Part shown: positions 1 through 64,000 of the stretch, piece after piece
How positions within the stretch are numbered: position 1 is the first letter of the stretch
How the letters are laid out: the number at the start of each line of letters is the position of its first letter
From: Parcubacteria group bacterium Gr01-1014_3
GTDB lineage: Bacteria > Patescibacteriota > Minisyncoccia > UBA6257 > WO2-44-18
Length of the DNA: 64,000 bases
Reading direction: 5' to 3'
Assembly: GCA_007376445.1 (NCBI GenBank)
Contig: VMGF01000001.1
Coordinates: 316,203-380,202, forward strand
Program-made: the position numbers and the translations under genes
The notes under the pieces: model-generated
What the model was told of the DNA's origin: nothing
What the model saw: only the letters and a program-made list of their open reading frames with translations
Database searches by the model: none

Positions 1-1458
1 ATTCCTATCATTGCCGATGAAAAGATCGATCTGGCTTTTGGCACGGGCGCGGTAAAGGTGACACCGGCGCACGATATGCTGGATTCCGAGATCGGTGAGC
101 GTCACCAACTGCCGAAATACGAAATTATCAATGAGCGAGGCAAGATGACTGACGTCGCTGGCGCGGAATTCACCGGTTTGAAAGTGGCCGAAGCTCGTGA
201 AAAGGTGGTGAAAAAACTAGAAGAGGCAGGACTCATCGAGAAAGTGGAAGATTATAAGCACAACGTGGCGATCTGCTATCGCTCCGCCACGGTACTGGAA
301 CCGCTTTTGAGCAATCAGTGGTTTTTGAAGATGGCCGAGCTGGCGAAAGAAACCCTCAAAACCATGAAGTCCGGAAAAACCAAGATTTTGCCGGAAAATT
401 TTGAAAGAACCGCCACGGCTTGGCTAGAGAATATCCGAGATTGGTGCATTTCTCGCCAGATCTGGTGGGGACATCAGCTACCTGTTTGGTTTTGCGAAAA
501 ACAAACAGGAATTTCCAATTCTCAAGTTCCAATTTCCAATGAAAATTTAAAATTGAAAATTGAAAATTCATCGGCGACCAAGGATTTCGTTGTTGCAATT
601 GAAAAACCTATCAAATGCCCATTTTGTAAAAATTGTATCATGGAGCAGTCGGCCGATGTACTAGATACCTGGTTTTCTTCGGCGCTTTGGCCGTTCGCGG
701 GTTTATCGGATAAGGATATAAAGGACTTTTATCCGTCTAGCGTATTGATCACCGCGCGCGACATCATCAATCTCTGGGTTTCCCGCATGATCTATTCCGG
801 TTTGGAGTTCCAAAAAGCCACACCGTTCCCGGAAGTTCTGATTCACGCCACGATTTTAACCAAAGATGGCCAAAGAATGTCCAAGAGCAAGGGGACGGGC
901 ATTGATCCGGTGGAACTGATCGATAAATATGGCGCGGACGCGACCCGCTTCGGTATTATTTGGCAGGCCATGGGCACTCAGGACATCCGCTGGGATGAGA
1001 CGGCGGTGCAGGGTGGCAAGAAATTCGCCAATAAACTTTGGAATATCGCCAAATTCATTCAAGGCAAATTAGCGAATAGCGAATTTAGTACGAATAAACG
1101 AATAAACGAATTTGGAATTCGTAAATTAGAGAAGGATTCGTTATTAGTTGATCAGGAAGATAAAGAAATCTTGGCAAAACTGGAAACTTTGAAATCGGAA
1201 GTAGAAAAAGACACCAAAAACTACGAACTTGGCCAGTCTCTGCACAAAATTTATGAATTCGTGTGGCATGAGGTGGCCGATAAATACCTTGAGGCCTCCA
1301 AGAAGCGCGAAGACGAAAATGTTAAAATGGTATTAGGGTATATTTTGCAAGAATCATTAAAGATCTTGCACCCATATATGCCCTTTATCACGGAAGAGAT
1401 CTACCAAAAGCTTTCCGATCGCCCCGGCGAGAGCTGGCTGATCGTTGAGCAGGTTTAG
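1..1458 (+). CDS. valS: valyl-tRNA synthetase, C-terminal part (5' end lies outside the window)
   Basis: The frame is open from nt 1 and begins IPIIADEKIDLAFGTGAVKVTPAHD, the class I ValRS motif. A KMSKS-type motif MSKSKGTGIDP and a coiled-coil C-terminus follow. The stop is TAG at 1456-1458. It carries an in-frame low-complexity insert ISNSQVPISNENLKLKIEN encoded by ttccaa/gaaaatt repeats. Confidence 0.9.
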   Translation: MPIIADEKIDLAFGTGAVKVTPAHDMLDSEIGERHQLPKYEIINERGKMTDVAGAEFTGLKVAEAREKVVKKLEEAGLIEKVEDYKHNVAICYRSATVLEPLLSNQWFLKMAELAKETLKTMKSGKTKILPENFERTATAWLENIRDWCISRQIWWGHQLPVWFCEKQTGISNSQVPISNENLKLKIENSSATKDFVVAIEKPIKCPFCKNCIMEQSADVLDTWFSSALWPFAGLSDKDIKDFYPSSVLITARDIINLWVSRMIYSGLEFQKATPFPEVLIHATILTKDGQRMSKSKGTGIDPVELIDKYGADATRFGIIWQAMGTQDIRWDETAVQGGKKFANKLWNIAKFIQGKLANSEFSTNKRINEFGIRKLEKDSLLVDQEDKEILAKLETLKSEVEKDTKNYELGQSLHKIYEFVWHEVADKYLEASKKREDENVKMVLGYILQESLKILHPYMPFITEEIYQKLSDRPGESWLIVEQV

Positions 1459-1465
1459 ACGAATG

Positions 1466-1523
1466 CCAGGTAGTGAAAACTCGAGCCTGCCTGGCAAAAA
1501 ACACTCGAGTTTCTACTACCTGG
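1466..1523. repeat. Family A inverted-repeat element, copy 1 (58 nt; CCAGGTAGTGAAAACTCGAG ... CTCGAGTTTCTACTACCTGG)
   Basis: It is a near-perfect palindrome filling the valS-to-next-gene spacer. It ends 1 nt before the ATG at 1525. The same termini recur at 40637 and 48564. Confidence 0.85.
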
Positions 1524-1524
1524 A

Positions 1525-2223
1525 ATGCTGATCTTCAACTATATTTTACTTACAATTCTCGGCCTCGCGCCAAGCCTTACCTGGCTGGTTTTTTATCTCC
1601 GCGAGGACGCGAATCACCCCGAACCGCGCAAGCTTCTTTTATATACTTTCCTGTCCGGCGCCGTCATCACGCTGATGGTGCTTCAGATCCAGCTGATCGT
1701 GAATCGCTGGCTGGTGAATTCTGGCGTGGATGGCTACGGATCGATCTCATTCTTAATGCTGGCGATCGTGGAGGAGTTCTTTAAATTTCTGGCTGTCTAT
1801 TTGGTGATCCGATATCGGCCGGAGTTTGATGAGCCGGTGGACGCGATGATTTATATGATAGTCGGAGCGCTTGGTTTTGCCGCGGTGGAGAACGTGGCCT
1901 CGGTTTTTCAGGCGACTGGTTCCTTTTTCCCGAAACCTGGTCCGTTGGAGACCACTATCTTGCGGTTCGTGGGCGCGACCCTGCTTCACACGCTTGCTTC
2001 CGGTTTCGTGGGTTATGAGTGGGGAAAGGCTAAGGCGGAGGGCCGGGACCCAAAGTTCAGCATTTTCATCGGCCTTGTCGGCGCCACTTTATTGCACGCA
2101 ATTTTCAATTATCTTATAATTAAATCAGGTCCGGTAACGCTGCCGATAGTGCTCCTGGTTCTGGTAGCGCCGTTTCTTCTTAGCGATTTTGAAAAACTGA
2201 AACATCTCCGGAATAAAATTTAA
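1525..2223 (+). CDS. PrsW-family intramembrane metalloprotease-like membrane protein
   Basis: It is a multi-TM protein with EEFFKFL, FAAVEN and HTLASGF motifs resembling the PrsW EExxK / FxxxEN / H signature. Confidence 0.55.
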   Translation: MLIFNYILLTILGLAPSLTWLVFYLREDANHPEPRKLLLYTFLSGAVITLMVLQIQLIVNRWLVNSGVDGYGSISFLMLAIVEEFFKFLAVYLVIRYRPEFDEPVDAMIYMIVGALGFAAVENVASVFQATGSFFPKPGPLETTILRFVGATLLHTLASGFVGYEWGKAKAEGRDPKFSIFIGLVGATLLHAIFNYLIIKSGPVTLPIVLLVLVAPFLLSDFEKLKHLRNKI

Positions 2224-2227
2224 AACA

Positions 2228-2698
2228 ATGAATGAAGAAATAAAAAAAGAAGACGTAGATATGGAGGTGGACGGCGATAACGCCGAAGTTGAGATACAAC
2301 TCGCCAAGTCAGGTTCTTCCGTTAAAGAGCGGAAAGCTAAATCCGTCTCCGACGACGAATACGATGACGACGGCCAGCTGACCATCGATGTCTATCAGAG
2401 CCCCGATGAGATCATCCTAGAATCTCCAATCGCTGGTGTGCGGCCGGAGGATGTGGATGTTTCTATCACCAACGAATCCGTGACTATTAAAGGAAAGCGC
2501 GAGCATGAGCGCCGTGTCCGCGACGATGATTATTTTTATCAGGAATGCTATTGGGGGCGCTTTTCTCGCTCTATAATCCTTCCGCAAGAAGTAGACGCGG
2601 AACGTTCCGAGGCTTTTATAAAAAATGGCGTGCTGACGGTCAGGATGCCGAAGCTGAACCGGCAGAGATCCAAGAAACTTCACGTGAAATCGGAGTAA
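2228..2698 (+). CDS. Hsp20 / alpha-crystallin small heat shock protein
   Basis: The alpha-crystallin domain has the pattern LTIDVYQSP...VTIKGKRE...GRFSRSIILP...NGVLTVRMPK. It has an acidic N-terminal extension. Confidence 0.8.
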   Translation: MNEEIKKEDVDMEVDGDNAEVEIQLAKSGSSVKERKAKSVSDDEYDDDGQLTIDVYQSPDEIILESPIAGVRPEDVDVSITNESVTIKGKREHERRVRDDDYFYQECYWGRFSRSIILPQEVDAERSEAFIKNGVLTVRMPKLNRQRSKKLHVKSE

Positions 2699-2807
2699 AT
2701 CCCACGCATAAGCTTTATGTATGGGACGAAAATCCCGCTGGACAAGCGGGGTTTTTCTATGTAAAATTTGGGCAGTTGTACTTTGAAACTCAAAGTGAGG
2801 AAAAAAT

Positions 2808-3761
2808 ATGGGCATCGCGCTTGTGCTGCACGGAGGCGGATTCGCCGGCGCTAAGCAGGTTGGTTTTGCTAAAGAACTTTGGGCTCGAGGCAAGATTCCA
2901 TCGGTTATTCAGGTGGTTTCAGTCGGCGCGCTTAACGGCGCCGGGTTAGTCGAGGTTGGTCCCGAAGAAGTTGAACGACGCTGGCGGTTGATTGAAAGAA
3001 ATGGTCCCAGCTCGATTTTTAATTGGAAGGGCATGCCTTTCCATCTCATATCAATGTCTAACGCGCTCCTGAGCGATTACGGACTGAACGAGTTGGTGAA
3101 GCAACTCGATATGAGCAAGATCGTTTCCTCGCCGATCCGGCTGGAGGTGGCAGTTAGGAACGAAACAACTAATCAGCTGATGTTTTTTTCTAATCACGAC
3201 CTGGATATCAAAGAGAATCCAGAAATTCTTCGCAAGGCGATCAAAGCCTCAGCTAGCCTGCCGGGTATTTTCCCACCGGTTGAGATAAATGGAGAATATT
3301 ATTCTGATGCCTACTGCTTCGATCTGGAGCGCTTAGCGAAATTCGAAACAATTTTATTATTGATGAATGAAGAGCCTAAGGCGAACAAAGACCTTCATTC
3401 CCTGCCCTCATATCAGAGACTTTTTGTGGGATTCAACGAGATCCTGGACGATCTGGTGGAACTGAAAATCGATTCTTTCGTAGATAAGCATCCTGAGTTC
3501 AAGAGAATTAAGATCAGCTCCAATCTTGGAATCTTCGATCGGATTAAGAAAAAGCTGGCTGACGCGGCTTCTAAGATATTGGAAGCGCTGGACCTTAAAG
3601 ATTCACGCCAGCTTATCGTGATCAGTCCGGAATACAGTCTTCCTACTTTGAGACTCGATAGCTTTCACCTGCCTACCAAGACCCAGGAAGGCGATATTGG
3701 TAAGGCGATAAGACTTAGTCAGGAACAGGCCAGGCAGCTTCTGGATCAGTTAGAAATTTAA
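2808..3761 (+). CDS. patatin-like phospholipase family protein (motifs degenerate)
   Basis: It has an N-terminal LHGGGFAGAKQVGF glycine-rich loop and a VSVGALNGA nucleophile-elbow-like segment. The canonical GxSxG is not perfect. A hairpin plus T-run terminator lies at about 3765-3795. Confidence 0.4.
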   Translation: MGIALVLHGGGFAGAKQVGFAKELWARGKIPSVIQVVSVGALNGAGLVEVGPEEVERRWRLIERNGPSSIFNWKGMPFHLISMSNALLSDYGLNELVKQLDMSKIVSSPIRLEVAVRNETTNQLMFFSNHDLDIKENPEILRKAIKASASLPGIFPPVEINGEYYSDAYCFDLERLAKFETILLLMNEEPKANKDLHSLPSYQRLFVGFNEILDDLVELKIDSFVDKHPEFKRIKISSNLGIFDRIKKKLADAASKILEALDLKDSRQLIVISPEYSLPTLRLDSFHLPTKTQEGDIGKAIRLSQEQARQLLDQLEI

Positions 3762-3866
3762 GTCCCCTTTCGAAAGAAGGGGACTTTTGAATTTCACGGC
3801 CCATTTTTTATTGCGCCGGATTTAACTATCCTAGTGGCTAATCGCTAGTCGCTATATACTATTTAC

Positions 3867-4385
3867 ATGGTGGAATTCGCGACCGAGGGAATTGTTTTAG
3901 ATAAGGAAGATGTTGGCGATTACGACGCCAAAGTTTTTTTATACACCCGGGATTTCGGCAAAATTCAGGGTAAGGTAAAAAGTTTAAGAAAAATCACCTC
4001 CAAGCTAGCCGGCCACCTCGAGCCTTTGAATATGGTGTCTGTCCGGCTGATCAGTAGAAATATTAATTTTTCCAATTTTCAAATTGTGGATGCCCTCAAG
4101 ACCGGGCAACTGCCTTCCACAACCGGCCGGATGACCGCCTTAAGATTGATCAAGGAAATCGCGCCGGAGGGGAATATGGATCTCGCGCTTTGGGATCTTC
4201 TAGTTGGTGGAGAACTTTCCGCCGCCAAAGTTCTTTCTTTGTTGGGTTTTGACCCGACCTTTGCCAGCTGCCAGCAGTGTGGTGATAAAAAACAGCTCAA
4301 TTTTTTAATTAAAAACCTGAACTATTTCTGCGCCCCATGCCTTTCCGTGGCATCTATCTCTGAAAAGGTTTTTGTTCTAAAATAA
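3867..4385 (+). CDS. recO: DNA repair protein RecO (short form)
   Basis: It has an N-terminal OB-fold region GIVLDKEDVGDYDAKVFLYTRDFGKIQGKVKSLRK and a C-terminal CQQCG...CAPC zinc finger. Confidence 0.6.
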   Translation: MVEFATEGIVLDKEDVGDYDAKVFLYTRDFGKIQGKVKSLRKITSKLAGHLEPLNMVSVRLISRNINFSNFQIVDALKTGQLPSTTGRMTALRLIKEIAPEGNMDLALWDLLVGGELSAAKVLSLLGFDPTFASCQQCGDKKQLNFLIKNLNYFCAPCLSVASISEKVFVLK

Positions 4386-4390
4386 GGGAA

Positions 4391-6109
4391 ATGACTCGAA
4401 CGACCAAGATTATTATTATTTTCTCGGTAGTCGCCGCTTTGGCGCTTTCGACTATTCTATATTTTGCTTATCAGGCCAGGATCGGGAGTGGTTTTGAGAT
4501 CGAGTTAAAGATGCCCGATCAAGTTTTCGTGGGCGTGCCGTTCGATCTGGATGTGAATCTGATCAATAATTCCGGAAATCCGCTTCAAAATGTCCAATTA
4601 TTCGTGCAGTTGCCGGAGGGCGTGGCCTTCGTGGGTTCACCGGCGACTAAGAGCGTGGATGTGCGCGATATGAAAAACATCGGCGACGGCGGACTTCAGC
4701 AGCAGGTCTATAAGCTGATCGTCTCCAGTGGCGAGAATAGCATCAAGCAGATATTCGCGCGCGCCATTTATTCTTCCGGTTCATTAAAGTCTCGTTTTGA
4801 AAGACGGCAAGAGCAGGAGTTGGCGGTGGGCGGATACGGACTTCAGCTGGATATTTCCACTCCGCAAAAAACTTTCAGCGGCGAAGATTTTGATATCGAG
4901 GTTTTTTATAAAAATGTTTCCGATCAGGATTTCTCCGACCTCAAACTTAAGCTCGACTACCCGCCAACTTTCAATTTCAAGAAATCTACTTTAAAGCCGG
5001 ACACGGGAAATAATATCTGGGTGCTTGGCGGACTTCGCAAAGGTTCGGAAATGAAGTTTAAAGTTACCGGCAATCTTGTCGGTCCCGATGGTTCCTTCTT
5101 CGATCTCAAGGCCGCGGTGGAGGCGAATCTTTCCGGACATAACTATCCGGTCAATGTAAAAACCGCGACTCTTTCAATCGCGCCATCACCGCTTTCTATC
5201 CGCATCGAGCTTAATGACAATCCGGATTATGTAGCCAAGGCCGGTGACAGCCTGAACTACACCCTTACATATGTAAACAATACCGATACCGGCTTGCGGG
5301 ATGTGGTCATCCGCGCCCAGTTGGTTGGCGCGATGTTTGATGTCGGCACTCTTTCGACTAATGGAAGTCTGCGCTCTTCCGACAACACGATCATCTGGAA
5401 CGCTTCCAATGTGCCGCAGCTGGCCAGTTTGCCGCCGGGCGCGAATGGCAATGTGGACTTTACCCTCCGGGCCAAGAATGATTTTCCAATCAAGCGCTTG
5501 AGTGATAAGAATTTTACTTTGAAAGTTGCCTCGGTGATCGAATCTCCAACCGTTCCGCAATTCGTGGAAGCCACGAAGACGATGGGCGCCTCTACTCTGG
5601 AGACGAAAGTTGGCGGGCAGATAAAGCTGGAGGCTAAGGTATTTTTCCGGGACGCCGAGTCGGGGATCATCAATAAAGGCCCCCTGCCGCTGAAAGTCGG
5701 TAAGCCGACTCAGTTCACCGTGCATTGGATCCTGACCAACTATGGCACGGATGTAAAAACTATCCAGGTGCGCGCGTTTTTGGGCGGTAATGTGAAGTAC
5801 GCCGGAGTTTCCAAGAGCACGACCGGGCAGTCGCCAGTTTATAACGACAACGCCCAGGAGATGTATTGGGATGTGAACCGCATCGCGGCTGGAACTGGCG
5901 TGGTGAATAAACCAGCCGAGGCGATCTTCCAGATCGAGGCGACACCCTCGGTGACGAACTTAAATCAGTTCATGGATTTGATCCAGAAGAGCACGCTGAC
6001 CGGTATCGATGAATTTACTAACCTTGAAATCAAGGCCGATGATCAATCTGTTTCTTCGAGTTTGCCGGATGATCCGACGGCGAGCGGGCAAGGCATAGTG
6101 GTACAATAA
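4391..6109 (+). CDS. hypothetical membrane-anchored extracellular protein (N-terminal TM, beta-rich repeats)
   Basis: The N-terminal TM helix is IIIIFSVVAALALSTILYF. It is followed by a long T/S/N/V-rich region with repeated blocks of the type LxYTLTYxNNTD. Confidence 0.4.
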   Translation: MTRTTKIIIIFSVVAALALSTILYFAYQARIGSGFEIELKMPDQVFVGVPFDLDVNLINNSGNPLQNVQLFVQLPEGVAFVGSPATKSVDVRDMKNIGDGGLQQQVYKLIVSSGENSIKQIFARAIYSSGSLKSRFERRQEQELAVGGYGLQLDISTPQKTFSGEDFDIEVFYKNVSDQDFSDLKLKLDYPPTFNFKKSTLKPDTGNNIWVLGGLRKGSEMKFKVTGNLVGPDGSFFDLKAAVEANLSGHNYPVNVKTATLSIAPSPLSIRIELNDNPDYVAKAGDSLNYTLTYVNNTDTGLRDVVIRAQLVGAMFDVGTLSTNGSLRSSDNTIIWNASNVPQLASLPPGANGNVDFTLRAKNDFPIKRLSDKNFTLKVASVIESPTVPQFVEATKTMGASTLETKVGGQIKLEAKVFFRDAESGIINKGPLPLKVGKPTQFTVHWILTNYGTDVKTIQVRAFLGGNVKYAGVSKSTTGQSPVYNDNAQEMYWDVNRIAAGTGVVNKPAEAIFQIEATPSVTNLNQFMDLIQKSTLTGIDEFTNLEIKADDQSVSSSLPDDPTASGQGIVVQ

Positions 6110-6114
6110 TTCCT

Positions 6115-7446
6115 ATGGATTTAATGGATAAAATACTTAGTCTTTCCAAGCGGCGGGGTTTTATTTTCCCTGGTTCAGAAATTTATGGCGGATTAGCCAA
6201 CTCTTGGGATTACGGCCCGCTTGGCGCGGAGTTAAAAAAGAATATCAAAGACGAATGGTGGAAGCGGTTTGTGCGCCAGCGGCCTGATGTGGTGGGCATC
6301 GATGCCGCTTTGATCATGAATCCGAAAGTCTGGGAAGCCTCCGGTCATGTGGCCGGTTTTTCCGATCCGTTGGTGGAGTGCAAAAAATGCCATGAGCGAT
6401 TCCGGGCGGATCATGTTGATGGTACGAAATGTCCTAGTTGCGGCGGTGAGCTGATGGCTCCGAAGCAGTTCAATCTAATGTTCAAGACCAATATTGGCCC
6501 TACGGAAGAACAGGGAAGCGAGGTTTATTTACGGCCGGAGACGGCGCAGGCGATGTTTGTGGATTTTAAAAATGTATTGGATACGACCCGCAAGCGGCTG
6601 CCGTTCGGCATCGCGCAGATGGGTAAAGCTTTTAGAAACGAAATTACGCCGGGTAACTTTATTTTCCGAACCCGCGAGTTCGAGCAGATGGAGATCGAAT
6701 ATTTCGTCAAAGAATCCGAGTGGGAAAAGCATTTTGAGGCGTGGCTGGAGGAGATGCGCTCCTGGCTCAAGCATCTGGGCGTGAAAAAATGGCACGAGCA
6801 GGAAATCCCGGATGGAGAACGGGCCCACTATTCCAAGCGCACTGTTGATATTGAGTATGATTATCCTTTTGGTCGGAAAGAGCTCTACGGCTTGGCTTAT
6901 CGGGGAAATTTTGACCTGACTCAACATGAGAAATTCAGTGGCCAGGATTTGAAGTACACCGATCCGGAGAATCCGAAAGAAAAATTCTTGCCGCATGTCA
7001 TTGAACCGACCTGGGGTGTGGACCGTTCGTTATTGGTAGCGATGCTGGAAGCGTACGCTGAGGAGGAAGTTAAAAGTTCAAAGTTAAAAGTTGAAAGTGA
7101 AAACGGAGAGGAAGAAGAGGACACCCGCGTGGTGATGCGTTTTCCGAAGTGGCTGGCGCCAGTCAAGGTGGCGATTTTGCCGCTTTCTAAAAAAGAAGAA
7201 CTCGCCAAAATAGCCAAGCCGCTACACGCGGAGCTGGCAAAAGAGTTTGCCTGTGAGTACGACGAGACGCAAAGTATCGGCAAGCGCTATCGCCGCCAGG
7301 ACGAGATCGGCACGCCATATTGCGTGACCGTGGATTTTGAAACCGCCAACGATCAGTCTGTCACCGTCCGCGATCGGGACACGATGAAGCAGGAGAGGAT
7401 TGCTATTAGTTCGCTCAAGCAGTATTTGATTGACAAATTAGCTTAA
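6115..7446 (+). CDS. glyQS: glycyl-tRNA synthetase (dimeric class II GlyQS type)
   Basis: The N-terminus RRGFIFPGSEIYGGLANSWDYGPLG is the GlyRS signature. Class II motifs and the anticodon-binding C-terminus are present. It carries an in-frame insert EEEVKSSKLKVESENGEEEED encoded by aagttaaaagtt repeats. Confidence 0.9.
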   Translation: MDLMDKILSLSKRRGFIFPGSEIYGGLANSWDYGPLGAELKKNIKDEWWKRFVRQRPDVVGIDAALIMNPKVWEASGHVAGFSDPLVECKKCHERFRADHVDGTKCPSCGGELMAPKQFNLMFKTNIGPTEEQGSEVYLRPETAQAMFVDFKNVLDTTRKRLPFGIAQMGKAFRNEITPGNFIFRTREFEQMEIEYFVKESEWEKHFEAWLEEMRSWLKHLGVKKWHEQEIPDGERAHYSKRTVDIEYDYPFGRKELYGLAYRGNFDLTQHEKFSGQDLKYTDPENPKEKFLPHVIEPTWGVDRSLLVAMLEAYAEEEVKSSKLKVESENGEEEEDTRVVMRFPKWLAPVKVAILPLSKKEELAKIAKPLHAELAKEFACEYDETQSIGKRYRRQDEIGTPYCVTVDFETANDQSVTVRDRDTMKQERIAISSLKQYLIDKLA

Positions 7447-7555
7447 AAGTCATACTATATATCCGCTCTTTGAAAGCTTGGTTTTCTGACAGTACTGCGC
7501 TGTCTGACAAGCTTTATTTTTTTCATCCGCGCATACCGGATGAAAGGAGGTTTAT

Positions 7556-8296
7556 ATGGCTGCGCATACCAGCCGTGAACTGGCAGAACTCCATATGCAT
7601 AGGCTATGGAGTGGCTCTGGGGGAATCGCTGAATTGGTTGCGAGGGATAAGCGAGACCCGGTAGAAGTAGCTGCAATACTGCAGGCTATCAAAGATGGTA
7701 AGACATTCGGCTGGCTGAGAGATCGAAGGTCGGAGGATCCTGATCACCTGCTTTATCAGTGGCAGAATCTCTACCTCGAGCTGGGTCTCAAGGTAGACAT
7801 CAGCAACCTCAAGATCCCGGCTCCCGAGCCCGGCTTCACCAGGCTGATCCTCATCCCGGAAGGCATGACACCCAACAAGGCGTTCGCCCTCCTCAAGAAG
7901 AAGACGCAGGCCTGGAAGTACACCGACAACCTCGATACGATCACCTCAATCCGCGACACCAAGAAGACCTATGTCATCTGGGTGCGAGACCGCCAGGAAG
8001 CCGACGAAGAACTCAAGAACAAGTCAGCCGACGATCTCAAGAGGGACGGCGTCAACTGCATCACTCTCATCGAGCGTCTACTCTACGAGTTGAAGTTCTT
8101 CACCGAAACCCTCCAAGGCGGGCAAGCCGGCAAGCACCTCGACGAGAAGAACTGGACGCTCTGTGCCGGCTCGCGTTTTCAGGATGGCAGCGTTCCGTAC
8201 ATGGACTGGGTTCCGGACGACGGCGGGGTCGGCGTCGGCTGGGGCTATGCCGACAGCCGGTTCGAGAGCATGCGCAGTCGTGTAGTAGTTTCGTAA
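7556..8296 (+). CDS. hypothetical protein, GC-rich with atypical codon usage
   Basis: It has a strong SD (aaaggagg) and a hairpin ttcatccg-cgcatac-cggatgaa just upstream. GC is about 60 percent against about 45 percent in its neighbours. A rho-independent terminator agccctccgacttaaagtcggagggcttttt follows at 8325-8355. Confidence 0.5.
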   Translation: MAAHTSRELAELHMHRLWSGSGGIAELVARDKRDPVEVAAILQAIKDGKTFGWLRDRRSEDPDHLLYQWQNLYLELGLKVDISNLKIPAPEPGFTRLILIPEGMTPNKAFALLKKKTQAWKYTDNLDTITSIRDTKKTYVIWVRDRQEADEELKNKSADDLKRDGVNCITLIERLLYELKFFTETLQGGQAGKHLDEKNWTLCAGSRFQDGSVPYMDWVPDDGGVGVGWGYADSRFESMRSRVVVS

Positions 8297-8410
8297 TCCT
8301 GGTCTCTGTTCTTTGTACTCCTAGCCCTCCGACTTAAAGTCGGAGGGCTTTTTAAATTATTGGAAATGTTTTAAAATACTCGCAGAACTTTTTAGTTAAG
8401 GAATGGCTAG

Positions 8411-8974
8411 ATGAGGTTCATTCTCGCCAGGCACTGCCAGACGGACGCGAATGTCCGCGGGCATATGCAGGGTCAGCTGGATTCGCCATTGAACGCTTTT
8501 GGTGAAGCGCAAGCCGAAGAGCTAGGCGTTCGTCTGCGGATCTTTTCGATCACGCGGATCGTTTGTTCGGATCTGCGGCGGGCCACTAAAACTGCCAGAA
8601 TCATTATCAAAAAGTTGTCCGAGAACGGAGCTAAGATACCAATCCGGCGCGATCGCCGATTGCGGGAAGTGGATTATGGCAGGATAGCGGGTTTGAGTTG
8701 GCGTCAGGCTGAATATCACTACAATATCCGCAAGGCGGATTACTGCAATCCCGAAGAAAACACCTTTGACTACACGACTTTTGGCGGTGAGAGCCGAAAG
8801 GCAGTAATAGACCGGCAGATGAAGCTGATTAATGAAATTGCCAGAAAATATCCCTGGGACGCGATCTTGCTGGTTGGCCACGGCAGTTCGCTGGCGGCTT
8901 TGCTCACCAGCTTGGGTCATGCCCCAAAAGCGCCACAAGGAAGTTTCCGAACATTAGAATATAACCCATCATAA
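8411..8974 (+). CDS. histidine phosphatase family protein (phosphoglycerate mutase-like)
   Basis: The RHCQT catalytic motif sits at the N-terminus, with LLVGHGSSLAAL near the C-terminus. Confidence 0.75.
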   Translation: MRFILARHCQTDANVRGHMQGQLDSPLNAFGEAQAEELGVRLRIFSITRIVCSDLRRATKTARIIIKKLSENGAKIPIRRDRRLREVDYGRIAGLSWRQAEYHYNIRKADYCNPEENTFDYTTFGGESRKAVIDRQMKLINEIARKYPWDAILLVGHGSSLAALLTSLGHAPKAPQGSFRTLEYNPS

Positions 8975-9018
8975 ATTCCCCGATAGAAATCGGGGAATTT
9001 TTTCTATATACTATCTCT

Positions 9019-10290
9019 ATGAAACAATTTACTAAAAAGACTTTAAAAAACGGCTTACGGGTTATTACGATTCCGAAAAAAGACAGCTTGGCGACTACCG
9101 TATTGGTTTTGGTAGAAGCCGGTTCAAAATACGAAACGAAAAAAATAAACGGTCTCTCGCACTTCCTGGAGCACATGTGCTTTAAGGGCACGAAAAAACG
9201 GCCGACGGCCCTGGATATTGCCGGTGAGCTAGATGGCATCGGCGCTGAATACAACGCTTTTACTTCTCAGGAATGGACCGGCTATTACGCGAAAGCGCAG
9301 TCGGAACACACCGACAAGGTTTTAGATATCATTTCTGATATGTATCTCAATCCGACTTTTGATCCGAAAGAGATCGAGAAAGAGAAAGGCGTAGTGATCG
9401 AAGAATTGAATATGTACGAAGATACTCCGCAGAGAAAAGTGCAGGATTTATTTATGGAGCTGTTGTATGGAGACCAGCCAGCTGGCTGGGATGTGGGCGG
9501 AAAAAAAGAGATCATTCAGAAACTCAACAAGGCGGATTTCTTAAAATATCGCGGCGAGCATTATGTGGCGAAAGCGACGGTGATCGTGGTTTCAGGAGCG
9601 GTCAATGAAAAAACTCTGCTTCCGAAAATCGAAAAAGCCTTTTCCAATATCACGGTGGCAGATAAGTCCGGGAAAATTAAAACTATCGAAAAGCAATCCA
9701 AGCCGGAAATTCTGATCAGGCACAAAGAATCTGATCAGACCCATCTGGTAATGGGTATACGGGCTTTTGACGCCTTCGACAAGCGGCGTTTCGCGCTGGA
9801 TGTGCTCGCGGATATTTTGGGCGGCGGCATGAGCTCACGATTGTTCCAGCGGGTGCGCGAAAAGTTGGGCGCGGCGTATTACGTGAATGCCGGAGTGGAT
9901 CTGTTGAGTGATCATGGCTATCTCGGCATCTCCGCCGGTATTGAGCATTCCAAAATAAATATCGTAATAAAAGCGATTTTGGAAGAATTGAACAAGATCA
10001 AAAAGAATTCTATTTCCAAAGAAGAACTTCATCGGGCAAAAGATCATCTGACCGGCCGCATGATCCTAGGGCTGGAAGCTTCGGATTCGTTGGCGATGTA
10101 TTATGGCGGCCAAGAAATTCTGCGACGCGAGGAAATGGCGCCGGAAGAACTGGTGAAAATTATCCACGCCGTTAATCTCGAAGATATCGTGGCTGTGGCA
10201 AATGACCTATTTAAGAACGATCGGCTGAATTTAGCGATGATCGGCCCCTATAAAGATCCGAAACAATTTGCGGAGATACTTCGTTTCTAA
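9019..10290 (+). CDS. M16 family (insulinase-like) zinc peptidase
   Basis: It has the HFLEHMCF (HxxEH) inverted zinc-binding motif. A terminator hairpin ttccccgatagaaatcggggaatttttt lies upstream. Confidence 0.85.
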   Translation: MKQFTKKTLKNGLRVITIPKKDSLATTVLVLVEAGSKYETKKINGLSHFLEHMCFKGTKKRPTALDIAGELDGIGAEYNAFTSQEWTGYYAKAQSEHTDKVLDIISDMYLNPTFDPKEIEKEKGVVIEELNMYEDTPQRKVQDLFMELLYGDQPAGWDVGGKKEIIQKLNKADFLKYRGEHYVAKATVIVVSGAVNEKTLLPKIEKAFSNITVADKSGKIKTIEKQSKPEILIRHKESDQTHLVMGIRAFDAFDKRRFALDVLADILGGGMSSRLFQRVREKLGAAYYVNAGVDLLSDHGYLGISAGIEHSKINIVIKAILEELNKIKKNSISKEELHRAKDHLTGRMILGLEASDSLAMYYGGQEILRREEMAPEELVKIIHAVNLEDIVAVANDLFKNDRLNLAMIGPYKDPKQFAEILRF

Positions 10291-10353
10291 TATAGTAGGG
10301 ATATAGGGCCGACACGCCCGATCCCGCCTGCGGCGGGCAAGTCCGCACTTTAC

Positions 10354-11373
10354 ATGGAACAGAAAGGCATAATGATCAGCTGGGCGAGCCTGTGGAAGAT
10401 AGTCTTAATGCTTCTGCTGGTTTGGGTTCTTTACGTGGCGCGTGAGATAGTGGTCGCGCTCTTTTTGGCTATCGTAGTTTCTGCCGCTTTTGACCCGGCC
10501 GTTAGTTGGATGGAGAAACGAAAAATTCCTAGAATTCTTGGCACGCTTGGCATGTATATCTTGATGATCTTCTTGATCGGCATGCTGGTTTACGCGGTTG
10601 TTCCGATCGCGCTTTCAGAATTAAGTATTTTCTTGGGTAACCTTGGTAAGATCTCCGGCAACCTTTCCGACCTCGTGGACGCCTCCAGTCTGATCCAGGC
10701 GGTGAATCAGAGTTTAACCAGACTGACCAACCTGCTTTTAAGTGGCAGCTCGTCCTTGCTGGATATTGGCTCACAATTTTTGGGCGGTTTAACAATGACG
10801 ATTTCGGTATTCGTTTTGTCCTTTTATCTTACAGTCGGCAAAGATGGTGTAGAGAAATTCTTGGTGAACGTTCTCCCGCCGGCCTATGAAAGCGTAGCGA
10901 CGGACCTTTATTATCGGATCCGAAAGAAGATCGGACGATGGCTGTCTGGCCAGGTTATCTTAAGTTTTGCGATTGGCCTGATGGTTTTCTTGGGGCTGTG
11001 GATATTAGGGGTTAAATACAGCCTGCTTCTTGGTATCTTGGCCGGTATCTTTGAGCTAATTCCTTATGTGGGCCCGATCTTTAGTGGAAGCTTGGCCGTT
11101 TTAGTTGGCGCGACCCATTCTTTGTCATTAGGCCTTTATACGGCTATTTTGTTCATCATTATTCAGCAGCTCGAGAATCATGTCCTGGTGCCGGCCGTCA
11201 CTAAATTCACGACCGACATTTCGCCGGTAGTCATTTTGGTAGCTCTACTTGTTGGCGCCAAGGTGTTTGGCTTTGTGGGATTGATCTTAGCAGTGCCGAT
11301 CACGGTGCTTTTACAGGAATTTTTGGAGAACTGGTCTCAAACAAAAGCTCGAAGGAGAGGACTGGGTATCTAG
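10354..11373 (+). CDS. AI-2E family transporter (PerM/TqsA-like permease)
   Basis: It has 7-8 TM helices and the conserved ELIPYVGPI motif. Confidence 0.7.
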   Translation: MEQKGIMISWASLWKIVLMLLLVWVLYVAREIVVALFLAIVVSAAFDPAVSWMEKRKIPRILGTLGMYILMIFLIGMLVYAVVPIALSELSIFLGNLGKISGNLSDLVDASSLIQAVNQSLTRLTNLLLSGSSSLLDIGSQFLGGLTMTISVFVLSFYLTVGKDGVEKFLVNVLPPAYESVATDLYYRIRKKIGRWLSGQVILSFAIGLMVFLGLWILGVKYSLLLGILAGIFELIPYVGPIFSGSLAVLVGATHSLSLGLYTAILFIIIQQLENHVLVPAVTKFTTDISPVVILVALLVGAKVFGFVGLILAVPITVLLQEFLENWSQTKARRRGLGI

Positions 11374-11497
11374 GTAAATTTTCAATGCTCAATTTTAAAT
11401 TTTCATTGAATTTTCAATGAACTAATTTTTAAACCCTGAAAATTATCAAATTGATAATTGATTGGAAATTGTTGCTTGAAAATTGTAAATTGATTCT

Positions 11498-13006
11498 ATG
11501 GAGAAATTCTACATAACCACATCCATCCCATATGTAAACGCGACGCCTCATTTGGGCAACGTGCTTGATTCCGTATACGCGGATGTCTTGGCGCGTTATC
11601 ATCGACAGCGAGGCGCGGATGTACGATTTTTGACCGGGTCTGATGAGCATGGTGTGAAAATTGCGCGAAGCGCCGCCGCCCGGTTCGCGGGCGAGCCTCG
11701 CCCATCGGATGGGCGGGAAGCGGTTCCGACAGAAATAATTCAAAGATTCGTAGATGAAACTTCCGCCAAGTTTCGCGCGCTCAAAGAGACCCTGAATCTT
11801 TCCTGGGATGATTTTATTCGCACTTCTGATCAGCAGCGGCATTGGCCTGGCGCGCAAAAACTCTGGAATGCCTTAGCGGCGCAGGGCGATCTATATAAAA
11901 AATCCTACAAGGGACTGTATTGCGTAGGTCATGAAGCTTTTGTGACTGACAAAGATTTGGATAACGGAGTTTGCAAAGATCACCAGAAAAAACCGGAGAT
12001 AATCGCGGAAGAAAACTGGTTTTTCAAACTTTCCAAATATTCTAAAGAGATAGAATCAAGAATCAAGAATCAAGAATTAAGAATAGTGCCGGAGGGAAAA
12101 CGGCATGAGATCCTTTCGCTCCTCAAAGAAGGATTGGAGGACGTGAGTTTTTCTAGGCCCAGCAAGGATTTGTCTTGGGGCGTGCCCGTGCCGGGTGACC
12201 CGACGCAGACGATGTATGTGTGGGCGGACGCTCTGGCCAACTACATTTCCGCTCTTGGTTATGGTTCGACAAGCTCACCACAAGTGGACGACTCTGAAAA
12301 AGACTTTAAAAAATATTGGCCAGCGGATGTACAAGTGATCGGCAAGGACAATCTCCGATTTCACGCTGCGATTTGGCCGGGCATGCTTTTGTCGGCAGGA
12401 TTACCACTGCCCAAAACCGTCTTCGTACACGGATTTTTAACCGTGGATGGCCAGAAAATCTCTAAAACCGTGGGGAATGTCATTGATCCGGTGGAGCTAG
12501 TGAAAAAATATGGTACCGACCCGGTCCGATATTATTTATTACGCGAAGTTTCGCCATTTGAAGATGGCGATTTTAGTTATGAGAAGTTTGAAGCGGCGTA
12601 TAACGGCGATTTGGCTAATGGTATTGGCAATTTTTCCGCGCGAGTCCTGGCCTTGGCGGAGAAAGCGGGGAATCTTGCGGCCGGTAAGGCCTCGCCAGAA
12701 ATAGAAGCCGCCATTCAAAAAACTCGCGAAGAATTAGAAGAAAAAATCGGTGAATATAAATTCCATGAAGCGGCGAGCGTGATTTGGGGGCTTATTTCGT
12801 TCGGTGATTCGTATGTAAACGAAAAAAAGCCGTGGCAAAATCCTGATCCGGGAGTTTTACTGGACCTGGTAACTATTTTAGAAAATGTCGCCGAATTATT
12901 GTCGCCGTTCATTCCGGGAACCGCTGAGAAAATTTCTAAATGCATAGTTCGCGAAGGTAAAATTCTGAAAATTAAAAAAGGCGAGGTTTTGTTTCCTCGC
13001 CTATAG
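11498..13006 (+). CDS. metG: methionyl-tRNA synthetase
   Basis: It has FYITTSIPYVNATPHLGN (HIGH-type) and KISKTVGNVIDP (KMSKS-type) motifs. It carries an in-frame insert IESRIKNQELRI encoded by an aatcaag tandem repeat. Confidence 0.9.
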   Translation: MEKFYITTSIPYVNATPHLGNVLDSVYADVLARYHRQRGADVRFLTGSDEHGVKIARSAAARFAGEPRPSDGREAVPTEIIQRFVDETSAKFRALKETLNLSWDDFIRTSDQQRHWPGAQKLWNALAAQGDLYKKSYKGLYCVGHEAFVTDKDLDNGVCKDHQKKPEIIAEENWFFKLSKYSKEIESRIKNQELRIVPEGKRHEILSLLKEGLEDVSFSRPSKDLSWGVPVPGDPTQTMYVWADALANYISALGYGSTSSPQVDDSEKDFKKYWPADVQVIGKDNLRFHAAIWPGMLLSAGLPLPKTVFVHGFLTVDGQKISKTVGNVIDPVELVKKYGTDPVRYYLLREVSPFEDGDFSYEKFEAAYNGDLANGIGNFSARVLALAEKAGNLAAGKASPEIEAAIQKTREELEEKIGEYKFHEAASVIWGLISFGDSYVNEKKPWQNPDPGVLLDLVTILENVAELLSPFIPGTAEKISKCIVREGKILKIKKGEVLFPRL

Positions 13007-13009
13007 CAG

Positions 13010-13624
13010 TTAGGCTTGCGCCTCTTCCTTGTGTTCCAGCATTGGCCGGAGTTTCTGATCAACGAACTCTTTAACCTGCCGGCGGTAATCATCTAGATTA
13101 CCGGAATTGTCGATTTTGAAGTCGGCTCCGGCGCCGATAGTCGAGATGTTAATCTCAGTCGGCTTCATTTCGTTCTCGCAGAACTGTTCCCAGGTCAGGT
13201 CGGCTTCGCCAGGCTTTTGATTACGGGCTTTGACGCGCTGGTATCGGGTATCCGGCGGAGCGGTGACGTACACCAGAAGATTTCTCACAAATCCCCGGAT
13301 CATTGTGCCGTCTTCCGGCCAGCGCACACCATCCACGATTTTAACTTCGGCCAGGTTTTCTTCAACAAACTTAGCCATGGCGGCGGCTAATGTCCAGCCA
13401 GGGAAGGCTTCTTTAAGGATTACCGGCATTTTCTGGAGATTTTCCCGTGACGGTAAGATATTGGCCGCGTCGCAGATCTTTTTCAAGATATCCGAGAAAA
13501 CCATTGTCCTTCGGCTAGGATGAAGCTGCTGATTGAACATCTCGTCGATCAATAGCCTGGAAAATGTTTCTTTCCCAGCGCCAATCTCTCCGGTAACACC
13601 GATTACGATTGCATGGCCGTTCAT
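13010..13624 (-). CDS. P-loop nucleotide kinase, dephospho-CoA kinase (CoaE)-like
   Basis: It has the Walker A GVTGEIGAGKET. Downstream blocks LVYVTAPPDTRYQRV and ADFKIDNSGNLDDYRRQV resemble CoaE. Confidence 0.5.
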   Translation of the reverse strand: MNGHAIVIGVTGEIGAGKETFSRLLIDEMFNQQLHPSRRTMVFSDILKKICDAANILPSRENLQKMPVILKEAFPGWTLAAAMAKFVEENLAEVKIVDGVRWPEDGTMIRGFVRNLLVYVTAPPDTRYQRVKARNQKPGEADLTWEQFCENEMKPTEINISTIGAGADFKIDNSGNLDDYRRQVKEFVDQKLRPMLEHKEEAQA

Positions 13625-13694
13625 CAGTCGCCCCCTTTCATCAGCGCCAAGGTTTGTGAAAAGACTTATGCTATAGTAGCCTAAAATTAATATT

Positions 13695-14528
13695 TTGAAA
13701 AGTATGAAACTATTCGACGCGCATACTCATATTCATTTTCCACTTTACGACGCTGATCGAGAGGCGGTGATTAAGCGCGCGAAAGAAGCTGGAGTCAAAA
13801 TGCTTTGCGTGGGAACGCAGGCGGCTTCATCGGAGGCGGCGGTAGAATTGGCGCGGAAAAATCCGAGAGAGGTTTGGGCGGCAGCTGGTTTTCATCCGAA
13901 TCATTTCGCGAGTTCGTGGTATCACGACAAAAAAGAGCAGCCGAAGGGCGAGAGGGAAGAGTTTGATGCCCAGCGGCTTCGAAAGATCGCCGAGAATCCG
14001 GAGGTAGTGGCGATCGGCGAGTTTGGCCTGGATTATTATCGATTGACCGACGAGTTAAAAGAAAAAGAAAATCAGCAGGAGGCGTTTCAGGTTCAGGCTA
14101 ATATAGCTAAAGACCTCCAAAAAGCGATGATGCTGCATTGTCGGCCAGCCAAGGGAACAGACGATGCTTATATCGAAGCCGACCGGATACTTTCTACTTT
14201 TGAAAACTTACCGCCGAGAATTTTCCATTTTTACGTCGGGTCTATGCGCATTACCAAAAAGCTGGTGGAGGCAGGATCTTATTTTACCTTCGGCGGCGTG
14301 ATCACATTTTCTCGGGATTACGACGAGATTATAAAATACATTCCGCTCGACCGGATCTTGCTGGAAACGGACGCGCCATATGTGGCGCCAATGCCATATC
14401 GCGGGAAGCGCAACGAACCAGCTTATATCATAGAAACCGCCAAGAAACTGGCTGAAATTAAAGGTATTTCAGCGGACGAAGCCGCCGAGCAGACGACCGT
14501 AAACGGATTGAAAGTTTTTAGGATTTAG
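13695..14528 (+). CDS. tatD: TatD family metal-dependent deoxyribonuclease/hydrolase
   Basis: The N-terminus FDAHTHIHF (metal-binding HxH) and the C-terminal ETDAPY motif are both present. Confidence 0.85.
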   Translation: MKSMKLFDAHTHIHFPLYDADREAVIKRAKEAGVKMLCVGTQAASSEAAVELARKNPREVWAAAGFHPNHFASSWYHDKKEQPKGEREEFDAQRLRKIAENPEVVAIGEFGLDYYRLTDELKEKENQQEAFQVQANIAKDLQKAMMLHCRPAKGTDDAYIEADRILSTFENLPPRIFHFYVGSMRITKKLVEAGSYFTFGGVITFSRDYDEIIKYIPLDRILLETDAPYVAPMPYRGKRNEPAYIIETAKKLAEIKGISADEAAEQTTVNGLKVFRI

Positions 14529-14563
14529 TATAGGATTAACGCAGTTCTTAAGGAGATGTTGCT

Positions 14564-14953
14564 ATGTGGGAAATCGAGAATAGACTACTCGCGAAGCTGA
14601 TTGAACTTACGAAAACCGATAAGATGCGGTGGGATGCCAATCTGGATATTCATTCAGCCATGCATGAAAGCAACAAGCTTTTTGTTTGGTGGCCTCAAGA
14701 TGGCAAGCCAGGCTTAACTCTTAACGACACTCGGGTCGAAGATTATGGCATTGGAATCGAAGTGTTGATCACCGAAATTCACAAACAGTACGAACGACAG
14801 GATCGGAATGGTTACGGTCCGACCGCGAAGAAGGAACGAGAAGAGGCCGATAGCAAGGGCCAGGAAGCCGCGCGGAAAGAAGCATCGGATTTCGCCAATG
14901 CGGCGAGCAAGTTCCTGGAAGACGAAAATAAGAAAAACAAAAAGAGACGCTGA
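14564..14953 (+). CDS. hypothetical small protein, paralog of the 15102 gene
   Basis: The block AKLIELTKTDKMRWDANLD parallels ALAKLTSQDKLVWEHHDL in the next gene. It has a lysine-rich tail. Confidence 0.45.
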   Translation: MWEIENRLLAKLIELTKTDKMRWDANLDIHSAMHESNKLFVWWPQDGKPGLTLNDTRVEDYGIGIEVLITEIHKQYERQDRNGYGPTAKKEREEADSKGQEAARKEASDFANAASKFLEDENKKNKKRR

Positions 14954-14974
14954 TAAAGCACTATTCCACGGCGG

Positions 14975-15006
14975 TCGCCGTGGTTTTTATTACTTCGGGT
15001 TGCTTT
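14975..15006. terminator. perfect hairpin ttgcttttatgacc-gta-tggtcataaaagcaa
   Basis: It is a 14-bp perfect inverted repeat between the two paralogous small genes. An extended -10 promoter, atatggtataat (TGnTATAAT), follows at about 15045-15056. Confidence 0.5.
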
Positions 15007-15101
15007 TATGACCGTATGGTCATAAAAGCAACCCATTGTAAGAATATAAAAATATGGTATAATTTCGGCAGTTCTAAGACAATCAACAAAAGAGGTGGCT
15101 C

Positions 15102-15533
15102 TTGAAAAACAAGGACTTCAGCGCCGGTTTCGTGAAAGCCCTCGCCAAGCTTACGAGTCAGGATAAGCTGGTTTGGGAGCATCACGATTTAAGTGGCCAT
15201 GGGTATCGGTTTGATTCGGACATCGCTTACTGCGAAACCTGGATCTTGTGTCTCGACACAGTAAAAAATTCTTTCGTGTTGCAGGTTGCTGAATCATTTA
15301 ACTGTTTCACGGAGTTTTCTGGTGCGGATTATGGGCTTGGCGGGCTTGATAGGGCAATTTCTAGCCAGCGCTATCGTCAGACAAGCGGAATGTGCAGGAA
15401 GGCCTTAGTCCCTGAGGACAAAATTGCCAAATTTATCAATGATAAGGTGCTCAAGGCTAAGAAAGACGATGAAGATCGGGAGACGGTTCTCGAAAAGTGC
15501 TCCCGGGCGTTTAAAGGAGAGAAATATGAATAG
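15102..15533 (+). CDS. hypothetical small protein, paralog of the 14564 gene
   Basis: It shares the N-terminal motif with the 14564 gene. A terminator gacctcgcttaaaggcgaggtttttt lies at about 15538-15565. Confidence 0.45.
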   Translation: MKNKDFSAGFVKALAKLTSQDKLVWEHHDLSGHGYRFDSDIAYCETWILCLDTVKNSFVLQVAESFNCFTEFSGADYGLGGLDRAISSQRYRQTSGMCRKALVPEDKIAKFINDKVLKAKKDDEDRETVLEKCSRAFKGEKYE

Positions 15534-15637
15534 ACTTGACCTCGCTTAAAGGCGAGGTTTTTTAATTGCCGATTTTTTAAAATCGTGCTATAAAGTAGCC
15601 AGCAATTTGAGAGGTTCATATACCAGGAGGTGGCCAA

Positions 15638-17233
15638 ATGATTGACCACGAAAGCACGCTGAATGATTTGTTTAATCGTGCCTCTAGGCTTTATCCGGAT
15701 CATCCGGCAATCTCATTTTTCGACTTCGAGCTGTCTTATAGCCAACTTGATATGCGCGCTGGTCAGTTTGCCAATTTTCTGAAAAAGAAAGGCATTGGAT
15801 ACGGTGACCGAGTTGGAATGATTTTGCCTAACTGTCCACAGCTGGTTATCGCTTATCGCGGCGCCCTAAGGGCCGGAGCAATCGTGGTGATGATGAATCC
15901 GCTCGCGAGTTCGGATGAGATTCTGGAGATGGTCCAGCAAACGAAGCCCTCGATCGTCATTTCTCTCAAAGATTTCCGGGAGCACAATTATGAGATCGCG
16001 AATTTCGCGACTTATGATGGAATGCTTATGGTGATCAGTCTGGCGGACTACCTGCCATTGATTACGGGTATGCTCTACGGAGCGAAGAATTTAGTGGGCA
16101 AGACATGGCACTGGGCGAGAAATCCTAATGACATTGGGTTTTTTGTAGGCCCAAGGTGGCATGAAACAGAATCTTGCGCGCCCACGAAAACAAACGGCGA
16201 GGTTAAACCATCTGATACCGCGGTACTCCAGTTTACCGGCGGTACGACCGGTGGGCTGAAGGCAGCTGAGCTTACCCATTACAATCTGGTGAATAACGCT
16301 AATCAAGCGGCAGCGATTTTGGGTGATCTGGTTTCACCGGAATCGGTTTTTCTGGGTGTATTACCAATTTTTCATGTTTATGGACTTTCGGTCTGTTTGA
16401 ATATCGCTTTTTCGCATGGCAGTAAGGTTGTCCTGTTGCCGCGTTTCAACGCGAAGCAGGTGATCAAGACAATCATTAGCGAGAAAGTTAATATTCTCCC
16501 GGCGATTCCAAAGATTTTTTCCGCTCTACTAAAGACGGGTGTCTCTTCTGACGCCTATCGTACTCTGCGCGCTTGTTTTTCTGGCGCCGGAGCGTTGGAC
16601 GGCAAGCTGAAGCAGGAGTTTCAGTCCTGGACTGGTGCCAAGATCTTTGAGGGCTACGGACTTTCCGAGACTTCACCGATTGCCATGGTTAATACACCGG
16701 AAGCGAATCGGGATGGAAGTTTGGGGAGGCCCGTGCCGGATACTGAAGCCAAGATCGTGGATGACGAACTGTTCATCCGCGGCCCTCAGGTGATGAGAGG
16801 ATATTGGGGTAAGCGCCAAGCGACCCACGAAGTTCTGGACCGCGACGGTTGGCTTGCTACCGGCGATATGGCTCGAATGGATGACGACGGGTTCTATTGG
16901 ATGACTGATCGGAAAAAGGACATGATCAAGATCAGGGGTGAAAATGTTTATCCGAGCGAGATCGAGAAAGTGATCAAGCGGCATGTTAATGTCGCTGAGG
17001 TGGCGGTGGTCGGCATTCCTGACCGTGACTTAGGCGAAAAGATCGTGGCCTGCGTGGTCCTGAAGGATGGAAAAACAAAGGCCGAGGAGATTCTGGCTTT
17101 CTGCCGGAAGGAAGGCCTCGCTTCGATAAAGATTCCGCAAGAGGTTCGGTTCGTAAAAGAAATACCGAAGAATCCGATTCTCGGAAAGGTCCTGAAGAAG
17201 GAGCTTCGGGCGATGATTCAAAAGCCGCAGTAA
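15638..17233 (+). CDS. AMP-dependent synthetase/ligase (acyl-CoA synthetase family)
   Basis: It has the AMP-binding motif TGGTTGGLKAAELTHYN, a GYGLSETS block, and a C-terminal domain with IKIRGENVYPSEIE. The SD is ccaggaggtgg. A terminator aaaagccgcagtaatgcggcttttttt lies at about 17221-17248. Confidence 0.85.
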   Translation: MIDHESTLNDLFNRASRLYPDHPAISFFDFELSYSQLDMRAGQFANFLKKKGIGYGDRVGMILPNCPQLVIAYRGALRAGAIVVMMNPLASSDEILEMVQQTKPSIVISLKDFREHNYEIANFATYDGMLMVISLADYLPLITGMLYGAKNLVGKTWHWARNPNDIGFFVGPRWHETESCAPTKTNGEVKPSDTAVLQFTGGTTGGLKAAELTHYNLVNNANQAAAILGDLVSPESVFLGVLPIFHVYGLSVCLNIAFSHGSKVVLLPRFNAKQVIKTIISEKVNILPAIPKIFSALLKTGVSSDAYRTLRACFSGAGALDGKLKQEFQSWTGAKIFEGYGLSETSPIAMVNTPEANRDGSLGRPVPDTEAKIVDDELFIRGPQVMRGYWGKRQATHEVLDRDGWLATGDMARMDDDGFYWMTDRKKDMIKIRGENVYPSEIEKVIKRHVNVAEVAVVGIPDRDLGEKIVACVVLKDGKTKAEEILAFCRKEGLASIKIPQEVRFVKEIPKNPILGKVLKKELRAMIQKPQ

Positions 17234-17280
17234 TGCGGCTTTTTTTATTGCTCTAATTTTAGTAAACTGGAGACACGTAG

Positions 17281-19608
17281 ATGGCATATAATTTTAAGAA
17301 AATTGAGGCGGCTTGGCAGAAAGTTTGGGCAAAAAATAAGCATAAAATTTGGGCCGCGGAGGACCAATCCGTCAAACCGAAGCAATATGTTCTCGATATG
17401 TTCCCGTATCCATCCGGCGAGGGCCTTCACGTCGGTCACGTCGAGGGTTATACCGCTTCCGACGTCTATTCTCGCTTTATGCGGATGAATGGCTACAATG
17501 TCGTCCACCCGATGGGCTGGGATGCCTTTGGACTCCCGGCGGAGAATTACGCTATCAAAACCAAACAGCACCCGGAGAAGGTGGTTAAAAAGAATGTAAA
17601 AAGATTCCAGGAGCAATTACAAAGCCTGGGATTCAGTTATGACTGGCAGAGAGAGATCAACACCACCGATCCGGAATATTATAAATGGACACAGTGGATT
17701 TTCGTGCAACTTTTTAAAAAAGGATTGGCATATGAAGCGGAGCTTCCGGTGAACTGGTGCCCGAAAGATAAAACGGTATTGGCAAACGAAGAGGTGGTTG
17801 ATGGTTGCTGTGAGCGGTGCGGGACGGCCGTGGAACGGCGCAATTTAAAGCAGTGGATTTTAAAGATCACTGCTTACGCCGATCGGTTATTAAATGACTT
17901 AGATGGCTTGGATTGGCCGGAGCGCGTTAAAGAAATGCAAAGAAACTGGATCGGCCGATCCGAGGGAGCCATCATTAAGTTTCAAGTTGTAAGTTCTAAG
18001 TTTCAAATTGAAGTTTTCACTACCCGGCCGGACACGCTCGCCGGTGTCACATATATGGTTCTTGCTCCGGAGCATCCACTGATCGGAAAGCTGGTGGTCA
18101 ACGCGGAAAACGTCAAAGAGATCGAGTCGTATATTCAAAAATCCAAGAACAAGAGCGATCGGGAGCGTCAGGAAAATAAAGAAAAAACTGGCGTGGCCTT
18201 GAAGGGGGTCATGGCCGTAAATCCGATCAGCCAAGAAAAAATTCCGGTCTGGATCGCTGACTATGTGTTGGCCCAATATGGGACGGGCGCGATCATGGCC
18301 GTGCCACAACACGACGAGCGTGACCGGGAATTCGCCGAAGCCTTCCATCTTCCGATTATCGATAAGCCCTTGATAGATAAAGAAACGGCTATCCAAAAGG
18401 CAGGGGGTGTAAAAAAAGTTAATTTTAAATTGCGCGACTGGATTTTTTCCCGTCAGAGATACTGGGGCGAGCCGATCCCGATCATTAAATGCCCGACCTG
18501 TGGCAATCAGCCGGTAGCCGAGGAAGATCTTCCGGTAAAATTACCGAATGTTAAGAATTATGAACCGACCGGTAATGCCGAGTCTCCACTCGCCGCTATA
18601 ACGAAGTGGGTCAATGTGAAATGTCCAAAGTGCGGAGGCGACGCCAAGAGAGAAACGAACACGATGCCGCAGTGGGCCGGTTCGTGCTGGTACTACCTCG
18701 CATATCTTATGCGAGGAATTTCCAATTTCCAATTTCCAATTTCCAAATACAAAGAGGTTTTTGATCATTGGCTTCCGGTGGATTTATATTTGGGCGGCGT
18801 GGAGCACGCCGTGCTTCATCTTTTATACGCGAGATTTTGGCACAAGTTTTTATTTGATATCGGCGTAGTTTCCACCAGTGAACCATTCAAAAAACTTGTG
18901 AATCAGGGACTGATTCTTGGCCCGGACGGACAAAAGATGTCCAAGTCCAAGGGTAACGTAGTCAGTCCAGATGAAATGGTGGAAAAATTCGGAGCTGATT
19001 CACTTCGCCTATACGAAATGTTCATGGGCCCGCTTGAAGACGCGAAACCATGGGATCCGACCGGAATCGTGGGCGTTCACCGGTTCCTCGGCAGGATATA
19101 TAACCTTGCGTTAAAAATCCAAAATCCAAAATCCAAAATCCAAAATTCAAAACTTGATCAACTTTTACACAAAACCATAAAAAAAGTTACCGAGGATATT
19201 CAGGGATTTCATTTCAACACCGCCATCAGCGCTCTTATGATCTTGCTGAACGAGATAGAAAAACAGCCGGAGGCCGCGGCCGCGCATGTACCCACGATCG
19301 CTAAGCTGCTTTTCCCGTTAGCGCCACATTTGGCTCAAGAAGTTTGGAAAATGCTGGGCAACAAAGGCTTGCTGGATCACGAAGAGTGGCCGAAGTATGA
19401 AAAGGCGCTGATTGAAGACGCGGAATTTGAACTGGTCATACAGATCAACGGCAAAGTCCGCGATCACGTGATGGTTAAAAAGGGTATTGGTCAGTCGGAG
19501 GCTGAAAAGCTGACACTGAACCGGGAAATAGTGAAGAAGTGGCTGGAAGGAAAGCCGCCCAAGAAGATTATTTTCGTCAAAGACAGGTTGCTCAACGTAA
19601 TTGTTTAA
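17281..19608 (+). CDS. leuS: leucyl-tRNA synthetase
   Basis: It has PYPSGEGLHVGHVEGY (HIGH) and KMSKSKGN motifs plus a CP1 editing domain. It carries three in-frame repeat-encoded inserts: QVVSSKFQIEV, SNFQFPISKYK and KIQNPKSKIQNSK. Confidence 0.95.
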   Translation: MAYNFKKIEAAWQKVWAKNKHKIWAAEDQSVKPKQYVLDMFPYPSGEGLHVGHVEGYTASDVYSRFMRMNGYNVVHPMGWDAFGLPAENYAIKTKQHPEKVVKKNVKRFQEQLQSLGFSYDWQREINTTDPEYYKWTQWIFVQLFKKGLAYEAELPVNWCPKDKTVLANEEVVDGCCERCGTAVERRNLKQWILKITAYADRLLNDLDGLDWPERVKEMQRNWIGRSEGAIIKFQVVSSKFQIEVFTTRPDTLAGVTYMVLAPEHPLIGKLVVNAENVKEIESYIQKSKNKSDRERQENKEKTGVALKGVMAVNPISQEKIPVWIADYVLAQYGTGAIMAVPQHDERDREFAEAFHLPIIDKPLIDKETAIQKAGGVKKVNFKLRDWIFSRQRYWGEPIPIIKCPTCGNQPVAEEDLPVKLPNVKNYEPTGNAESPLAAITKWVNVKCPKCGGDAKRETNTMPQWAGSCWYYLAYLMRGISNFQFPISKYKEVFDHWLPVDLYLGGVEHAVLHLLYARFWHKFLFDIGVVSTSEPFKKLVNQGLILGPDGQKMSKSKGNVVSPDEMVEKFGADSLRLYEMFMGPLEDAKPWDPTGIVGVHRFLGRIYNLALKIQNPKSKIQNSKLDQLLHKTIKKVTEDIQGFHFNTAISALMILLNEIEKQPEAAAAHVPTIAKLLFPLAPHLAQEVWKMLGNKGLLDHEEWPKYEKALIEDAEFELVIQINGKVRDHVMVKKGIGQSEAEKLTLNREIVKKWLEGKPPKKIIFVKDRLLNVIV

Positions 19609-19647
19609 AACTTGCTGGGCATATCTGGAGTTATATACAATATCCAC

Positions 19648-21468
19648 ATGTGCGGCATAGCTGGTTATATAGGTAAAAAAGAAGGGTTGCCGATAGTGCT
19701 TTCGAATTTACGCAAACTAGAATACAGAGGCTACGACTCCGCGGGCGTGGCCTTTTTTAATTCTGCTAAAGATGCCCGGTGTGAAGTTTTGAAGGCGGTT
19801 GGCAAGCTGGCTAACCTCGAAAAAAGCATCTTAGGCGTAAAATCCTTGCCGTTGACTGCAGTTATTGGCCATACACGCTGGGCGACGCATGGCGTGCCCA
19901 ATGAAGTTAACGCGCACCCGCACACGGATTGTCGCGGAGAGGTGATCTTGGTTCACAACGGCATTATTGAAAATTATCGTCAGCTCAAAGATTCACTTTC
20001 AAAAAAGGGTCATCGATTTCGCTCTCAGACTGACACGGAAGTAGTGGCGCACTTGATCGAGGAGGGCCTGAAAAACGGCCGGAATTTCCCGGCGGCTCTG
20101 GAAATTTCACTTAAACAGATTGTTGGAGCTTACGCGCTCGCTATCATTTATAAAAAAGATCCACATAAAATTTATCTGGCGCGCCTGGGAAGTCCGCTGG
20201 TCGTTGGCGTGGGTAAAGATGAGCATTATATTGCATCTGACCCGACGGCCCTGGCTGGCTTAGTTAAAAAAGTAATTTATCTGAAAGACGGCCAGCGTGG
20301 CGTGCTATCGGTAGATGGATTTGAGATTGGCCCGGCTAGGCCAAAGATCGAGAGTTTGGATCTGAGTCCAGAGCAGGCGCAAAAGGGGAAATTTCCGCAT
20401 TTTATGCTGAAAGAAATTTTTGAAGGTCCGGAGGTACTTCTTTCCGCGCTTCGCGGACGCTTAATGCCGAAAACTAATTCAGTTAAGCTGGGCGGATTGA
20501 GCGAAGTTGAAAGCAAGCTCAAAAAAATAAAAAAATTGGAGATCATCGCTTGTGGCACTTCTTATTATTCCGGCATGGTTGGCGAATTATTTTTTGAAGA
20601 GCTGGCCGACCTGCCCACGGAAGTTTTGCTGGCTTCGGAGTATCGGTATCGCCGTTATCCGGTGAAGCCGGGTACCGCGGCATTATTTATTTCGCAATCC
20701 GGAGAGACGGCGGACACTCTCGCGGCGCTCCGGAAGGCGACCGCTAATAAAATGCTAACCCTGGGCATCGTTAACGCGGTTGGATCCAGCATAGCGCGAG
20801 AAACAATAGCGGGAGTCTATAATCACGCCGGGCCGGAGATTGGCGTGGCTTCCACTAAGGCCTTCCTCTCTCAGCTTGGGGTTCTAGCTCAAATGGCAAT
20901 ATTTTTGAGCGCAAACAAAGCCAAATTGCACAAAGAAGTCATCGCGGAGCTGGCGAACATACCAGCCAAGATCAATACTATTTTGAAAAAAAACGAACAG
21001 ATAAAAGCGCTAGCGCAAAAATATATTAAATATCAGAATTTTATTTATCTTGGCCGTGGACACAACTATCCGACCGCGCTTGAGGGGGCGCTCAAGCTGA
21101 AAGAAATTTCCTATGTGCACGCGGAGGGTTATGCCGGGGGAGAGATGAAGCACGGCCCGATCGCTTTGATTGATGCGGGATTTCCGGTCATCGCGCTCGC
21201 GACTAAGAACCGGGTTTATGAAAAAATGATTTCCAACCTCGAAGAGATCAAGGCTAGGCGCGGACCGATCCTCGCCATCGCTACGGTTGGGGATCGGCAC
21301 ATCGCTAAGTTAGTTGATGATGTTTTCTTTGTGCCAAAGACGCATGAGATGCTCGAACCGCTTCTTAACATCATTCCGCTTCAGTTATTTGCCTACCATT
21401 TCGGCGTTTTGCGTGGCCACGATGTAGATAAGCCTCGAAATTTAGCCAAAAGCGTTACGGTTGAATAA
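19648..21468 (+). CDS. glmS: glutamine--fructose-6-phosphate aminotransferase
   Basis: The true start is probably the ATG at 19648, giving MCGIAGY with Cys2 as nucleophile. The listed ORF begins 12 codons earlier. Two SIS domains are present. Confidence 0.9.
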   Translation: MCGIAGYIGKKEGLPIVLSNLRKLEYRGYDSAGVAFFNSAKDARCEVLKAVGKLANLEKSILGVKSLPLTAVIGHTRWATHGVPNEVNAHPHTDCRGEVILVHNGIIENYRQLKDSLSKKGHRFRSQTDTEVVAHLIEEGLKNGRNFPAALEISLKQIVGAYALAIIYKKDPHKIYLARLGSPLVVGVGKDEHYIASDPTALAGLVKKVIYLKDGQRGVLSVDGFEIGPARPKIESLDLSPEQAQKGKFPHFMLKEIFEGPEVLLSALRGRLMPKTNSVKLGGLSEVESKLKKIKKLEIIACGTSYYSGMVGELFFEELADLPTEVLLASEYRYRRYPVKPGTAALFISQSGETADTLAALRKATANKMLTLGIVNAVGSSIARETIAGVYNHAGPEIGVASTKAFLSQLGVLAQMAIFLSANKAKLHKEVIAELANIPAKINTILKKNEQIKALAQKYIKYQNFIYLGRGHNYPTALEGALKLKEISYVHAEGYAGGEMKHGPIALIDAGFPVIALATKNRVYEKMISNLEEIKARRGPILAIATVGDRHIAKLVDDVFFVPKTHEMLEPLLNIIPLQLFAYHFGVLRGHDVDKPRNLAKSVTVE

Positions 21469-21652
21469 GTTGAGTGGATGCTATAAAATTCACTTTACGG
21501 ACTTTATAGACTTTACGAACTTTCAACTTTTTATTATGACTAAAACTGGTTTATTTTTTATGATGGCCTCGGTCTTTTTTATTTTCGCGGCCTACAAATA
21601 TGCCCCCGCAGTTTTTAGCGAGCATGGCGCGCTGGCGAACGTGATGGAGAGT

Positions 21653-22696
21653 TTATTTACGTTCCGTTAGAACTACTTTCACATTCAAAGCTTTTTTCCC
21701 GCGGAGAACTTTCATAATGAGCGTATCGCCAACTTCTTTTTCCTCCAGAATATCTTGAATAGTGTGCTCGGAGGTGATCATTTCCCCGTCGCATTCCACG
21801 ACCAAGTCTTTTTCTTTAATGCCAGCTTTATGGGCCGGGCTTCCGGGCACGATCGCTTCGGTTTGGGGGATCTGGCCGATAACTAAAGCGCCGTGGTTGG
21901 CTGGGAGTTTCATCTTGTCTTTCAGATTTTCATCCACGCTGACATAGCGGAGACCAAGTAGTGGACGCTTGATGCGTCCGAACTTTTTAAGATCGGCAAG
22001 ATCGCGTTTGGCAAAGTTGATTGGGATCGCGAAGCCGAGGTTTTGCGCGCCGAAAACGATAGCCGAGTTAATGCCGATGGCTTCGCCATTCAAATTGACC
22101 AATGGACCACCGGAGTTGCCGGGATTGATAGCGGCATCAGTTTGAAGAAGGCCGCGTAGTTCTTGCTGCGGAGCGTTTGGTTCACTGGCGGCCCGGATAG
22201 ACCGGCCTAAGCCGGAGATAATACCGGCGGAGACGCTGTTGCGGAAAAGGCCGAGAGCGTTGCCGACGGCGATGGCGGTTTCGCCAAGCTCTACATCATC
22301 AGAATTGCCGAGAGAGATCGTTGGTAGATTTTGGCCAGGCATATCAAGAATAGCCACATCGTCAATCGGATCGCGGGCCAGGACTTTCGCGTTAAACTTT
22401 TTGCCGTCATTCATAATCACGGCGTATTCGGCGTGAGGGTCCACGATAACGTGCTTGTTGGTCAGAATGGTGCCGGTCTTTTCTACGATAAATCCGGAGC
22501 CACCGCCAACTTTGACCATGCCCCGGGCGTCAATTTCTTCGGCTGGGATCTGCGAACGCAAACCGCCATAAGGCAAGAATGGCAAAAGTTCTTTTGGAAC
22601 TTCTTTCTCGAGATCATCCAGGCTTTTGGAGATGATGATTGAAACGACCGCCGGCATTACTTTTTTAATTGCGTCTACGATTGGTGATTTGGTCAT
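21653..22696 (-). CDS. htrA: HtrA/DegP family serine protease with PDZ domain
   Basis: It has the trypsin-like catalytic motif GNSGGPLVN and a C-terminal PDZ domain. Confidence 0.85.
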   Translation of the reverse strand: MTKSPIVDAIKKVMPAVVSIIISKSLDDLEKEVPKELLPFLPYGGLRSQIPAEEIDARGMVKVGGGSGFIVEKTGTILTNKHVIVDPHAEYAVIMNDGKKFNAKVLARDPIDDVAILDMPGQNLPTISLGNSDDVELGETAIAVGNALGLFRNSVSAGIISGLGRSIRAASEPNAPQQELRGLLQTDAAINPGNSGGPLVNLNGEAIGINSAIVFGAQNLGFAIPINFAKRDLADLKKFGRIKRPLLGLRYVSVDENLKDKMKLPANHGALVIGQIPQTEAIVPGSPAHKAGIKEKDLVVECDGEMITSEHTIQDILEEKEVGDTLIMKVLRGKKALNVKVVLTERK

Positions 22697-22796
22697 AGTT
22701 TTTAGTTTATTTTGATTGCTCTTATTATAACAACTTTTTTAGTTAATAAAAAAAGCCCCCGCCACAACTTTGATAGATGTTGGCGGGGGCGCTGAT

Positions 22797-23096
22797 TCAC
22801 TTCCTGACCTTGTACCAGATGGCGATCTGAACTCCGAACTGCGTACCGCTCTGGGTTCGAGAGTAAATATAGATCTTGCCGTCATTTTCCTTCAGCCAGG
22901 CATTCACTTCCTTCTCCAGCTTTTCCATATCGCCAACTCCGGCGGAGAAGATCTTGACCTGCTCAGCTTCTTGGAATTGTTCTGCCTTCGCCTCATCCAT
23001 GGCGCGCAAGGGAACAGGAGCGGCGAATCCGCAGATCGCTACCACTACTACGATAAAGATCAAAGCAATTAGTCCACTCTGCAAGTGGTACTTCAT
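22797..23096 (-). CDS. hypothetical small secreted/membrane protein
   Basis: The N-terminal signal/TM is LIALIFIVVVVAICGFAA. A terminator gcccccgccaca...tgttggcgggggc at about 22755-22795 lies at its 3' end. Confidence 0.4.
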   Translation of the reverse strand: MKYHLQSGLIALIFIVVVVAICGFAAPVPLRAMDEAKAEQFQEAEQVKIFSAGVGDMEKLEKEVNAWLKENDGKIYIYSRTQSGTQFGVQIAIWYKVRK

Positions 23097-23142
23097 CTAA
23101 CACCTCCAAAAGACTATGCGTAATTTAACACTTAAATAATTA

Positions 23143-23814
23143 CTAGTCAATCTTAGAACGCCCGTGATGCTTCCAAAGCTCAATAACGGCTGGAACAACC
23201 GAAATCATAATGATGGCGATCACTACTAATCCAAAGTTATCTTTGATGATCGGAATATTGCCAAAGAAATAACCACCAAAAATGAATAAGCCGATCCAAG
23301 CGATACCGCCGATGATGTTGTAACTTAAAAAGGTTTTATATTCCATTTTGCCGACTCCGGCGATAAAGGGAGCGAAGGTGCGGATGATCGGGACAAAGCG
23401 GGCGAGGATGATCGTTTTTTTGCCATGTTTTTCATAAAATCCTTGTGTACGCTTTAGGTATTCTTCATTGATCAACGGCCGATCTTTTTCAAAAACCCTT
23501 CCTCCTATTTTGTAGCCAGCCCAATAGTTTGCGGTATCACCAAGGATCGCGGCCGCGGTGAGCAGTAAAAATAACCAAACCGGATCAAGGCTAGTTGTAG
23601 CCGCGAGTGCGCCAGCGGCAAAAAGCAAAGAATCGCCAGGCAAGAATGGCGTGACCACGAGGCCGGTTTCTAAAAAGATTATTAAAAATAAAACACCATA
23701 AGCCAGGAGGCCGTAGTCTTGCACTACCACCCCAAGATGCCGATCGATATGGAGAATATATTCAAAGGCGAGTTTAAGAAGTTCCATTAAATGATTATAA
23801 CTGATTTTTGCCAC
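23143..23814 (-). CDS. DedA family membrane protein
   Basis: It has VTPFLPGDSLLFAAGALAA and IPIIRTFAPFIAG, both typical DedA/SNARE-associated motifs. Confidence 0.8.
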   Translation of the reverse strand: MAKISYNHLMELLKLAFEYILHIDRHLGVVVQDYGLLAYGVLFLIIFLETGLVVTPFLPGDSLLFAAGALAATTSLDPVWLFLLLTAAAILGDTANYWAGYKIGGRVFEKDRPLINEEYLKRTQGFYEKHGKKTIILARFVPIIRTFAPFIAGVGKMEYKTFLSYNIIGGIAWIGLFIFGGYFFGNIPIIKDNFGLVVIAIIMISVVPAVIELWKHHGRSKID

Positions 23815-23874
23815 CGCCGTTGGCGGGGCATTGATTTTCCAGCCAATCGCTTCGCTCTTGGGAAAAATCTAATG

Positions 23875-23955
23875 TGCCCAGGGCGGGAGTTGAACCCGCA
23901 CGCCTTTCGGCATACGCACCTCAAGCGTACGCGGCTGCCGTTACGCCACCTGGGC
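23875..23955 (-). tRNA. tRNA-Leu(GAG), type II with long variable arm
   Basis: The reverse complement is GCCCAGG-TG-GCG...CGC-G-TACGC-TTGAGGT-GCGTA-var arm-GCGGG-TTCAACT-CCCGC-CCTGGGC-A. The anticodon loop TTGAGGT gives anticodon GAG. The discriminator is A. Confidence 0.8.
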
Positions 23956-24615
23956 CTATATTATTCCTTGCTTGCCTATTATAGCCAAAGTCCGCTTAAT
24001 TTTCAAATATTTACGCGAGAGATGGGTCGAATGATTTTTATAATAAATTTTTGGCAATAATTTTAAAGATTCCGATTTAGCGTATTTTAAGGCCCGGGCA
24101 GAATTGTTAACACTTTTAGTATAGTGGCCGGTTATTTTTAGATGGTTAAAAATTTGTTTTTGTAGCCAATCAAGGTGCCTTTTGCTCGCAGAAATAAAAC
24201 AAACATAAAACATAAAGCTAGATTTCCAGCGGGGATCCCAATAGGAGTAGAATGTGCCATCGCCATCAAAATGCCCACGAAGGAAGTCCCAGAAATATTT
24301 AACAGGTATGTCTAACTCGCCAAGAGTTTTTGATTTGTTAGGAATCAGTCCTATACCAAGTAGGAACTTGTAGAAATTCACATCACCGAATTGTAGCCGG
24401 GTGACTGTTTTGTGTTTATGCCCGCTCCATTTTTTGCTAATTTTATTTTTGATATTTAAGCACTTTTTAAAATTTTCCAATTGTTCTAAGTCCTGTGACG
24501 TAAAATCAAAATGTCGGCCATCAGGCGACAGATTTCCATCGGTCGTGATTAACCCGATCGCATAGGCGAATTCCGGCGACCATTTAATTTTCACTTTGTT
24601 TTGAGGTTTAGCCAT
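23956..24615 (-). CDS. LAGLIDADG homing endonuclease (double-motif, free-standing)
   Basis: It has two LAGLIDADG motifs, FAYAIGLITTDGNL and FLRGHFDGDGTF, about 100 aa apart in 219 aa. Its stop codon directly abuts the 5' end of tRNA-Leu(GAG) on the same strand. Confidence 0.85.
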   Translation of the reverse strand: MAKPQNKVKIKWSPEFAYAIGLITTDGNLSPDGRHFDFTSQDLEQLENFKKCLNIKNKISKKWSGHKHKTVTRLQFGDVNFYKFLLGIGLIPNKSKTLGELDIPVKYFWDFLRGHFDGDGTFYSYWDPRWKSSFMFYVCFISASKRHLDWLQKQIFNHLKITGHYTKSVNNSARALKYAKSESLKLLPKIYYKNHSTHLSRKYLKIKRTLAIIGKQGII

Positions 24616-24802
24616 TTCTTGTATTATACCTCAAGGTAATAGCGTATGCCAATGGTGGATAATGGCGATTATTTGACGAATTTGAAAATATATGGCAAAA
24701 TGTGCTTGGTATTTTGAAATGGCCCGCCAGAGGCGGGCAGGCTGACTGGAGACCTGGGATGTTCCCGGGGAGACGGTTAGCTACAAAAAAGGAGGTGACC
24801 CA

Positions 24803-25423
24803 ATGGGGAACCTGTTAAGGGAAACGCCGTACTCTGAGATTACGGCAACGCTCGAGGTGCTTCAGAGATTCGGAGTTGAGCGAAAGCATCTTGAAGTGAT
24901 TCGGCAAGACGAGGACTATGCCATTGAAATTGCCCGCGCGATTGTCAACTTGCGTGATCCGACAAGGGTCGCTAGAAAGGTCACTGGTAATTGTTTTGAA
25001 GTTACCATGGATTGTTCTCGGACCCTCGAGCAGATGATAGCCGAGGCTAGGTTTAGCTGGGTCAATCCGGAAATCACCGCGGAGAGATTCCCAGTCAAGG
25101 GAGCCGGCAAATCAAAGGTCTGCGTTGAGCTATTCTCTTACCCAGAGGCCATGACGAGCGAGCTTGTTCTTATAGACCTAGCAATGCGCGGCCTTGAGCC
25201 TGCTCCAATTGAGGTCGGCCTCGCGCTTAGCAGAGAAAATCCTGATCTTCAGCGCCTGTCCCTGATTCCAATGTTTGGTTCCGTCTGGATTGATCCGGGC
25301 AGTATGCGTAAATATGTTCCTACGCTTGGCGGAACTTGGGATGGTGGGCGACGGCTTGATATGATGCTACACAAAAACTATTGGTTTACTCCATGCCGCT
25401 TTCTGGTTCTTCGTAAACCTTAA
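24803..25423 (+). CDS. hypothetical protein
   Basis: It has a strong SD (aaaaaggaggtgaccca). A GC hairpin gcccgccagaggcgggc sits in the leader. A terminator gcccgcaagagaaatcttgcgggcatttttt lies at about 25430-25465. Confidence 0.45.
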   Translation: MGNLLRETPYSEITATLEVLQRFGVERKHLEVIRQDEDYAIEIARAIVNLRDPTRVARKVTGNCFEVTMDCSRTLEQMIAEARFSWVNPEITAERFPVKGAGKSKVCVELFSYPEAMTSELVLIDLAMRGLEPAPIEVGLALSRENPDLQRLSLIPMFGSVWIDPGSMRKYVPTLGGTWDGGRRLDMMLHKNYWFTPCRFLVLRKP

Positions 25424-25479
25424 TATTTTGCCCGCAAGAGAAATCTTGCGGGCATTTTTTATCTCAAAAAACCCACCGC

Positions 25480-25857
25480 TTAGGCGGTGGTTTTTTCTAC
25501 TTCCTTATCTTTGGCGGTAGCGGCTTTTTGCTCTTGGCTAGAGCCGAGCTTCTGGCGGGTTTGTTTCTTGGAGAGATCACGGATGTAATAGATCTTGGAT
25601 CGGCTGACTTTCTTTGGTGAGCTGATGATCTCTACCTTGTCGATCTTCGGAGAATGAATCGGAAAAACTTTTTCCATACCCACGCCAGCCACAGTCGCGC
25701 GGACGGTAAAGGTCGCGCCAGGCTCGGAGCCATGCTTTCTAGCCAAAACCAAGCCCTCAAAGCGGGATAGGCGTTCTTTGTCGCCATCCTTGGTCTTTTC
25801 CCAGACCCGGACCACGGCGCCGGACTTAATCTTCTTCATTACTTCTAAAGACATCAT
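25480..25857 (-). CDS. rplS: 50S ribosomal protein L19
   Basis: It has the L19 signature RFEGLVLARKHGSEPGATFTVRATVAGVGMEKVFPIHSPKIDKVEII and a basic C-terminal extension. A terminator aaaaaacccaccgcttaggcggtggtttttt lies downstream. Confidence 0.9.
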   Translation of the reverse strand: MMSLEVMKKIKSGAVVRVWEKTKDGDKERLSRFEGLVLARKHGSEPGATFTVRATVAGVGMEKVFPIHSPKIDKVEIISSPKKVSRSKIYYIRDLSKKQTRQKLGSSQEQKAATAKDKEVEKTTA

Positions 25858-25890
25858 AATAGGTTATATTCTACCGAATATCGGAAAATT

Positions 25891-27072
25891 TTGCAACATG
25901 TTAATTTGAAGGTAATGAAGACCCTTGTCGACGTACGATTATTGTCCCGGGGTGGAACTTCGGGTATTGAAGAGTACACCCGGAATCTTTTGGGCGCTAT
26001 TTTGAGGCTGGATCAGGAAAATGACTATACTCTTTTCTATAACGCGCTCAGAAAAGAGCCGCTGAACCTGGCCGAGCCGATCGCGAAATATCCAAATCTG
26101 AAGATAGTTGATTGGAAAGTGCCGAACAAAATATTGGATTTTTCCAGCCGGACACTAGGCTGGCCGGCGATTGATAAGCTGATCCCGGCCGATGTGGTCT
26201 TTAGCCCGCACTTTAATATTTTGAAAAGCGCCGAGGCGCCGCGGGTGATCACTTTCCATGACCTCTCATTCCTGCATCATCCGGAGTTTTTTTCTTTCAA
26301 GCAGAGATTTTGGCACTGGCTTCAGGATTATCAACGACAAGCCAAGTCAGCGTCCAAGATCATCGCGGTTTCGGAATTTACCAAGAGTGATCTGGTGAAT
26401 CTGCTGGGTATTCCGGATGAGCGGATCGAGGTGGTTTACTCTGGGATCGATCCGGGGTTTCAGCGTCTGCCCAAAGAGCGGCTGGAGATTTTTCAGCGTG
26501 AGCGGGATCTTTACTATCAGTTTATTTTATATCTCGGCACCATCGAGCCACGGAAAAATGTGGCCGCGATCATCCGGGCTTTCAATATCTTAAAAAAACG
26601 ACCGGGCTATTCTGACTTCCGTCTGGTTTTGGCTGGTAAATTAGGCTGGCTTTACCAGGACGTGCTTAGAGAAATAAGAAATTCGCCCTTTAAAAAAGAC
26701 ATTGTTCTTTGGGGTCCCGTCCGAAGCGGAGAGAGAGTTTTATTGTATAATTTAGCTAGAGCCTTCGTGTACCCATCTTTTTTCGAAGGATTCGGTTTTC
26801 AGCCGCTTGAAGCCCAGGCGAGCGGATGTCCGGTGGTAGTTTCTGACCGGACCTCTCTTCCAGAAGTGGTTGGCGAATCCGCTTTAAAAGTTAATCCCTG
26901 GAACCTGGACGAAATCGCCGGGGCTATCGATCAGGCTGTTGGTGGATCCCGTGAGCGCCTAATCGGCTTAGGCCTAGAGAACATTAAGCGTTTCAGCTGG
27001 GAGAAATCCGCTCAAAAAACCTTAGACATACTCAAGAATGCCCAAAAAGTTTCAAGACATACTCCCTCCTAA
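25891..27072 (+). CDS. glycosyltransferase family 1 (GT4-like)
   Basis: It has the GT1 C-terminal motif EGFGFQPLEAQASGCPVVVSD. Confidence 0.85.
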   Translation: MQHVNLKVMKTLVDVRLLSRGGTSGIEEYTRNLLGAILRLDQENDYTLFYNALRKEPLNLAEPIAKYPNLKIVDWKVPNKILDFSSRTLGWPAIDKLIPADVVFSPHFNILKSAEAPRVITFHDLSFLHHPEFFSFKQRFWHWLQDYQRQAKSASKIIAVSEFTKSDLVNLLGIPDERIEVVYSGIDPGFQRLPKERLEIFQRERDLYYQFILYLGTIEPRKNVAAIIRAFNILKKRPGYSDFRLVLAGKLGWLYQDVLREIRNSPFKKDIVLWGPVRSGERVLLYNLARAFVYPSFFEGFGFQPLEAQASGCPVVVSDRTSLPEVVGESALKVNPWNLDEIAGAIDQAVGGSRERLIGLGLENIKRFSWEKSAQKTLDILKNAQKVSRHTPS

Positions 27073-29062
27073 ACCGAAGATTCCGCAATGGAAGCGGCCG
27101 GTGACGTCGAAACTCCTACTTCCGCCTTCGGCGAATTTTAATAGATATTCTGGGCCAAGCTCGCCGAAGCCAAAAAATTCCTTCCAGACGCCACTCGCGG
27201 CGACTCTGGTGATTTTTTTATTACTGATAGTATTTTATGCCTCCAATATCTTTGACCTTAAGAAGAAGGTGGCCGGAGTGGCGCCAGCGGTTTCCGATAA
27301 ATTTCAGACCGCCCTGGAGTCTTTGTTGAACCTGGATATAAAGTCTGCTAAAGAAAATTTTGCTGCGGCATCTTCTGATATCGATTCGCTCAAATCCGAA
27401 GCGAATCGCTACGGCCTCACCAGCATAGCGGAGACGATCGGCGTAGTGATCCCATATGTAAAATCTTTCCCGGATCTGGTAAAGAGCGTGGCCGATCTCG
27501 CCAAGGGTACGGTGGATCTGAGTACCGATTTGGAAAATCTGTATAAAAATATGCTGGGCTGGATGATCAACCGAGAGGGCGATCAGCTGATCAAAAGCTT
27601 GTCTGGGATGAAGGATCGGGTAGAGAAGATCGGCGGTCTGACGGCGACGATCATGGAGGCTGGCTCGAAGATAGGTGATGGCCTGGGGCCGGATTTAGGA
27701 GCGGTGAACGCGAAGGTTAAAAAAGGCCTGGGTTTTTTGGACTCTTTTTTGGGCTGGCTGAATGTGTCCCGTAATCAGCATCTTTTAGTTTTATTTCAAA
27801 ATCCGGATGAGATCCGCCCGGGTGGAGGATTTATCGGAAGTTACGCACATGCGACTTTACTCAAGGGCAGTCTTATGGATTTGGATGTCCGGGATATTTA
27901 CGATCCCGATGGCCAGCTGGTTCGGAAAGTGGTTCCGCCAAAAGCACTTCAGCGGATTACGGAGAAGTGGGGAGCTCGTGACGCCAACTGGTTCCCGGAT
28001 TTTCCAACTTCGGCGCGGAAAGTTTCGGAATTGCTAGAAAGTTCAAAGATCTATAATGAACAGCTGGTTAAATTCAGCGGGGTAGTGGCACTCAACACTG
28101 AAGTTATCCGCGATCTGATGGATGTCATCGGCCCGGTGAAGTTAAAGGATTACAATCTTACGCTAAATAGCGCGAACATTATCAAGATCATTCAGTCCGA
28201 GGTGGAATCGGGAGAAGATAAAAAAGCCGGCCAACCGAAGAAGATATTGCAGGTTTTGACTCCAATCATTTTTGACCGGATCGGTAAACTTGGCGACGAA
28301 GAGAAAAAAGGCTTGCTCCTCAAGCTCAAAGAGCGGTTTCAAGGAAAGGATATTATGGTGTATTTCAAAGACCCATCCTTAGAGGCCTACCTGAAAGAGG
28401 CCGGAGTAGCGGGCGAGATAGCGTCTCTGCCGAATAGTTTTTTTGGAAGTTATCTCTCTGTGGTGAACGCGAACATCGGCGGCGGCAAGAGTGATGCCTT
28501 CGTGGATCAATCGATCGGCTTGAATGTGAAAATTGCCAAGGATGGAGCTATCTCGAATCGTCTGGTAATCACCCGCGAGCATACTGGCGAGGAGGAAAAA
28601 GAGTGGTGGTATAAAGCCACCAATAAAAATTATATTCAGGTCTTAGTTCCGCTGGGTTCGCGTTTATTAAAAACAACGGGAGCGACGACGAAGCCGGCTC
28701 CAGTCGCCAGGAATTATAAAGCCTTGGGTTTTCAGATAGACGCGGATGTTTCCGGAATAGAAGCGGCTGGCGCGATGTTCGGCAAACTAGTTTTCGCGAA
28801 CTGGCTGGATGTTCCGGCTGGCGAGAAAAAATCTCTTGAGCTGGAATATCTGAATCCAGGCAAGTTCGATCTTTCAAAAAATAAAAAATTCAGCTTTATA
28901 TTTGATAAGCAATCGGGTGTGAATGGAATATTGGCCCTGGAAATCGAACTACCGGAGGGCTATATGTGGGAAGCAACCGGATCGCGCGTGTTTAAAGAGA
29001 GCTATCAGGGTCTGCTGTCTCGAATTTCTCTAGATTTAAATCTTTTGGAAGTTTCGCGGTAA
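27038..29062 (+). CDS. hypothetical membrane-anchored protein, DUF4012-like
   Basis: It has an N-terminal TM and then a large domain with the block NPDEIRPGGGFIGSYAHATL, reminiscent of DUF4012 proteins. This is recall only. It overlaps the glycosyltransferase gene start, which suggests an operon. Confidence 0.4.
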   Translation: MPKKFQDILPPKPKIPQWKRPVTSKLLLPPSANFNRYSGPSSPKPKNSFQTPLAATLVIFLLLIVFYASNIFDLKKKVAGVAPAVSDKFQTALESLLNLDIKSAKENFAAASSDIDSLKSEANRYGLTSIAETIGVVIPYVKSFPDLVKSVADLAKGTVDLSTDLENLYKNMLGWMINREGDQLIKSLSGMKDRVEKIGGLTATIMEAGSKIGDGLGPDLGAVNAKVKKGLGFLDSFLGWLNVSRNQHLLVLFQNPDEIRPGGGFIGSYAHATLLKGSLMDLDVRDIYDPDGQLVRKVVPPKALQRITEKWGARDANWFPDFPTSARKVSELLESSKIYNEQLVKFSGVVALNTEVIRDLMDVIGPVKLKDYNLTLNSANIIKIIQSEVESGEDKKAGQPKKILQVLTPIIFDRIGKLGDEEKKGLLLKLKERFQGKDIMVYFKDPSLEAYLKEAGVAGEIASLPNSFFGSYLSVVNANIGGGKSDAFVDQSIGLNVKIAKDGAISNRLVITREHTGEEEKEWWYKATNKNYIQVLVPLGSRLLKTTGATTKPAPVARNYKALGFQIDADVSGIEAAGAMFGKLVFANWLDVPAGEKKSLELEYLNPGKFDLSKNKKFSFIFDKQSGVNGILALEIELPEGYMWEATGSRVFKESYQGLLSRISLDLNLLEVSR

Positions 29063-29726
29063 GCTTCAGGAGTTTTCCGTCAGGAAGCGTAAATTCGACT
29101 GAGCCAGCGTGCAGAAATTGGCGATTCACCCAGGATGGGGTAGGGCGTCGGCCGCCATAAAGCCTATCGCCGACTATCGGGTGATTGGTTGAGGCCAGGT
29201 GAATACGAATTTGGTGAGTGCGTCCGGTTTTAGGGGCTACCTCTAGTAAAGTTAGATCGTGATTTTCCCACTTAAGCCGGCGAACGGTCCGATAAACCGT
29301 GGTCGCGTCCTTAACCATTTTCGCGTGGCGGACATCCGAAGTTCGCTTTAAAGTACCGGTTTTAATTCCAATTGGTTTTTTAATTACGCCGCTCGCGGGC
29401 TGCATTTTACCCCAGACTATTGCCGTATAGGTTTTTTGGATCTGGTGGGTCTGAAAAAGATTTTTTAAATATTCAAAAGTTTTTTGATTGCGGGGTACTA
29501 AAATAATTCCCGAAGTGTCCTTGTCCAGACGATGTACGATACCAGGACGATGTTCCGGATCATCGCCAACGGTTTTAACTTCCGGATATTTTTCGAGCAA
29601 CCAGTCAGTAAGCGTTGCCTCAGACTTTTTTCCTTCAATGGGATGAACTAAAAGACCGGCCGGCTTATTAATGGCCAAGAGGTTTTTGTCCTTGTAGATT
29701 ACTTCTATCTTCGGTTTCATTGCCAT
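28992..29726 (-). CDS. RluA family pseudouridine synthase
   Basis: It has the catalytic motif HRLDKDTSGIILV. Confidence 0.85.
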   Translation of the reverse strand: MAMKPKIEVIYKDKNLLAINKPAGLLVHPIEGKKSEATLTDWLLEKYPEVKTVGDDPEHRPGIVHRLDKDTSGIILVPRNQKTFEYLKNLFQTHQIQKTYTAIVWGKMQPASGVIKKPIGIKTGTLKRTSDVRHAKMVKDATTVYRTVRRLKWENHDLTLLEVAPKTGRTHQIRIHLASTNHPIVGDRLYGGRRPTPSWVNRQFLHAGSVEFTLPDGKLLKLTAKLPKDLNLEKFETADPDSSL

Positions 29727-29795
29727 ATTGTACCAAATTTTTCATATTTTTGCAACTAAAAAACCCACTCTTTTTATAGAGTGGGCAGTACTTTG

Positions 29796-30347
29796 TTATA
29801 CACCGTATTCATCCAACATTTTAAGGTGGTTAGCAGCGGCAAGGAGGCGGGTTACTCGACAGGTAGCTATCACGGTCGAGTCATGATTATATGGCCGTTC
29901 CAAGATGATTGTGTTGCATCCAGCCTTGTAGCCAGCGCTGACATCCGCGTAGGTGTCACCAATAATGTAGGAGTGAGACAGGTCAATGTTCCACTTGTCG
30001 GCGGCCGCAATCAGCATCCCGGGATTCGGCTTCTTCATGGGGCAGCCGGCTTCCCGTGTGTGGCGGCACATAAAGCAGTCATCGGGCTGAACGCGCGCCA
30101 GGACGGCTTCATGAATTTTTGTCCATTCCTCTTCCGAGACATGTCCATAAGCGACATCGGGCTGATTGGTCGTGATGATGCGAAGATACCCGAGATCCGA
30201 GATGATCTTCATTGCCAGATCGACGTCCGGATCGAATTCTAGCTCATTCATCGAAAATGGCGCGGTCATTTTGTCGAATCCAGGACGAGCGATGGCCTTA
30301 ATTAGGGTGCCATCGCGATCCAGAAAAACCGCTCTGCGTTGTGGCAT
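29796..30347 (-). CDS. HAD-IIIA phosphatase, D,D-heptose 1,7-bisphosphate phosphatase (GmhB)-like
   Basis: It has FLDRDGTLI (DxDGT), the Cys/His cluster CFMCRHTREAGCPMKKPNPGM, and IIGDTYADVSAG. Confidence 0.75.
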   Translation of the reverse strand: MPQRRAVFLDRDGTLIKAIARPGFDKMTAPFSMNELEFDPDVDLAMKIISDLGYLRIITTNQPDVAYGHVSEEEWTKIHEAVLARVQPDDCFMCRHTREAGCPMKKPNPGMLIAAADKWNIDLSHSYIIGDTYADVSAGYKAGCNTIILERPYNHDSTVIATCRVTRLLAAANHLKMLDEYGV

Positions 30348-30545
30348 CGGACCTCCATATTAAAGTGCGGTCAAATTATGCCATAAAACCACAAAATCCG
30401 CCAGGGGCGGACTTATGGAAAGTAACAGTTATGAGTAAGCGATTCGCTTATTGAGAGTGAGGTTTCAATAAGCCAATCACATCATATAAAACAGGGGAAA
30501 TAGGGACTTGGTTTCAGTTGTAAGTTTTAAGGTATAAGTTAAAAG

Positions 30546-30893
30546 TTATCTGCGAAAAGTGTTCAGATAGGCGATCAAAGCCCGGCCGAAGTCGCGGAGA
30601 ATCAACGAACTGATGCCCAGGCCAAGAAGAATCGCGATCTGGACGAGAGTATGGGTTCCGAAGAAGGCGGTGAAAATATATTTGATGAATTCCCAAAGAT
30701 TCGAGTCCGCGGCGCCCGTCGCGTTTTCCAGTACTTTACCCACGAAAACTTTATTCGCGAAAATTCTTAGCGCGATCAATAAAATTACGATCTGGGCGAC
30801 GATGAGCGGCACGATGCGGCGCATGAACCAGATCGCGTAAACTTTCCAGAGTACGCGGTTTTTGAAAAATTCGTTGAGTGTTGGTGTGGGCAT
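30546..30893 (-). CDS. small 2-TM membrane protein, possible anti-sigma partner
   Basis: It lies immediately downstream of the sigma factor gene on the same strand. Function is inferred from position only. Confidence 0.3.
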   Translation of the reverse strand: MPTPTLNEFFKNRVLWKVYAIWFMRRIVPLIVAQIVILLIALRIFANKVFVGKVLENATGAADSNLWEFIKYIFTAFFGTHTLVQIAILLGLGISSLILRDFGRALIAYLNTFRR

Positions 30894-30910
30894 TAGAATT
30901 GGATTTCGGA

Positions 30911-31477
30911 TTAAACCTCAGTACTTATTTTTTGGAATAACCTTTTAGCTCGGAATAGCCTCATTTTCAGCGTGGTAATCGTGATCTTTTCCAGCTTACA
31001 GATATCATTATAAGACTTATCCTCCAGGTAGTATAACTTGAGGACACGGGCTAAATGTTCCGGCATCTTGGTGATCACGCTATTTACCGCGGTTTTAGCG
31101 TCGTGAATATCCGCGAGACTGCTACCGTGCGTATTCGGCATTTCATCATAAAGCACCGGGTCCAGATATTCGGTCTGTCCAGATTTCTTTTTTAGATCTT
31201 GATAGTGCGTGAAAGAAGTGTTCATCAAGATCTTGTACGCCCAGCTTTTGAACTCGATGCCAGACTCCTTCTTGAAGTTCTTGCCGTATTTGTACATCTT
31301 CACGAAAGTTTCCTGAACGATGTCTTCGGCTTCCGGCTGACTGCGAACTACGCCCAGTGCCTTCCGGAGAAAGGGGGCTTGATACTTTTCCACTAAAATA
31401 CTGAATTTAGAAGGGTCTTTGAGCGCGAGCTTTAAGACCTCTTCGTCTGGTAATTGCTTATCGTCCATAACACCCAC
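30911..31477 (-). CDS. RNA polymerase sigma-70 family factor (ECF-like)
   Basis: It has region 2 EAEDIVQETFVKMYKY and a region 4 HTH YNDICKLEKITITTLKMRLFRAKRLF. Confidence 0.7.
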   Translation of the reverse strand: MGVMDDKQLPDEEVLKLALKDPSKFSILVEKYQAPFLRKALGVVRSQPEAEDIVQETFVKMYKYGKNFKKESGIEFKSWAYKILMNTSFTHYQDLKKKSGQTEYLDPVLYDEMPNTHGSSLADIHDAKTAVNSVITKMPEHLARVLKLYYLEDKSYNDICKLEKITITTLKMRLFRAKRLFQKISTEV

Positions 31478-31595
31478 TTTATACTATAACATTCGACTAT
31501 AGTCAAAGGAGACGTGAATTTTAAAAAAAGAACCCGCTACGTCCGAAGACATAGCGGGTAAGCAGTTGGGTTGCTTAGCCAGATTGACGTTGACC

Positions 31596-32255
31596 TTACC
31601 GGAAATAGAACTTGCTGAGATCGTTCTTGTTCACCATGATCCAGGCATCCCAGGTGTCGCCGCCGTCGAGTTCGATGGAGATCTTGGTGCCATCTGTGAA
31701 TTTCAGCTCGATGCCCTCGACGCCATTCTCGATCAAGTCGATGCCGTCTGGAGCAATAGTCTTGCCGCCGAATTTGGAACAAAGCTTGGCAGCGAATTCC
31801 TGGCGCGACTTTTTGAGCTTGTTTGCCCTACGCGTTTCAGCCGTCACTTTCGCTCGCTGACTGCGCCTATCCTGTAGCCGCGCATTCTCTTCCTGTGCTT
31901 TCTGGAAGTCTTTCCTGATTTTCGGATACGACACTTCCAGCGCCACTCCCACCGCAGGCACTTCGCGCCAGCCGCCGCCATCGATCTTCTTGCGCTGCTC
32001 CTTTCGCATGAACGTGTGACGGATTACAGCGGTGTAAGGGTTGATGATGGCGATGCGATCGCTCGGGACTTCGAAGTTTCCCTTGTGGGTTTCGATCATC
32101 AATTTCGGTTCATCTCCGAGAAGATGCGCCTTGATTACCGGGAAGTTCGGGAAACTGGCTCCACGCACTCGATGACCACCAGAAACGATCCATCCACCCT
32201 CGTTGAGCTTTTCGATCAGCTTCTCCGCCGACAGCGGCGTCCCGTAGAGTTCCAT
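31596..32255 (-). CDS. hypothetical protein
   Basis: It is a long ORF with good coding character and no recognisable motif. Confidence 0.4.
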   Translation of the reverse strand: MELYGTPLSAEKLIEKLNEGGWIVSGGHRVRGASFPNFPVIKAHLLGDEPKLMIETHKGNFEVPSDRIAIINPYTAVIRHTFMRKEQRKKIDGGGWREVPAVGVALEVSYPKIRKDFQKAQEENARLQDRRSQRAKVTAETRRANKLKKSRQEFAAKLCSKFGGKTIAPDGIDLIENGVEGIELKFTDGTKISIELDGGDTWDAWIMVNKNDLSKFYFR

Positions 32256-32411
32256 GACCTTTCTCCTAATTGTTTTTCAAGTTCAAAAGAACGCAGACAA
32301 TCCACATTCTTCACTAGGGTCAATTATAGCAAATATAAGGCATTTTGTCAATACCATGCAAGTTGCCAGTTGAGGCTGACTTTGATAACATCTATAATAC
32401 TTTAGTCTAGC

Positions 32412-32483
32412 GGGTGTGTAGTTCAGTGGTAGAACGCTGTCCTGATAAGACAGAGGTCGAAGGTTCGATTCCTTCCACACCCA
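32412..32483 (+). tRNA. tRNA-Ile(GAT)
   Basis: The cloverleaf is GGGTGTG-TA-GTTC-AGTGGTA-GAAC-G-CTGTC-CTGATAA-GACAG-AGGTC-GAAGG-TTCGATT-CCTTC-CACACCC-A. The anticodon is GAT. Confidence 0.85.
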
Positions 32484-32515
32484 CAGTATATTTTTTCGCC
32501 GAGAAACGAGTCTTC

Positions 32516-32590
32516 TGGTGCGCCCTGTAGGGATTGAACCTACGCTCTCACCCATGTCAAGGGTGCGCTTTACCATTAAGCTAAGGGCGC
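32516..32590 (-). tRNA. tRNA-Val(GAC), CCA encoded
   Basis: The reverse complement is GCGCCCT-TA-GCTT...AAGC-G-CACCC-TTGACAT-GGGTG-AGAGC-GTAGG-TTCAATC-CCTAC-AGGGCGC-A-CCA. It is convergent with tRNA-Ile. Confidence 0.85.
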
Positions 32591-33273
32591 ATTTTTATTA
32601 GACGTTCGCAAAATCCTTTACTTATATTAAGTAATTTTCTTTTAATTGCAACATTACCACAACTCACCGCGCAAACACCTTTGTAGCTGGGGTATGTTTT
32701 GGATCCGATAGTTCTTTTATCAAGATTCACAAACTTAAAATTTTCGATTGGTAAATCAAGTTCTTTGGACCAAAATTTTTTCATTTTTTCTGGACTTTGA
32801 TCCGCTCTTAAATAAAGATCGCAGCGCAATTTATCATCCGGGATAAGATAAAAATTTTTCAACATATAAACAAAAGACTTTAATAAGAGTGGGTTGGAGT
32901 TGCCCATACCAGTGCTGTCTTTGCTTTTTATTCCTTCTCCCATGTATAACATTGCCAGGGCGATTTCCAGCGTTGCTTTATTCCGCATATTTAAATTATT
33001 CAGAACCGCCTCCGCCTCCTTTTGCGCCACTAAAAGTCTTTTTTGTTTTTCGTTTCGATGCCACTGGCTTGCCACCTCTCTTGCTTTTACTAAACCATTC
33101 TTCCATCTCTTAATGAGATTCGACTTTTGTTCTTTAGTTAATTCAACATTTTTAAACCAACCACTAAGAGTAGAGCGGTGAATTTTAAGCTCTTTTTCTA
33201 TTCGCCCAATAGACAGGCCGCGCCGTCTTAGATAGATTGCCTTGTGTTTTTTTCTGGACCACTTAGAATCCAT
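32581..33273 (-). CDS. HTH-domain protein with a degenerate LAGLIDADG-like motif (possible decayed homing endonuclease/maturase)
   Basis: It has an N-terminal HTH RGLSIGRIEKELKIHRSTLSGW and a central LEIALAMLYMGEGIK block resembling a degenerate LAGLIDADG. Its 3' end overlaps the 5' end of tRNA-Val by 10 nt on the same strand. Confidence 0.3.
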   Translation of the reverse strand: MDSKWSRKKHKAIYLRRRGLSIGRIEKELKIHRSTLSGWFKNVELTKEQKSNLIKRWKNGLVKAREVASQWHRNEKQKRLLVAQKEAEAVLNNLNMRNKATLEIALAMLYMGEGIKSKDSTGMGNSNPLLLKSFVYMLKNFYLIPDDKLRCDLYLRADQSPEKMKKFWSKELDLPIENFKFVNLDKRTIGSKTYPSYKGVCAVSCGNVAIKRKLLNISKGFCERLIKMRP

Positions 33274-33522
33274 GTATAAATTATAACATCAGTAGTCTGA
33301 TGACGGCAAATAAAAAAACCGGACTATTTATCCGGTCTTTGATTGTCATTCAAGGCAGATCTTGAGACGAGCGTCTCCACAATAAAAAAACCAATGGTCA
33401 TCAATAATGTACTTATAACGATCGGGCTTGGTACGATTCCGCAAAACTGAAGAATCATCATAACCATCAATACAGCCAGTCCCGTGATAGTTGCCCGATG
33501 TTCCGAGATCCAGAACTTCACT

Positions 33523-33723
33523 TTATAGACCCTCCGCTTTTTCGAGGTTAAAGTTAACAATTTCCGGTGGAGATGACAAGGATTGGTTTCGGGACTGAAT
33601 GACTCTTTTGGCGAGGAAAGATACGCCCAGGGAAGCGATGGCGCTCAGGATCATTAGTATTATCAATCCAGCTACTACCAGGGCGATCGAGGCCTTTCGA
33701 TGTTTTTCTTGATGGAAGTCCAT
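33523..33723 (-). CDS. hypothetical small membrane protein
   Basis: It has a single TM. Its ATG is formed at the terminus of Family B element copy 1. It overlaps another small ORF (33324-33560) out of frame. This may be a frameshifted gene. Confidence 0.3.
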   Translation of the reverse strand: MDFHQEKHRKASIALVVAGLIILMILSAIASLGVSFLAKRVIQSRNQSLSSPPEIVNFNLEKAEGL

Positions 33724-33840
33724 CCCGTTAGAAGCAGGTCGTCGAAGACGACCGTAGATCTGCCGTCCGACAACGGTTTGGTAAAAATTTTAATTTATTA
33801 TTCGGGTTTTGTGTCATAGATTAGTTGCTTCTAACGGGAT
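33722..33840. repeat. Family B inverted-repeat element, copy 1 (119 nt; ATCCCGTTAGAAGCA ... TGCTTCTAACGGGAT)
   Basis: It has 15-bp terminal inverted repeats. It exactly fills the spacer between the PilO-like stop and the 33723 start. A second 119-nt copy lies at 55628 in inverted orientation. Confidence 0.85.
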
Positions 33841-33845
33841 CCATT

Positions 33846-34367
33846 TCACTTAAAGAATACTTTAACTTTCGCGCTTAGCTCAAAGTGATCGTCTTTTCGG
33901 ATTAGATTTGTTTCTTCAAAAGCGATCGGCAGAGCGCCGTTTTCAAGGCCGCGTAAAAAGTTTAAGAGATCGGAATAAACGCCGCTGGCTTTCAAATTAA
34001 ACCGCAGTACACCCGGTTGGTCTGGTTTCGGCATGATCGTATCAGCAAGATTGATCTCGGTGACGATCTTATTTTTTGAGCCCTGCGAATTAACCAGGTC
34101 AGATAATTTCGCGGCCTGGTCTTGGCTCGGAAGGAGTTTCGATAATTTCTCGGTCAGCTGGCCAGCTTCTTCGGCTTGTCGGATAAGCGCGTCCAGTTCG
34201 GCGGTACCGACTTTACGGAGATCCAATTCACTCTTTTTTTCGAAGACGGTGCCGAGGGAGATGTCGAGGTGGAAGGCGAGTCCGAGGGCGATGGCCGCGA
34301 GTCCGCCAATCACGCCAAGGGTGATGAGGATTTGCGATAGAATTTGTTTTTTAGAAGAATCGAGCAT
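33846..34367 (-). CDS. PilO/GspM-like pilus assembly protein (start probably at the second Met)
   Basis: It has a short cytoplasmic N-terminus, a TM ILITLGVIGGLAAIALGLAF, a coiled-coil, and a C-terminal alpha/beta domain. The upstream Met at 34430 would overlap the dprA start. Confidence 0.4.
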   Translation of the reverse strand: MLDSSKKQILSQILITLGVIGGLAAIALGLAFHLDISLGTVFEKKSELDLRKVGTAELDALIRQAEEAGQLTEKLSKLLPSQDQAAKLSDLVNSQGSKNKIVTEINLADTIMPKPDQPGVLRFNLKASGVYSDLLNFLRGLENGALPIAFEETNLIRKDDHFELSAKVKVFFK

Positions 34368-34395
34368 ACTATATATATTTATTATACCACTCGCG

Positions 34396-35424
34396 ATGAT
34401 TAACGAACTTAAGGCATATAACGCTTTCAATGTGGCTTTGGCCGCTGACTACCGCAAGCTGGAGCGGATTTATAAGATGTATGGATCCTGGCCCGAGGCT
34501 TGGGCGGCGGAGCAGTCCGCTTATAAAGTTAATGCCGAAAAAGAATGGGACAAGTTGGGCGAGCATGGCATTGAACTCGTTTTGATGGGCGATAGCCGCT
34601 ATCCGAAATTACTCAAAGAAATTCCCTGGGTACCGCACGGGATCTATTATCGGGGCAAATTATCCGAAGCGCCGACCGTGGCGATCGTTGGAACGAGAAA
34701 AGTTAGCGATGTGGGCCGGAAATTAGCTTTTGATTTTGGTAAAGACTTGGCTGGCAGGGGTATGACCGTGGCGAGCGGTCTCGCGCTTGGTGTGGATGCC
34801 AGCGCGCATGAAGGCGCCCTGGAAGCCGGTGGGATCACGCTGGCAGTTTTGGCGGTTGGCCTGGATCGGGTATATCCCGCCAGACATCAGGCGCTCGCGG
34901 AAAAGATCATTCAAAGCGGCGGAGCCTTGATCAGCGAATATCCGGTAGGCATGGTTTCTTACGAGGGTAATTTTATACAGCGCAACCGGATCGTGAGTGG
35001 TTTAAGCCTAGGGACGATTATCATCGAAGCGCCAGAAAGGTCCGGAGCGCTGGCGACCGCGCGTTTCGCGCTGGATCAGAACCGGGAGGTGATGGTCACG
35101 CCCGGCCCGGCCCGTCATCCGAATTATGTTGGTTCGCATGGGCTTATCAAGGCTGGCGCTCAGCTGATAACTTCGTCCGAGGACGTGTTGGAGTCTCTGG
35201 GATTGTCGTCAAAAGAAGAAACAGGCCAAACCTTGGAGTTACCCAATATCGGCGGTGACGAAGCCAAGATTTGCGGGGTTCTAAAAACCGAAGGCCGGAA
35301 GCTGAATGTTGACAAAATCTCCGATTTATCGAAAATTGATGCCCAGACCGTGAGCCGACTTCTCACCTTTCTGGTGATGCGGGGTATAATCAAGGAAACT
35401 ACTGACGGCCAATACTATATATAG
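34396..35424 (+). CDS. dprA: DNA processing protein DprA (Smf)
   Basis: It has the Rossmann-like DprA core VAIVGTRKVSDVGRKLAFDFGKDLAGRGMTVASGLALGVDASAHEGAL and a C-terminal winged-helix. The listed ORF has a spurious 121-codon N-terminal extension. Confidence 0.85.
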   Translation: MINELKAYNAFNVALAADYRKLERIYKMYGSWPEAWAAEQSAYKVNAEKEWDKLGEHGIELVLMGDSRYPKLLKEIPWVPHGIYYRGKLSEAPTVAIVGTRKVSDVGRKLAFDFGKDLAGRGMTVASGLALGVDASAHEGALEAGGITLAVLAVGLDRVYPARHQALAEKIIQSGGALISEYPVGMVSYEGNFIQRNRIVSGLSLGTIIIEAPERSGALATARFALDQNREVMVTPGPARHPNYVGSHGLIKAGAQLITSSEDVLESLGLSSKEETGQTLELPNIGGDEAKICGVLKTEGRKLNVDKISDLSKIDAQTVSRLLTFLVMRGIIKETTDGQYYI

Positions 35425-35475
35425 AGGAGTAATCGCGAATATACAAATAAAATATTTAATATTGCGAATAATAAA

Positions 35476-35613
35476 ATGAAGTTAGTCATCGTAGAATCTC
35501 CAACAAAAGTCCCGAAAAATTCCAAATCTTTAATTTGGTTATTTTTCGAGGATCCTCGATTTTGTCATCAAATCAAAGATTTGAACAAAATCGGGACAAA
35601 AACAATCATATGA
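35476..35613 (+). other. 45-codon upstream ORF that is a decayed duplicate of the topA 5' end and ends in ATGA overlapping the topA start
   Basis: MKLVIVESPTKVPKNSKSLIW... compared with the topA N-terminus MKLIIVESPTKAKTISKFLG. The first ~35 nt of the two starts are homologous. The stop TGA overlaps the topA ATG. Confidence 0.5.
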
Positions 35614-37676
35614 AGCTCATAATCGTAGAATCGCCCACTAAAGCTAAAACTATCTCTAAATTCTTAGGGCCTGATTACAAGGTGGAGTCTTCTTATGGTC
35701 ACGTGCGCGATCTTCCCAAAAGCAAACTTGGGGTTGATTTGGAGAATAATTTTGAACTTCAATATGTTATTCCGGTGAAAGCCAGGAAAGTTGTTAACCA
35801 GCTTAAAAAAGACGCGAAAGATAGCGATGAGGTAATTCTCGCGACTGATGAAGACAGAGAAGGCGAGGCGATCGCTTGGCATTTGAGTCAGGCGCTTGGA
35901 TTAAAAGACCAGAAAAATATTAAACGGATCGTTTTTCACGAAATTACCAAAGCCGCGATTGAAAAAGCTCTGCAAAATCCGAGATCGCTTGATCTGAACA
36001 TGGTGGACGCCCAGCAGGCGCGCCGCGCGCTCGACCGCCTGGTGGGTTACAAGCTTTCGCCGTTCTTATGGAAAAAGGTAGCGCGGGGATTGTCGGCTGG
36101 CCGCGTGCAATCCGTGGCGGTGCGGTTGATCGTTGACCGGGAAAACGAGATCCGGGCTTTCAAGCCGGAGGAATACTACACCATCATCGCTAATCTGAAG
36201 GCGGAGTCTGTGACGGCTCCAGTTGAGGCGCTCCTTTCTAAGATCGATGGAAAGTCTTTGGAGAAATTTGATATTAAGAACGGTGAGCAGGCGAACGAAA
36301 TAGTCAGCGATCTCAAAAAACAGAAATTTGTTGTTTCGAATGTGGAAAAGCGAACGGCCAAAAAGAATCCGCCACCGCCGTTCATCACCAGCACGCTTCA
36401 GCAGGAAGCCGTAAAAAGGCTGGGATTTTCTTCAAAGAAAACGATGTTTATCGCCCAACGTCTTTACGAACAAGGTTTGATCACCTATATGCGCACCGAT
36501 TCGGTGAATCTTTCCCAAGACGCGCTTATCGCCGCCAAAAGCTGGCTGGAGAAAACTTTCGGCGCTGAATACGCCGCCGCCGCGCCGCGCGTGTTCGCCG
36601 GTAAATCCCGTCTCGCCCAGGAAGCTCACGAAGCGATCCGCCCGACCGATGTGTCCAACGCGCCGGAAGATCTGAAAGATGAAAGTGATAAAAAACTTTA
36701 CAAAATGATCTGGCAGAGATTTTTGGGTTCGCAGATGCCGGAGGCCAGGGTCGCGCTGTCTTCTCTAGAGATCACCGCGGGAAAATATACCCTGAAGGCC
36801 AGCGGCCAGCAGATCATTTTTGATGGCTACCTTAAAATCTGGCCACAAAAGTTTTCAGAAAAAGAATTGCCGGTGCTGGCGAAGAACTCCGCTCTTGATC
36901 TGGCCGAGGCGAACGCCCTTCAGCACTTTACTGAGCCACCAGCCCGTTATTCTGAAGCCAGCTTAATTAAAGTCTTGGAAGAATACGGCATCGGCCGGCC
37001 TTCAACCTACGCGCCGATCATTTCGGTGATTCAGACACGCAACTATGTCCAAAAAGAAAAAGGCCGCTTCGTGCCGACCGAAACCGGAGAACTGGTCAAT
37101 AAAGTGATGACCGAGCATTTCGCGGCAGTGGTGGATATCGATTTTACCGCCAACATGGAAGAAGAGTTGGACCATATCGCGGACGGCAAGGAAAAATGGC
37201 AGGACGTGATCGGAAAATTCTACGGTCCATTCGCGAAAAATCTGGAAGAGAAATATCTGGAAGTTTCCAAGGCACCAGAAGAAACAACCGATGAGAAATG
37301 CGAAAAATGCGGAAAGCCGATGCTGATCAAAGCCGGCCGGTTTGGCAAATTCATGGCTTGCTCCGGTTTTCCGGATTGCAAAACCACCAAACCACTGCCG
37401 AAATCAGCGCCGAAGCTGACGGGGATCAAGTGTGAAAAATGCGGCGAAGGTGAATTAGTTGAGCGCCGGGTTAACAAGGGCCGGGCTCGCGGAAAGTTTT
37501 TCTGGGGCTGTTCGAAATATCCCAAGTGCGATAACGCGACCTGGCAAGATCCGACTAAGAAAGAAGGAGAGGGCGTCGTGACGGACGGCGCGAAGGCTGT
37601 TGAAAAGCCCGCTGACACTGACAGCGAATCCGAAACACCGGAAGGACCAGAAGAGCTCGATGTCGAATCAAAGTAA
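35610..37676 (+). CDS. topA: DNA topoisomerase I
   Basis: It has the Toprim N-terminus MKLIIVESPTKAKTI, the catalytic region, and three C-terminal CxxC zinc ribbons. The listed ORF start at 35535 is an N-terminal over-extension. Confidence 0.9.
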   Translation: MKLIIVESPTKAKTISKFLGPDYKVESSYGHVRDLPKSKLGVDLENNFELQYVIPVKARKVVNQLKKDAKDSDEVILATDEDREGEAIAWHLSQALGLKDQKNIKRIVFHEITKAAIEKALQNPRSLDLNMVDAQQARRALDRLVGYKLSPFLWKKVARGLSAGRVQSVAVRLIVDRENEIRAFKPEEYYTIIANLKAESVTAPVEALLSKIDGKSLEKFDIKNGEQANEIVSDLKKQKFVVSNVEKRTAKKNPPPPFITSTLQQEAVKRLGFSSKKTMFIAQRLYEQGLITYMRTDSVNLSQDALIAAKSWLEKTFGAEYAAAAPRVFAGKSRLAQEAHEAIRPTDVSNAPEDLKDESDKKLYKMIWQRFLGSQMPEARVALSSLEITAGKYTLKASGQQIIFDGYLKIWPQKFSEKELPVLAKNSALDLAEANALQHFTEPPARYSEASLIKVLEEYGIGRPSTYAPIISVIQTRNYVQKEKGRFVPTETGELVNKVMTEHFAAVVDIDFTANMEEELDHIADGKEKWQDVIGKFYGPFAKNLEEKYLEVSKAPEETTDEKCEKCGKPMLIKAGRFGKFMACSGFPDCKTTKPLPKSAPKLTGIKCEKCGEGELVERRVNKGRARGKFFWGCSKYPKCDNATWQDPTKKEGEGVVTDGAKAVEKPADTDSESETPEGPEELDVESK

Positions 37677-37691
37677 AAAATAAACCACCGC

Positions 37692-38720
37692 TTAATAGGC
37701 GGTGGTTTTGGTAATGTGATACGGTTCTTCGGCGTTGCGGCCGATACTCCAGAGCAGATTGTCTAGCTCCACGATCGTGACCTCGTTCAAGCTGAGAGCC
37801 TTCCTGGCTTCATTGATATCATTCAGCATCTTGGCAACCGCGTAGATCGTGGCGACGCGGATCTCGGTTTCTTCCTGGCCGTATTGTTCGATCGGCTGGC
37901 GCTTCGCGATTCTTTCTCCGAAATCGTGTTCATACAGCAAGATCTTATATTTTCGGAGCGCGTTCGGCACGGCGCAGTCGGCGATCGGACCGATTTCTTC
38001 AATGTTCTTGAGCGGTTTTAGCTCACCATCCGAGTTTAGCGCCCGGCCCTGATAAACCAGTGGCCACAACTGAGCGCGTTTATTGAAATGCAAGGTGTGG
38101 CTTCGGGATTGATCTTTTCCAAATTGGAAGACCATCCTATCGCTCCCGAAAGTTTTTGGAAAAGTGGCCTGCAGCAGTTCTAGTATGCCTTTATCAGAAT
38201 TTTTTTCGGATGAAGCCGCTTCATAACTCGCGCATTCCAGAAGATTTTTGGGATCGCCGTCAAACCAATTTAGCAATTCTTCGGCTGTTTCGATCAGGAA
38301 TTCGCGACGCTCATCAAGCAGAGGGATGGCGACATTGCCTCGAAAGAACTGTTCCGCCTCTTCCTTGATGTTCATAATATGGATGAGCTTTTTGCAGTCA
38401 ACCGGCCGATTTTCGAATTGACGATAGAAGCAGGCGGCCATAGCGGCCGAACCGCGGAGATCGCCAACGGAAAATCTTTCGCCGGTATTTTCCGGATTGG
38501 TGAAGCAAAAATCAATCGCGCATTCAAACAGACTCTGGGAGATGAAAGCGGCATGATTTTCAGGAAAAGCCCCCTTCATCTTCCAGTCTGGCGGGGTGAA
38601 TTTGTATGTCGCGAGATTCCGCGCGCACTGATCCAGGTTACCTTCATCCAAATATACAAATTTCTTTTCGAATTCCGGATTTTGCCACAGTTCGATGATT
38701 TGCTTTGTGGCCTGATTCAT
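37692..38720 (-). CDS. queuosine salvage protein, Qng1/DUF2419 family (queuosine 5'-phosphate N-glycosylase-like)
   Basis: Several blocks parallel the eukaryotic Qng1 (C9orf64) family: LLDERREFLIETAEELLNWFDG, KRAQLWPLVYQ, ETEIRVATIYAVAKML and LDNLLW. This is from memory of the family, with no database check. Confidence 0.55.
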   Translation of the reverse strand: MNQATKQIIELWQNPEFEKKFVYLDEGNLDQCARNLATYKFTPPDWKMKGAFPENHAAFISQSLFECAIDFCFTNPENTGERFSVGDLRGSAAMAACFYRQFENRPVDCKKLIHIMNIKEEAEQFFRGNVAIPLLDERREFLIETAEELLNWFDGDPKNLLECASYEAASSEKNSDKGILELLQATFPKTFGSDRMVFQFGKDQSRSHTLHFNKRAQLWPLVYQGRALNSDGELKPLKNIEEIGPIADCAVPNALRKYKILLYEHDFGERIAKRQPIEQYGQEETEIRVATIYAVAKMLNDINEARKALSLNEVTIVELDNLLWSIGRNAEEPYHITKTTAY

Positions 38721-38792
38721 CCCGGTTATCCTTTCTGATGGCGAACGCTGTTGAAAAAGAACCTGTCGTAGAATAATCTGAAACTAGATGAC

Positions 38793-38850
38793 GGTCAACC
38801 CCGCACCTTTCTAAGAGTGAGGCCAATACACGAAGTGCTCTTAGAAAGGT
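38793..38850 (+). promoter_or_regulatory. 19-bp perfect inverted repeat hairpin in the divergent region between qng1-like and rel
   Basis: ccccgcacctttctaagag-(20 nt loop)-ctcttagaaaggtgcgggg immediately precedes the rel SD ggagc. A candidate -35/-10 (ttgaaa N17 taatct) lies at about 38752-38780. Confidence 0.5.
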
Positions 38851-40588
38851 GCGGGGTCAAGGAGCTTTTATGAACGTAAAAGAACTTATTCAAAAAGACA
38901 AATACAGCCTAGTGGCGAGAGCCTATGAGTTCGCCCGCAAAGCCCACTTGGGCCAGAAGCGGAAAAACGGCGAACCTTACTTTACGCACGTCGTAGCCGC
39001 CGCTGACTCGGTTTTGGAATGGGGGCTGGATGATGAGACTGCCGCCGCGGCTTTGTTGCACGATGTCGTCGAAGATACGCCTCACCCGATCCAGGAGATC
39101 CGGGAAACATTCGGAGAGGAAGTCGCTTTCCTGGTGGATGGCGTCACCAAGATTGGCAAGGTCCGCTATCGGGGCATTGAGGCCAAGGTGGAAAATCTCC
39201 GGAAATTTATTTTGTATCTCAGCCAGGACATGCGCGTGATCTTGGTGAAGTTGGCCGATCGTCTTCATAATATGAAGACTTTGTATGCAGTTCAGCCGCA
39301 AAAGCAAAAGCGGATCGCGCTCGAAACCATGGAGATCTACGCGCCTCTCGCGTACCGCTTGGGTATGCAGAGGCTGAGTGGAGAGCTGGAAGATCTGTCC
39401 TTTCCATATATTTATCCAGAGGAGCATAAGTGGCTGATCGGTCATGTTAAAGAGCGCTTCGAGGAGCGGGAACGTTTCGCGCAAAAACTTCGCCCGGTTA
39501 TTGAAAAAGAACTTAATAAGAATGGCATTGAATCGGTCCGGATTGATTCACGCGCTAAACGGTATACGAGTTTATATAAAAAATTGCTCCGCTATGATAT
39601 GAACGTCGAGAGCATCTACGATCTCGTGGCTATCCGCATCATCGTTCCTTCGCTGGAGGACTGTTACTCGGCGCTGGGTATCGTCCACAAAATGTACCCG
39701 CCGGTACCTCATCGTTTCAAAGACTATGTCGCTCTTCCGAAGTCCAACGGTTATCGGAGTTTACACACCACGGTTTTCGGTCCGGAAAATAAGATCACCG
39801 AAATCCAGATAAAAACCGAGCAGATGCATGATGAAGCGGAGCATGGCATCGCCGCGCATTTCGCCTATCAAAAAACCAAAGACTCCAAGGATTATCTCAA
39901 GCGCAACGCCGCTTTTGCCGACAAAAAGGAGCTGGTTTGGGTTCAACAGCTGAAGAACTGGCAAAAGGGTTTTACGAATCCGGAAGAATTCCTGGCTTCT
40001 TTGAAGATAGACTTCTTTCAGGACAGGATATTAGCGCTCACGCCTAAGGGCGAAGTCTTTGATCTGCCGTTTGGCGCGACACCGGTAGATTTCGCCTATC
40101 AGATCCACACCGAAATCGGGAATCATTGCTCCGGCGTAAAGATCAACGGCAAGATCGGCACACTCGATCATTTGTTGAAATCCGGCGATATCGTGGAGAT
40201 CATCACGCAAAAAAATAAGAACCCCTCGGATTCCTGGCTTAACTTCGTACGCACCGGATCGGCCAAAAATCATATCCGCGCCGCTTTGCGCCACGGGAAG
40301 ACCACCTTAAATAAGAGCGAACCGCAGTTCACGGATTTTCGTCTGGCCGTAGCAAATAGAGATGGACTATTTAATGAGATTTCAAACTTAATATCCCGTT
40401 CGCACGGAAATATCCTGACGCTTAACGCTCAAACCACGACCAACGCCAAAGGCGGGCAAGCCGGCAATCAAAAACACACTCTACTCAAAATTCGTTGCGC
40501 GGTTTTGGCGAAAGATAAATCTGAAAAGATGCTGGAGAAGTTAAAAGGGTTTAAGGAAATAAAGGAAATTTCTTACAAGTCGGTTTAG
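38849..40588 (+). CDS. rel: bifunctional (p)ppGpp synthetase/hydrolase Rel/SpoT homolog (short, lacks ACT domain)
   Basis: It has an HD hydrolase domain HLGQKRKNGEPYFTHV...LHDVVEDT, a synthetase domain RIDSRAKRYTSLYKKL...YRSLHTTVFGP, and a TGS domain. It ends before a canonical ACT domain. The start may be the Met at 38870. Confidence 0.85.
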   Translation: MRGQGAFMNVKELIQKDKYSLVARAYEFARKAHLGQKRKNGEPYFTHVVAAADSVLEWGLDDETAAAALLHDVVEDTPHPIQEIRETFGEEVAFLVDGVTKIGKVRYRGIEAKVENLRKFILYLSQDMRVILVKLADRLHNMKTLYAVQPQKQKRIALETMEIYAPLAYRLGMQRLSGELEDLSFPYIYPEEHKWLIGHVKERFEERERFAQKLRPVIEKELNKNGIESVRIDSRAKRYTSLYKKLLRYDMNVESIYDLVAIRIIVPSLEDCYSALGIVHKMYPPVPHRFKDYVALPKSNGYRSLHTTVFGPENKITEIQIKTEQMHDEAEHGIAAHFAYQKTKDSKDYLKRNAAFADKKELVWVQQLKNWQKGFTNPEEFLASLKIDFFQDRILALTPKGEVFDLPFGATPVDFAYQIHTEIGNHCSGVKINGKIGTLDHLLKSGDIVEIITQKNKNPSDSWLNFVRTGSAKNHIRAALRHGKTTLNKSEPQFTDFRLAVANRDGLFNEISNLISRSHGNILTLNAQTTTNAKGGQAGNQKHTLLKIRCAVLAKDKSEKMLEKLKGFKEIKEISYKSV

Positions 40589-41559
40589 ACTGTGAAATCT
40601 TGCGGGGGGTACTGCTCGCCCTCTACTGGCTGCCTGCCAGGTAGTGAAAGTTCGGCAGGCTCGCCAGAGGCGAGCGGATCAGCAGTGGCCGAACTTCTAC
40701 TACCTGGTTCCGGGATTATTCTTTGCACGATATTCATCAGTTCTTCGGGAGAATAAAAAGCGATGGTCAGTTTGCCCGTGGCGCCGTCCTGCTCGAGTTT
40801 TACTTTTGTACCAAGCGCGGCTTCCAGGTCTTGTTGTACGCGGAGCAGTTCTGGATTAACGCCATAATTTAAAATCTCTGGCGCCGGCTGGGCTTTTTCT
40901 TGTTTCACTTTATCGATCCGGGATTTTAATTCGCGGACGCTGAGGTTGTTGCGTATAATATCCTCAAAAAGGAAATTTTGCTGCTGGATATCCGGCACGC
41001 TGAGAAGTAGGCGGCCCTGGCTTTCGTTGATCTGGCCACGGGCGACCGCGTCTTGGATCGGGGTCGGAAGAGCGAGCAGGCGGATGGTGTTGGCGACCAC
41101 CTCACGGCTTTTACCAAGGCGGGCGCCGATCTCGCGCTGGGTCAGGTTGAACTCATCCTGAAGCCGGGAGTAGGCGCGGGCGGCTTCGATGGCGTTTAAG
41201 TTGGAGCGCTGGACGTTTTCCAAGATAGCCAACTCCAACCGATCCCGATCGCGATTGATGCTTTTGATGATCGCCGGAATACGTTCCAGGCCGGCCATCT
41301 GGGAAGCTCGCCAGCGCCGTTCACCGGCGATAAGCTGATACTGAACTTGTGTGCCCGTCTCAGTTTCCTGCTCAACCTTGGTGACGATGATCGGCTGAAG
41401 CACGCCGAATTCTCGGATGGAAGCCGCGAGCTCGCCCAATTCTTGTTCGTTAAATTCCCGCCGTGGCTGATACGGGTTAGGGGAGATCCGGTCGGTTTCA
41501 ATTAAAAAAACTGGGCCTTGAATCGGTAAGTCTTCCATAATATTCACAGTATAGCCCAA
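40585..41559 (-). CDS. parB: chromosome partitioning protein ParB/Spo0J
   Basis: It has the ParB box GERRWRA and an HTH. The native C-terminus KLTIAFYSPEELMNIVQRII is extended by about 35 aa that read into Family A element copy 2. Confidence 0.85.
   Translation of the reverse strand: MGYTVNIMEDLPIQGPVFLIETDRISPNPYQPRREFNEQELGELAASIREFGVLQPIIVTKVEQETETGTQVQYQLIAGERRWRASQMAGLERIPAIIKSINRDRDRLELAILENVQRSNLNAIEAARAYSRLQDEFNLTQREIGARLGKSREVVANTIRLLALPTPIQDAVARGQINESQGRLLLSVPDIQQQNFLFEDIIRNNLSVRELKSRIDKVKQEKAQPAPEILNYGVNPELLRVQQDLEAALGTKVKLEQDGATGKLTIAFYSPEELMNIVQRIIPEPGSRSSATADPLASGEPAELSLPGRQPVEGEQYPPQDFTV
40637..40707. repeat. Family A inverted-repeat element, copy 2 (71 nt; CCAGGTAGTGAAAGTTCGGC ... 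GCCGAACTTCTACTACCTGG)
   Basis: It has the same termini as copies 1 and 3, including the conserved TGAAA/TAGAA asymmetry. Its internal stem has a different sequence but remains complementary. Confidence 0.8.
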
Positions 41560-41606
41560 AGTTGAAAATTTGAGTAGAAAGTTTTACAATAGCAAGGACT
41601 AGCTAT

Positions 41607-41689
41607 GCTCGGGTGGCGGAACGGCAGACGCAATGGACTCAAAATCCATCGATCGCAAGGTCATGAGGGTTCAAGTCCCTCCCCGAGCA
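41607..41689 (+). tRNA. tRNA-Leu(CAA), type II
   Basis: The cloverleaf is GCTCGGG-TG-GCG...-ATGGA-CTCAAAA-TCCAT-long variable arm-GAGGG-TTCAAGT-CCCTC-CCCGAGC-A. Confidence 0.8.
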
Positions 41690-42066
41690 CACTTCGACTC
41701 GCTTTGCTCGCTCAGTGTAAACACTGACGAGGCGAAGTACCCTGAGCCCGTCGAAGGGCCTCAATATTTTTTATGAATTGGTTTGTATATATTGCCGAAT
41801 CAAAATTTGGACATTATTATACCGGAATTACCACGGATCCTTCGCAGCGGATAATTAAACACAATACTGGCAGGGGATCTCAGATGGGAAAGCAGCAGGG
41901 GCCATTTGAACTGATCTATGCCTCCAGGCCATTTCCCAATAAATCCGAAGCGCGAAAAAGAGAAATCCAAATCAAGGGTTGGACTAGAGATAAAAAAAGA
42001 AAGCTAATATTAGGAGAATGGGTCTAATTTACTCCGAGCACATTTCGACTTCGCTCAGTGTAAACA
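41683..42066 (+). mobile_element. small integrated element carrying a GIY-YIG nuclease gene, bounded by direct repeats of the tRNA-Leu(CAA) 3' end
   Basis: DR-A at 41683-41723 (ccgagcacacttcgactcgctttgctcgctcagtgtaaaca) includes the last 7 nt of the tRNA. DR-B at 42034-42066 (ccgagcacatttcgacttcgctcagtgtaaaca) lies immediately after the GIY-YIG stop. Confidence 0.7.
41773..42027 (+). CDS. GIY-YIG nuclease superfamily protein (small, URI-domain only)
   Basis: FVYIAESKFGHYYTGITTDPSQRIIKHN matches the GIY-(10-11)-YIG plus R/H core. Confidence 0.75.
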   Translation: MNWFVYIAESKFGHYYTGITTDPSQRIIKHNTGRGSQMGKQQGPFELIYASRPFPNKSEARKREIQIKGWTRDKKRKLILGEWV

Positions 42067-42103
42067 AACTAAAAAACCTCCACAGCGTGGAGGTTTAAAT
42101 TAT

Positions 42104-42808
42104 TTATGAAATCAGGGTACCAGCCGCTTCGCCGTTGATCGCCTTGAGTAAGTTGCCTTGCTCAAAGACTTTGAATATGAAGATTGGCATCTTTTTCATC
42201 TCGGCCTGGGCGACGGCGCTTCGGTCGAGGATGCCGCCGAGACCGCGTTTCAGGAATTCGTTGTAGCTGATCTTGGGGTAGCGCTTGGCATCAGGATTAC
42301 GCATCGGATCGCTTGCGTAAACACCGTCGACCTTCGTGCCTTTCATCACCACGTCCGCGCCGATATCCGAAGCGCGCAGGACTGCCGCGGTGTCGGTGGT
42401 GACACCAGAATTTCCGGTACCGCCAGCCAATACAACAACTCGACCTTTTTCCAGGTGCCGAAGAGCTCGTCGAATAATGTATGGTTCAGCGACCTTGTTA
42501 ACTTCAATTGAAGTCATAACCCTAGTTTGAAGGCCTTCCCGATCTAGAAAGTCTTGTAACATAAGGGCATTTTGAATTGTGGCCATCATACCGATATGAT
42601 CAGCCGTGGCGCTGTCCGTGCCGAAGTTTTCCGTGAGATAGCTACCGCGGACTATGTTGCCGCCGCCGATCACGATGGCTAGCTGGACTTGGCCATGGAT
42701 AGACTTGATCTCATCCGCCAAAAAATCCAAACGCTTCCGGTCAAAGATGTGGCTCTCGCCTTTTAAGGCCTCGCCAGTGATCTTCAACAAGACCCTTTTA
42801 TATGCCAT
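42104..42808 (-). CDS. pyrH: uridylate kinase
   Basis: It has KRVLLKITGEAL...AIVIGGGNIVRG and TGNSGVTTDTAA motifs. The start is probably MAYKR at 42808, with SD gaaggaggtgg. A bidirectional terminator aaaaacctccacagcgtggaggttt lies at about 42076-42100. Confidence 0.9.
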   Translation of the reverse strand: MAYKRVLLKITGEALKGESHIFDRKRLDFLADEIKSIHGQVQLAIVIGGGNIVRGSYLTENFGTDSATADHIGMMATIQNALMLQDFLDREGLQTRVMTSIEVNKVAEPYIIRRALRHLEKGRVVVLAGGTGNSGVTTDTAAVLRASDIGADVVMKGTKVDGVYASDPMRNPDAKRYPKISYNEFLKRGLGGILDRSAVAQAEMKKMPIFIFKVFEQGNLLKAINGEAAGTLIS

Positions 42809-42941
42809 TCCGCCACCTCCTTCAAAGAGCCGAAACTTCATATATAGTAGGTGGAAAATAGGCTAAAATCAAGCATATTTAGCTCTCTTGACATTTGGCT
42901 AAAAATATGATAATATATACCCAGCGAAGTACACCTCAGAA

Positions 42942-43460
42942 ATGGGGCTTTTAAATCTCAGAAGAGATTTACAACCCAGGGGCGTACCGCTTAAAAACAT
43001 GACTAATCTCATTCAAAAGGTAGTTAATGGAGTTATCTCATTGGCCATTATCGTTAATGCCCAAGCTATTACTCCGGCTACTCAATTCACTACTTTGGAC
43101 CTTGAGAATGCCTTTGTTGAAGCGGACTTGAACGCCACTGCGCTGGTCGCCAAAACTCCTTTAGAGGAGGGTGTTCGTAGGATGATGGTGGATATGACTG
43201 CCTATTCTTCGACTCCCGGCCAGACTGATGATTCGCCGTTTATTACGGCTTCCGGTCATCATGTTCGCGATGGTATCGTAGCGGCTAACTTCCTTCCAAT
43301 GTACACCCAGATCAAGATCCCCGAGCTTTTCGGCGAGAAGGTCTTCGTGGTTGAGGATAGGATGAACCGCCGTTACACTCACCGTGTCGACATTTGGTTT
43401 GCCGATACCAAGGATGCTTGGAAATTCGGTCTCAAGCGTGTAGAGATAGTGGTATTGTAA
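42942..43460 (+). CDS. 3D-domain (MltA-like) protein with signal/TM anchor
   Basis: MTAYSSTPGQTDDSPFITASGHHVRDGIVAAN...VDIWFADTKDAWKFG fits the 3D (three-Asp) domain pattern. Confidence 0.65.
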   Translation: MGLLNLRRDLQPRGVPLKNMTNLIQKVVNGVISLAIIVNAQAITPATQFTTLDLENAFVEADLNATALVAKTPLEEGVRRMMVDMTAYSSTPGQTDDSPFITASGHHVRDGIVAANFLPMYTQIKIPELFGEKVFVVEDRMNRRYTHRVDIWFADTKDAWKFGLKRVEIVVL

Positions 43461-43536
43461 ACCCAAAAGCGCCCCTCGCGGGCGCTTTTGGTTAGTTGAA
43501 AAAAAGTCGAAAAAAGATAATACTATAACTAGTTTC

Positions 43537-43609
43537 AGGCCGCATAGCCAAGTGGTAAGGCAGAAGTCTGCAAAACTTCTATGCGCCGGTTCGATTCCGG
43601 CTGCGGCCT
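43537..43609 (+). tRNA. tRNA-Cys(GCA)
   Basis: The cloverleaf is GGCCGCA...GAAGT-CTGCAAA-ACTTC...GCCGG-TTCGATT-CCGGC-TGCGGCC-T. The discriminator is U. Confidence 0.85.
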
Positions 43610-43638
43610 CCGCGAATTTTTCGCGAATATACAGATTT

Positions 43639-43719
43639 GCCCGGGTGGTGAAATGGCAGACACACATCCCTTAAGAGGATGCGCCGCAAGGCTTGCCGGT
43701 TCGAGTCCGGCCCCGGGCA
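43639..43719 (+). tRNA. tRNA-Leu(TAA), type II
   Basis: The cloverleaf is GCCCGGG-TG-GTG...-CATCC-CTTAAGA-GGATG-long arm-GCCGG-TTCGAGT-CCGGC-CCCGGGC-A. Confidence 0.85.
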
Positions 43720-44072
43720 CAATAGATAAAATGCAAACAAAATGCCAGCACAAAAATAGGAGAATCCAATCAACACCGTCGTTTCATCAGTCGGGTTTTA
43801 CCCCAACTATTTCAGAATGTGTAGATTGCAAGTTAGTCATGCAAGAGACGGAATTTCTTCAATTTGAAGCTGTGGTCGAGCTTACAAATTGGCAAAAGTG
43901 GATTCCGATGTTCATTTCAGGGATCGCATTAGTAGTCTCCGTAGTTGGTACCTGGATTAGTTGGTATAAATAATTTTTTCTCTACTCCCGCCAAAGGCGG
44001 TGCCCAAAAATTTATATTGACGTTAATATAAAATTATGCTATAAAATGCGGGTGTCGTAAGATTCAGGCACA

Positions 44073-45533
44073 TTGACAATAGGAGGACCCAGAATGATCG
44101 TAGGACTGCTGCTCGTTATGAGTGTTGTGGCGACGCTTTTGCTATTCTTTTTGCTTCCCCGGACGGCATGGTTTCGGCGTATGCGCGCGCATTGGCTTGT
44201 ATTCCGCCTGGCGTGGACTGTACATAAAATGAAAGAAGTCGTCGACAATTATGACTCCCCAAAATCAAAGCTGAAAAGAGCTCGTGAAGCAGTTGAAGTT
44301 TTACGAGCCGGTTTCTGGGTGAATCCCATGGGTGACAATATCTACTTGGATTCAGGCGAATACTCCGGAATAGCCGGACGACTAAGTGACATTGTCGAGG
44401 CACTGGAAGCCAATTCTTCATATGAGCAAATTGGCACCACGAAAGAAGAGGTCATTGGTTTTAGGAATGGTAACGCCCACAAGGCTTCCGCGCGGCTTCA
44501 GGTTGACCTGTTTCGGAATCTTAAACAAGAACCTCGTATTCATTGTATTACCAAGCTTGCAGAAGACGCCGGCTTCACTCTTGACGAAATCGGCACGAGC
44601 GTAAGAGAACTCGAATCGCTCCAGAGAGAACATGATCGTCTACTACGGGTAGACGAAGTGCAAGGATTTAGAGAGTGGGCTACGGGTAAATCGGATTTCC
44701 GGCGAGCCCCCGACGAGTTCGAGAAGCGAATTTCTGATCTTTTGTCTGGGAAGCATTACGCCGGTAGATTCACTTATGAAGAGATCGGCACCAGCGAGCA
44801 GGAGTATCTGGAAATTATGCGCCTTGCTCGGCGTCGCGAAGTGATTTTCTGGATCGATTATTTTAAGAATAAGACTGATAAAGGCGAAACCGATAACTCA
44901 TTCGCCCGAAAAGAGATCAGGAAGTCTTTGAAGAAATCGGGATTGGCATTGAGCGATTTCGGCATCACCGCACTTGACTTGGACGAAATCGAACGACGCG
45001 CCTATATTAACAAGGCCAAGGATTCACTGAAAGAACTTAAGACGCCGGGTGAGGGTTGGTTTTACTCAGGACCTCTTAATACGAATTATTCCAATGTCCG
45101 ATTCTATAAGCCCGCGCTTTTGGGGTGCATTCCCGGAGATCCTCTGGTCTTTGTAAAAGAAATTGAGAAAAATCTGGCGACCGCAAAGAGCACGCTATCC
45201 GATATTGGGACGAACGAGTCGGAAATGAAAGTTTTTGTGCGCGCTGGCCATCTTGCTTCTGTTAAGTTTCTTTTGAAAGAGCTTGAAGACGTCTCGCAAA
45301 CTCCCAGACGAACCAGAATCGAACGAGTAGCGAGTATGCTTGGACCTAAAGCAATGATCATGGATGATCCAAGCAGCCCAATTGATCGTACGACTCTCGA
45401 GGACCCATATCCGATCGATCGCGATATTCAAGCGATTGAATATCATCTCAATGGAGCGGGAATCGGACTCGAAGAAATAGGAAGTTCTCAGGAGAAGCTT
45501 CAGGAACTGAAAGCTATTATCGAGGCACGGTAA
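44073..45533 (+). CDS. novel repeat protein: N-terminal TM plus six ~60-70 aa repeats each carrying an (E/D)-I-G-T-S-x-x-E motif
   Basis: The repeat hits are YEQIGTTKEEV, LDEIGTSVRELESL, YEEIGTSEQEYLEI, LSDFGITALDLDEI, LSDIGTNESEMKVF and LEEIGSSQEKLQEL. A strong promoter (TTGACG N17 TATAAA) and SD aggagga lie upstream. It sits immediately after the tRNA-Cys/tRNA-Leu pair. Confidence 0.5.
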   Translation: MTIGGPRMIVGLLLVMSVVATLLLFFLLPRTAWFRRMRAHWLVFRLAWTVHKMKEVVDNYDSPKSKLKRAREAVEVLRAGFWVNPMGDNIYLDSGEYSGIAGRLSDIVEALEANSSYEQIGTTKEEVIGFRNGNAHKASARLQVDLFRNLKQEPRIHCITKLAEDAGFTLDEIGTSVRELESLQREHDRLLRVDEVQGFREWATGKSDFRRAPDEFEKRISDLLSGKHYAGRFTYEEIGTSEQEYLEIMRLARRREVIFWIDYFKNKTDKGETDNSFARKEIRKSLKKSGLALSDFGITALDLDEIERRAYINKAKDSLKELKTPGEGWFYSGPLNTNYSNVRFYKPALLGCIPGDPLVFVKEIEKNLATAKSTLSDIGTNESEMKVFVRAGHLASVKFLLKELEDVSQTPRRTRIERVASMLGPKAMIMDDPSSPIDRTTLEDPYPIDRDIQAIEYHLNGAGIGLEEIGSSQEKLQELKAIIEAR

Positions 45534-45596
45534 ATACGGAAGATTTACAGAAATCAAAAATAAAACCCGCATAATCTTAATGATTGGCGGGCTTTT

Positions 45597-45935
45597 TTAT
45601 TTATTTTCCAGCAACTTTTTTTCCACACCAGCCGCTTTCTCCGGGCCGACGTCAATTTTGAAGACGATCTTAGGCATCGGGCGGATATTGATCTTGTCAT
45701 TCAGGATTCCCTGCAAATATCCGCGGCTTTTTTCGAGAACTTCCAGAACCCGGTCAGCTTTGTCGGAGGGGATGACGCTGATCTTACTGATCGCGCGGTC
45801 CAGGTCTTTATTTACATCAACTTCGGTCAGCGTGATCAGCGCGCCGTCAACTTCGATATTGCGTAGCAGGATCTCCGCCAGATTTTTGCGGATCAGTTCA
45901 CTGACCCGGTCTTTTCGATAAAATTGCTTTGGCAT
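45597..45935 (-). CDS. rbfA: ribosome-binding factor A
   Basis: It has a KH-like RbfA fold signature, RVSELIRKNLAEIL...ALITLTEVDVNKDLDRAISKISV. Confidence 0.85.
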   Translation of the reverse strand: MPKQFYRKDRVSELIRKNLAEILLRNIEVDGALITLTEVDVNKDLDRAISKISVIPSDKADRVLEVLEKSRGYLQGILNDKINIRPMPKIVFKIDVGPEKAAGVEKKLLENK

Positions 45936-46034
45936 TGTTTATTAATGAATAAATAATTTTCAATTATAAATTATAAATTTTAAATTAATTTAAAATTTTA
46001 AAATTAAAAATTTATAATTCATTTTGGTTAATGA

Positions 46035-47513
46035 CTATGTTCGGTATAACAATAGGTCCCCCTTGGCGATTTTGGTGGTTGACTCAACCAGGAGGCCGCA
46101 CTCATTTCCGGTCTCAATTTTACCAGCATCCTTTTTGCCCTGTTGTAGGTTAGTGATTTTCAATTCGCCAATAACCGAACCGTTCCGTTCGATAGCTAGC
46201 GTGGATTTATTCAAGATCACGCCCTCGATGACTTTCCCGCCGATAATTTGCTTGCCTGCAGTAGCCTTAGCGGGGGTGGTTTTTCCGCTCTCCCCAAAGA
46301 TGGCCAGAATTTCCAGACGACCGACAACCTGAGGCAGATAGGCCTTTGCCAGCTCTTGCTCGATAACTTTCAAAAGATCGTAAACGATCTCAGATTGGAT
46401 AATTTTAATTTTATGATCCAGGGCCAGAGCTTCCGCCGGTTTAGTGATTTTTGTTTTAAAACCCACGATAACGGCCTTGGTGGAGATCGCGAGTTTTACA
46501 TCGCCATCGGTGATATCGCCGACCGATTCTTCAATGATCTCAATTTTCTGAGTTTTCTTGAGCGGCAGACTTTTTACGATTTCCGCGAGCGCTTCCAAAG
46601 AACCCGAAACATCAGCTTTCAGGATCACGTTCACATCGGACTCGCTGGTCTTGCTCGCCGCGATAACTTTCTTAATTTTAATATTCGGTTCATTTTTTCC
46701 GGCCACGAAATTTTCACCGGCCTTCGGCAGGCTTTCCAATCCAAAGATCAGCGCAGGGGAAGATGGGCTGATTTCTTTGACCGCTTTGCCCAAAAAGTTT
46801 TCCAGCATTTTCACTTTGCCGTTGGCGCTCTCGGTGGAAATGAGATCTCCGAAGCGTAAAGTGCCATCGGTCACGATGACCGTGGCTACGACGCCGCGGC
46901 GGGAGTCCATTTTGGATTCCAAAATCAAACCGCTGGCCGGTTTAGCGGGATCATATTCCAGATCTTCCAGTTCCGAAGCCAAGAGAACCAGGTCGAGAAG
47001 TTCATTTACGCCTTGGCCGCTTTTGGCGGAAATTTCCTGATTGCTTACATCGCCACCATAGCCTTCGAGGAATACTTCGCTCTGCATCAGCTCGTTTTTA
47101 ATTTTATTCGGATCCACGCCTTCCTTGTCGATTTTATTGATAGCGACAATGAAAGTCGTTTTAGTTTCTTTAAGAATTTTTATTGCGGCTTTAGTTTGTG
47201 GCTGGACGCCGTCATCGGCGGCTACCACCAAGATTGCCACGTCGGCGACATGCGCTCCGCGAGTTTTCATCTTACCGAAAGCTTCATGGCCCGGAGTGTC
47301 AATAAAAGTGATTCGCGCTGCTTGTCCTGAGCTTGCCGAAGGATGGACAATCTCATAAGCCCCAATGGACTGGGTAATACCGCCGGCTTCTTTAGCGGCT
47401 ACGTTGGTCTTCCGGATATAGTCGAGCAGCGTGGTCTTTCCATGGTCCACACTGCCCATGATTACTATGATAGGCGATCGTTTTGGCATAGTTATGTGGT
47501 TAAAGATTGCCAC
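46035..47513 (-). CDS. infB: translation initiation factor IF-2 (short form lacking N-terminal domains)
   Basis: It has the G-domain IVIMGSVDHGKTTLLDYI, GGITQSIGAY and DTPGHEAF, followed by beta-barrel domains. It is upstream of rbfA on the same strand. Confidence 0.9.
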   Translation of the reverse strand: MAIFNHITMPKRSPIIVIMGSVDHGKTTLLDYIRKTNVAAKEAGGITQSIGAYEIVHPSASSGQAARITFIDTPGHEAFGKMKTRGAHVADVAILVVAADDGVQPQTKAAIKILKETKTTFIVAINKIDKEGVDPNKIKNELMQSEVFLEGYGGDVSNQEISAKSGQGVNELLDLVLLASELEDLEYDPAKPASGLILESKMDSRRGVVATVIVTDGTLRFGDLISTESANGKVKMLENFLGKAVKEISPSSPALIFGLESLPKAGENFVAGKNEPNIKIKKVIAASKTSESDVNVILKADVSGSLEALAEIVKSLPLKKTQKIEIIEESVGDITDGDVKLAISTKAVIVGFKTKITKPAEALALDHKIKIIQSEIVYDLLKVIEQELAKAYLPQVVGRLEILAIFGESGKTTPAKATAGKQIIGGKVIEGVILNKSTLAIERNGSVIGELKITNLQQGKKDAGKIETGNECGLLVESTTKIAKGDLLLYRT

Positions 47514-47648
47514 AAAAATTGATTTTGAGCAAATTCTGTAAAATTTTAAAGTCCAAATTTTAAATTTTAAGTTAATTTTTTAATTTTGAAATTTATAAAT
47601 TGATTTAAAATTGAAAATTTAAAATTGAAAATTCTGTATACTTAAGGT

Positions 47649-48542
47649 ATGTCGGAAATCGAAAAACTGCTTAAAAACTATCTGGATTATCTGGAAATCG
47701 AGAAGAACCGGCTGGTTTTGACCAGGAATAATTATGAGCGGTATCTCCGGGCATTTTTTGAGAACGGCAAGATCGAGAAGTTAAGTCATCTTACTTTGGA
47801 TAAAATAAAGGATTTTCGTCTGGCACTCGCGCGGCGGGATCTCAAAAAATCTACCCAAGCGTACTATGTGATCGCGATCCGGAATTTCTTGAAGTATCTG
47901 ATCAAAGAGGATTATGAAGTTGTTTCGCCGGACAAGATCGAACTGCCCAAGCTTTCCCAGCGGCAGATCGAGATATTGGATACGGCTGATTTTGAAAGAT
48001 TTTTAAAGGCGCCAAAAGGCGATGATCTTCGTACTTTGCGTGACCGGGCGATCTTGGAGGTTTTCTTTTCTACCGGACTTCGTTTGTCGGAGCTCTGTAA
48101 GTTGGACCGGTATCTGAATCTGGAAAGAGGAGAGTTCACCGTGCGGGGCAAGGGTGAGAAGTTGCGGACGGTATTCTTATCTTCAACCGCCCAGGACGCT
48201 ATCAAAAAATATCTGGCTAAACGGCCGGACACTTTGGAGGTTCTTTTCGTGAGTCTCACAAAAGAAAAAGATAACCCGAAAGTGGTTGGTCCGATCACTT
48301 CCCGGTCAGTCCAGCGTATGGTTAACTACTACGCGAAAAAAGCCGGAGTTATGCATAAGATCACTCCGCACGGATTGCGCCATCTTTTCGCGACAGATTT
48401 ATTGATGAACGGCGCCGACATCCGTTCGGTTCAGGAATTATTGGGCCACAGCAATATTTCCACCACCCAGATTTACACGCACGTCACCAATAAGCATCTA
48501 CAGGACGTTCATAAGGCTTTTCACGGAAAACGCAGACGCTAA
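47649..48542 (+). CDS. tyrosine recombinase, XerC/XerD family
   Basis: It has an N-terminal SAM-like domain and the catalytic R...HGLRHLFATDLL...LGHSNISTTQIYTHV with the Tyr nucleophile. Confidence 0.85.
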   Translation: MSEIEKLLKNYLDYLEIEKNRLVLTRNNYERYLRAFFENGKIEKLSHLTLDKIKDFRLALARRDLKKSTQAYYVIAIRNFLKYLIKEDYEVVSPDKIELPKLSQRQIEILDTADFERFLKAPKGDDLRTLRDRAILEVFFSTGLRLSELCKLDRYLNLERGEFTVRGKGEKLRTVFLSSTAQDAIKKYLAKRPDTLEVLFVSLTKEKDNPKVVGPITSRSVQRMVNYYAKKAGVMHKITPHGLRHLFATDLLMNGADIRSVQELLGHSNISTTQIYTHVTNKHLQDVHKAFHGKRRR

Positions 48543-48563
48543 TGTTGTATAATTAGGAATATG

Positions 48564-48684
48564 CCAGGTAGTGAAAACTCGAGCAATGAATTCAGCGAGA
48601 AAGCTAAGTTTTTACTATCCAGCATGCCAGGCAAGGAGACTCGGTCCTGTCTGGCAAAACTAAACTCGAGTTTCTACTACCTGG
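48564..48684. repeat. Family A inverted-repeat element, copy 3 (121 nt, carries a ~60-nt nested internal insertion)
   Basis: Its termini are ccaggtagtgaaaactcgag ... cctgtctggcaaaactaaactcgagtttctactacctgg. The outer halves are colinear with copy 1. The internal segment itself contains a degenerate end-to-start junction (tttttactatccagcatgccagg). It ends 1 nt before the ATG at 48686. Confidence 0.8.
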
Positions 48685-48685
48685 T

Positions 48686-50053
48686 ATGCGATTAGTTGAA
48701 AAATTCTTTGTAATTGTAGCTTTGGTTCTGGGCGGATGCGCGGTTATTGCAGCGATGGAGCCGAACTATGCCCTGGCGGCTTCCAAGATTATTTCTATCA
48801 GCATAGATAATCCGGATGGGCCGTTAAAATCATCTACGGTTAGTTTCTCTATACCATTTGGCCTGGCGCCGATCAACTTAACCGACGCGATGAATTGGAA
48901 TTCAAGCGCGAGGCGGCTTGAGATCGATCTCGGTTCGTTCACCACCAAAGAAACCAAGACGGTAATTTTTGCTATCGAAGGCGAGCTCGGAAATTATTTA
49001 GTGAGCGGTGAGATCACCGGCGTCTGGCCGAAAACCAACTCGTTGCCGGAAGAATCTTTCAAAGGCACGATCGATCCATTCGTGGTGCTGATCGAGCCGG
49101 AAGGTAGCCAATCTTCAGTTTTAGAATTTCTGGACAATCTTAGGCGTGATCCTCGCGTGGCCGGTCCTATGGCCAAGATCGCCCAGCCGGTTTCCGTGGC
49201 TCTAGGCGCCGTTGGCACAGCCGCCGCGGCTGCCAACGCTTTTATGACGAGCCCGGCGCTTCTCGCCGAGCTTTCCCGCCTGCTCAGCTTGTTTGGCTTC
49301 GGTATGTTCCGTCTTAAAAAACGGAAGCCATGGGGTCGGGTCTACGACCGCCTGACTGATAATCCGATCTATGGAGCGGTAGTTAAAATATTTGATTCAA
49401 AATATAAATTGGCGAAAGAAACGCAGACCACGGACAAAGAAGGTCGTTTTGGATTTTTAGTTTCGTCGGGCGAGTATTACATCCGCATTATACGCGCCGG
49501 CTATGAAGATTATCAGTCCGCGCTTATTAAAATTTCCCAGCCGGATCAGTCTTTGATCTTGGATGTGCCGATGGTAGTAACGGGAGCAACGATAAAGAGG
49601 CCAATGATCAACACCCTGAAACTCAAGCAGCAGCTTCGTGACGTTTTTTATGTCAGCGGTTTGGCGCTGACGGTGATCGGCAGTCTGATCAGCTTGGCGG
49701 TGGCGCTGATAGTGCCGAGTATACTCAACTACGGGATCGTGTTGGTTTATCTGATCCTCTGGGTCTTCCGGATTGGGATGGCGCACGAGCATGTTAAATC
49801 TTTCGGCAAAGTTTTGGATAAGTCCACGAATAAACCGGTGGATCTGGCCGTGGTCAGATTATTCTCCGCCGATCAATCCTGGTTATTGGAGACGCGAGTG
49901 ACCGACGCGAGCGGCAAGTTCCGTTTCTTGGTGAATCACGGCGGTTATTATGTGACTGCCGTCAGAGAAGGATATGGGTCTTTCCAGTCCGCTCCGCTAG
50001 AACTTAAGAAATCCGACGTCTTCGCGCACGATATTAAAATAGAGAGGGCATAG
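48686..50053 (+). CDS. membrane protein with two carboxypeptidase-regulatory-like (CarboxypepD_reg) domains
   Basis: It has an N-terminal TM. Two homologous blocks, VVKIFDSKYKLAKETQTTDKEGRFGFLVSSGEYYIRIIRAGYEDYQS and VVRLFSADQSWLLETRVTDASGKFRFLVNHGGYYVTAVREGYGSFQS, are separated by TM helices. Confidence 0.5.
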   Translation: MRLVEKFFVIVALVLGGCAVIAAMEPNYALAASKIISISIDNPDGPLKSSTVSFSIPFGLAPINLTDAMNWNSSARRLEIDLGSFTTKETKTVIFAIEGELGNYLVSGEITGVWPKTNSLPEESFKGTIDPFVVLIEPEGSQSSVLEFLDNLRRDPRVAGPMAKIAQPVSVALGAVGTAAAAANAFMTSPALLAELSRLLSLFGFGMFRLKKRKPWGRVYDRLTDNPIYGAVVKIFDSKYKLAKETQTTDKEGRFGFLVSSGEYYIRIIRAGYEDYQSALIKISQPDQSLILDVPMVVTGATIKRPMINTLKLKQQLRDVFYVSGLALTVIGSLISLAVALIVPSILNYGIVLVYLILWVFRIGMAHEHVKSFGKVLDKSTNKPVDLAVVRLFSADQSWLLETRVTDASGKFRFLVNHGGYYVTAVREGYGSFQSAPLELKKSDVFAHDIKIERA

Positions 50054-50174
50054 AAATAATTTTCAATTTCCAAATACCAATTTTCATTCAACAATCAATA
50101 TTCAAACTTCAACCGGTTTGAAAATTAATCCTTGTAAATTGATTGAAAATTGTAAAATTGAGAATTGATAATTT

Positions 50175-51704
50175 TTAAATTGGCAGTTTGCCAATTTTTC
50201 CAAGCAAACTCCTCCCTGTCATTTCTTTTGGCTTTTGGATTGCCAGAATTTCTAAAATAGTTGGCGCTACATCCGCCAGAATTCCGGCTGTTGGCACCTT
50301 GTCTTTCACCAGCTCTCCGCCATCCTGGCGGTATTTTTCATTAACTATCCAAAGCGGCACCGGGTTGGTGGAATGGCCGGTGTCGATCTGGCCAGTTTCC
50401 AAATTGATCATCTCTTCGGCGTTGCCGTGATCTCCGGTGATAACTAAAGTACCGCCAACTTCAGCGACGCGCGCTTTGATCTTACCCAGGCACTCATCCA
50501 CAATCTCGATCGCCTGAATGCCGGCATCCAGATTGCCGGTGTGAGCGACCATGTCGGAGTTCGCCAGGTTGATGGCGATGAAATCATATTCACCAATGGC
50601 GGCGATCGCCTTTTCGGTGATCTCTCTCGCGCTCATCTCGGGTTTTTTGTCATACCGGAAGTTATCCTTGGAAGGGACAAGAACGCGATCTTCTTTTGGA
50701 AAGGGTTTTTCCGCTCCGCCATTTAAGAAATAGGTGATATGCGCGTATTTTTCCGTTTCGGCGATGTGCGCCTGATTTTTTCCGGCATCCGAGATGGCTT
50801 TTGCCAGCGGTTCGGTAATATTTTGTGGCGCGAAAGCAACCGGGATCTTAAAGTCTTCCTGATAAGAAACCATGGTGATCAGTAAAAGTTTTTTTATTTT
50901 CATAAAAGCCTCAGTTAGTTGGCGCGCTCGGTCTGGCCGGAAATTAAAAAAGATCAAAGCGTCCGCTTCATCGAATTTTCCGACCGGTTGGCCGGCAGTG
51001 TCGGTAACAACAGTCGGAGGAAGATTTTCGTCTTCAATTTTATTTTGATAGGCCAACTCAACTGCTTCACGGGCGGAAGCGGCTTTTACGCCCTCGCCAC
51101 GGATGATCGCTGCCATCGTTTTTTCGGTAAGATCTAATTTTTTAGTGCGGTCGAGCGCCGTAACTCTTCCGATGAGAGTGGCAATTTTACCTATATTCAG
51201 TCTTGTCATCGCGGTTTCAACTTGCTCTAAAAGCGTGAGCGCGGTGCGGGGCGGGGAGTCTTCGCCATCCGTAAAAAGATGAAGATAAACTTCACCGGCG
51301 TATTTTTTCTTAGCCAGCATTTCTAGTAAGCCGACGAGATGGTTAACGTGAGCGTGAATACCGCCGGTCGAAAGCAGTCCCATCAGATGAATCCGAGGCC
51401 GCTGAATGGCTTCGCTCCAAACCGGCAAATTAGAAAACGAGCCGTCTTGGATCGCCAGACTGATTCGCGGATAGTTTTGATAGATAACCAGGCCCGCGCC
51501 GATGTTGGTGTGGCCGACTTCCGAACTACCTACGTCGCCCCAGGGAATTCCCACGGCGATACCGGAAGCCTGAAGCGCCGTTCCAGGATAAAAACGACTG
51601 ATCTCAAGAAGATTCGGTTTCTTAGCCTGATGAATGGCATTGCCGGTCTCCTGATAAGAGACGCCGAAGCCGTCGAGAATTGTAAGGACTGTCGTTGGTT
51701 TCAT
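50175..51704 (-). CDS. gpmI: 2,3-bisphosphoglycerate-independent phosphoglycerate mutase
   Basis: It has the iPGM N-terminus TILDGFGVS, the metalloenzyme motifs, and LVITGDHGNAEEM. Confidence 0.9.
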   Translation of the reverse strand: MKPTTVLTILDGFGVSYQETGNAIHQAKKPNLLEISRFYPGTALQASGIAVGIPWGDVGSSEVGHTNIGAGLVIYQNYPRISLAIQDGSFSNLPVWSEAIQRPRIHLMGLLSTGGIHAHVNHLVGLLEMLAKKKYAGEVYLHLFTDGEDSPPRTALTLLEQVETAMTRLNIGKIATLIGRVTALDRTKKLDLTEKTMAAIIRGEGVKAASAREAVELAYQNKIEDENLPPTVVTDTAGQPVGKFDEADALIFFNFRPDRARQLTEAFMKIKKLLLITMVSYQEDFKIPVAFAPQNITEPLAKAISDAGKNQAHIAETEKYAHITYFLNGGAEKPFPKEDRVLVPSKDNFRYDKKPEMSAREITEKAIAAIGEYDFIAINLANSDMVAHTGNLDAGIQAIEIVDECLGKIKARVAEVGGTLVITGDHGNAEEMINLETGQIDTGHSTNPVPLWIVNEKYRQDGGELVKDKVPTAGILADVAPTILEILAIQKPKEMTGRSLLGKIGKLPI

Positions 51705-51729
51705 TTATTCATTATATAATAAGAAGACT

Positions 51730-52770
51730 ATGCAGCGAAAAATCATCATCGGTATTTTGGTTATTATCGGGATAGCTTTACTTTTCTGGTTCGTGTCAAA
51801 ACCGGCGGCTCGGACCGTGGCTTTCCATCAGTATTTTATTGAGAACCGATATTTCGCGCCGGATCCGACCAAATTAGATTTGGAGAATATGGAAGCGGTG
51901 TTCCAGCATGTTTTTCTCGCGCTGGATTCAGCCGTAATGGTTTATCCCACGGAAAATTATTATTATTTCGTGCTGAATGTGTCCTCCGAAGGAGGATCGG
52001 CCTCCGGCGGAGATGGAAAGCCCATTCGACAGGCTCAGGGCAAGCCGATCTGGGGGAATTTGCATCTGGGCCCGGAGTCGCGCGACGCCGGGTTGATAGA
52101 TTTTGCTTACTGGGAATTCAAGGACCAGCCACGGCTGGCAAGTGCGCCTGATTTAGAAAATGATCGTTCGGTGAAATACCGCCAGTTCGGAAAAGCCGAT
52201 GGCCTGGTCATTAAAAAATTAACCGGTCTTCAATACCAGATTTCATATCGCGGGAAAACGGTTCTTTTTTCCATGAACCATCTCCCCCAAACACCGCCGA
52301 AGAATTTTCCTTTAAGGCCAGGCGAAGTTTTCACGCAGAAAACCTTTGATGAATCGGGATACAGCTTTTTTCTGATCAGAAATATGATGCCGCCAGCTTT
52401 TTCTTTCGTGCTTAATGATGAAGTTGACCTGCCCGAACCGCTGACCCCCATTCATAAAAATATTTGGATCGGGAAAAAATCCGGATTCGTATTTTATGAA
52501 GATCCAGAGGATCATCGCAAGACCTTGATCGGCATCAGCCAGGTAAATGCCAGTAAAAATAACTATTATGACGGCCCATTTGATCAGCTGGCGGATAATT
52601 ACGTGAAAGGGGATGAATTTAAGGACGCGATCTTGGCTGTTTATCCGTTACTGGCCGGCAAGATCGATAAGTATGGGCAGTTTTTAGACCGCGCGGGCGC
52701 CCGTTTGGCGATCGCTCCCTATCAAACCTATGAAAAGCTTGAGGATCTATATGATATAATTAAAAAATGA
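51730..52770 (+). CDS. hypothetical membrane-anchored protein
   Basis: It has an N-terminal TM and no recognisable motifs. Confidence 0.4.
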   Translation: MQRKIIIGILVIIGIALLFWFVSKPAARTVAFHQYFIENRYFAPDPTKLDLENMEAVFQHVFLALDSAVMVYPTENYYYFVLNVSSEGGSASGGDGKPIRQAQGKPIWGNLHLGPESRDAGLIDFAYWEFKDQPRLASAPDLENDRSVKYRQFGKADGLVIKKLTGLQYQISYRGKTVLFSMNHLPQTPPKNFPLRPGEVFTQKTFDESGYSFFLIRNMMPPAFSFVLNDEVDLPEPLTPIHKNIWIGKKSGFVFYEDPEDHRKTLIGISQVNASKNNYYDGPFDQLADNYVKGDEFKDAILAVYPLLAGKIDKYGQFLDRAGARLAIAPYQTYEKLEDLYDIIKK

Positions 52771-53111
52771 TTGAAGAAGATAAAAAGAAGAAAAAGCTCC
52801 GGCTTATCGTCTGGGCTCTGACCACCTCATTTGTTTTATTGGTAATTTGCGTTTTCACGGCGCTAGGTTTGAATCCATTTTATCCACTAGGTACTCCGAA
52901 GGGTTATATTCCGACCGTTACTTTGGCCCTGGACCGTTCCATTTTTGGACAGGAGCCGTTGGTTTTGGCGAGCGTGAGTTTGCCGATGATGGTACCACCG
53001 CTTCCGACCACGCTGGCTTTCCCAATGCCGAAACTGGAAGCCGAACTTAATTTAGATAAGAAATTTTCCCCGGTTATCACTCCAACTGTTACTTATAAAC
53101 CAGCTTATTAA
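52767..53111 (+). CDS. hypothetical small membrane protein
   Basis: It has an N-terminal TM. It overlaps the upstream stop and abuts the 53113 gene, consistent with an operon with the surface protein. Confidence 0.35.
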   Translation: MIEEDKKKKKLRLIVWALTTSFVLLVICVFTALGLNPFYPLGTPKGYIPTVTLALDRSIFGQEPLVLASVSLPMMVPPLPTTLAFPMPKLEAELNLDKKFSPVITPTVTYKPAY

Positions 53112-53112
53112 A

Positions 53113-55560
53113 ATGGCCGATCTGAATCCAGCAAAACCAAAAACTCCGGACCAGTCCGCCTCTGACCGATTGGTTAAAAAAGACAATCGCAGGCTCACCT
53201 GGACGATAGTTGGGTTAATTACCGTAGTCACGCTTCTGCTTTTATGTATTTTACCGGGCAGTCCGGCGCTTGCCGTTCTTTTGAAATTGCCGGAAAAAGC
53301 CCAGCCAGTGATTACTAAGCTTGAGTCAATCTCTTTTGATCCAGTTGGCCCGTCTTCCGGTTCCGGCGGCGGATCTTCCAGCGTCGAGTTTCCAGTCGGG
53401 TCTTCCATTATAGTTAATGTTCCGCCCGATTTGACTAGGCCTCGACCCACGCCAACTCCTCCTCGCCGTTGGCCTGACTGTGTTCGTCCGGTTATCGGCA
53501 TCACCACGGCTACCACCGAAATTGAAGAATGTCCGGATTCCAGTATTCCAAAACCACCGCCACCGCCACCAACTCCAGTACCGGGTGAACCGAAGAAGCC
53601 AGCGGTCTTTGATTTCGGAGACGCGCCGGATAAGCCGAAAGGCGGTTTCCCATCATTACTATCCAGCAGCGGAGCCAGGCACTTTGACGTGAGCCGGTTT
53701 TATTTGGGCAAACGCGTGGATGTTGAGGGAGATTCTAAGCAGGTAGATGCCGATAGTGCCACTCCGCCAGCCGGTGTCGGTCCTGACGATGGTTTGAATA
53801 TAACCCTAAGTCTTGGCGTGGGCGCCGCGGGTACGGCTCTTGTAGATGGCATCGCGGAAATTCACAATAATAATTGGCCGGAAGAAAAACCGATCTATTT
53901 AAATGCCTTATATGATTTCAATAACAATCTTCAATGGGACATTCCAGGAGAGCACGTAGTTACCGATTATGAATTACACATTCCGCCAGGCGAGAGCGTG
54001 TACGGCAATATTATTTCCTTAAGCGCGAATAGATTAAATTGGCTCCGGGCCACGGTCTCAGAAATTCCACTTGGACTCGGCTATAACGGTTCCTGGTCAA
54101 AGGCGTTTGATTTTGGTGAAACTGAAGATTATTTCAAGCCGGAAATTTATCCTATCCATATAGTCAAAGGTTCGCACTTCGTCTTTACGTCGGAGGATAG
54201 AGAGCACAAGTGGGGTCCTTCGCAGATACATATAACTGGACCTACATACGGAGTTCCGGTAGAGACAGGGGGAGGTAGGCCAAAAGATCCCGGCCCAGCC
54301 ACGATTGATATGACCAAGCCGACTCCAGCCAAGCCAGGAACCGATGTTCCGACCTTTGATCCACGGCTGTTTACCCATGAAGGGGCAACGACGCGTCTGA
54401 CTCCGAGAAAACCAGGGTCAAACGTTGATCCGAACCCGACTTCTTTAATCATTACCTTACCGACGCAGCGGGGTGGATTATCGGTGGTGAATATATTTCC
54501 GATTCCAGATTTCTTAACCAGCGCCATTACTCAAATTCAAATTCGCAATCTCGAGCGGACATTGTTTCATCTGGAGCAGTTAGCGGATCGCCCGATTACT
54601 AGAATCCGAACAGTTCAGAAAGAGATCGAGGTACTCAAAGAAGTTATCAAGCTTGTGCCGACCCCGACTACACCGATCGGCGGTATCACCGCGCCGGCGC
54701 AGTATAAAATTGAGGTAATCGGTATCGATACCGGCAAAGGAACAATGGACATTCAGGCCTATGGCTTTGTATCCGGCAATAATGAGGTTGAAATATTGGA
54801 ATACTCTGCCAACGGACAATTACTTAATAAAACCAGCAAGCCATTTAATACCGCGAGTTTCCGGTTTGAATTTAAGAGTTTCTCAGGAGCCGTCTCGATA
54901 GTAATGCGATTGGTTCATAATGGCGATGTAGTGCCGGGTACTAGCATTAATGTTCCGTCCGTGGCTACGATAACCGGGGGACTGAGCGGCGCTGGGCCAC
55001 AGTGCCAATACACGATCTCGCTGGACGATACTCTTGCTGATGGGACGGCGAATACCGCTTACAGCCAGACAGTTACCGCGACCGGTGGCAGTGGCTCATA
55101 TACCTACGCCGTTACGGCTGGTTCTTTACCAACAGGCCTGACCCTTGCTTCTAACGGAACAATTACCGGCACGCCGACTACCGCCGCGACCTACGCATTT
55201 ACGATCACCGCGACGGATGTTAGCGGCTGTACCGCAAGCCGGGCATATTCTGTGACTATTGCCAGCGCTTGCCCAACCGTTTCTTTCTCTCCTACCGACT
55301 TCGTAGATGGTCAAGATGGGCGTGCAAGCGATACGAGCGTAGCTGGTACCTTGACTTCCAGTACCGGAACAGGAAGTAACCAGGCTTTGAATATGCCTCC
55401 TGGGGTTGATGTGAATATATCTGGATCTGGCACGGGTGTTATAACCTGGAACATACTTGGTACGCCTATAGGCGTGGGCGATTACTCCTTTACCGCTAGG
55501 ATAGCAGTTGCTGGTTGTTCTAATTTAGATACACCATTTACTTGGACGGTTACGCCTTAA
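53113..55560 (+). CDS. large surface protein with GEVED-like domain and C-terminal He_PIG (putative Ig) domain
   Basis: It has an N-terminal TM and a Pro-rich linker. The block FDFGDAPDKPKGGFPSLLSSSGARH...DVEGDSKQVDAD...GETEDYF is GEVED-like. The C-terminus YSQTVTATGGSGSYTYAVTAGSLPTGLTLASNGTITGTPT matches He_PIG. A terminator ccagctcctttattggagctgg lies at about 55583-55610. Confidence 0.6.
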   Translation: MADLNPAKPKTPDQSASDRLVKKDNRRLTWTIVGLITVVTLLLLCILPGSPALAVLLKLPEKAQPVITKLESISFDPVGPSSGSGGGSSSVEFPVGSSIIVNVPPDLTRPRPTPTPPRRWPDCVRPVIGITTATTEIEECPDSSIPKPPPPPPTPVPGEPKKPAVFDFGDAPDKPKGGFPSLLSSSGARHFDVSRFYLGKRVDVEGDSKQVDADSATPPAGVGPDDGLNITLSLGVGAAGTALVDGIAEIHNNNWPEEKPIYLNALYDFNNNLQWDIPGEHVVTDYELHIPPGESVYGNIISLSANRLNWLRATVSEIPLGLGYNGSWSKAFDFGETEDYFKPEIYPIHIVKGSHFVFTSEDREHKWGPSQIHITGPTYGVPVETGGGRPKDPGPATIDMTKPTPAKPGTDVPTFDPRLFTHEGATTRLTPRKPGSNVDPNPTSLIITLPTQRGGLSVVNIFPIPDFLTSAITQIQIRNLERTLFHLEQLADRPITRIRTVQKEIEVLKEVIKLVPTPTTPIGGITAPAQYKIEVIGIDTGKGTMDIQAYGFVSGNNEVEILEYSANGQLLNKTSKPFNTASFRFEFKSFSGAVSIVMRLVHNGDVVPGTSINVPSVATITGGLSGAGPQCQYTISLDDTLADGTANTAYSQTVTATGGSGSYTYAVTAGSLPTGLTLASNGTITGTPTTAATYAFTITATDVSGCTASRAYSVTIASACPTVSFSPTDFVDGQDGRASDTSVAGTLTSSTGTGSNQALNMPPGVDVNISGSGTGVITWNILGTPIGVGDYSFTARIAVAGCSNLDTPFTWTVTP

Positions 55561-55627
55561 AACTCTAACCTGTTAACAAAACCAGCTCCTTTATTGGAGC
55601 TGGTTTTGTTATAATAAAATGGAATGA

Positions 55628-55746
55628 ATCCCGTTAGAAGCAACTGGTCAATAATTATGAAAAACGATCTCATTTTTACGATAACCCTAGAATCAAATAG
55701 TCGGGCACTTTACGGTCGTCTAATGACGACCTGCTTCTAACGGGAT
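55628..55746. repeat. Family B inverted-repeat element, copy 2 (119 nt, inverted relative to copy 1)
   Basis: atcccgttagaagcaac ... cggtcgtctaatgacgacctgcttctaacgggat. The last AT of the right terminus plus a flanking G forms the start codon of the 55745 gene. Confidence 0.85.
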
Positions 55747-58700
55747 GAAGAAGATCCTCTTTTTAGCCACTGGCGCGGTTTTAATCGTTTTACTAGCAAT
55801 GATCGCTTACGGCTATGCTTTTTATCGTAGCCTGAATCCATTTATAGTTTTTGATCCGGGATTTTATTTTACTCCACAGCTCGAGTTGGTTTTAAAAACC
55901 AAGGGCCAGCCTTCCGCGGCGGGTCAACAGGCGAGCGTTTTAGAAACGCTCACGCTTCCGATCGTCTGGCCACCGATTACCGGAAGCTCGGTATTTAATT
56001 TCACTCTACCCAGCCAGGTTTCCGCTGCCTTGGAGTCTAACGGCCAGCTTGTTAACCCATATTTAGTTTTGAGTTTTGCGTTAGTTCCTAGCGAGGGCGT
56101 TTCTTCGGTGCCACCTCTCACGGTGGGCGAATTGTCATTTGAGCCAATCGTTCCACCAGCCGCGACGGGGGAGTTCGAGTTGATTTTGCCGATCACAAGC
56201 GATCAAGAAAATGTTAGCGTGGTTCTACCGCCGAGCCTGATCGCCGCCTACAATAATCTTGCTAACGAAATTATCGCCGCCGAGGAAGCTGGTGGAGCAG
56301 AAGAGTCTTCGGCGACTGGTGGTTCGTCTGTTTCCAGCGGAGGAACGGCACCGTCTAGTGGGGCTGGTTCGCCAGCTTCTGGCGCAGGCTTACCCGCCCC
56401 TGGCGTTGGCTCCACGGGTTCAGCTCCATCATCTGGCGGATCACCGTCTTCTGGTAGTGGTACAGGAGCGCCTGGCGGTTCTAGCGTGCCTGCTTCTGGT
56501 TCTGGTTTTCCCACCTCTGGCTCGGGCTTTCCTGCCTCTGGCACTGGTTTACCAGCACCATCGAATGTGATTACTGAGACCGCGTCCGAACCAGGAATTA
56601 TCGAATCTTTTATCAACGCCATCGACGATGCCGTGGTCGCCATCAATGAATTTTTTACCGAACCATTCACTTCGATATTTATTGGAGAGCCAACTGACAC
56701 ACCTTCCACGCCATCGACTATCGTTTCATCATCAGGAACTGGCGGTGCGACATCGGCAGGTTCTGTTCCCGGCACTACGGTGCTCGCGCCTGCTGGCAGT
56801 ACTGCTACTTCTCCGGTTACATCAGGCACTTCTGGTTCCACGGCTACTGGCGGAACAGGACCGACGGCTCCCACGTCAGGCACCACCGCGACTTCGCCAT
56901 CCGGCATTTCTGCGACCGCTCCTGCTACATCAGTTTCAGCCCCGGCAACTGGCGATTCCACAGGATTTTTTGATAATGTTTTCAGCGCGATTGATACCGC
57001 AGTTACTTCAATCACAGGCTTCTTTATTGATCCGATAGTGACGACGGTTACTTCGATTTCGGATTCTATCAATATCATTGCCACAAATCTGCAACCCACC
57101 GTGTATCGGGATCTTGGTGACGCGCCCGCACCAGGGAATGGCGGGAATTATCCGTCGTTACTCGTAGATAACGGTTCTCGCCACAAAATTACCTTCCCAT
57201 TGTATTTAGGTTACTTGGTAGATGTCGAGCCAGACTCGCTTCAGGTAGATGACGATAATTTCGATGATGGCTTTGAGTCAACCACTTGGCTGATTAAAAT
57301 TTCCAATAACAGCTGGACCGAAGGGCCGATCTATCTCAATATGCTGATTGATCTTAATCACGACGGCGATTGGGACGAATCCGATACGGAGTGGGCTGTG
57401 AAAAATCAGCAGGTCATAGTTCCTGCCGGTACTTCCAAGACAGTCTTGCCACTCATCTCCAATCTGCTGGTTGGTTTGAATTTCCCGATCACGGATACTT
57501 GGATTCGCCTGACAGTTACTGCCACGCCGGTGGACGCTCCATATATCGGCACCGGAAGTTTCATGTATGGTGAGTCGGAAGATTATTTTGTGACGATCAA
57601 AACTCCACCACCACCAGCTAAAGCGTCTGTTTATAACAGCGGTGTGCCAGCAGTAAAACTGCCCGGAAAATTGGTTGGAGATATTGTTTCTGAGGTTGTT
57701 ATTGTAACTTCACCGACTGCCGATCCGGGCGGCTCTCCGGCCCCTAAGCCATCGGGAGTGGATACGGTGAATCAGTATGACCATCAGATCGAAGGATCTT
57801 TCTGGCATAGTTATCAATCAACTTACTACGAATGGAAGAAGCGTACCGAGGTTGAGACAGTCTCTGCCGGCAAAGCACCAGGCGTTGCGCCAGCTCCGGC
57901 TCCAGCCCCCACTCCATCAACGCCAGGACCGAGTACTGGTGGAACAACATCAGCGGATCGTCCACCATACGATCATCAAACCGAAGGATCTTTCTGGCAT
58001 AGCTACAGCGATTCATACTATCGTTGGAAAAATACGATTGAAGTTCCGGTTTCTACTGGCAAGCCTCCGGTTTCCGCGCCAACTCCAGCGCCAACTCCAA
58101 CTCCAACTCCAGCCCCAACTCCAGCGCCAACGCCAACTCCCGGCTCGGTCCGGCCGGATGGTTTTAAATATACCTACCACGTCTTCAACTCCAGCGATTA
58201 TGTTCCAGGTGTTTATCATATTGGCGAGACCACTGACATTAAATACACCGATCCGGGCATTGAGAAAGATGGTTATAGAGTTACCCCATTACCGTTCTAC
58301 TGCGCCGATTCTTCAAGCGATTCAGACAACTGCACCCCACCGAAGCCAATAGCCGTCGAAGATCTACCTTCAGTCCCAAGCGTGGATACATCAAAGCCGT
58401 TAATCACGCCGGTTACAGTTGTTATTGACGAAATTCCTGGCGGAGCCGGTAGCGATGTTTTGACTGCCCCGTCAGTATTCCAGAGGATTTTTGATAGCAT
58501 TACGGAATTTTTAAGCGTGGAGCCAGCCACACCGTCGATCCATGACACCATCCTTTCAATTCGTATTAAGAATCTTCGCGATACCGCCACGCAACCAGCG
58601 CCATTACCTTCTCCGATCGTACCTATTGAACCAACGCCCGGTCCTAAAACACCATTCTCGCCAACCGAACCACCGTATGTAGTCCCTCCCGTAGTTATTC

Positions 58701-60223
58701 CAAGTGAACCGGGTTTCTTTGATAGATTAAAAGAGCTCTTCAGTTTCGGGCCGGAAATAATTCCAAGCAAAGACTACGATCTTCCAGGCGCTATTGATGA
58801 GGAAATGACTCGTACTATCTATACGTCTCCAGATAAGTTGAAATGTTCCGGTGGAGATTGTCCGGGAGGCGAGCAGTCTGTCATACAACAATCGCCGGCG
58901 GAATCACAACCAATTCATCAAGTAACATTGAGTGGATTCGAAAGAGCCAAGGAGGGCGTAACCGAGGTATTTAATAGCGCCGTCGAGGGAGCTCAAAAAC
59001 TCAGTGATGTGATTTTCCAGGATATTAGAATAACTCTCAATCCGGAAATAGCCCCTCTTACCCAAGAAAACCTTGACGCGCAACGATCCTTATTCTCAAC
59101 CGAGTCGGTTTCAGAAGTCACCGTGTTCGGTACCGACTATTCCACCGTGGTTCAGCGGGAAATTCCCACGATCAGCGTAACCGCCGAGACACCATTGGTG
59201 GTCCAGAGAATCGTTCAGCAGGATGCGATTAATAAACTGGAGGGTATTATCACTCAGCCGACCACGGTGATAATTTCCCCGATTGAGCAAACATTCCTGC
59301 GATTACAGCAAAGCCTGCAAACTCTTAATGAGAGCGTGCAGAAATTCGCGGACCGACAGAATTTAGTTGTTCAGCAGCCGTTGGTGTTGCCTACGGACGC
59401 GGCTCAAATCACGCCGGATAAGATTCTTGTTGATGGAAAATTGGTTGATCAGTCGCTCGCGGAAATTGCCGCGAAACCAAATCAATGCTGGCTTTCCTCC
59501 AGCAACGACGGAACAAAAGTCCTCTTAAACATCGAGGTTAACGGCACAACTCCGACTGGCCAAATCGCTAGCGCGGACGCGGTAGCCGAAGGATATGATG
59601 ACTTTAATAACGTGGTATTTAGGGAGGTTATTGGCGGAAGACCGATTTCCGGCACCGCTTCGGCCGATCTATTGGTTAGTTATTACAGCCAGCCTAGAGA
59701 CTCCGCGCGTATCAGTAATAGAGTGCTATCGCTTGTTCCGACTCCGACATTCTTCGGCGGCTCTGGTATACCGGCTTATAAAAGAGTTTCCGTTAAACTG
59801 ATCGGCAGGAACGGAACAAACTGTGCCGATTCAAATTCTAATCAGGGAGCTTCCGGCGCCTCGTCAATCCAAAATCCGGCCGGAGGAGCCGGACAAACGG
59901 TTCTTTCCATCACACCCGCGGCGACTTGCGGAGCGGTAACGGTATTGCCAGCCACTTTACCGGATGGCTCCGAGACCCCGCCGCTACTATACAACCAGAC
60001 TGTTTCAGCTTCAAACGCTGGAGGTTCAACCTTTACCTTCGCGGTTACCGCCGGTTCATTGCCGAACGGCCTGTCTTTGGACGCAAACACTGGAGTGATT
60101 ACCGGCACGCCGACTAGAGCTGATACATTCAACTTCACAATCACCGCGACACCGGTTGGCGACTGCTCGGCTACCACTGGCTCCAGGGCTTATACGATAG
60201 TTGTGCTTGGAGGTGGCGCGTAA
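55745..60223 (+). CDS. giant surface protein (1492 aa) paralogous to the 53113 gene: TM, S/G/T/P low-complexity linkers, GEVED-like domain, internal tandem repeats, C-terminal He_PIG domain
   Basis: It has YRDLGDAPAPGNGGNYPSLLVDNGSRH...DVEPDSLQVDDD...GESEDYF. A duplicated module YDHQ(I/T)EGSFWHSY..YY.WK occurs twice. A PTPAPTPTPTPAPTPAPTPTP tract lies at 58078-58140. The C-terminus is YNQTVSASNAGGSTFTFAVTAGSLPNGLSLDANTGVITGTPT. Confidence 0.6.
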   Translation: MKKILFLATGAVLIVLLAMIAYGYAFYRSLNPFIVFDPGFYFTPQLELVLKTKGQPSAAGQQASVLETLTLPIVWPPITGSSVFNFTLPSQVSAALESNGQLVNPYLVLSFALVPSEGVSSVPPLTVGELSFEPIVPPAATGEFELILPITSDQENVSVVLPPSLIAAYNNLANEIIAAEEAGGAEESSATGGSSVSSGGTAPSSGAGSPASGAGLPAPGVGSTGSAPSSGGSPSSGSGTGAPGGSSVPASGSGFPTSGSGFPASGTGLPAPSNVITETASEPGIIESFINAIDDAVVAINEFFTEPFTSIFIGEPTDTPSTPSTIVSSSGTGGATSAGSVPGTTVLAPAGSTATSPVTSGTSGSTATGGTGPTAPTSGTTATSPSGISATAPATSVSAPATGDSTGFFDNVFSAIDTAVTSITGFFIDPIVTTVTSISDSINIIATNLQPTVYRDLGDAPAPGNGGNYPSLLVDNGSRHKITFPLYLGYLVDVEPDSLQVDDDNFDDGFESTTWLIKISNNSWTEGPIYLNMLIDLNHDGDWDESDTEWAVKNQQVIVPAGTSKTVLPLISNLLVGLNFPITDTWIRLTVTATPVDAPYIGTGSFMYGESEDYFVTIKTPPPPAKASVYNSGVPAVKLPGKLVGDIVSEVVIVTSPTADPGGSPAPKPSGVDTVNQYDHQIEGSFWHSYQSTYYEWKKRTEVETVSAGKAPGVAPAPAPAPTPSTPGPSTGGTTSADRPPYDHQTEGSFWHSYSDSYYRWKNTIEVPVSTGKPPVSAPTPAPTPTPTPAPTPAPTPTPGSVRPDGFKYTYHVFNSSDYVPGVYHIGETTDIKYTDPGIEKDGYRVTPLPFYCADSSSDSDNCTPPKPIAVEDLPSVPSVDTSKPLITPVTVVIDEIPGGAGSDVLTAPSVFQRIFDSITEFLSVEPATPSIHDTILSIRIKNLRDTATQPAPLPSPIVPIEPTPGPKTPFSPTEPPYVVPPVVIPSEPGFFDRLKELFSFGPEIIPSKDYDLPGAIDEEMTRTIYTSPDKLKCSGGDCPGGEQSVIQQSPAESQPIHQVTLSGFERAKEGVTEVFNSAVEGAQKLSDVIFQDIRITLNPEIAPLTQENLDAQRSLFSTESVSEVTVFGTDYSTVVQREIPTISVTAETPLVVQRIVQQDAINKLEGIITQPTTVIISPIEQTFLRLQQSLQTLNESVQKFADRQNLVVQQPLVLPTDAAQITPDKILVDGKLVDQSLAEIAAKPNQCWLSSSNDGTKVLLNIEVNGTTPTGQIASADAVAEGYDDFNNVVFREVIGGRPISGTASADLLVSYYSQPRDSARISNRVLSLVPTPTFFGGSGIPAYKRVSVKLIGRNGTNCADSNSNQGASGASSIQNPAGGAGQTVLSITPAATCGAVTVLPATLPDGSETPPLLYNQTVSASNAGGSTFTFAVTAGSLPNGLSLDANTGVITGTPTRADTFNFTITATPVGDCSATTGSRAYTIVVLGGGA

Positions 60224-60342
60224 CAATAAAAAGCACCCTTCCACGAGGGCGGGGTGTTTTTGATTGTGGACGGGGGGAGACTTGCCGCCCGAAACTTCGG
60301 GCGAGCCTCGCTCAGCTTGGCTGAGCGGGAACCCCACCTATG

Positions 60343-60423
60343 TGCTCCCGACAGGATTCGAACCTGTAACCCTTGCGGGACGTGGTCCTAAGCCACGCGT
60401 GTCTGCCGTTCCACCACGGGAGC
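60343..60423 (-). tRNA. tRNA-Leu(TAG), type II
   Basis: The reverse complement is GCTCCCG-TG-GTG...-CGTGG-CTTAGGA-CCACG-long arm-ACAGG-TTCGAAT-CCTGT-CGGGAGC-A. Two short GC hairpins follow its 3' end at 60285-60335. Confidence 0.8.
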
Positions 60424-60548
60424 ATATTTTTAGCCTATATTGACTTCCTTTATATAATATGGTATAATTCTAGCAGAAACTTGAGCTTATGGCAATGCGT
60501 TATAAGCGGCAAGTGGTTCCTTAACAATAACCTGTAAATGGAGGAAAA

Positions 60549-61487
60549 ATGAAAGTCATCTTCGGTCTGTTGGTGTTGGCTGCCTTGGTGGTGGCTACGG
60601 TGCTGGCGGCGGAGACCTGGCCTTTGTACTACGTTGTGCCGTCAGCGGCGCTCGTGGTCGTCTATCTCTTGGGATGTATCGTCAATGTTCAGCCCAAGAC
60701 GGCGGTCGTGATCGTCAATCCGTTCGGCGGTATGCGCGAGGCGAGGCAGGGCTGGCAGCTGGTTCTCCGGCCATTCGAGTGGTTGGGCAAGATTAACGGC
60801 GCCGAAGTGTTCAGTCTTCAGAAGCGGGTGCTCGACGTCAAATTGGATGTTGAGTCCGAAGATGAGGAAGTGCTCACACTGGACCTCTCGATCAACTTTC
60901 GGATCGTGGCTCTTATCAAGTTCTTGGAATTCCCGGAAGCGGAATTCAAGGAAAGCCTCAGTGAGCATGCCAAGGCTTTGGCGAGCGAGCGGGCGCGTCT
61001 TTGTAAGGACCGGGACGAGATCATGGACAAGAAGGCGGACATCGAGGATTTCATTCACTTCGGCTTCCAGCGGAGGATGTTCAGCGGAAATCTTTTGCTG
61101 GAGGAGTATCACGGCATCAAAGTTGATACCGTGGTGATCAGCGATCCCGAGCTTCCCGAAGACCTGAAGAAGGCCGAGGTGGAGCGCGAGATCGCCGAGA
61201 AGCGCGCAGAAGCCAAGGTGCATGAGGCGAAGGGCCTTGCTAGAGCGGCGAAGGCGCTTCAGGGCAGAACCCCGAAGGGTCAGCAGCCGGAGATGAAGAG
61301 AGAGAAGGCCATGGAGCTCGAGCTGATCCGGTCCGGGGCGATTAAGAAGGAGAACAAGGAGGTCGAGATCGGGCCGCATTTGGCCGAAGCAATCGACTCG
61401 CTCCCGAAGGGCGTTCTCGCATTCTTCGGTTCTCTGTTCATGCCCAAGGGTGGGAAGCGTAAGGGTAAGAAGAAGGGAGGTCCGTAA
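60549..61487 (+). CDS. SPFH/band-7 (stomatin/prohibitin-like) domain membrane protein, GC-rich
   Basis: It has two N-terminal TMs. An SPFH-like core VVIVNPFGGMREARQGWQLVLRPFEWLGKINGAEVFSLQ...LTLDLSINFRIVA is followed by a coiled-coil AEKRAEAKVHEAKGLARAAKAL. GC is about 60 percent. Confidence 0.45.
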   Translation: MKVIFGLLVLAALVVATVLAAETWPLYYVVPSAALVVVYLLGCIVNVQPKTAVVIVNPFGGMREARQGWQLVLRPFEWLGKINGAEVFSLQKRVLDVKLDVESEDEEVLTLDLSINFRIVALIKFLEFPEAEFKESLSEHAKALASERARLCKDRDEIMDKKADIEDFIHFGFQRRMFSGNLLLEEYHGIKVDTVVISDPELPEDLKKAEVEREIAEKRAEAKVHEAKGLARAAKALQGRTPKGQQPEMKREKAMELELIRSGAIKKENKEVEIGPHLAEAIDSLPKGVLAFFGSLFMPKGGKRKGKKKGGP

Positions 61488-61984
61488 TGGCCAATGTGCC
61501 AAGTCCGATCCCGGTACCTGTCACGGCGGCGGGCAATCCCGCTCCGGCGACCGAGTTCTACAAGAGCAAGGCGCTCAAGGTGGTGGCAGTTCTCGCGGTT
61601 CTTTCGCTGGCGATCGCAATGATCGTCGGCCACTTCAGTGGCAAGTCCACTGCCGAAGCCGGAGCAGGCGGAGCAGGTTCACCCGCCAAGGGCGGGCAGA
61701 TCAGCTACAGCTCCGAGGCTCCGATTCGTTTCGGTCCTTCGAAGAGGATTGAGATCGACCTCAAGGTGGATGAGTGGAGCCCACTTATCATCGCGCCTGA
61801 ACGTTGCAAGAGCGTTATGGGAGCGGTGAATCCACCGGCTGGTTACTTCATTCAATTTCCCGACGGGAAAGAGATCGAAGTTACACCACACGGGAGGGAG
61901 GGATTTCTTCCGGCGAAACGCGGAGAGTATCGTTTCCGCGGCGTGCAACCCGGCCAAAGGCTGGTGATGCACGTGACGTACTAG
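61487..61984 (+). CDS. hypothetical membrane protein (possible SPFH partner), GC-rich
   Basis: Its ATG overlaps the upstream stop (TAATG). It has an N-terminal TM and a beta-rich C-terminus. A strong terminator gcgcccctgctctgttttacagagcaggggcttttttatt lies at 61988-62028. Confidence 0.4.
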   Translation: MANVPSPIPVPVTAAGNPAPATEFYKSKALKVVAVLAVLSLAIAMIVGHFSGKSTAEAGAGGAGSPAKGGQISYSSEAPIRFGPSKRIEIDLKVDEWSPLIIAPERCKSVMGAVNPPAGYFIQFPDGKEIEVTPHGREGFLPAKRGEYRFRGVQPGQRLVMHVTY

Positions 61985-62076
61985 CAGCGCCCCTGCTCTG
62001 TTTTACAGAGCAGGGGCTTTTTTATTCCAAATCAAAAACCGCCTTAAGGCGGTTTTTGAGAAAATAGCTATTGATC

Positions 62077-62433
62077 TTAAAGTATTGATTTCACAATAAA
62101 GACTACGGCACGAGACAATAGCGCTACTGCCACGCCGACAGCGGCAAAGATGATAACGCTCTTGGCTTTATTGATATTCTCTTCACTACCTCCAGCAGTC
62201 AAGTAGAGATAAGCCGCGTATAAAGTCATTACCGTCGCTAATAATATCAAACCAGTGAACAAATAATTGATCAATGTTTCGATGATTCTAATAACATCTT
62301 GGACGTTCTTAACGGCCGGTTCTGGAGGAGTTTGGATACCACTCTGGGCAAGCGAGAGCGATGGTGAAATGGCCATCAGGGACGCTATGCCAATTTTTTT
62401 AAGATTTAATTTCATATATTGAATAATGTACAC
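62077..62433 (-). CDS. TrbC/VirB2-like T4SS-pilin family small protein (paralog 1 of 3)
   Basis: It has a signal peptide and two TM helices, with the shared motif LYAAYLYLTAGGSEENINKAKSVIIFAAVGVAVAL. Confidence 0.5.
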   Translation of the reverse strand: MYIIQYMKLNLKKIGIASLMAISPSLSLAQSGIQTPPEPAVKNVQDVIRIIETLINYLFTGLILLATVMTLYAAYLYLTAGGSEENINKAKSVIIFAAVGVAVALLSRAVVFIVKSIL

Positions 62434-62464
62434 GACCTTTTTGGGATATTTATATTATACCATA

Positions 62465-62851
62465 TCATTTCGCCTTATATCCTATCAAATCAGCCACTAT
62501 CAGTGAGATACCATTGGATACTAATAAAATAGCGAAACCGATAGCGGCGTAAAGAATGGTTTTTTTGCCAGTTTCAATCTTGCCCGGATCTCCGGCGGAC
62601 GACATTATCATGAAAGCTCCATATAGCACCATGATCGTGACAATCGGAATGGCGATCACAAGCAAGCCCCGGATAATTTTATCGAGAAGTTCGGTGATAC
62701 TGCCTACCGATAGAGGATTCGGAAGCTCCGAGGCATCGGTGCTATCAGACCCCGGATCTCTAAATGGTTGAGCGGTGGCCAGAGAAGGAATCAAGAATAA
62801 AGAATTAAGAATTATGAATGAAGCGAAGATTATGATGAAAGATTTGGTCAT
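62465..62851 (-). CDS. TrbC/VirB2-like T4SS-pilin family small protein (paralog 2 of 3)
   Basis: It has a signal peptide ending ATAQP and the motif LYGAFMIMSSAGDPGKIETGKKTILYAAIGFAILL. Confidence 0.5.
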   Translation of the reverse strand: MTKSFIIIFASFIILNSLFLIPSLATAQPFRDPGSDSTDASELPNPLSVGSITELLDKIIRGLLVIAIPIVTIMVLYGAFMIMSSAGDPGKIETGKKTILYAAIGFAILLVSNGISLIVADLIGYKAK

Positions 62852-62904
62852 TTATTTATTGTATCTTTTTTTGATTCTAGATTCTAGCTATTAGATACTG
62901 GCTT

Positions 62905-63330
62905 CTATTGAATATATGTCGTGGTGGTCGGTATTAGGTTAATGATTGCTTTGATAATTAACCAAGAACCCATGGCGATAGCTACACCGATAACCGCCGC
63001 GTAGATGATCTTTTTACCGCTATCTACTTTCCCGCTATTTCCACCGGCGGTCATTATCTCGAAAGCACCATACACGATAAATCCGGTGGCGAGCGGGATG
63101 CTGATACCAACCGCGTAGTTAATGAGGTTTTTTAGGAATTTGATGAAAGCGGGGATGTTGCAGGATTTGGGGTCGCTAGGCGGAAGCGCCGGATCGCAAT
63201 CGATAGTACTGCTTAGGGAGGGTTGGGCGTGGGCCGGCAAGGCAGTTAGAAGGTATAAGTTAAAAGTTATAAGGCTAAGAAAAAGCAGAGACACAGCAAA
63301 AATGGTTTTTAGATTTAAATATTTAAACAT
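62905..63330 (-). CDS. TrbC/VirB2-like T4SS-pilin family small protein (paralog 3 of 3)
   Basis: It has a signal peptide ending AHAQP and the motif VYGAFEIMTAGGNSGKVDSGKKIIYAAVIGVAIAM. Confidence 0.5.
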   Translation of the reverse strand: MFKYLNLKTIFAVSLLFLSLITFNLYLLTALPAHAQPSLSSTIDCDPALPPSDPKSCNIPAFIKFLKNLINYAVGISIPLATGFIVYGAFEIMTAGGNSGKVDSGKKIIYAAVIGVAIAMGSWLIIKAIINLIPTTTTYIQ

Positions 63331-63382
63331 AAGAGTATTTTAGCATTTAACTTCGAACTTTAAACTTACCAACTCATAACTT

Positions 63383-64000
63383 CTACCTGGTTCTCCGTTC
63401 CATCAGCGCGTTGATCTCGTCTTCGGATTGCTGGAGGGCTTGCTGGGCGGGGAGGCGGCCGTTAATGACTGATTCGATCATTTTAGAGAAGGAATTTTCC
63501 ACGGCAACATTATTAATCTGCGGCCAGGAGCGGGCAGTCAGAGATTGCTTGGCGAAGATCTCGTAATTTGGATCGGCCAGATTAGCCGCGATCATGCTTC
63601 GCAAAGCAGGTGGGCGCTTGCTCTCGATAAGATATTTATTGGATTCGGCCGGATTGGTAGTCAAGAAACTGATGAAATCCCAGGCCGCGGTCGGATTCAA
63701 GCTCTTATTCGTAACGGCGAGGCCCCAGTAATTCGGGAAGCTGATGCTCTGCTGGGCATTTTTTGGCTGAGGTACAGGGGCGATCTTGAAATTCAGGAAT
63801 GGATTTTTTTCTTTCAAAGCTTCGCGGAGGTAGGAGTAGTTGATGGTCATCGCGAGATCACCCGCGGCAAAGGCGTCCACGGAATAAACCTGAGAATCGC
63901 TCCAGGTGAAGTTTTTGTGGGCTGGGTTGGCAAAGTCGGTATAGAAGGAGAGCGCGTTCAATCCCTGATCAGAGCTGTAGGTCGCGCGTGAGAAGTCCGG
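63383..64000 (-). CDS. ABC transporter extracellular solute-binding protein, C-terminal part (N-terminus beyond the window end)
   Basis: It has SBP family-1-like C-terminal blocks NYWGLAVTNKS...AWDFISFLT. The reading frame stays open to the window edge. Confidence 0.5.
   Translation of the reverse strand, partial: PDFSRATYSSDQGLNALSFYTDFANPAHKNFTWSDSQVYSVDAFAAGDLAMTINYSYLREALKEKNPFLNFKIAPVPQPKNAQQSISFPNYWGLAVTNKSLNPTAAWDFISFLTTNPAESNKYLIESKRPPALRSMIAANLADPNYEIFAKQSLTARSWPQINNVAVENSFSKMIESVINGRLPAQQALQQSEDEINALMERRTR

What the first reader, a model, noticed from the sequence alone, without database searches (positions are those of the whole stretch)
43974..45533. Novel six-repeat EIGTS-motif membrane protein with strong promoter, sitting directly after a tRNA-Cys/tRNA-Leu pair
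The 486-aa ORF has an N-terminal TM helix followed by six degenerate ~60-70 aa repeats. Each is centred on the hydrophobic-(E/D)-(E/D)-I-G-T-S-x-x-E motif. I recognise no known domain. It has a near-consensus promoter (TTGACG-17-TATAAA) and a strong SD. It is bounded by tRNA genes and the rbfA terminator, a typical accessory-insertion site.
Basis: partly seen in the sequence, partly recalled or inferred. Interest (0 to 1): 0.6.

Follow-up and report, generated by a model that had tools for sequence, protein, structure and literature searches.

The report
Mobile gene for helical-repeat membrane protein
This is a real gene from a tiny uncultivated groundwater-type bacterium (Parcubacteria). It encodes a membrane-anchored protein built from six copies of an uncatalogued all-helical repeat, and it sits on a 1.9-kb piece of DNA that a very close relative lacks at exactly this spot.

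Summary
Window 44094-45533 (+) encodes a 479-aa protein (486 aa from the upstream TTG). It has a conserved N-terminal transmembrane helix and six 43-aa repeat units, each detected by a profile built only from unrelated family members. An extended-10 promoter, a strong SD and a bidirectional terminator shared with rbfA are present.

No Pfam, NCBIfam, PHROGs, PADLOC, PDB-sequence or Foldseek (PDB, BFVD) match exists, although the AlphaFold models are very confident (pLDDT 89 and 97). The only matches to the EIGTS motif are loops of de novo designed helical repeat proteins (GTSEDEI). The motif is therefore a helix C-cap/N-cap, not an active site.

The repeat defines a family of about 200 clusters. 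Every named member is from Parcubacteria-type CPR bacteria. Full-length orthologues occur in only 2 of 185,579 species genomes.

A metagenome contig with 91%-identical flanks has tRNA-Cys/tRNA-Leu directly abutting rbfA, so window 43732-45595 is an indel. In six other family loci the gene is flanked by locus-specific direct repeats of 36-89 nt (6/13 loci versus 1/97 control genes). No inverted ends or recombinase are present.

Function is inferred only. The most likely role is a cytoplasmic, membrane-tethered binding scaffold carried on a strain-variable single-gene cassette.

The parts
43538..43611 (+). tRNA-Cys (GCA)
   Evidence: ARAGORN; Rfam tRNA 69 bits. Conserved next to rbfA in the empty-site relative L014.
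43639..43720 (+). tRNA-Leu (TAA). This is the left anchor of the variable segment.
   Evidence: In L014 the same tRNA lies 31 nt from the rbfA stop.
43732..45595 (.). 1,864-bp segment present here and absent from a close relative (indel). It contains a possible small ORF, the promoter, the repeat-protein gene and its terminator.
   Evidence: blastn: L014 2-647 matches window 46241-45596 (91.3%). L014 667-1580 matches window 43731-42841 (91.5%). Only 19 nt in L014 replace the segment.
43731..43973 (+). Possible small ORF of 80 aa from the first ATG (44 aa from ATG 43839), with CxxC and a C-terminal hydrophobic helix. Its status is uncertain.
   Evidence: Translation. No SD, no Pfam hit, and no counterpart upstream of other orthologues. 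A gene caller called it in the Logan assembly L013.
43969..43992 (-). 24-nt relic copy of the rbfA 3' end. It is the left member of a direct-repeat pair with 45610-45633.
   Evidence: 23/24 identical to the rbfA 3' end of L014, with a 20-nt exact run AATAATTTTTTCTCTACTCC. It is 17/24 identical to the window's own rbfA end (read).
44017..44045 (+). Promoter: -35 TTGACG, 17-nt spacer with TG, -10 TATAAA
   Evidence: Sequence. Pattern enrichment 4 versus 0.06 expected. Comparable elements lie upstream of orthologues in unrelated contexts.
44082..44087 (+). Shine-Dalgarno AGGAGG, 6 nt before the ATG
   Evidence: AAAGGAGG is conserved in all orthologues.
44094..45533 (+). Gene for the 479-aa membrane-anchored six-repeat protein (G01um10143_386, Parcubacteria group bacterium Gr01-1014_3)
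   Evidence: Nineteen full-length or near full-length relatives at 46-69% identity plus the 100%-identical database copy. AlphaFold pLDDT 89.
44097..44162 (+). N-terminal transmembrane helix (aa 2-23). It is followed by an Arg-rich amphipathic helix (aa 25-54).
   Evidence: Hydropathy. Charge bias is 0 K/R before and 4 R after the helix in this protein (sequence). All 27 orthologue-group sequences with a detected N-terminal helix have more K/R after it than before it, implying N-out/C-in. DSSP.
44397..44519 (+). Repeat unit 1 (aa 102-142, YEQIGTTKEE)
   Evidence: 18.4 bits with the independent profile.
44547..44675 (+). Repeat unit 2 (aa 152-194, LDEIGTSVRE)
   Evidence: 26.4 bits. DSSP: H149-159, H163-166, H170-196.
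44760..44870 (+). Repeat unit 3 (aa 223-259, YEEIGTSEQE)
   Evidence: 26.6 bits.
44916..45044 (+). Repeat unit 4 (aa 275-317, LSDFGITALD)
   Evidence: 30.7 bits.
45162..45290 (+). Repeat unit 5 (aa 357-399, LSDIGTNESE)
   Evidence: 33.5 bits.
45435..45527 (+). Repeat unit 6 (aa 448-478, LEEIGSSQEK)
   Evidence: 21.4 bits.
45566..45598 (.). Bidirectional intrinsic terminator (hairpin CCCGC...GCGGG plus T-run, with an A-run upstream), shared with convergent rbfA
   Evidence: Fold of 45531-45615: -20.6 kcal/mol, z = -5.0, 0 of 200 shuffles fold as well.
45610..45633 (-). 3' end of the functional rbfA gene (rbfA is 45597-45935, minus strand). It is the right member of the direct-repeat pair.
   Evidence: Alignment. 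RBFA Pfam on the called gene.

Best explanation
The locus is a self-contained, strain-variable single-gene cassette. It carries its own extended-10 promoter, a strong SD, one ORF and a terminator, and it lies between tRNA-Leu and the 3' end of rbfA.

Shown:
- The product has one N-terminal transmembrane helix.
- It has six 43-aa all-helical units. Each unit is a 13-residue helix, a one-turn helix ending in Gly, then a 25-residue helix that starts with T/S-S-x-x-E.
- The units belong to an uncatalogued repeat family found so far only in Parcubacteria-type CPR bacteria.
- The 1,864-bp segment is missing from a close relative.
- Family genes elsewhere are flanked by locus-specific direct repeats.

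Inferred from sequence and structure rules:
- The EIGTS-x-x-E motif is a structural inter-helix joint (a Gly C-cap followed by an S/T N-cap capping box), not a catalytic or ligand site.
- The charge distribution (no K/R before the helix, four Arg after it) puts the repeat array in the cytoplasm, tethered to the membrane.

Inferred function (weakest step): the array is an elongated, non-enzymatic binding scaffold that recruits or holds protein partners at the inner face of the membrane. It is an accessory trait gained and lost as a unit.

How the cassette inserts is not known. The flanking target duplications of 24-89 bp, without inverted ends or a recombinase, point to an illegitimate or short-homology insertion route rather than to a transposon or an integrase-driven island.
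For: Real, conserved gene:
- 19 relatives at 46-69% identity plus the 100%-identical database copy share 35 invariant columns.
- The TM helix, SD and promoter travel with the gene into eight or more unrelated neighbourhoods.

Six repeats:
- The independent profile scores 18-34 bits per unit against 1.9 bits for the best shuffle.
- All full-length orthologues keep six units.

Fold:
- pLDDT 89 and pTM 0.65 for this protein.
- pLDDT 97.4 and pTM 0.84 for a regular five-unit family member, P0045. Both are all-alpha.

Motif is structural:
- DSSP places G167 at the end of the one-turn helix. It places S169 immediately before helix 170-196, with E172 three residues later.
- The only PDB sequence matches of the unit profile are de novo designed helical repeat proteins, through their loop GTSEDEIAEIV (8cwy, 8cws, 5cwb).

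Family:
- 205 cluster representatives at E <= 1e-3 carry 1-7 units each, mostly 2-6.
- Named members are Parcubacteria, Moranbacteria and Giovannonibacteria.
- Unit number varies, and P0045 has three identical tandem units. This is typical of scaffolds rather than enzymes.

Topology: in all 27 orthologue-group sequences with a detected N-terminal helix, K/R residues are more numerous after the helix than before it.

Accessory status:
- The empty site is seen in L014.
- Only 2 of 185,579 species representatives have an orthologue.

Cassette behaviour:
- Significant flanking direct repeats occur in L001, L002, L011, L012, L007 and L016. That is 6 of 13 independent loci against 1 of 97 control genes (Fisher p = 5e-6).
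- A 24-nt rbfA relic lies left of the promoter in the window.
- There are no terminal inverted repeats.
Against: - No experiment, partner protein or conserved operon supports a scaffold role. The function is inferred from architecture alone.
- Other family members have signal-peptide or lipoprotein-like N-termini, or none at all. The repeat therefore works on both sides of the membrane, and topology alone says little about function.
- The topology rests on the positive-inside rule only.
- The strongest conservation in the orthologues lies in non-repeat stretches (EEVIGFRNGEAHK, PGEGWFY, IPGDPL, YPxxRD). These could form a specific site that I cannot interpret.
- GC content is not atypical.
- The indel could be a deletion in the L014 lineage rather than an insertion here.
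- The window's own repeat pair is weak (17/24). It is only recognisable through L014.
- A further 236 nt (43732-43967) to the left of the relic are unexplained by a simple target-duplication model.
- Five family loci show no flanking repeats.
Confidence: 0.55

Rival explanations
1. Conflict or exclusion factor. The cassette behaves like a phage 'moron'. The membrane-tethered repeat protein would block or sense incoming phage or host-derived molecules at the envelope. This is comparable in logic to superinfection-exclusion proteins, which are small, membrane-anchored and carried as single genes with their own promoter and terminator.
For: - Single gene with its own strong promoter and terminator, with presence/absence between close relatives.
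- Placement in tRNA-proximal integration hot spots. A tRNA or tmRNA lies within 1.2 kb upstream in 6 of 12 loci.
- One family member (P0078) lies immediately beside a serine-recombinase element inserted in tRNA-Glu.
- Unit amplification and lipoprotein or secreted variants in the family fit fast-evolving envelope proteins.
Against: - No hit in PADLOC or PHROGs.
- No relative in IMG/VR viral contigs.
- No structural match in BFVD.
- In P0078 the gene is present with and without the neighbouring element, so it is not that element's cargo.
- The array is predicted to be cytoplasmic here. It would not meet incoming particles directly.
Confidence: 0.2
2. Nucleic-acid tether. Each unit would be a degenerate helix-hairpin-helix or SAP/HeH-like module, and the protein would hold DNA or RNA at the membrane.
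For: - The local pattern L-x-x-A-G-h-T-L-x-D-I-G-T-S-x-x-E-L resembles the helix-Gly-helix geometry of HhH and SAP/HeH motifs. This is my reading of the sequence, not a tested match.
- Weak sub-threshold Pfam hits of family members to HHH_9, Ish1, E3_binding and SYY_C-terminal.
Against: - All those hits are below the gathering cut-offs and differ from protein to protein.
- The soluble part is acidic (pI 5.8, net charge -6). Five of six units are net negative, and acidic residues follow the Gly.
- There is no PDB sequence or fold match to any HhH or SAP protein.
- Exported family members are hard to reconcile with nucleic-acid binding.
Confidence: 0.08
3. Housekeeping membrane scaffold of the lineage. 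This would be an analogue of EzrA or ZipA: an N-terminal anchor with a cytoplasmic helical array that organises division or envelope synthesis.
For: - The gross architecture matches EzrA as I recall it (N-out/C-in anchor followed by helical repeats). That is background knowledge, not tested here.
- Neighbours are core genes: rbfA, infB, pyrH, parB.
Against: - The gene is absent from a relative with 97%-identical RbfA.
- It is found in only 2 of 185,579 species representatives.
- There is no conserved synteny.
- No EzrA or ZipA profile or fold match was found, and EzrA did not appear among the Foldseek hits listed for PDB.
Confidence: 0.05
4. Autonomous element. The repeat protein would itself be the mobility protein of the cassette, a new kind of transposase that produces long, variable target duplications.
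For: - One ORF of IS-like size (units of 1.0-2.0 kb between the repeats).
- Flanking locus-specific duplications of 24-89 bp.
- Long variable duplications have a precedent in IS1634/IS1549, at 8-514 bp (PMC2266710).
Against: - No terminal inverted repeats or conserved ends.
- The protein is an all-alpha repeat with a TM anchor and no nuclease or recombinase fold.
- Many family members appear to be exported or lipoproteins.
- There is one copy per locus and no near-identical copies in the window.
- Orthologue divergence of 46-69% looks like vertical or slow descent.
- Unrelated hypothetical genes in L007 and L016 are also flanked by such repeats, which points to a host-wide insertion route.
Confidence: 0.04
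5. Not a real gene: a chance ORF with chance motif recurrences.
For: None beyond the absence of annotation.
Against: - 19 conserved relatives (full-length or near full-length) plus the identical database copy.
- Profile scores far above shuffles.
- Confident structure prediction.
- Conserved SD and promoter.
Confidence: 0.01

Closest known systems
De novo designed helical repeat proteins (DHRs, e.g. DHR4, PDB 5cwb; assemblies 8cwy and 8cws built from them)
   Same: Tandem helix-loop-helix units of 40-55 residues. The inter-helix loop sequence is almost the same (natural D-I-G-T-S-E-E-E-L, designed G-T-S-E-D-E-I). These are the only PDB sequence matches of the unit profile and the top Foldseek hits.
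   Different: The match covers only 9-13 residues of the loop. Global TM-scores are 0.10-0.16. The natural unit has an extra one-turn helix and unequal helices of 13 and 25 residues. The resemblance is convergence on an ideal helix cap, not homology.
Classical alpha-solenoid repeats (TPR, Sel1, PPR, HEAT)
   Same: Arrays of antiparallel helix pairs with variable copy number. They are non-enzymatic and generally act as binding scaffolds. PPR and TPR-containing structures appear among the weak Foldseek hits.
   Different: No profile match reaches the threshold (best Sel1 E = 0.17, TPR_14 E = 0.25). The unit length is 43 aa with a period of 50-56 aa in regular members. The signature is conserved D-I-G-T-S-x-x-E-L plus W-L...R. 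TM-scores are <= 0.24.
EzrA-type bitopic division scaffolds
   Same: A single N-terminal anchor, a predicted cytoplasmic bulk, and an elongated helical-repeat body.
   Different: No sequence or fold match. The gene is strain-variable rather than core. There is no link to division genes.
IS1634/IS1549 insertion sequences (long, variable-length target duplications)
   Same: The insertion is bracketed by locus-specific direct repeats of tens of base pairs and variable length. Here they are 24-89 bp; in IS1634/IS1549 they are 8-514 bp (PMC2266710).
   Different: Those elements have a DDE transposase and terminal inverted repeats. The cassette here has neither, and its ends are not conserved between loci.
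tRNA-targeting integrative islands and phage morons
   Same: Placement next to tRNA or tmRNA genes, presence/absence between relatives, and a self-sufficient promoter and terminator around one accessory gene.
   Different: No integrase in the segment. The flanking repeat derives from rbfA (elsewhere from smpB, a TrmB gene, an SMC-like gene or terminators), not from the tRNA 3' end. No phage genes are adjacent in the window.

Membership tests
Any curated protein family or repeat (Pfam-A, NCBIfam) | Score at or above the curated gathering cut-off | tested here: not met
   Window protein: the only Pfam line is Histone_HNS_N at 12.5 bits against a cut-off of 24.5. NCBIfam gave nothing. Across ten diverse family members only one line marginally reaches a cut-off: AMPK_alpha_AID in P0051, 27.7 bits against 27, with no single stretch significant on its own, i.e. 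summed repeat noise. The weak hits are otherwise mutually inconsistent.
TPR/Sel1/PPR-type alpha-solenoid | Profile match to the 34-40 aa repeat signature | tested here: not met
   Best matches are Sel1 E = 0.17 and TPR_14 E = 0.25, far below the cut-offs.
TPR/Sel1/PPR-type alpha-solenoid | Superposable solenoid fold | tested here: inconclusive
New 'EIGTS' helical-repeat family (defined here) | Two or more units matching the 43-aa profile IREYLKKAGLTLEDIGTSEEELEELRRKGYKAEAKKWLERLRE | tested here: met
   Six units at 18-34 bits with a profile that excludes this protein and its orthologues.
Helix-hairpin-helix / SAP / HeH nucleic-acid-binding motifs | Profile match, and a basic or neutral DNA-facing hairpin | tested here: not met
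   HHH_9 E = 0.0086-0.26 and Ish1 E = 0.045, all below the cut-offs. The units are net acidic.
Insertion sequence / MITE | Terminal inverted repeats and conserved element ends | tested here: not met
   Left end against reverse-complemented right end scores within the shuffle range in all seven repeat-flanked units. Ends differ between loci.
Insertion sequence / MITE | Encoded transposase (DDE, HUH, Ser or Tyr) | tested here: not met
   No such domain in the only ORF. The fold is all-alpha.
Insertion sequence / MITE | Target-site duplication flanking the element | tested here: met
   Locus-specific direct repeats of 36-89 nt in six loci, and a 24-nt relic in the window.
tRNA-targeting integrative element | Integrase gene inside the element, and a direct repeat of the tRNA 3' end at the far boundary | tested here: not met
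   No integrase between 43721 and 45596. No copy of the tRNA-Leu 3' end downstream. The nearest tyrosine-recombinase-like ORF (47649-48542, called by eye from its translation and not scanned) lies beyond rbfA-infB.
Anti-phage defence systems (PADLOC) / phage protein families (PHROGs) | Profile match | tested here: not met
   Zero families for the window protein in both libraries.
Bitopic N-out/C-in membrane protein | Experimentally determined orientation | not testable with these tools
   Only the positive-inside rule is available: 0 K/R before and 4 R after the helix in this protein (sequence). All 27 orthologue-group sequences with a detected N-terminal helix show the same direction of bias.

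The most novel reading that the evidence does not exclude
Genes of this repeat family, and some unrelated hypothetical genes in the same Parcubacteria genomes, may move as promoter-ORF-terminator units. They would use an undescribed route that needs no element-encoded recombinase and no defined ends, and that duplicates 24-89 bp of the target. Candidate routes are short-homology Campbell-type insertion of circularised fragments and template-switch insertion after DNA uptake. That would be a distinct mode of gene mobility in CPR bacteria. The EIGTS family would be its most frequent passenger, or conceivably a participant.
Probability: 0.15. Interest if true: 0.8.

Novelty: new variant of a known kind. 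Interest (0 to 1): 0.55.

Why it matters
CPR/Patescibacteria genomes are small, and a large share of their genes has no assigned function. This work defines one such family: about 200 clusters with a clear 43-aa signature and very confident predicted structures, but no counterpart in Pfam or in the PDB by Foldseek. That makes it an easy target for family curation and structure determination.

It also gives a concrete natural example of the 'ideal' helix-cap loop that protein designers arrived at independently.

The exact empty and filled site pair, and the recurrent target duplications around family genes, offer a tractable handle on how accessory genes enter these reduced genomes. These organisms lack most classical mobile elements and cannot yet be manipulated genetically.

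Tried and rejected
- The search for homologous proteins with the 43-column unit alignment returned nothing, because the word index needs shared 5-mers. A synthetic four-unit consensus protein worked instead.
- The viral-contig scan with alignment A4 failed for lack of conserved columns. Alignment A1 found no relative. A back-translated DIGTSEEEL pattern gave one chance match that is not a family member.
- A literature search for the motif strings found only unrelated text. Searches on CPR repeat proteins found nothing pertinent.
- The Rfam scan of 43400-46100 found only the two tRNAs, so no riboswitch or leader lies in the 5' region.
- I considered that the window's rbfA 3' end was imported with the cassette. 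It is 23/30 identical to L014 against about 27/30 elsewhere. Other 30-nt windows also drop to 24/30, so the excess is not significant.
- DGR TR/VR repeats were rejected. The repeats flank the gene rather than lying in its 3' end, and the mismatches are not adenine-specific.
- The short matches between window 540-569 and 47603-47634 are AT-rich low-complexity sequence, not a second element.
- Composition gives no foreign-DNA signal.
Full report
**1. What is at the coordinates**

The window comes from 'Parcubacteria group bacterium Gr01-1014_3'. The protein is 100% identical to the NCBI entry G01um10143_386, a hypothetical protein. The ORF listing reports an ORF at 44073-45533 (+) of 486 aa starting at TTG.

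The biologically likely start is ATG 44094, giving 479 aa. AGGAGG lies six bases upstream, and the database entry has 479 aa. In eight related loci the reading frame opens with the same Met directly behind AAAGGAGG.

The promoter is TTGACG at 44017-22, a 17-nt spacer ending in TGC, and TATAAA at 44040-45. This is an extended -10 promoter. The consensus scanner missed it only because it requires T at the sixth -10 position. The pattern TTGAC-N14-16-TGnTAWAW occurs four times in the window against 0.06 expected. TTGAC...(A)TGCTA elements precede most orthologues although their upstream neighbours differ.

Downstream, a hairpin at 45566-45591 with a T-run on this strand and an A-run on the other is a bidirectional terminator shared with convergent rbfA. 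Its free energy is -20.6 kcal/mol, z = -5.0.

tRNA-Cys (43538-43611) and tRNA-Leu(TAA) (43639-43720) are confirmed. They end 373 nt before the ATG, so 'directly after' is loose.

**2. The protein**

Residues 2-23 form the only strongly hydrophobic segment. No K/R precedes it and four Arg follow within 10 residues (sequence). All 27 orthologue-group sequences with a detected N-terminal helix have more K/R after it than before it. By the positive-inside rule the bulk of the protein is cytoplasmic; this is inferred, not shown. Two database entries of 431 aa that seem to lack the helix are start-codon miscalls.

The six motif occurrences are real. To avoid circularity I built a profile from 244 units taken only from non-orthologous proteins. 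It finds exactly six units in this protein, at aa 102-142, 152-183, 223-259, 275-317, 357-399 and 448-476. They score 18-34 bits each, while the best unit in 200 shuffled copies scores 1.9 bits.

The core unit is 43 aa, with consensus IREYLKKAGLTLEDIGTSEEELEELRRKGYKAEAKKWLERLRE. Spacing between unit starts is 50-91 aa because conserved non-repeat insertions lie between some units.

AlphaFold2 on the 20-sequence alignment gives pLDDT 89 and pTM 0.65. The model is all-alpha apart from isolated β-bridges, with the pattern 13-residue helix, one-turn helix, 25-residue helix repeated six times.

**3. What the motif is**

In the model the one-turn helix ends at the Gly. For example, L163-I166 is helical and G167-T168-S169 is coil. 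The long helix then begins at residue 170 and has Glu at 172. That is the textbook arrangement of a Gly C-cap followed by an S/T N-cap with a 'capping box' Glu three residues later. This reading is established structural knowledge applied to the model.

Independent support comes from PDB sequences. The unit profile matches only de novo designed helical repeat proteins (8cwy, 8cws, 5cwb/DHR4), and only through their designed loop GTSEDEIAEIV. The conserved motif is therefore a structural joint. Nature and design converged on the same sequence. It is not evidence for a catalytic or ligand-binding site.

**4. Family and distribution**

There is nothing in Pfam or NCBIfam for the window protein. 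There is nothing in PDB sequences, PHROGs or PADLOC.

A word-indexed search of 5.8 billion proteins found the identical database copy plus 19 relatives at 46-69% identity. A full HMMER scan of 1.84 billion cluster representatives with their alignment found 205 proteins at E <= 1e-3. Only about ten of these are full-length relatives. The rest are proteins of 120-600 aa in which mostly two to six separate stretches match. These are tandem arrays of the same unit. Some are nearly perfect: P0045 has three identical 56-aa units, and P0051 and P0040 are similar.

Among ten of these proteins, one Pfam line marginally reaches its cut-off: AMPK_alpha_AID in P0051, 27.7 bits against 27, with no significant stretch of its own. 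This is repeat-summed noise. The weak hits all differ from one another.

Every member that carries an organism name is from Parcubacteria, Moranbacteria or Giovannonibacteria. Among 185,579 species-representative genomes only two encode a full-length orthologue.

Within the family, some proteins have no hydrophobic segment. About 47 have an N-out/C-in type anchor, and about 15-20 have signal-peptide or lipobox-like N-termini (heuristic). The repeat is thus a general module used on both sides of the membrane.

**5. Is it accessory? Yes, with an exact empty site**

Orthologues lie in a different neighbourhood in every lineage:

- smpB-tmRNA / mazE
- hisS-tRNA-Lys-tRNA-Arg / AHSA1-ileS
- patatin-tRNA-Gln / acetyl-CoA synthetase
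- an SMC-like gene / rpsP
- an LTD-PKD gene
- a HIT gene

In each case the gene is a solitary transcription unit.

Searching metagenomes with the window's RbfA recovered contig L014, whose RbfA is 97% identical. There rbfA is followed after 31 nt, which form a terminator hairpin, by tRNA-Leu(TAA) and tRNA-Cys(GCA). blastn aligns L014 2-647 to window 46241-45596 and L014 667-1580 to window 43731-42841, both at 91%. Window 43732-45595 (1,864 bp) therefore has no counterpart in L014.

Composition is unremarkable: GC is 0.475 against 0.48 for the window. The event is therefore not recent, or the donor was similar.

**6. Flanking direct repeats (unexpected)**

Just left of the promoter, window 43969-43992 is a 24-nt copy of the rbfA 3' end. 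It is 23/24 identical to the L014 allele, including 20 consecutive bases. The functional rbfA end at 45610-45633 is the right-hand copy, and the two are 17/24 identical to each other.

The same arrangement is much clearer elsewhere:

| Locus | Repeat | What is duplicated |
|---|---|---|
| L001/L009 | 89 nt, 93% | 5' end of smpB plus upstream sequence |
| L002/L003 | 36 nt, 94% | tRNA-Arg 3' end plus terminator |
| L011 | 39 nt, 85% | 3' end of an SMC-like gene |
| L012 | 42 nt, 95% | upstream region of the LTD-PKD gene |
| L007 (distant member P0116) | 88 nt, 94% | 3' end of a TrmB gene |
| L016 (P0174) | 42 nt | a terminator |

In a uniform test, 400 nt upstream were aligned locally with 400 nt downstream. 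Six of 13 independent family loci exceed a score of 18, where the shuffle maxima are 12-15. Only one of 97 other genes in the same sequences does so: infB, through AT-rich low complexity. Fisher's exact p is 5e-6.

The units between the repeats are 987-1,987 nt. Each consists of promoter, ORF and terminator. They have no terminal inverted repeats, no conserved ends and no recombinase.

The repeats are pieces of whatever lies at each site, so they are target duplications of 24-89 bp. Long variable duplications are known for IS1634/IS1549 (8-514 bp; PMC2266710). Those are DDE transposons with inverted repeats, which this cassette is not.

Two unrelated hypothetical-gene blocks in L007 and L016 are bracketed in the same way. 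The route may therefore be a property of these genomes rather than of this gene.

I cannot say what the mechanism is. Candidates are short-homology single-crossover insertion of circularised fragments, and template-switch or illegitimate insertion after DNA uptake.

Several points remain unexplained. The 236 nt between tRNA-Leu and the relic (43732-43967) contain a doubtful small ORF and do not fit a simple duplication model. Five family loci lack repeats. The indel could formally be a deletion in L014's lineage.

Family genes also lie within 1.2 kb downstream of a tRNA or tmRNA gene in 6 of 12 loci. Taking tRNA density in the window as background (about 11%), this is roughly p = 1e-3 by my estimate. 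The background figure is rough.

**7. How it most likely works**

Shown: an independently transcribed, conserved gene; one N-terminal anchor; six capped helical hairpin units; membership of a CPR-restricted repeat family with variable unit number; and strain-variable presence.

Inferred: cytoplasmic orientation; a rigid elongated array; and no enzymatic function, since there are no catalytic motifs and the conservation is dominated by core hydrophobics and caps.

The best reading is a membrane-tethered binding scaffold carried as an accessory cassette (overall confidence about 0.55). The orthologue-specific invariant stretches outside the repeats are the best candidates for a specific interaction site. 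They are EEVIGFRNGEAHK after unit 1, PGEGWFY, IPGDPL and YPxxRDxxAIxYHL.

Rivals:

- An envelope conflict or exclusion factor of moron type. This is compatible with the scaffold idea and has no direct support. Confidence 0.2.
- A nucleic-acid tether, disfavoured by acidity and the lack of matches. Confidence 0.08.
- A core EzrA-like scaffold, contradicted by the empty site. Confidence 0.05.
- A self-mobilising element. Confidence 0.04.

**8. Novelty and verdict**

The protein is a new family within a known kind, the alpha-helical repeat scaffolds. The cassette resembles known accessory 'islets' but shows an unusual, recurrent signature of long target duplication without mobility genes. I rate it 'new variant of a known kind', with interest 0.55.

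Noticed in passing
window 43731-43973 (+): Possible small ORF of 80 aa from the first ATG or 44 aa from ATG 43839, with a CxxC pair and a C-terminal hydrophobic helix. It has no SD and no Pfam hit. It lies inside the segment missing from the close relative, and its stop overlaps the rbfA relic.
   Followed up: partly
window 23123-23150 (-), 32324-32351 (-), 60440-60467 (+): Three further matches to the extended -10 promoter pattern TTGAC-N14-16-TGnTAWAW (4 in the window against 0.06 expected). This looks like the organism's strong-promoter type.
   Followed up: no
window 45962-46024 and 47542-47606: AT-rich 66-nt direct repeat (77%) on both sides of infB, with internal palindromes at 45962-46022. 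It was the only control gene with a flanking-repeat score >= 18. It is probably low-complexity regulatory sequence.
   Followed up: partly
L017/L019 1-4645 versus L018 4583-4657: In Moranbacteria contigs, an element with a large serine recombinase and an HTH_3/ImmA pair is inserted in the 3' end of tRNA-Glu, immediately upstream of family member P0078. L018 is the empty site with an intact tRNA-Glu 344 nt before the gene. An inverted copy of the tRNA 3' half follows the tRNA terminator.
   Followed up: partly
L007 9607-9651 / 10404-10448; L016 6054-6096 / 7926-7968: Unrelated hypothetical-gene blocks are bracketed by 43-45-nt direct repeats (95-98%). This suggests that repeat-flanked insertion is not limited to the EIGTS family in these genomes.
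   Followed up: no
L004 6001-6891 (same in L005): An orthologue truncated to 296 aa (four units). tblastn detects no remnant of the C-terminal half downstream. It is a natural short variant or an old truncation.
   Followed up: partly
L001 5770-6000; proteins P0010 and P0011: The database entries of 431 aa are start-codon miscalls. The in-frame upstream sequence encodes the conserved Met-Ser-Thr-Glu...TM helix behind AAAGGAGG.
   Followed up: yes
L007 2479-2862: A bAvd (DGR accessory) gene lies 3 kb from the distant family member P0116, next to an LTD/PKD protein gene. No link to the repeat gene was examined.
   Followed up: no
window 540-569 and 47603-47634: Matches of 22-28 nt (93-100%) between an insertion in an aminoacyl-tRNA-synthetase gene and the region upstream of the tyrosine-recombinase-like ORF (47649-48542, called by eye). 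They consist of AAAATTG-type heptamer runs and are judged to be low-complexity coincidence.
   Followed up: yes

Follow-up and report, generated by a model that had tools for sequence, protein, structure and literature searches.

Two putative N-terminally anchored, adhesin-like surface proteins with a GEVED-type module and He_PIG domains in a conserved gene cassette of Parcubacteria

Fibrillar adhesins as a class combine an adhesive tip, tandem stalk domains and an anchor. To our knowledge, little is understood of how CPR bacteria attach to other cells, and their large envelope proteins mostly carry the annotation 'hypothetical'. The GEVED domain was defined from the NR3 region of CshA, a fibrillar adhesin of Streptococcus gordonii, and has been termed a 'stalk domain' (PMC10952558). 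Here, we present an analysis of two adjoining genes, pA and pB, in a 64,000-nucleotide stretch of DNA (the window) from Parcubacteria group bacterium Gr01-1014_3, a CPR bacterium from groundwater. Like the CshA-type GEVED proteins, which are extracellular surface proteins, both gene products carry a module whose C-terminal half fits the GEVED model and bears a GE(S/T)EDY motif. We lean towards the view that pA and pB are N-terminally anchored, adhesin-like tethers binding another cell or surface, with topology, exposure and adhesion all predicted. An adhesin-like role is plausible because GEVED stems from the CshA adhesin and because the two proteins outpace their neighbours in evolution; host attachment is a plausible prediction for pA and pB.

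All features described below lie on the forward strand of the window. Based on open reading frames, Pfam, BLASTP and hydropathy, pA (815 aa) occupies positions 53113..55560 and pB (1492 aa) positions 55745..60223, confirming the two open reading frames of an earlier sequence-only reading, although its label 'giant' overstated proteins of 86 kDa (pA) and 155 kDa (pB). New here is that these genes sit in a clade-specific cassette consisting of w346, pS and then one or two large proteins with the module and He_PIG. The cassette starts at 51730, which the sequence-only reading had missed. Its first gene, w346 (346 aa, 51730..52770), encodes an N-terminal hydrophobic segment, and its stop codon overlaps the start of pS (ATGA); pS (114 aa, a single transmembrane helix, 52767..53111) in turn ends 1 nt ahead of the pA ATG. 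That pS and pA might be one frameshifted gene was rejected, as each has its own transmembrane helix and the split is kept in the related loci L003-L006. For w346, no match was found in Pfam, NCBIfam or PDB, and NCBIfam and PADLOC gave zero matches for any cassette protein. T4SS-pilin-like genes occur nearby, on the opposite strand and with two other genes in between, and no functional link to them was found. In the public NCBI record, pB is a hypothetical protein of this bacterium (100% identical), which supports a CPR origin; its gene call there starts 18 codons later, at M19, and for this reason the record has no transmembrane helix.

Judging by the overlap and the 1-nt spacing, w346, pS and pA would form one translationally coupled transcript, with pB separately promoted. 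The pA stop is followed by a hairpin with a T-rich tail, a candidate intrinsic terminator (55574..55611; 16-bp stem, -27.1 kcal/mol, z = -9.1 against shuffles). Overlapping this hairpin is an extended -10 box, TGtTATAAT at 55607-55615, a promoter read by eye that the consensus scan did not call. Then comes the pB leader (55620..55746; -43.6 kcal/mol, z = -5.0, with 0 of 200 shuffles folding as well), in which a 13-nt inverted repeat (CCCGTTAGAAGCA/TGCTTCTAACGGG) closes a stem that takes in the pB start-codon region; the leader matched no Rfam family. From these features, pB seems to possess a separate promoter as well as a structured leader.

Hydropathy identified one strongly hydrophobic segment in each protein and none elsewhere, in agreement with the N-terminal transmembrane anchors read earlier. 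In pA, the helix (approximately residues 29-50, 53197..53262; hydropathy peak 2.49 over residues 26-60, the only peak in the protein) is preceded by the K/R-rich tail RLVKKDNRR and is 67% identical in the closest relative, L004. The ectodomains of pA and pB have a pI of 4.3-5.0, and all cysteines outside the membrane helix fall into short-range pairs, seven in total. The low-complexity P/S/G/T linkers are also present as read, in the form of P/S/G/T/A-rich stretches making up as much as 94% of a 50-residue block. Because of the N-terminal anchor with its basic tail, the acidic ectodomains, the paired cysteines and the secreted-type domain families, we infer, with good support, that both proteins are surface-exposed and N-terminally anchored. 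The N-terminus of pB, whose transmembrane call rests on hydropathy, may be cleaved instead of anchoring. Neither protein contains an LPXTG motif, a lipobox or a Pfam anchor family.

From N- to C-terminus, pA comprises the basic tail, the transmembrane helix, a juxtamembrane P-rich linker, the GEVED-type module, a variable centre, He_PIG and a degenerate He_PIG-like tail. The module spans residues 161-345 of pA (53593..54147; module profile 233 bits) and residues 448-620 of pB (57086..57604; Pfam GEVED, module profile 269 bits and AlphaFold2). A homologous domain of about 170 aa had been proposed and was recovered by BLASTP between pA 162-341 and pB 450-615 (38% identity, E 3e-23), ending in GETEDYF and GESEDYF, respectively. 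Its assignment to GEVED, checked with Pfam PF20009, held narrowly for pB (25.9 bits against a cutoff of 24.4; residues 530-617, profile positions 1-78 of 78) but failed for pA on its own score (12.6 bits, E 0.25, residues 263-341, below the same cutoff). We nevertheless count pA with the family, because it is homologous to the pB module and gives the 233-bit match to the extended module, relatives of which carry Pfam GEVED. The name-giving motif appears as GETED in pA and GESED in pB, and across 28 aligned modules G162, E163, E165 and D166 are invariant while the central V varies.

Outside the 78-position Pfam model lies the N-terminal D[FY]GDAP...GARH part of the module, and this upstream region is half of the same compact domain. 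The structure modelling suggested earlier was carried out with AlphaFold2 on 28 sequences and gave one compact beta-sandwich for the pB module (pLDDT 79.3, pTM 0.78), superseding a model from 5 sequences that was too weak (pLDDT 56). According to an exhaustive profile search, the shared block of about 175 aa is the GEVED domain in its full size, of which Pfam covers the last 78 residues only, and it is widespread. With the extended module, 5,686 cluster representatives were found at E <= 1e-3; most of these proteins are very large, the module recurring as many as 34 times, and their partner domains (T9SS tail, CARDB, VWA, dockerin, PKD) are typical of secreted or surface proteins.

Could nutrient scavenging, rather than cell-cell attachment, be the task of the module and the Ig-like domains, through binding to metal ions, a mineral surface or a polysaccharide? 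Consistent with such a role are the 25-27 acidic residues in each module of approximately 175, the invariant acidic or D/E/H positions across the 28 sequences and the co-occurrence of relatives with dockerin, CARDB, peptidase and VWA, as well as the top Foldseek match of the modelled module, a copper-binding X325 protein (TM 0.36-0.41, 17% identity, E about 3e-3). This similarity is weak and was rejected as functional evidence; the other matches in PDB are generic beta-sandwiches (TM 0.3-0.4) with no close solved relative among them, and the fold therefore gives no functional lead. PDB sequence searches with the module profile, pA, pB and w346 likewise returned nothing meaningful. Since, moreover, Pfam and NCBIfam found no carbohydrate-binding or enzymatic family in pA or pB and the cassette contains no transporter or hydrolase gene, we regard substrate or ion capture as quite unlikely.

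The C-terminal He_PIG domain proposed for both proteins was clearly detected, with Pfam PF05345 scores, taken for the whole protein, of 58.3 bits in pA (residues 641-716) and 49.0 bits in pB (residues 1404-1487) against a gathering cutoff of 24 bits. Using Pfam together with a locally built profile (101.6 and 78.2 bits), we place the Ig-like domain at residues 631-716 of pA (55003..55260, Cys631/Cys706) and 1395-1487 of pB (59927..60205, Cys1395/Cys1474). The two domains are 52% identical (E 5e-17), and He_PIG is above the cutoff in every large cassette protein of L003-L007. In pA, a possible second, degenerate He_PIG-like domain follows (residues 720-798, 55270..55506, Cys720/Cys802), weakly matched by the local profile (6.6 bits, independent E 8e-4) and undetected by Pfam; the protein L007_1447 has an analogous second copy (15.4 bits, local profile). 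Having these two homologous blocks in common, pA and pB are tandem paralogues, as had been stated, and the duplication is old: a recent tandem duplication as their origin was rejected. Apart from He_PIG and GEVED, the Pfam scan of both proteins at E <= 1 reported just two weak matches of Ig type. There is no known ligand-binding domain in either protein, both recognised domains being of stalk or partner type and present as single copies. Between them in pA lies the fast-evolving centre (residues 346-630, 54148..55002), which belongs to no family and has no Pfam or PDB match.

The N-terminal part of pB consists of the transmembrane helix, a probable pS-like domain and two S/G/T-rich spacers with an F-rich amphipathic segment after each of them; the remainder comprises the GEVED-type module, a duplicated YDHQ unit with PA/PT linkers, a long variable region, a Cys-bracketed beta-rich region and He_PIG. 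The helix and the pS-like domain (residues 7-84, 55763..55996) were assigned by pairwise comparison with pS (31% identity, E 8e-5), an alignment that takes in residues 7-30. The pB N-terminus also matches that of the pB-like protein L006_1618 (E 0.004), which the pS profile detects at 45.6 bits. On pB itself, the pS profile scored 0.1 bits, below significance, and for this reason the pS-like reading was downgraded to probable. The spacers, defined by composition, motifs and TRF, cover residues 185-280 and 316-404 (56297..56956), and the segments that follow them are IIESFINAIDDAVVAINEFF and GFFDNVFSAIDTAVTSITGFF. Further on, the Cys-bracketed region (residues 1246-1394, 59480..59926, Cys1248/Cys1360) has no family match in Pfam or the PDB sequence search and is conserved in the Hainich orthologue L001, where the pB C-terminal stretch is 68% identical and all four cysteines are kept. 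Homology searches with the whole of pB are dominated by He_PIG matches spanning 4-8% of the query, and these swamp the results, so that the search is uninformative on the rest of the protein.

The repeats described earlier for pB were confirmed in part. The motif YDHQxEGSFWHSY does occur twice, at residues 678 and 742, as part of a tandem duplication of an approximately 64-residue unit (residues 678-741 and 742-800, 57776..58144; alignment score 181 versus 38 +/- 6 for shuffles), the DNA of the two YDHQ copies being 87% identical over 38 nt; TRF scores in the duplicated YDHQ/PT region are 75-92. The PT-coding repeat is a tandem repeat, at 58076-58140, with the highest TRF score of the window (92), but it is imperfect, its longest perfect runs being two 12-mers or about 3.5 hexamers, at most 24-27 nt. 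As for the S/G repeats reported at 56290-56560, only 56495-56550 is tandem (21 bp x 2.7, 77% matches) and there is otherwise no microsatellite, the rest being protein low complexity in mixed codons and mostly cryptic. That these repeats vary in length found no support at strain level: they are short and imperfect, and a second, independent assembly, made from run SRR8863434, shows no difference across 13,862 nt, all repeats included.

These results bear on whether pA and pB could be contingency genes, in which replication slippage at internal DNA repeats would switch the proteins or alter their length among the cells of a population. Such a mechanism would fit the PT tract as the strongest tandem repeat of the window and the differing linker lengths at equivalent positions between species; for instance, L003_752 has a long (TPPP)n before the module, where pA has approximately 18 residues. 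We consider it very improbable, as the perfect runs are short, the S/G region is no DNA repeat and the second assembly is unchanged across all repeats; besides, with unit lengths that are multiples of 3 nt, slippage leaves the reading frame intact. The long, near-perfect slipping repeat of a simple-sequence contingency locus is not what was found, in two identical assemblies.

The cassette is conserved in five related Parcubacteria loci (set L003-L008), where w346 orthologues (41-75% BLAST identity) immediately precede pS-like genes and large genes with He_PIG. The identity of pS is 89.5% in L004 and 34-43% in L003, L005 and L006, and the large genes, one to three per locus, encode 259 to 1618 aa across the related genomes. 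In the closest relative, L004, the neighbouring iPGM as well as w346 and pS are 80-90% identical, whereas pA is about 50% identical and its centre, heavily gapped, 25-31%. Hence, the large proteins evolve much faster than the neighbouring genes, although the divergence could reflect relaxed constraint and not selection. At least 2,945 proteins belong to the w346 family, and homologues outside Parcubacteria show no linkage to such large genes; given this, and given that iPGM shares the synteny, the linkage may be plain synteny in a narrow clade. Scans of the species-representative genomes with the pB centre and with the pS profile both returned no relative, so the clade is seemingly absent from that set.

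This pattern also weighs on a purely structural reading, in which pA and pB would be wall-spanning spacers or S-layer/wall anchors and bind nothing outside the cell. Their acidic, S/T/G/P/A-rich composition, long spacers and N-terminal anchoring would suit such a role, as would the F-rich amphipathic segments recurring between spacers and the conserved cassette with its two small membrane proteins as potential envelope partners. However, core proteins of this type are usually more constrained than the pA centre is relative to its neighbours, the large genes differ widely among related genomes, both in how many there are and in how long they are, and Pfam found no SLH or other wall-binding family in either protein. 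We thus regard the structural reading as unlikely.

For the favoured adhesin-like tether, the helix would anchor each protein, leaving a short basic tail in the cytoplasm and everything else outside the cell. The P/S/T/G-rich spacers would hold the folded parts off the membrane and probably span the wall; the acidic GEVED-type beta-sandwich of about 175 residues is possibly calcium-stabilised, with calcium binding a prediction, and one or two He_PIG Ig-like domains would form the distal C-terminal tip. Specificity would then be set by the fast-evolving centres, which belong to no family, rather than by the two recognised domains. A broader idea, which we hold to be rather unlikely, is that the whole cassette (w346, pS, pA-type and pB-type) serves an episymbiotic clade of Parcubacteria as its own lineage-specific apparatus for recognising hosts. 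If so, assembling the large proteins, or keeping them in the envelope, would fall to the conserved small membrane proteins; host or partner specificity would come from the hypervariable centres and from repeated gain, loss and duplication of large genes, and translation of pB would be under additional, conditional control through its structured leader.

For two hypothetical CPR proteins, the domains have been mapped, the topology is now likely and the genomic context proves conserved; a fast-evolving region also emerges in which partner specificity could be sought. Furthermore, that the Pfam GEVED model spans approximately half of the domain affects how large surface proteins are annotated, in their thousands. 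The work is of use for annotation and for framing hypotheses: the domains are known adhesin-type domains, the system is not of a new kind, and current views stand.

Compared with CshA, pA and pB lack an NR2-type adhesive domain upstream (Pfam scan, E <= 1) as well as a C-terminal wall anchor or repeat region, and have an N-terminal transmembrane helix instead; they also differ in their GESED/GETED motif, in place of GEVED, and in a unit of about 175 residues versus the 78-position Pfam model. The full module and its motif set are shared with multi-GEVED giants such as P0046 (7,658 aa, 34 matched stretches) and P0047 (12 copies, approximately 172-aa period), but these form long tandem arrays, whereas pA and pB have one module each and an N-terminal anchor. 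Other module relatives, P0159 and P0102, end in T9SS sorting tails, which pA and pB do not. The He_PIG proteins of Sphingomonas and Sphingopyxis (about 2,350 aa; P0018-P0026) are likewise surface-exposed and multi-domain and are 40-56% identical over approximately 90 residues, a similarity that amounts to 4-8% of pB; they differ in having many Ig-type repeats and an autotransporter outer-membrane beta-barrel, a structure irrelevant to the CPR envelope. With fibrillar adhesins as a class, pA and pB share great length, abundant spacers and domains that serve there as stalks. They have neither a recognised adhesive domain nor a tandem stalk array, with one module each and a single He_PIG (in pA plus a doubtful second), and would gain their extension from low-complexity spacers. 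In place of the LPXTG, T9SS-tail or autotransporter-barrel anchors of that class they carry an N-terminal hydrophobic helix, and their polarity is inverted, since they are anchored N-terminally and carry the Ig-like domain at the distal C-terminal end.

The two adjacent large open reading frames proposed in the sequence-only reading were found on the forward strand at 53113..55560 and 55745..60223, and encode the membrane-anchored proteins pA (815 aa) and pB (1492 aa); housekeeping genes and seven tRNAs are also present in the window. Each protein has one strongly hydrophobic segment, located at the N-terminus (residues 1-30 in pB and ~26-60 in pA, where a K/R-rich tail comes first), in agreement with the proposed transmembrane anchors, and the P/S/G/T linkers are equally evident, with a P+S+G+T+A fraction of up to 0.94 over long stretches. 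Neither an LPXTG motif nor a lipobox was found in pA or pB. The ectodomains are acidic (pI 4.97 in pA, 4.27 in pB), and all cysteines lie in short-range pairs (pA 123/140, 631/706 and 720/802; pB 853/863, 1034/1039, 1248/1360 and 1395/1474) except Cys45, located in the pA helix. In pB, an F-rich amphipathic segment (IIESFINAIDDAVVAINEFF and GFFDNVFSAIDTAVTSITGFF, respectively) comes after each of two S/G/T-rich spacers, and weaker copies occur further along the protein.

BLASTP between pA and pB gave two clear homologous blocks. The first (pA 162-341 and pB 450-615, 38% identity, E 3e-23) is the shared domain that had been described as ending in GE(T/S)EDYF, with GETEDYF and GESEDYF at its C-terminal end, and the second (pA 631-716 and pB 1395-1487, 52% identity, E 5e-17) lies towards the C-termini. 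The C-terminal He_PIG assignment was upheld by Pfam in both proteins (58.3 bits in pA and 49.0 bits in pB, cutoff 24), and residues 720-798 of pA may form another He_PIG-like domain, in degenerate form, according to a local profile (6.6 bits, E 8e-4). The GEVED-like assignment passed narrowly in pB (25.9 bits, cutoff 24.4), but on Pfam alone pA stayed below the cutoff (12.6 bits). NCBIfam gave no match for either protein, and pA 346-630 and pB 620-1394 matched no family or solved structure in Pfam and PDB searches.

A word-indexed search with the first block, a module of ~175 residues, returned only three relatives. An exhaustive HMMER scan with a profile built from five sequences returned 5,686 cluster representatives at E <= 1e-3, 2,226 at E <= 1e-10 and 386 at E <= 1e-30. 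These relatives are mostly very large multi-copy proteins, with as many as 34 stretches matched in one protein of 7,658 aa and a period of ~172 residues within arrays; the best 150 proteins hold 229 full-length instances. Conserved motifs extend along the whole module (D[FY]GDAP, YPTL, GARH, D.E.DGQP, DDEDGV, NAWIDFN.DGDW, ARFR and GEVEDY). Pfam placed GEVED in the C-terminal half of the module in eight of the ten relatives scanned, which variously also carry a T9SS sorting tail, CARDB, VWA, dockerin, PKD or peptidase domains. The module is therefore a full-size GEVED domain, of which the Pfam model (78 positions) spans the second half only. The definition of GEVED rests on the NR3 region of CshA, a fibrillar adhesin, where it counts as a stalk or partner domain (PMC10952558).

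AlphaFold2 predicted a single compact, mainly beta domain for the module from 28 sequences (pLDDT 79.3, pTM 0.78), and a run with five sequences reached a pLDDT of only 56. Foldseek against the PDB gave no match at E <= 1e-3, returning only generic beta-sandwiches at TM 0.3-0.4 (an X325 copper-binding protein, C5a peptidase Fn3-like domains and GH2 sandwich domains), and a PDB sequence search gave no match. Fourteen positions are invariant across the 28 sequences, mostly G, D and E together with one H, and the acidic ones are putative calcium-binding sites. A reading of pA and pB as proteins that capture a substrate or ions is in our view distinctly unlikely. Both recognised domains are of stalk or partner type.

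The genes belong to a conserved cassette that begins to the left of pA. Its first gene, w346 (51730-52770, forward strand, 346 aa), overlaps by ATGA the start of pS (52767-53111, forward strand), which encodes a 114-aa single-TM protein and stops 1 nt before the pA ATG. Five further loci, distinct and drawn from different samples, show the same gene order; one of them (L007/L008) was recovered from two sources and is counted once. After the w346-like gene, the encoded proteins measure 140, 752 and 259 aa in L003; 114 and at least 702 aa in L004, where the contig ends; 131 and 1097 aa in L005; 336, 132, 789 and 1618 aa in L006; and 455 and 1447 aa in L007/L008. The module is present in all large cassette proteins, and He_PIG is the terminal domain wherever the C-terminus falls inside the locus. 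Upstream of the cassette, most of the loci have iPGM on the opposite strand. Downstream, L005 matches the window with an SPFH gene, a small gene and T4SS-pilin-like genes. A contig from a second aquifer, Hainich, encodes ~390 aa from the C-terminal end of a pB orthologue (68-69% identity), with all four C-terminal cysteines retained, and the same pair of genes lies downstream. No relatives turned up in two scans of species-representative genomes, and the window holds no further copies of the module, He_PIG or pS.

At least 2,945 unannotated proteins of ~350-400 aa from CPR, Dadabacteria and large-genome bacteria make up the w346 family, with conserved motifs including YPTENYYYF and NNYYDGPFDQLADNY, and w346 has no match in Pfam, NCBIfam or PDB. 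Outside Parcubacteria, no cassette-type neighbours were found in a Dadabacteria MAG or a 2.65-Mb genome, and the linkage of w346 may be clade-specific or mere synteny. Around the cassette, three consecutive small genes at 62077-63330 (reverse strand) match or nearly match T4SS_pilin (PF18895), and the SPFH gene and 165-aa gene downstream of pB (60001-62000) reach a G+C of 0.565, compared with 0.44-0.52 elsewhere. Just upstream of iPGM, 47649-50053 holds a tyrosine recombinase of XerC/D type (297 aa) and, next to it, a multi-pass membrane protein of 455 aa with a pair of CarboxypepD_reg-like domains.

A pS profile matched the N-terminus of the pB-like 1618-aa protein of L006 (45.6 bits, E 3e-15) but not pB of the window (0.1 bits). 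In pairwise comparison the N-terminus of pB resembles pS (E 8e-5) as well as its L006 counterpart (E 0.004), and pB thus probably has a pS-like domain. The public pB record (G01um10143_395, 1474 aa) is 100% identical but starts at M19, which removes the hydrophobic helix. Since the pS alignment spans pB residues 7-30, the start at 55745 is better supported.

Beyond the pA stop lies a hairpin (55574-55611, forward strand; 16-bp stem, -27.1 kcal/mol, z = -9.1) that ends in a T-rich tail, overlapped by a TGtTATAAT box at 55607-55615 that was read by eye and not called by a consensus scan. The pB leader of ~125 nt folds at -43.6 kcal/mol (z = -5.0), with a perfect 13-nt inverted repeat closing a stem that contains the start-codon region. 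It matched no Rfam family and may be a translational control element. The pA-pB spacer is not conserved in L003 and L006, as the two large genes there are only 34-40 nt apart.

Compared with the closest relative, L004, identity is 83% in iPGM, 80% in w346 and 89.5% in pS, and pA is 49.6% identical as a whole, with 65-67% in the anchor and linker, 60.5% in the module, 64% in He_PIG and 25-31%, with many gaps, in residues 346-630. Linker lengths are unequal at equivalent positions between species. A neighbour-joining tree of modules places pA beside its L004 orthologue and pB with L003_259 and L007_1447; the pA/pB split is therefore older than these lineages. Further, L006 (2390-6160) holds a module-only gene (336 aa) and a pA-like gene (789 aa) whose modules are 75% identical, with a third module-bearing gene next, which points to a recent duplication inside that cassette. 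The strongest candidates for specificity are the central regions, which evolve fast and match no family. A structural role in the envelope is a possibility to which we give low weight.

The duplicated YDHQxEGSFWHSY motif was recovered at pB residues 678 and 742, inside a ~64-residue tandem duplication (alignment score 181 versus 38 +/- 6 in shuffles; DNA copies 87% identical over 38 nt). The microsatellite part of the sequence-only reading was overstated. The PT-coding tandem repeat (58076-58140, forward strand; periods 6, 12 and 18) is real and has the highest TRF score in the window (92), but it is imperfect, with longest perfect runs of two 12-mers or ~3.5 hexamers. Of the proposed S/G repeats at 56290-56560, only 56495-56550 (forward strand, 21 bp x 2.7, 77% matches) is a DNA repeat, the remainder being protein-level low complexity with mixed codons. 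Since the length of every unit is divisible by three, slippage could lengthen or shorten the protein without turning it off. Repeat-driven length variation is in our view very improbable. Over 13,862 nt, repeats included, an independent Logan assembly (run SRR8863434) matches the window exactly, with zero mismatches, which speaks against collapse by one assembler, although both assemblies may share a collapse and individual reads may be heterogeneous. Elsewhere in the window, five A/T-rich period-7 tandem repeats of 4-5.6 copies, some perfect, lie inside ORFs (540-568, 7067-7103, 12052-12084, 18717-18746 and 19114-19152), two of them in a LeuRS-like ORF (17281-19608) and coding ISNFQFPISK and KIQNPKSKIQNSK; for repeats within housekeeping genes, a period not divisible by three is odd.

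The earlier observation was largely right. It is extended chiefly by the conserved cassette, the difference in evolutionary rate, the recognition that the module is a full-size GEVED domain, and a corrected start for pB. On balance, we regard pA and pB as probably N-terminally anchored, surface-exposed, adhesin-like tethers. The proposed function in attachment is plausible but unproven, and a link to a host is speculative. As pA and pB have no adhesive domain of known type and their stalk domains stand singly instead of in arrays, they fall outside the fibrillar-adhesin class as usually defined. Their polarity is inverted, and extension is provided by their low-complexity spacers.

What the first reader, a model, noticed from the sequence alone, without database searches (positions are those of the whole stretch)
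62077..63330. Array of three paralogous TrbC/VirB2-like pilin-family small proteins
Three consecutive minus-strand genes of 118, 128 and 141 aa share one architecture. Each has a signal peptide ending A(Q/H)AQP, then hydrophobic helix 1, then the motif Y-(G/A)-A-(Y/F)-x-I/L-(M/L)-(T/S)-AGG-x(5-7)-K-x-(I/V)-x-(Y/F)-AA-(I/V)-G-x-A-(I/V), then helix 2. This matches the T4SS pilin / TrbC-VirB2 fold family that is expanded in CPR genomes. A tandem triplication suggests antigenic or functional diversification of a surface filament subunit.
Basis: partly seen in the sequence, partly recalled or inferred. Interest (0 to 1): 0.6.

Follow-up and report, generated by a model that had tools for sequence, protein, structure and literature searches.

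The report
Patescibacterial VirB2-like pilin gene trio
Three neighbouring small genes in this ultra-small groundwater bacterium (Parcubacteria/Patescibacteria) encode secreted two-helix proteins of the type IV secretion pilin family. This kind of gene array is already described in these bacteria, so the finding is correct but not new.

Summary
The three minus-strand ORFs (141, 128 and 118 aa) sit exactly where stated. All three match Pfam PF18895 (T4SS_pilin), two of them above the gathering score. Each has a signal peptide ending A-x-A|Q and a confidently predicted helical hairpin.

The window comes from the MAG 'Parcubacteria group bacterium Gr01-1014_3'. A 2025 survey lists this genome as VirB4-positive. 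That survey, and a 2023 Tn-seq study, already describe VirB2-like pilin arrays of 2-11 divergent genes in Patescibacteria; the array is essential in S. epibionticum.

What I add:
- The trio is not a recent triplication. It is a conserved ordered set of three ancient subfamilies: O3 (Cys pair), then O2 (NPL motif), then O1 (variable copy number). For 276 of 297 related pilins the best match lies in another genome.
- No T4SS machinery gene was recognised in the 64-kb window, and no VirB4 was found near about 160 related loci.
- The array sits directly downstream of a co-oriented, membrane-anchored sugar-type solute-binding protein gene. That gene is followed by pilins in 60 of 64 independent loci.

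The function (pilus, conduit or membrane ring) is inferred, not shown. This is a new member of a known kind, of modest interest.

The parts
63383..64000 (-). 3' part of a CUT1-type solute-binding protein gene (SBP_bac_1/SBP_bac_8). The full protein is 433 aa, and orthologues have an N-terminal membrane anchor. The window end cuts the gene. It is the conserved, co-oriented gene directly upstream of the array.
   Evidence: Pfam SBP_bac_1/8. Full gene seen in L001:1545-2846. Best solved relatives are sugar ABC-transporter binding proteins, e.g. 5ci5 at E=2.6e-17. Upstream of the array in 67 of 80 genome loci and on the same strand in 64 of 64. Followed by pilin ORFs in 60 of 64 independent metagenome loci.
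63337..63364 (-). Promoter-like site in the SBP-O3 spacer: TTTAAA, 16 nt, then an extended -10 TGcTAAAAT ending 6 nt before the O3 ATG.
   Evidence: Consensus scan and sequence reading. Function not tested.
62905..63330 (-). O3-type pilin-like protein, 141 aa. Signal peptide with AHA|Q site (mature about 106 aa). N-terminal segment with the conserved Cys pair C45/C57, then a helical hairpin.
   Evidence: PF18895 at 30.5 bits, above the gathering score. AF2 helices H59-93/H99-132. C45 and C57 nearly invariant in 36 orthologues, and 52 of 52 O3-type proteins have at least 2 Cys. hhalign against genuine VirB2/TrbC gives 76% probability, E=2.2e-5.
62465..62851 (-). O2-type pilin-like protein, 128 aa. 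Signal peptide with ATA|Q site (mature about 101 aa), NPL motif, helical hairpin. It gives the strongest PF18895 match of the three, and its subfamily has the highest mean identity across genomes (40% against 36-39%).
   Evidence: PF18895 at 38.2 bits. NF045849 Mbov_0395 pilin-like conjugal transfer protein at E=3.6e-7, below its cutoff. AF2 pLDDT above 90 over H52-83/H89-122. NPL motif in 59 of 95 O2-type orthologues. 100% identical to an NCBI protein of Parcubacteria group bacterium Gr01-1014_3.
62077..62433 (-). O1-type pilin-like protein, 118 aa from the GTG at 62433 or, more likely, 112 aa from the ATG at 62415. SLA|Q site (mature about 89 aa), helical hairpin. This subfamily's copy number varies from 1 to 5 in relatives.
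   Evidence: PF18895 at 24.9-25.0 bits, just below the gathering score of 26.6. 36 of 36 orthologues match PF18895. Positions +1 to +4 of related arrays are O1-type.
62034..62057 (-). Intrinsic-terminator-like hairpin about 20 nt after the O1 stop codon: AAAAACCGCC-TTAA-GGCGGTTTTT.
   Evidence: Read directly from the sequence. The automatic scan did not list it, because the T-run lies within the stem.

Best explanation
The three genes encode paralogous VirB2/TrbC-like pilin subunits (Pfam PF18895) of the Patescibacterial, monoderm-type type IV secretion system.

Proposed mechanism:
1. Each precursor is exported by Sec and cut by signal peptidase I at A-x-A|Q, leaving an N-terminal Gln.
2. The mature 89-106-aa protein sits in the membrane as a two-helix hairpin. 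Its short, Lys-rich loop faces the cytoplasm and both termini face outside.
3. A VirB4-powered machine encoded elsewhere in the genome takes subunits from this membrane pool. It assembles them into a surface filament or conduit used in contact with a host cell.
4. The three genes are ancient, non-redundant subfamilies kept in a fixed order (O3 with a Cys pair, O2 with an NPL motif, O1 with variable copy number). They therefore most likely co-assemble or play distinct roles, such as major versus minor or initiating subunits, and are not interchangeable antigenic variants.

The genes appear to form one transcription unit with, or just behind, a membrane-anchored sugar-binding protein gene.

Shown here: family membership, architecture, conserved order and gene neighbourhood. 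Inferred: processing, polymerisation, dependence on VirB4 and biological role.
For: - PF18895 matches for all three proteins, and for 36 of 36 orthologues of both the O3 and O1 types, with additional PF04956 TrbC/VirB2 matches in 11 and 7 of them.
- hhalign of O3-type against genuine plasmid VirB2/TrbC: 76% probability, E=2.2e-5, across the hairpin. O2-type aligns in register, including the A-x-A-Q site, at E=1.5e-3.
- Genuine VirB2 proteins share the invariant A-x-A-Q.
- AF2 hairpins have pLDDT above 90. In both fold searches the archaeal conjugative pilin 8dfu had the highest match probability (0.84, 0.72; TM 0.65-0.67).
- The same family forms the essential six-gene array SEML1_0014-0019 beside VirB4, PrgI and VirB6 in S. 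epibionticum.
- Arrays of 2-11 such genes are documented across Patescibacteria.
- This genome is listed as VirB4-positive.
- Positional orthology: the best hit lies in another genome for 276 of 297 pilins, and O3-O2-O1 is the commonest pattern.
- Operon signals: 31-53 bp spacers, a terminator after O1 and promoter-like boxes.
Against: - None of the 53 window ORFs scanned against Pfam is a T4SS machinery gene; about a dozen gave no match and a few small ORFs were not scanned. No VirB4 lies within 6-10 kb of about 160 related arrays, and only one locus has a T4CP-like gene.
- The window proteins do not hit PF04956 themselves. A family profile finds no solved pilin by sequence.
- Fold matches are not significant (E>0.5), because a helical hairpin is too simple a fold.
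- The presence of VirB4 in this genome rests on a published table alone; I could not see the gene.
- Two of five related genomes carrying the array are listed as VirB4-negative, though both are drafts.
- No T4SS pilus has been observed in any Patescibacterium.
Confidence: 0.65

Rival explanations
1. The hairpin proteins belong to the T4SS but do not form an extended pilus. They assemble into a membrane-embedded ring or short channel, comparable to an ATP-synthase c-ring or the non-pilus role of VirB2 in substrate transfer. The three subfamilies would occupy defined positions in that ring.
For: - Many relatives are single polypeptides with one signal peptide and 2-8 fused hairpin modules. Examples are P0140 (606 aa, 7 modules) and P0141 (820 aa, 8 modules). 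This is easy to reconcile with a fixed-stoichiometry bundle or ring.
- ATP-synthase subunit c appears among the fold matches. It is also the ECOD assignment given for SEML1_0018.
- Monoderm T4SSs normally lack pili.
- The fixed gene order suggests a defined hetero-assembly.
Against: - The fold matches are not significant.
- In conjugative pilins both termini lie on the same side, so fused modules could also enter a filament (my own knowledge).
- The long, variable, Gly-rich extracellular N-terminal segments suggest surface exposure.
Confidence: 0.17
2. The trio is functionally tied to the upstream membrane-anchored sugar-binding protein and not to the T4SS. It would be a T4SS-independent envelope module, for example a membrane scaffold or partner for an orphan SBP that captures host-derived glycans.
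For: - The SBP gene is co-oriented and directly upstream in 67 of 80 loci, with a median gap of 9-18 bp and many 4-bp overlaps.
- From the SBP side, 60 of 64 independent loci are followed by pilins.
- The link persists in this genome although the usual upstream gyrA is absent.
- No ABC permease or ATPase and no VirB4 was found among the recurrent or large neighbouring gene families.
Against: - gyrA, which is clearly unrelated in function, is also tightly syntenic (median gap 42 bp; directly upstream in 71 of 102 loci). Compact inherited gene order therefore explains much of the linkage.
- About 10 arrays lack the SBP and have a methyltransferase or an unknown gene instead.
- The same protein family sits inside the T4SS cluster, without any SBP, in S. 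epibionticum.
- No SBP system is known that uses VirB2-like hairpins.
Confidence: 0.1
3. One reading: a recent tandem triplication that supplies interchangeable antigenic or host-range variants of a single pilin.
For: - Paralogues within arrays are very divergent: 24-35% here, with a mean of 25% in the literature, where this idea is proposed by analogy with Bartonella and Anaplasma VirB2 paralogues.
- The copy number of the O1 type varies from 1 to 5, and 19 of 148 O1-type genes have their best hit in the same locus.
Against: - The best hit lies in another genome for 94 of 96 O2-type and 53 of 53 O3-type genes.
- The order O3-O2-O1 is conserved (34 loci show O3-O2-O1 or O3-O2-O1-O1).
- Each subfamily has its own hallmark: the Cys pair in O3 and NPL in O2.
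- All six paralogues are individually essential in S. epibionticum, which argues against redundancy.
Confidence: 0.08

Closest known systems
VirB2-like pilin arrays of Patescibacteria (Quinonero-Coronel et al. 2025, PMC12102498): 441 arrays of 2-11 genes in 383 assemblies
   Same: Same Pfam family (PF18895/PF04956), same phylum, tandem co-oriented divergent paralogues (mean 25% identity). The source genome itself is in their dataset and is listed as VirB4-positive.
   Different: That study centred on virB4 neighbourhoods. It did not report, in the text I read, the fixed O3-O2-O1 subfamily order or the link to an SBP gene. This array is not near virB4.
Essential pilin array SEML1_0014-0019 of Southlakia epibionticum ML1 (Wang et al. 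2023, PMC10633639)
   Same: PF18895 proteins of 103-185 aa in a co-oriented tandem array. That array is the only experimental evidence (Tn-seq essentiality) for the family's importance.
   Different: That array has six genes and lies next to, and divergent from, the VirB4/PrgI/VirB6 cluster, with no SBP. It is in class Saccharimonadia, whereas this genome is in Paceibacteria.
Agrobacterium VirB2 / RP4 TrbC (PF04956), the conjugative and T-pilus major pilins
   Same: Long signal peptide ending A-x-A|Q, a mature product of about 70-100 aa, and two hydrophobic helices joined by a short loop containing a basic residue.
   Different: Sequence similarity is detectable only at profile level (76% probability for O3-type, weaker for the others). 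VirB2 and TrbC are diderm proteins encoded inside the virB/trb operon, present as one copy and cyclised head-to-tail (my own knowledge). Cyclisation cannot be tested here.
Archaeal Ced/Ted conjugation-like pilins (A. pernix pilus, PDB 8dfu)
   Same: A VirB2-like hairpin pilin working in a cell envelope without an outer membrane. It had the highest match probability in both fold searches (TM 0.65-0.67, rmsd about 3 A over 73 columns).
   Different: The matches are not statistically significant (E=1.2-2.6). There is no sequence similarity. It belongs to a DNA-import system with different partner proteins.
NCBIfam NF045849, Mbov_0395 family pilin-like conjugal transfer protein (Mycoplasma ICE)
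   Same: A monoderm, pilin-like two-helix protein. ORF2 matches it at E=3.6e-7 over 68 residues.
   Different: The score of 29.8 bits is below the family cutoff of 40. The other two proteins do not match meaningfully.

Membership tests
Pfam PF18895 T4SS_pilin | Whole-protein score at or above the gathering score (26.6 bits) | tested here: met
   ORF2 scores 38.2 bits and ORF3 30.5 bits, so both are met. ORF1 scores 24.9-25.0 bits (E=2e-5), just below, but 36 of 36 of its orthologues match at E<=0.01, the best at 2.2e-14.
Pfam PF18895 T4SS_pilin | Architecture: cleavable signal peptide, then two hydrophobic helices joined by a short polar loop | tested here: met
   Signal-peptidase -3/-1 sites AHA|Q, ATA|Q and SLA|Q were found with a heuristic, not with SignalP. 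AF2 hairpins have pLDDT above 90.
TrbC/VirB2 pilins (Pfam PF04956) | Detectable sequence or profile similarity to genuine VirB2/TrbC | tested here: inconclusive
   No PF04956 hit for the three window proteins, even at E<=10. 11 of 36 O3-type and 7 of 36 O1-type orthologues, and 6 of 19 O2 homologues, do hit it. hhalign against 7 real VirB2/TrbC proteins gives O3-type 76% (E=2.2e-5), O2-type 16% (E=1.5e-3) and no real alignment for O1-type.
TrbC/VirB2 pilins (Pfam PF04956) | Head-to-tail cyclisation or other maturation, and polymerisation into a pilus | not testable with these tools
   This needs mass spectrometry or cryo-EM. The only related fact is that the N-terminal Gln after the cleavage site is shared with VirB2.
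Patescibacterial T4SS (MPF-FATA-like) component | The genome encodes the signature ATPase VirB4 | not tested
   The only evidence is published: Table S1 of PMC12102498 lists GCA_007376445.1 as VirB4 'Yes'. A T4CP-based protein search gave more than 8000 hits, and the genome's own copy could not be picked out.
Patescibacterial T4SS (MPF-FATA-like) component | Physical linkage to virB4, virB6 or prgI | tested here: not met
   No T4SS machinery domain was found in the 53 window ORFs scanned; about a dozen gave no Pfam match and a few small ORFs were not scanned. No VirB4 lies within 6-10 kb of about 160 related arrays, and one locus has a T4CP-like gene. Linkage is not obligatory for the family: pilins are near virB4 in only 1135 of 1948 assemblies.
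Patescibacterial VirB2-like pilin array | At least 2 PF18895/PF04956 genes in tandem, or separated by one gene, with low mutual identity | tested here: met
   Three adjacent co-oriented genes at 24-35% identity. 3-6 such ORFs per locus is the rule in 80 related loci.

The most novel reading that the evidence does not exclude
In this Paceibacteria clade the VirB2-like proteins form a distinct module that is not linked to VirB4. It would be an operon of a membrane-anchored sugar-binding protein plus three obligately ordered hairpin subfamilies, fused into one 7-8-hairpin polypeptide in some relatives. These would co-assemble into a heteromeric filament or ring. The Cys-loop subunit (O3) would dock the SBP, coupling recognition or capture of host glycans to the T4SS-like conduit. 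That would give a first concrete handle on what the essential but functionally unknown Patescibacterial T4SS does.
Probability: 0.15. Interest if true: 0.65.

Novelty: new member of a known kind. Interest (0 to 1): 0.33.

Why it matters
The Patescibacterial T4SS and its pilin array are essential in the one species tested, yet a 2024 perspective calls the T4SS's role 'completely unknown'. This locus adds no new kind of system.

The comparative analysis does suggest three things that could guide experiments:
- The arrays are ordered sets of specialised subunits, not interchangeable variants.
- Some lineages fuse the subunits into a single polypeptide.
- In one large clade the array travels with a sugar-binding protein and not with the secretion ATPase.

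These points could inform hetero-oligomer modelling, SBP-pilin interaction tests and co-occurrence statistics.

Tried and rejected
- A family profile against PDB sequences found no pilin.
- tblastn of ORF2 against 72,556 plasmids found only two hits at E=1.
- I tried to reach the 400-kb NCBI contig to locate virB4. Only short Logan/ENA contigs were served.
- A T4CP-like protein from relative L073 was used to look for this genome's ATPase. It gave more than 8000 near-identical Paceibacteria hits, and the genome was not visible among them.
- Table S3 of the 2025 paper, which lists per-genome components, was truncated in the held copy.
It was rerun with a shallower permitted alignment.
- The RP4 and R388 accessions were not in the plasmid collection. 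I replaced them with Agrobacterium, Sinorhizobium, Sphingobium and other virB2 genes, located using a recalled VirB2 sequence only as a probe.
- I considered and rejected a recent triplication and a mobile-element or plasmid origin. The window is chromosomal, with aminoacyl-tRNA synthetases, TopA, IF-2, RelA and ParB.

Full report

Yes. The window has three adjacent minus-strand ORFs at exactly the stated coordinates: 62905-63330 (141 aa, called O3 here), 62465-62851 (128 aa, O2) and 62077-62433 (118 aa, O1). The spacers are 53 and 31 bp. The proteins are only 24-35% identical to one another.

An HMM built from O2 homologues picks out exactly these three among all window ORFs of at least 50 aa.

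The shared signal-peptide end is a -3/-1 site followed by Gln: AHA|Q, ATA|Q and SLA|Q. The literal 'A(Q/H)AQP' fits only O3. O1 more likely starts at the ATG at 62415, because 'MKLNLKK' fits the orthologue consensus.

**2. What are the proteins?**

- All three match Pfam PF18895 (T4SS_pilin) at 38.2, 30.5 and 24.9 bits, against a gathering score of 26.6.
- O2 also matches the Mycoplasma ICE pilin-like family NF045849 at E=3.6e-7, below that family's cutoff.
- AlphaFold2 gives a signal-peptide helix, a disordered linker and a two-helix hairpin with pLDDT above 90, for both O2 and O3.
- Fold searches are not significant, because the fold is too simple. Even so, the archaeal conjugative pilin 8dfu had the highest match probability in both searches.
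- A family profile finds no solved pilin by sequence.

To test the VirB2 link directly, I collected seven annotated virB2/trbC genes from plasmids.
- They share the invariant A-x-A-Q signal-peptide end.
- hhalign gives 76% probability (E=2.2e-5) for the O3-type alignment across the whole hairpin.
- It gives a weak but in-register alignment for the O2 type (E=1.5e-3), and nothing for the O1 type.
- Among orthologues, 36 of 36 O3-type and 36 of 36 O1-type proteins match PF18895. Of these, 11 and 7 respectively also match PF04956.

Membership in PF18895 is therefore solid. Remote homology to VirB2/TrbC is supported, but only at family level.

**3. Source and context**

O2 is 100% identical to a protein of the MAG 'Parcubacteria group bacterium Gr01-1014_3'.

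The window is ordinary chromosome. It carries LeuRS, MetRS, TopA, RelA/SpoT, IF-2, iPGM, DprA, ParB and seven tRNAs. None of the 53 ORFs scanned against Pfam is a T4SS ATPase or channel protein. About a dozen gave no match, and a few small ORFs were not scanned.

The genome (GCA_007376445.1, class Paceibacteria, 808 kb) is listed as VirB4-positive in Table S1 of Quinonero-Coronel et al. 2025. I could not confirm this independently.

**4. What is already known**

- Wang et al. 2023 found six essential PF18895 pilin genes (SEML1_0014-0019) beside the T4SS genes of S. epibionticum.
- Quinonero-Coronel et al. 2025 reported 441 arrays of 2-11 VirB2-like genes in 383 Patescibacteria assemblies. Mean identity within arrays was 25%. 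They suggested antigenic or host-range variation.
- A 2025 review highlights these as the only monoderm T4SSs with potential pili.
- The function of the system is called 'completely unknown'.

The finding is therefore a correct identification of a known kind of feature.

**5. What the comparative analysis adds**

A scan of species-representative genomes returned 80 loci, all from Patescibacteria. Having 3-6 co-oriented pilin-like ORFs per locus is the rule.

*Positional orthology*
- The gene upstream of the O2 orthologue is O3-like in 48 of 57 cases.
- The downstream genes are O1-like: 63 of 73 at position +1 and 44 of 46 at +2.
- Each window protein is 42-60% identical to its positional counterparts elsewhere, but only 30-35% identical to its own neighbours.
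- For 276 of 297 pilins the best hit lies in another genome.
- O3-O2-O1 is the commonest pattern (21 loci), followed by O3-O2-O1-O1 (13 loci).

*Subfamily hallmarks*
- O3: a nearly invariant Cys pair (C45 and C57 in the window protein). All 52 O3-type proteins have at least 2 Cys. Most add a CxxC and a C-terminal Cys, which the window's subclade lacks.
- O2: an NPL motif, in 59 of 95 proteins.

The trio is therefore an old, ordered set of specialised subunits and not a recent triplication. Only the O1 type shows lineage-specific amplification.

**6. Neighbourhood**

Related arrays sit in a housekeeping context. The order is GyrA, then a 431-aa SBP_bac_1/8 protein, then the pilins. A Band_7 gene often lies downstream.

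No VirB4 lies within 6-10 kb of about 160 loci. One locus has a T4CP-like gene and two have a PilB-like ATPase.

The SBP:
- is a CUT1-type sugar binder with an N-terminal membrane anchor;
- is co-oriented with the array in 64 of 64 loci, with a median gap of 9-18 bp and many 4-bp overlaps.

In an independent sample selected with the SBP as query, 60 of 64 loci with enough downstream sequence have pilin ORFs directly after the SBP gene. The window has the same arrangement, with the SBP stop codon 52 bp upstream of O3.

A control tempers this. GyrA to SBP is also tight (median 42 bp; GyrA directly upstream in 71 of 102 loci), so inherited compact gene order explains part of the linkage. About 10 arrays lack the SBP. 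I found no paper mentioning this linkage.

**7. Operon signals in the window**

- An extended -10 box (TGcTAAAAT) with an upstream TTTAAA lies in the SBP-O3 spacer and ends 6 nt before the O3 ATG.
- A TACAAT ends 6 nt before the O2 ATG.
- A TGgTATAAT lies 20 nt before the O1 GTG.
- A hairpin, AAAAACCGCC-TTAA-GGCGGTTTTT (62057-62034), follows the O1 stop codon.

None of these signals has been tested for function.

**8. Family size and fusions**

The O2-type profile finds 63,590 cluster representatives at E<=0.001. Many top hits are single polypeptides with one signal peptide and 2-8 fused hairpin modules, such as P0140 and P0141.

This suggests that different hairpins work side by side in fixed stoichiometry. 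It keeps open a membrane-ring or short-conduit alternative to a long pilus.

**9. Verdict**

The best explanation, at about 0.65 confidence, is that these are Sec-exported, signal-peptidase-processed VirB2-like subunits used by a VirB4-dependent machine encoded elsewhere, with three non-redundant roles.

The rivals are:
- a membrane ring or conduit instead of a pilus (0.17);
- an SBP-linked module independent of the T4SS (0.10);
- recent antigenic-variant copies (0.08).

Novelty: a new member of a known kind. Interest is modest. The SBP coupling, the fixed subunit order and the fused forms are the leads worth following.

Noticed in passing
P0140 (606 aa), P0141 (820 aa), P0149 (245 aa): Many relatives of the pilin family are single polypeptides with one N-terminal signal peptide followed by 2-8 tandem hairpin modules and no internal signal peptides. 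In effect they are a whole 'array' fused into one protein. I did not see this mentioned in the papers I read.
   Followed up: partly
window 63383-64000 (-) and L001:1545-2846; loci L003-L165: A membrane-anchored CUT1-type sugar-binding protein gene sits directly upstream of the pilin array in most relatives. It is followed by pilins in 60 of 64 independent loci. No ABC permease or ATPase was found among the neighbouring gene families examined.
   Followed up: yes
window 60549-61984 (+): A Band_7/SPFH gene (312 aa) overlaps (ATGA) a 165-aa single-TM protein with no Pfam match. GC here is 0.53-0.62, against about 0.40 in the adjacent pilin genes. The pair lies between tRNA-Leu(tag) at 60342-60423 and the array, convergent with it, and has its own strong terminator at 61989-62017. 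Band_7 genes recur downstream of arrays in relatives.
   Followed up: partly
window 53113-55560 and 55745-60223 (+): Two very large predicted surface proteins (815 and 1492 aa) carry He_PIG Ig-like and GEVED domains and long Ser/Gly/Thr/Pro-rich low-complexity stretches. They are candidate adhesins and lie 2-9 kb from the pilin array.
   Followed up: no
window 63337-63345, 62858-62863: The -10-like boxes upstream of O3 and O2 both end exactly 6 nt before the ATG, and no Shine-Dalgarno sequence is visible. This hints at leaderless or near-leaderless transcripts. Conservation in orthologues was not checked.
   Followed up: no
L073:18019-19362: A T4CP-like protein, named 'CxxC-x17-CxxC domain' or 'type IV secretion system DNA-binding domain' by sources, is extraordinarily conserved across Paceibacteria. 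There are more than 8000 hits, and the top 120 are at 68-99% identity. That is unusual for a conjugation-type coupling protein and suggests a housekeeping role.
   Followed up: no
L008:6551-7027 and 7027-8052 (similar pairs in L032, L044, L053, L054, L057, L061): In some relatives, two further PF18895 proteins (about 158 aa and about 341 aa, the latter with a long C-terminal extension) lie between the SBP gene and the canonical array.
   Followed up: partly
window 23956-24615 (-) next to tRNA-Leu 23874-23955; L001:1135-1494: A LAGLIDADG-domain ORF abuts a tRNA-Leu gene. Just beyond the window's right end, a 23S_rRNA_IVP-family gene replaces the gyrA that precedes the SBP gene in most relatives.
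   Followed up: no
window 44073-45533 (+), 51730-53111 (+): ORFs of 486, 346 and 114 aa have no Pfam match. The 486-aa ORF follows a tRNA-Cys/tRNA-Leu pair. The other two precede the giant surface proteins. They were not examined further.
   Followed up: no
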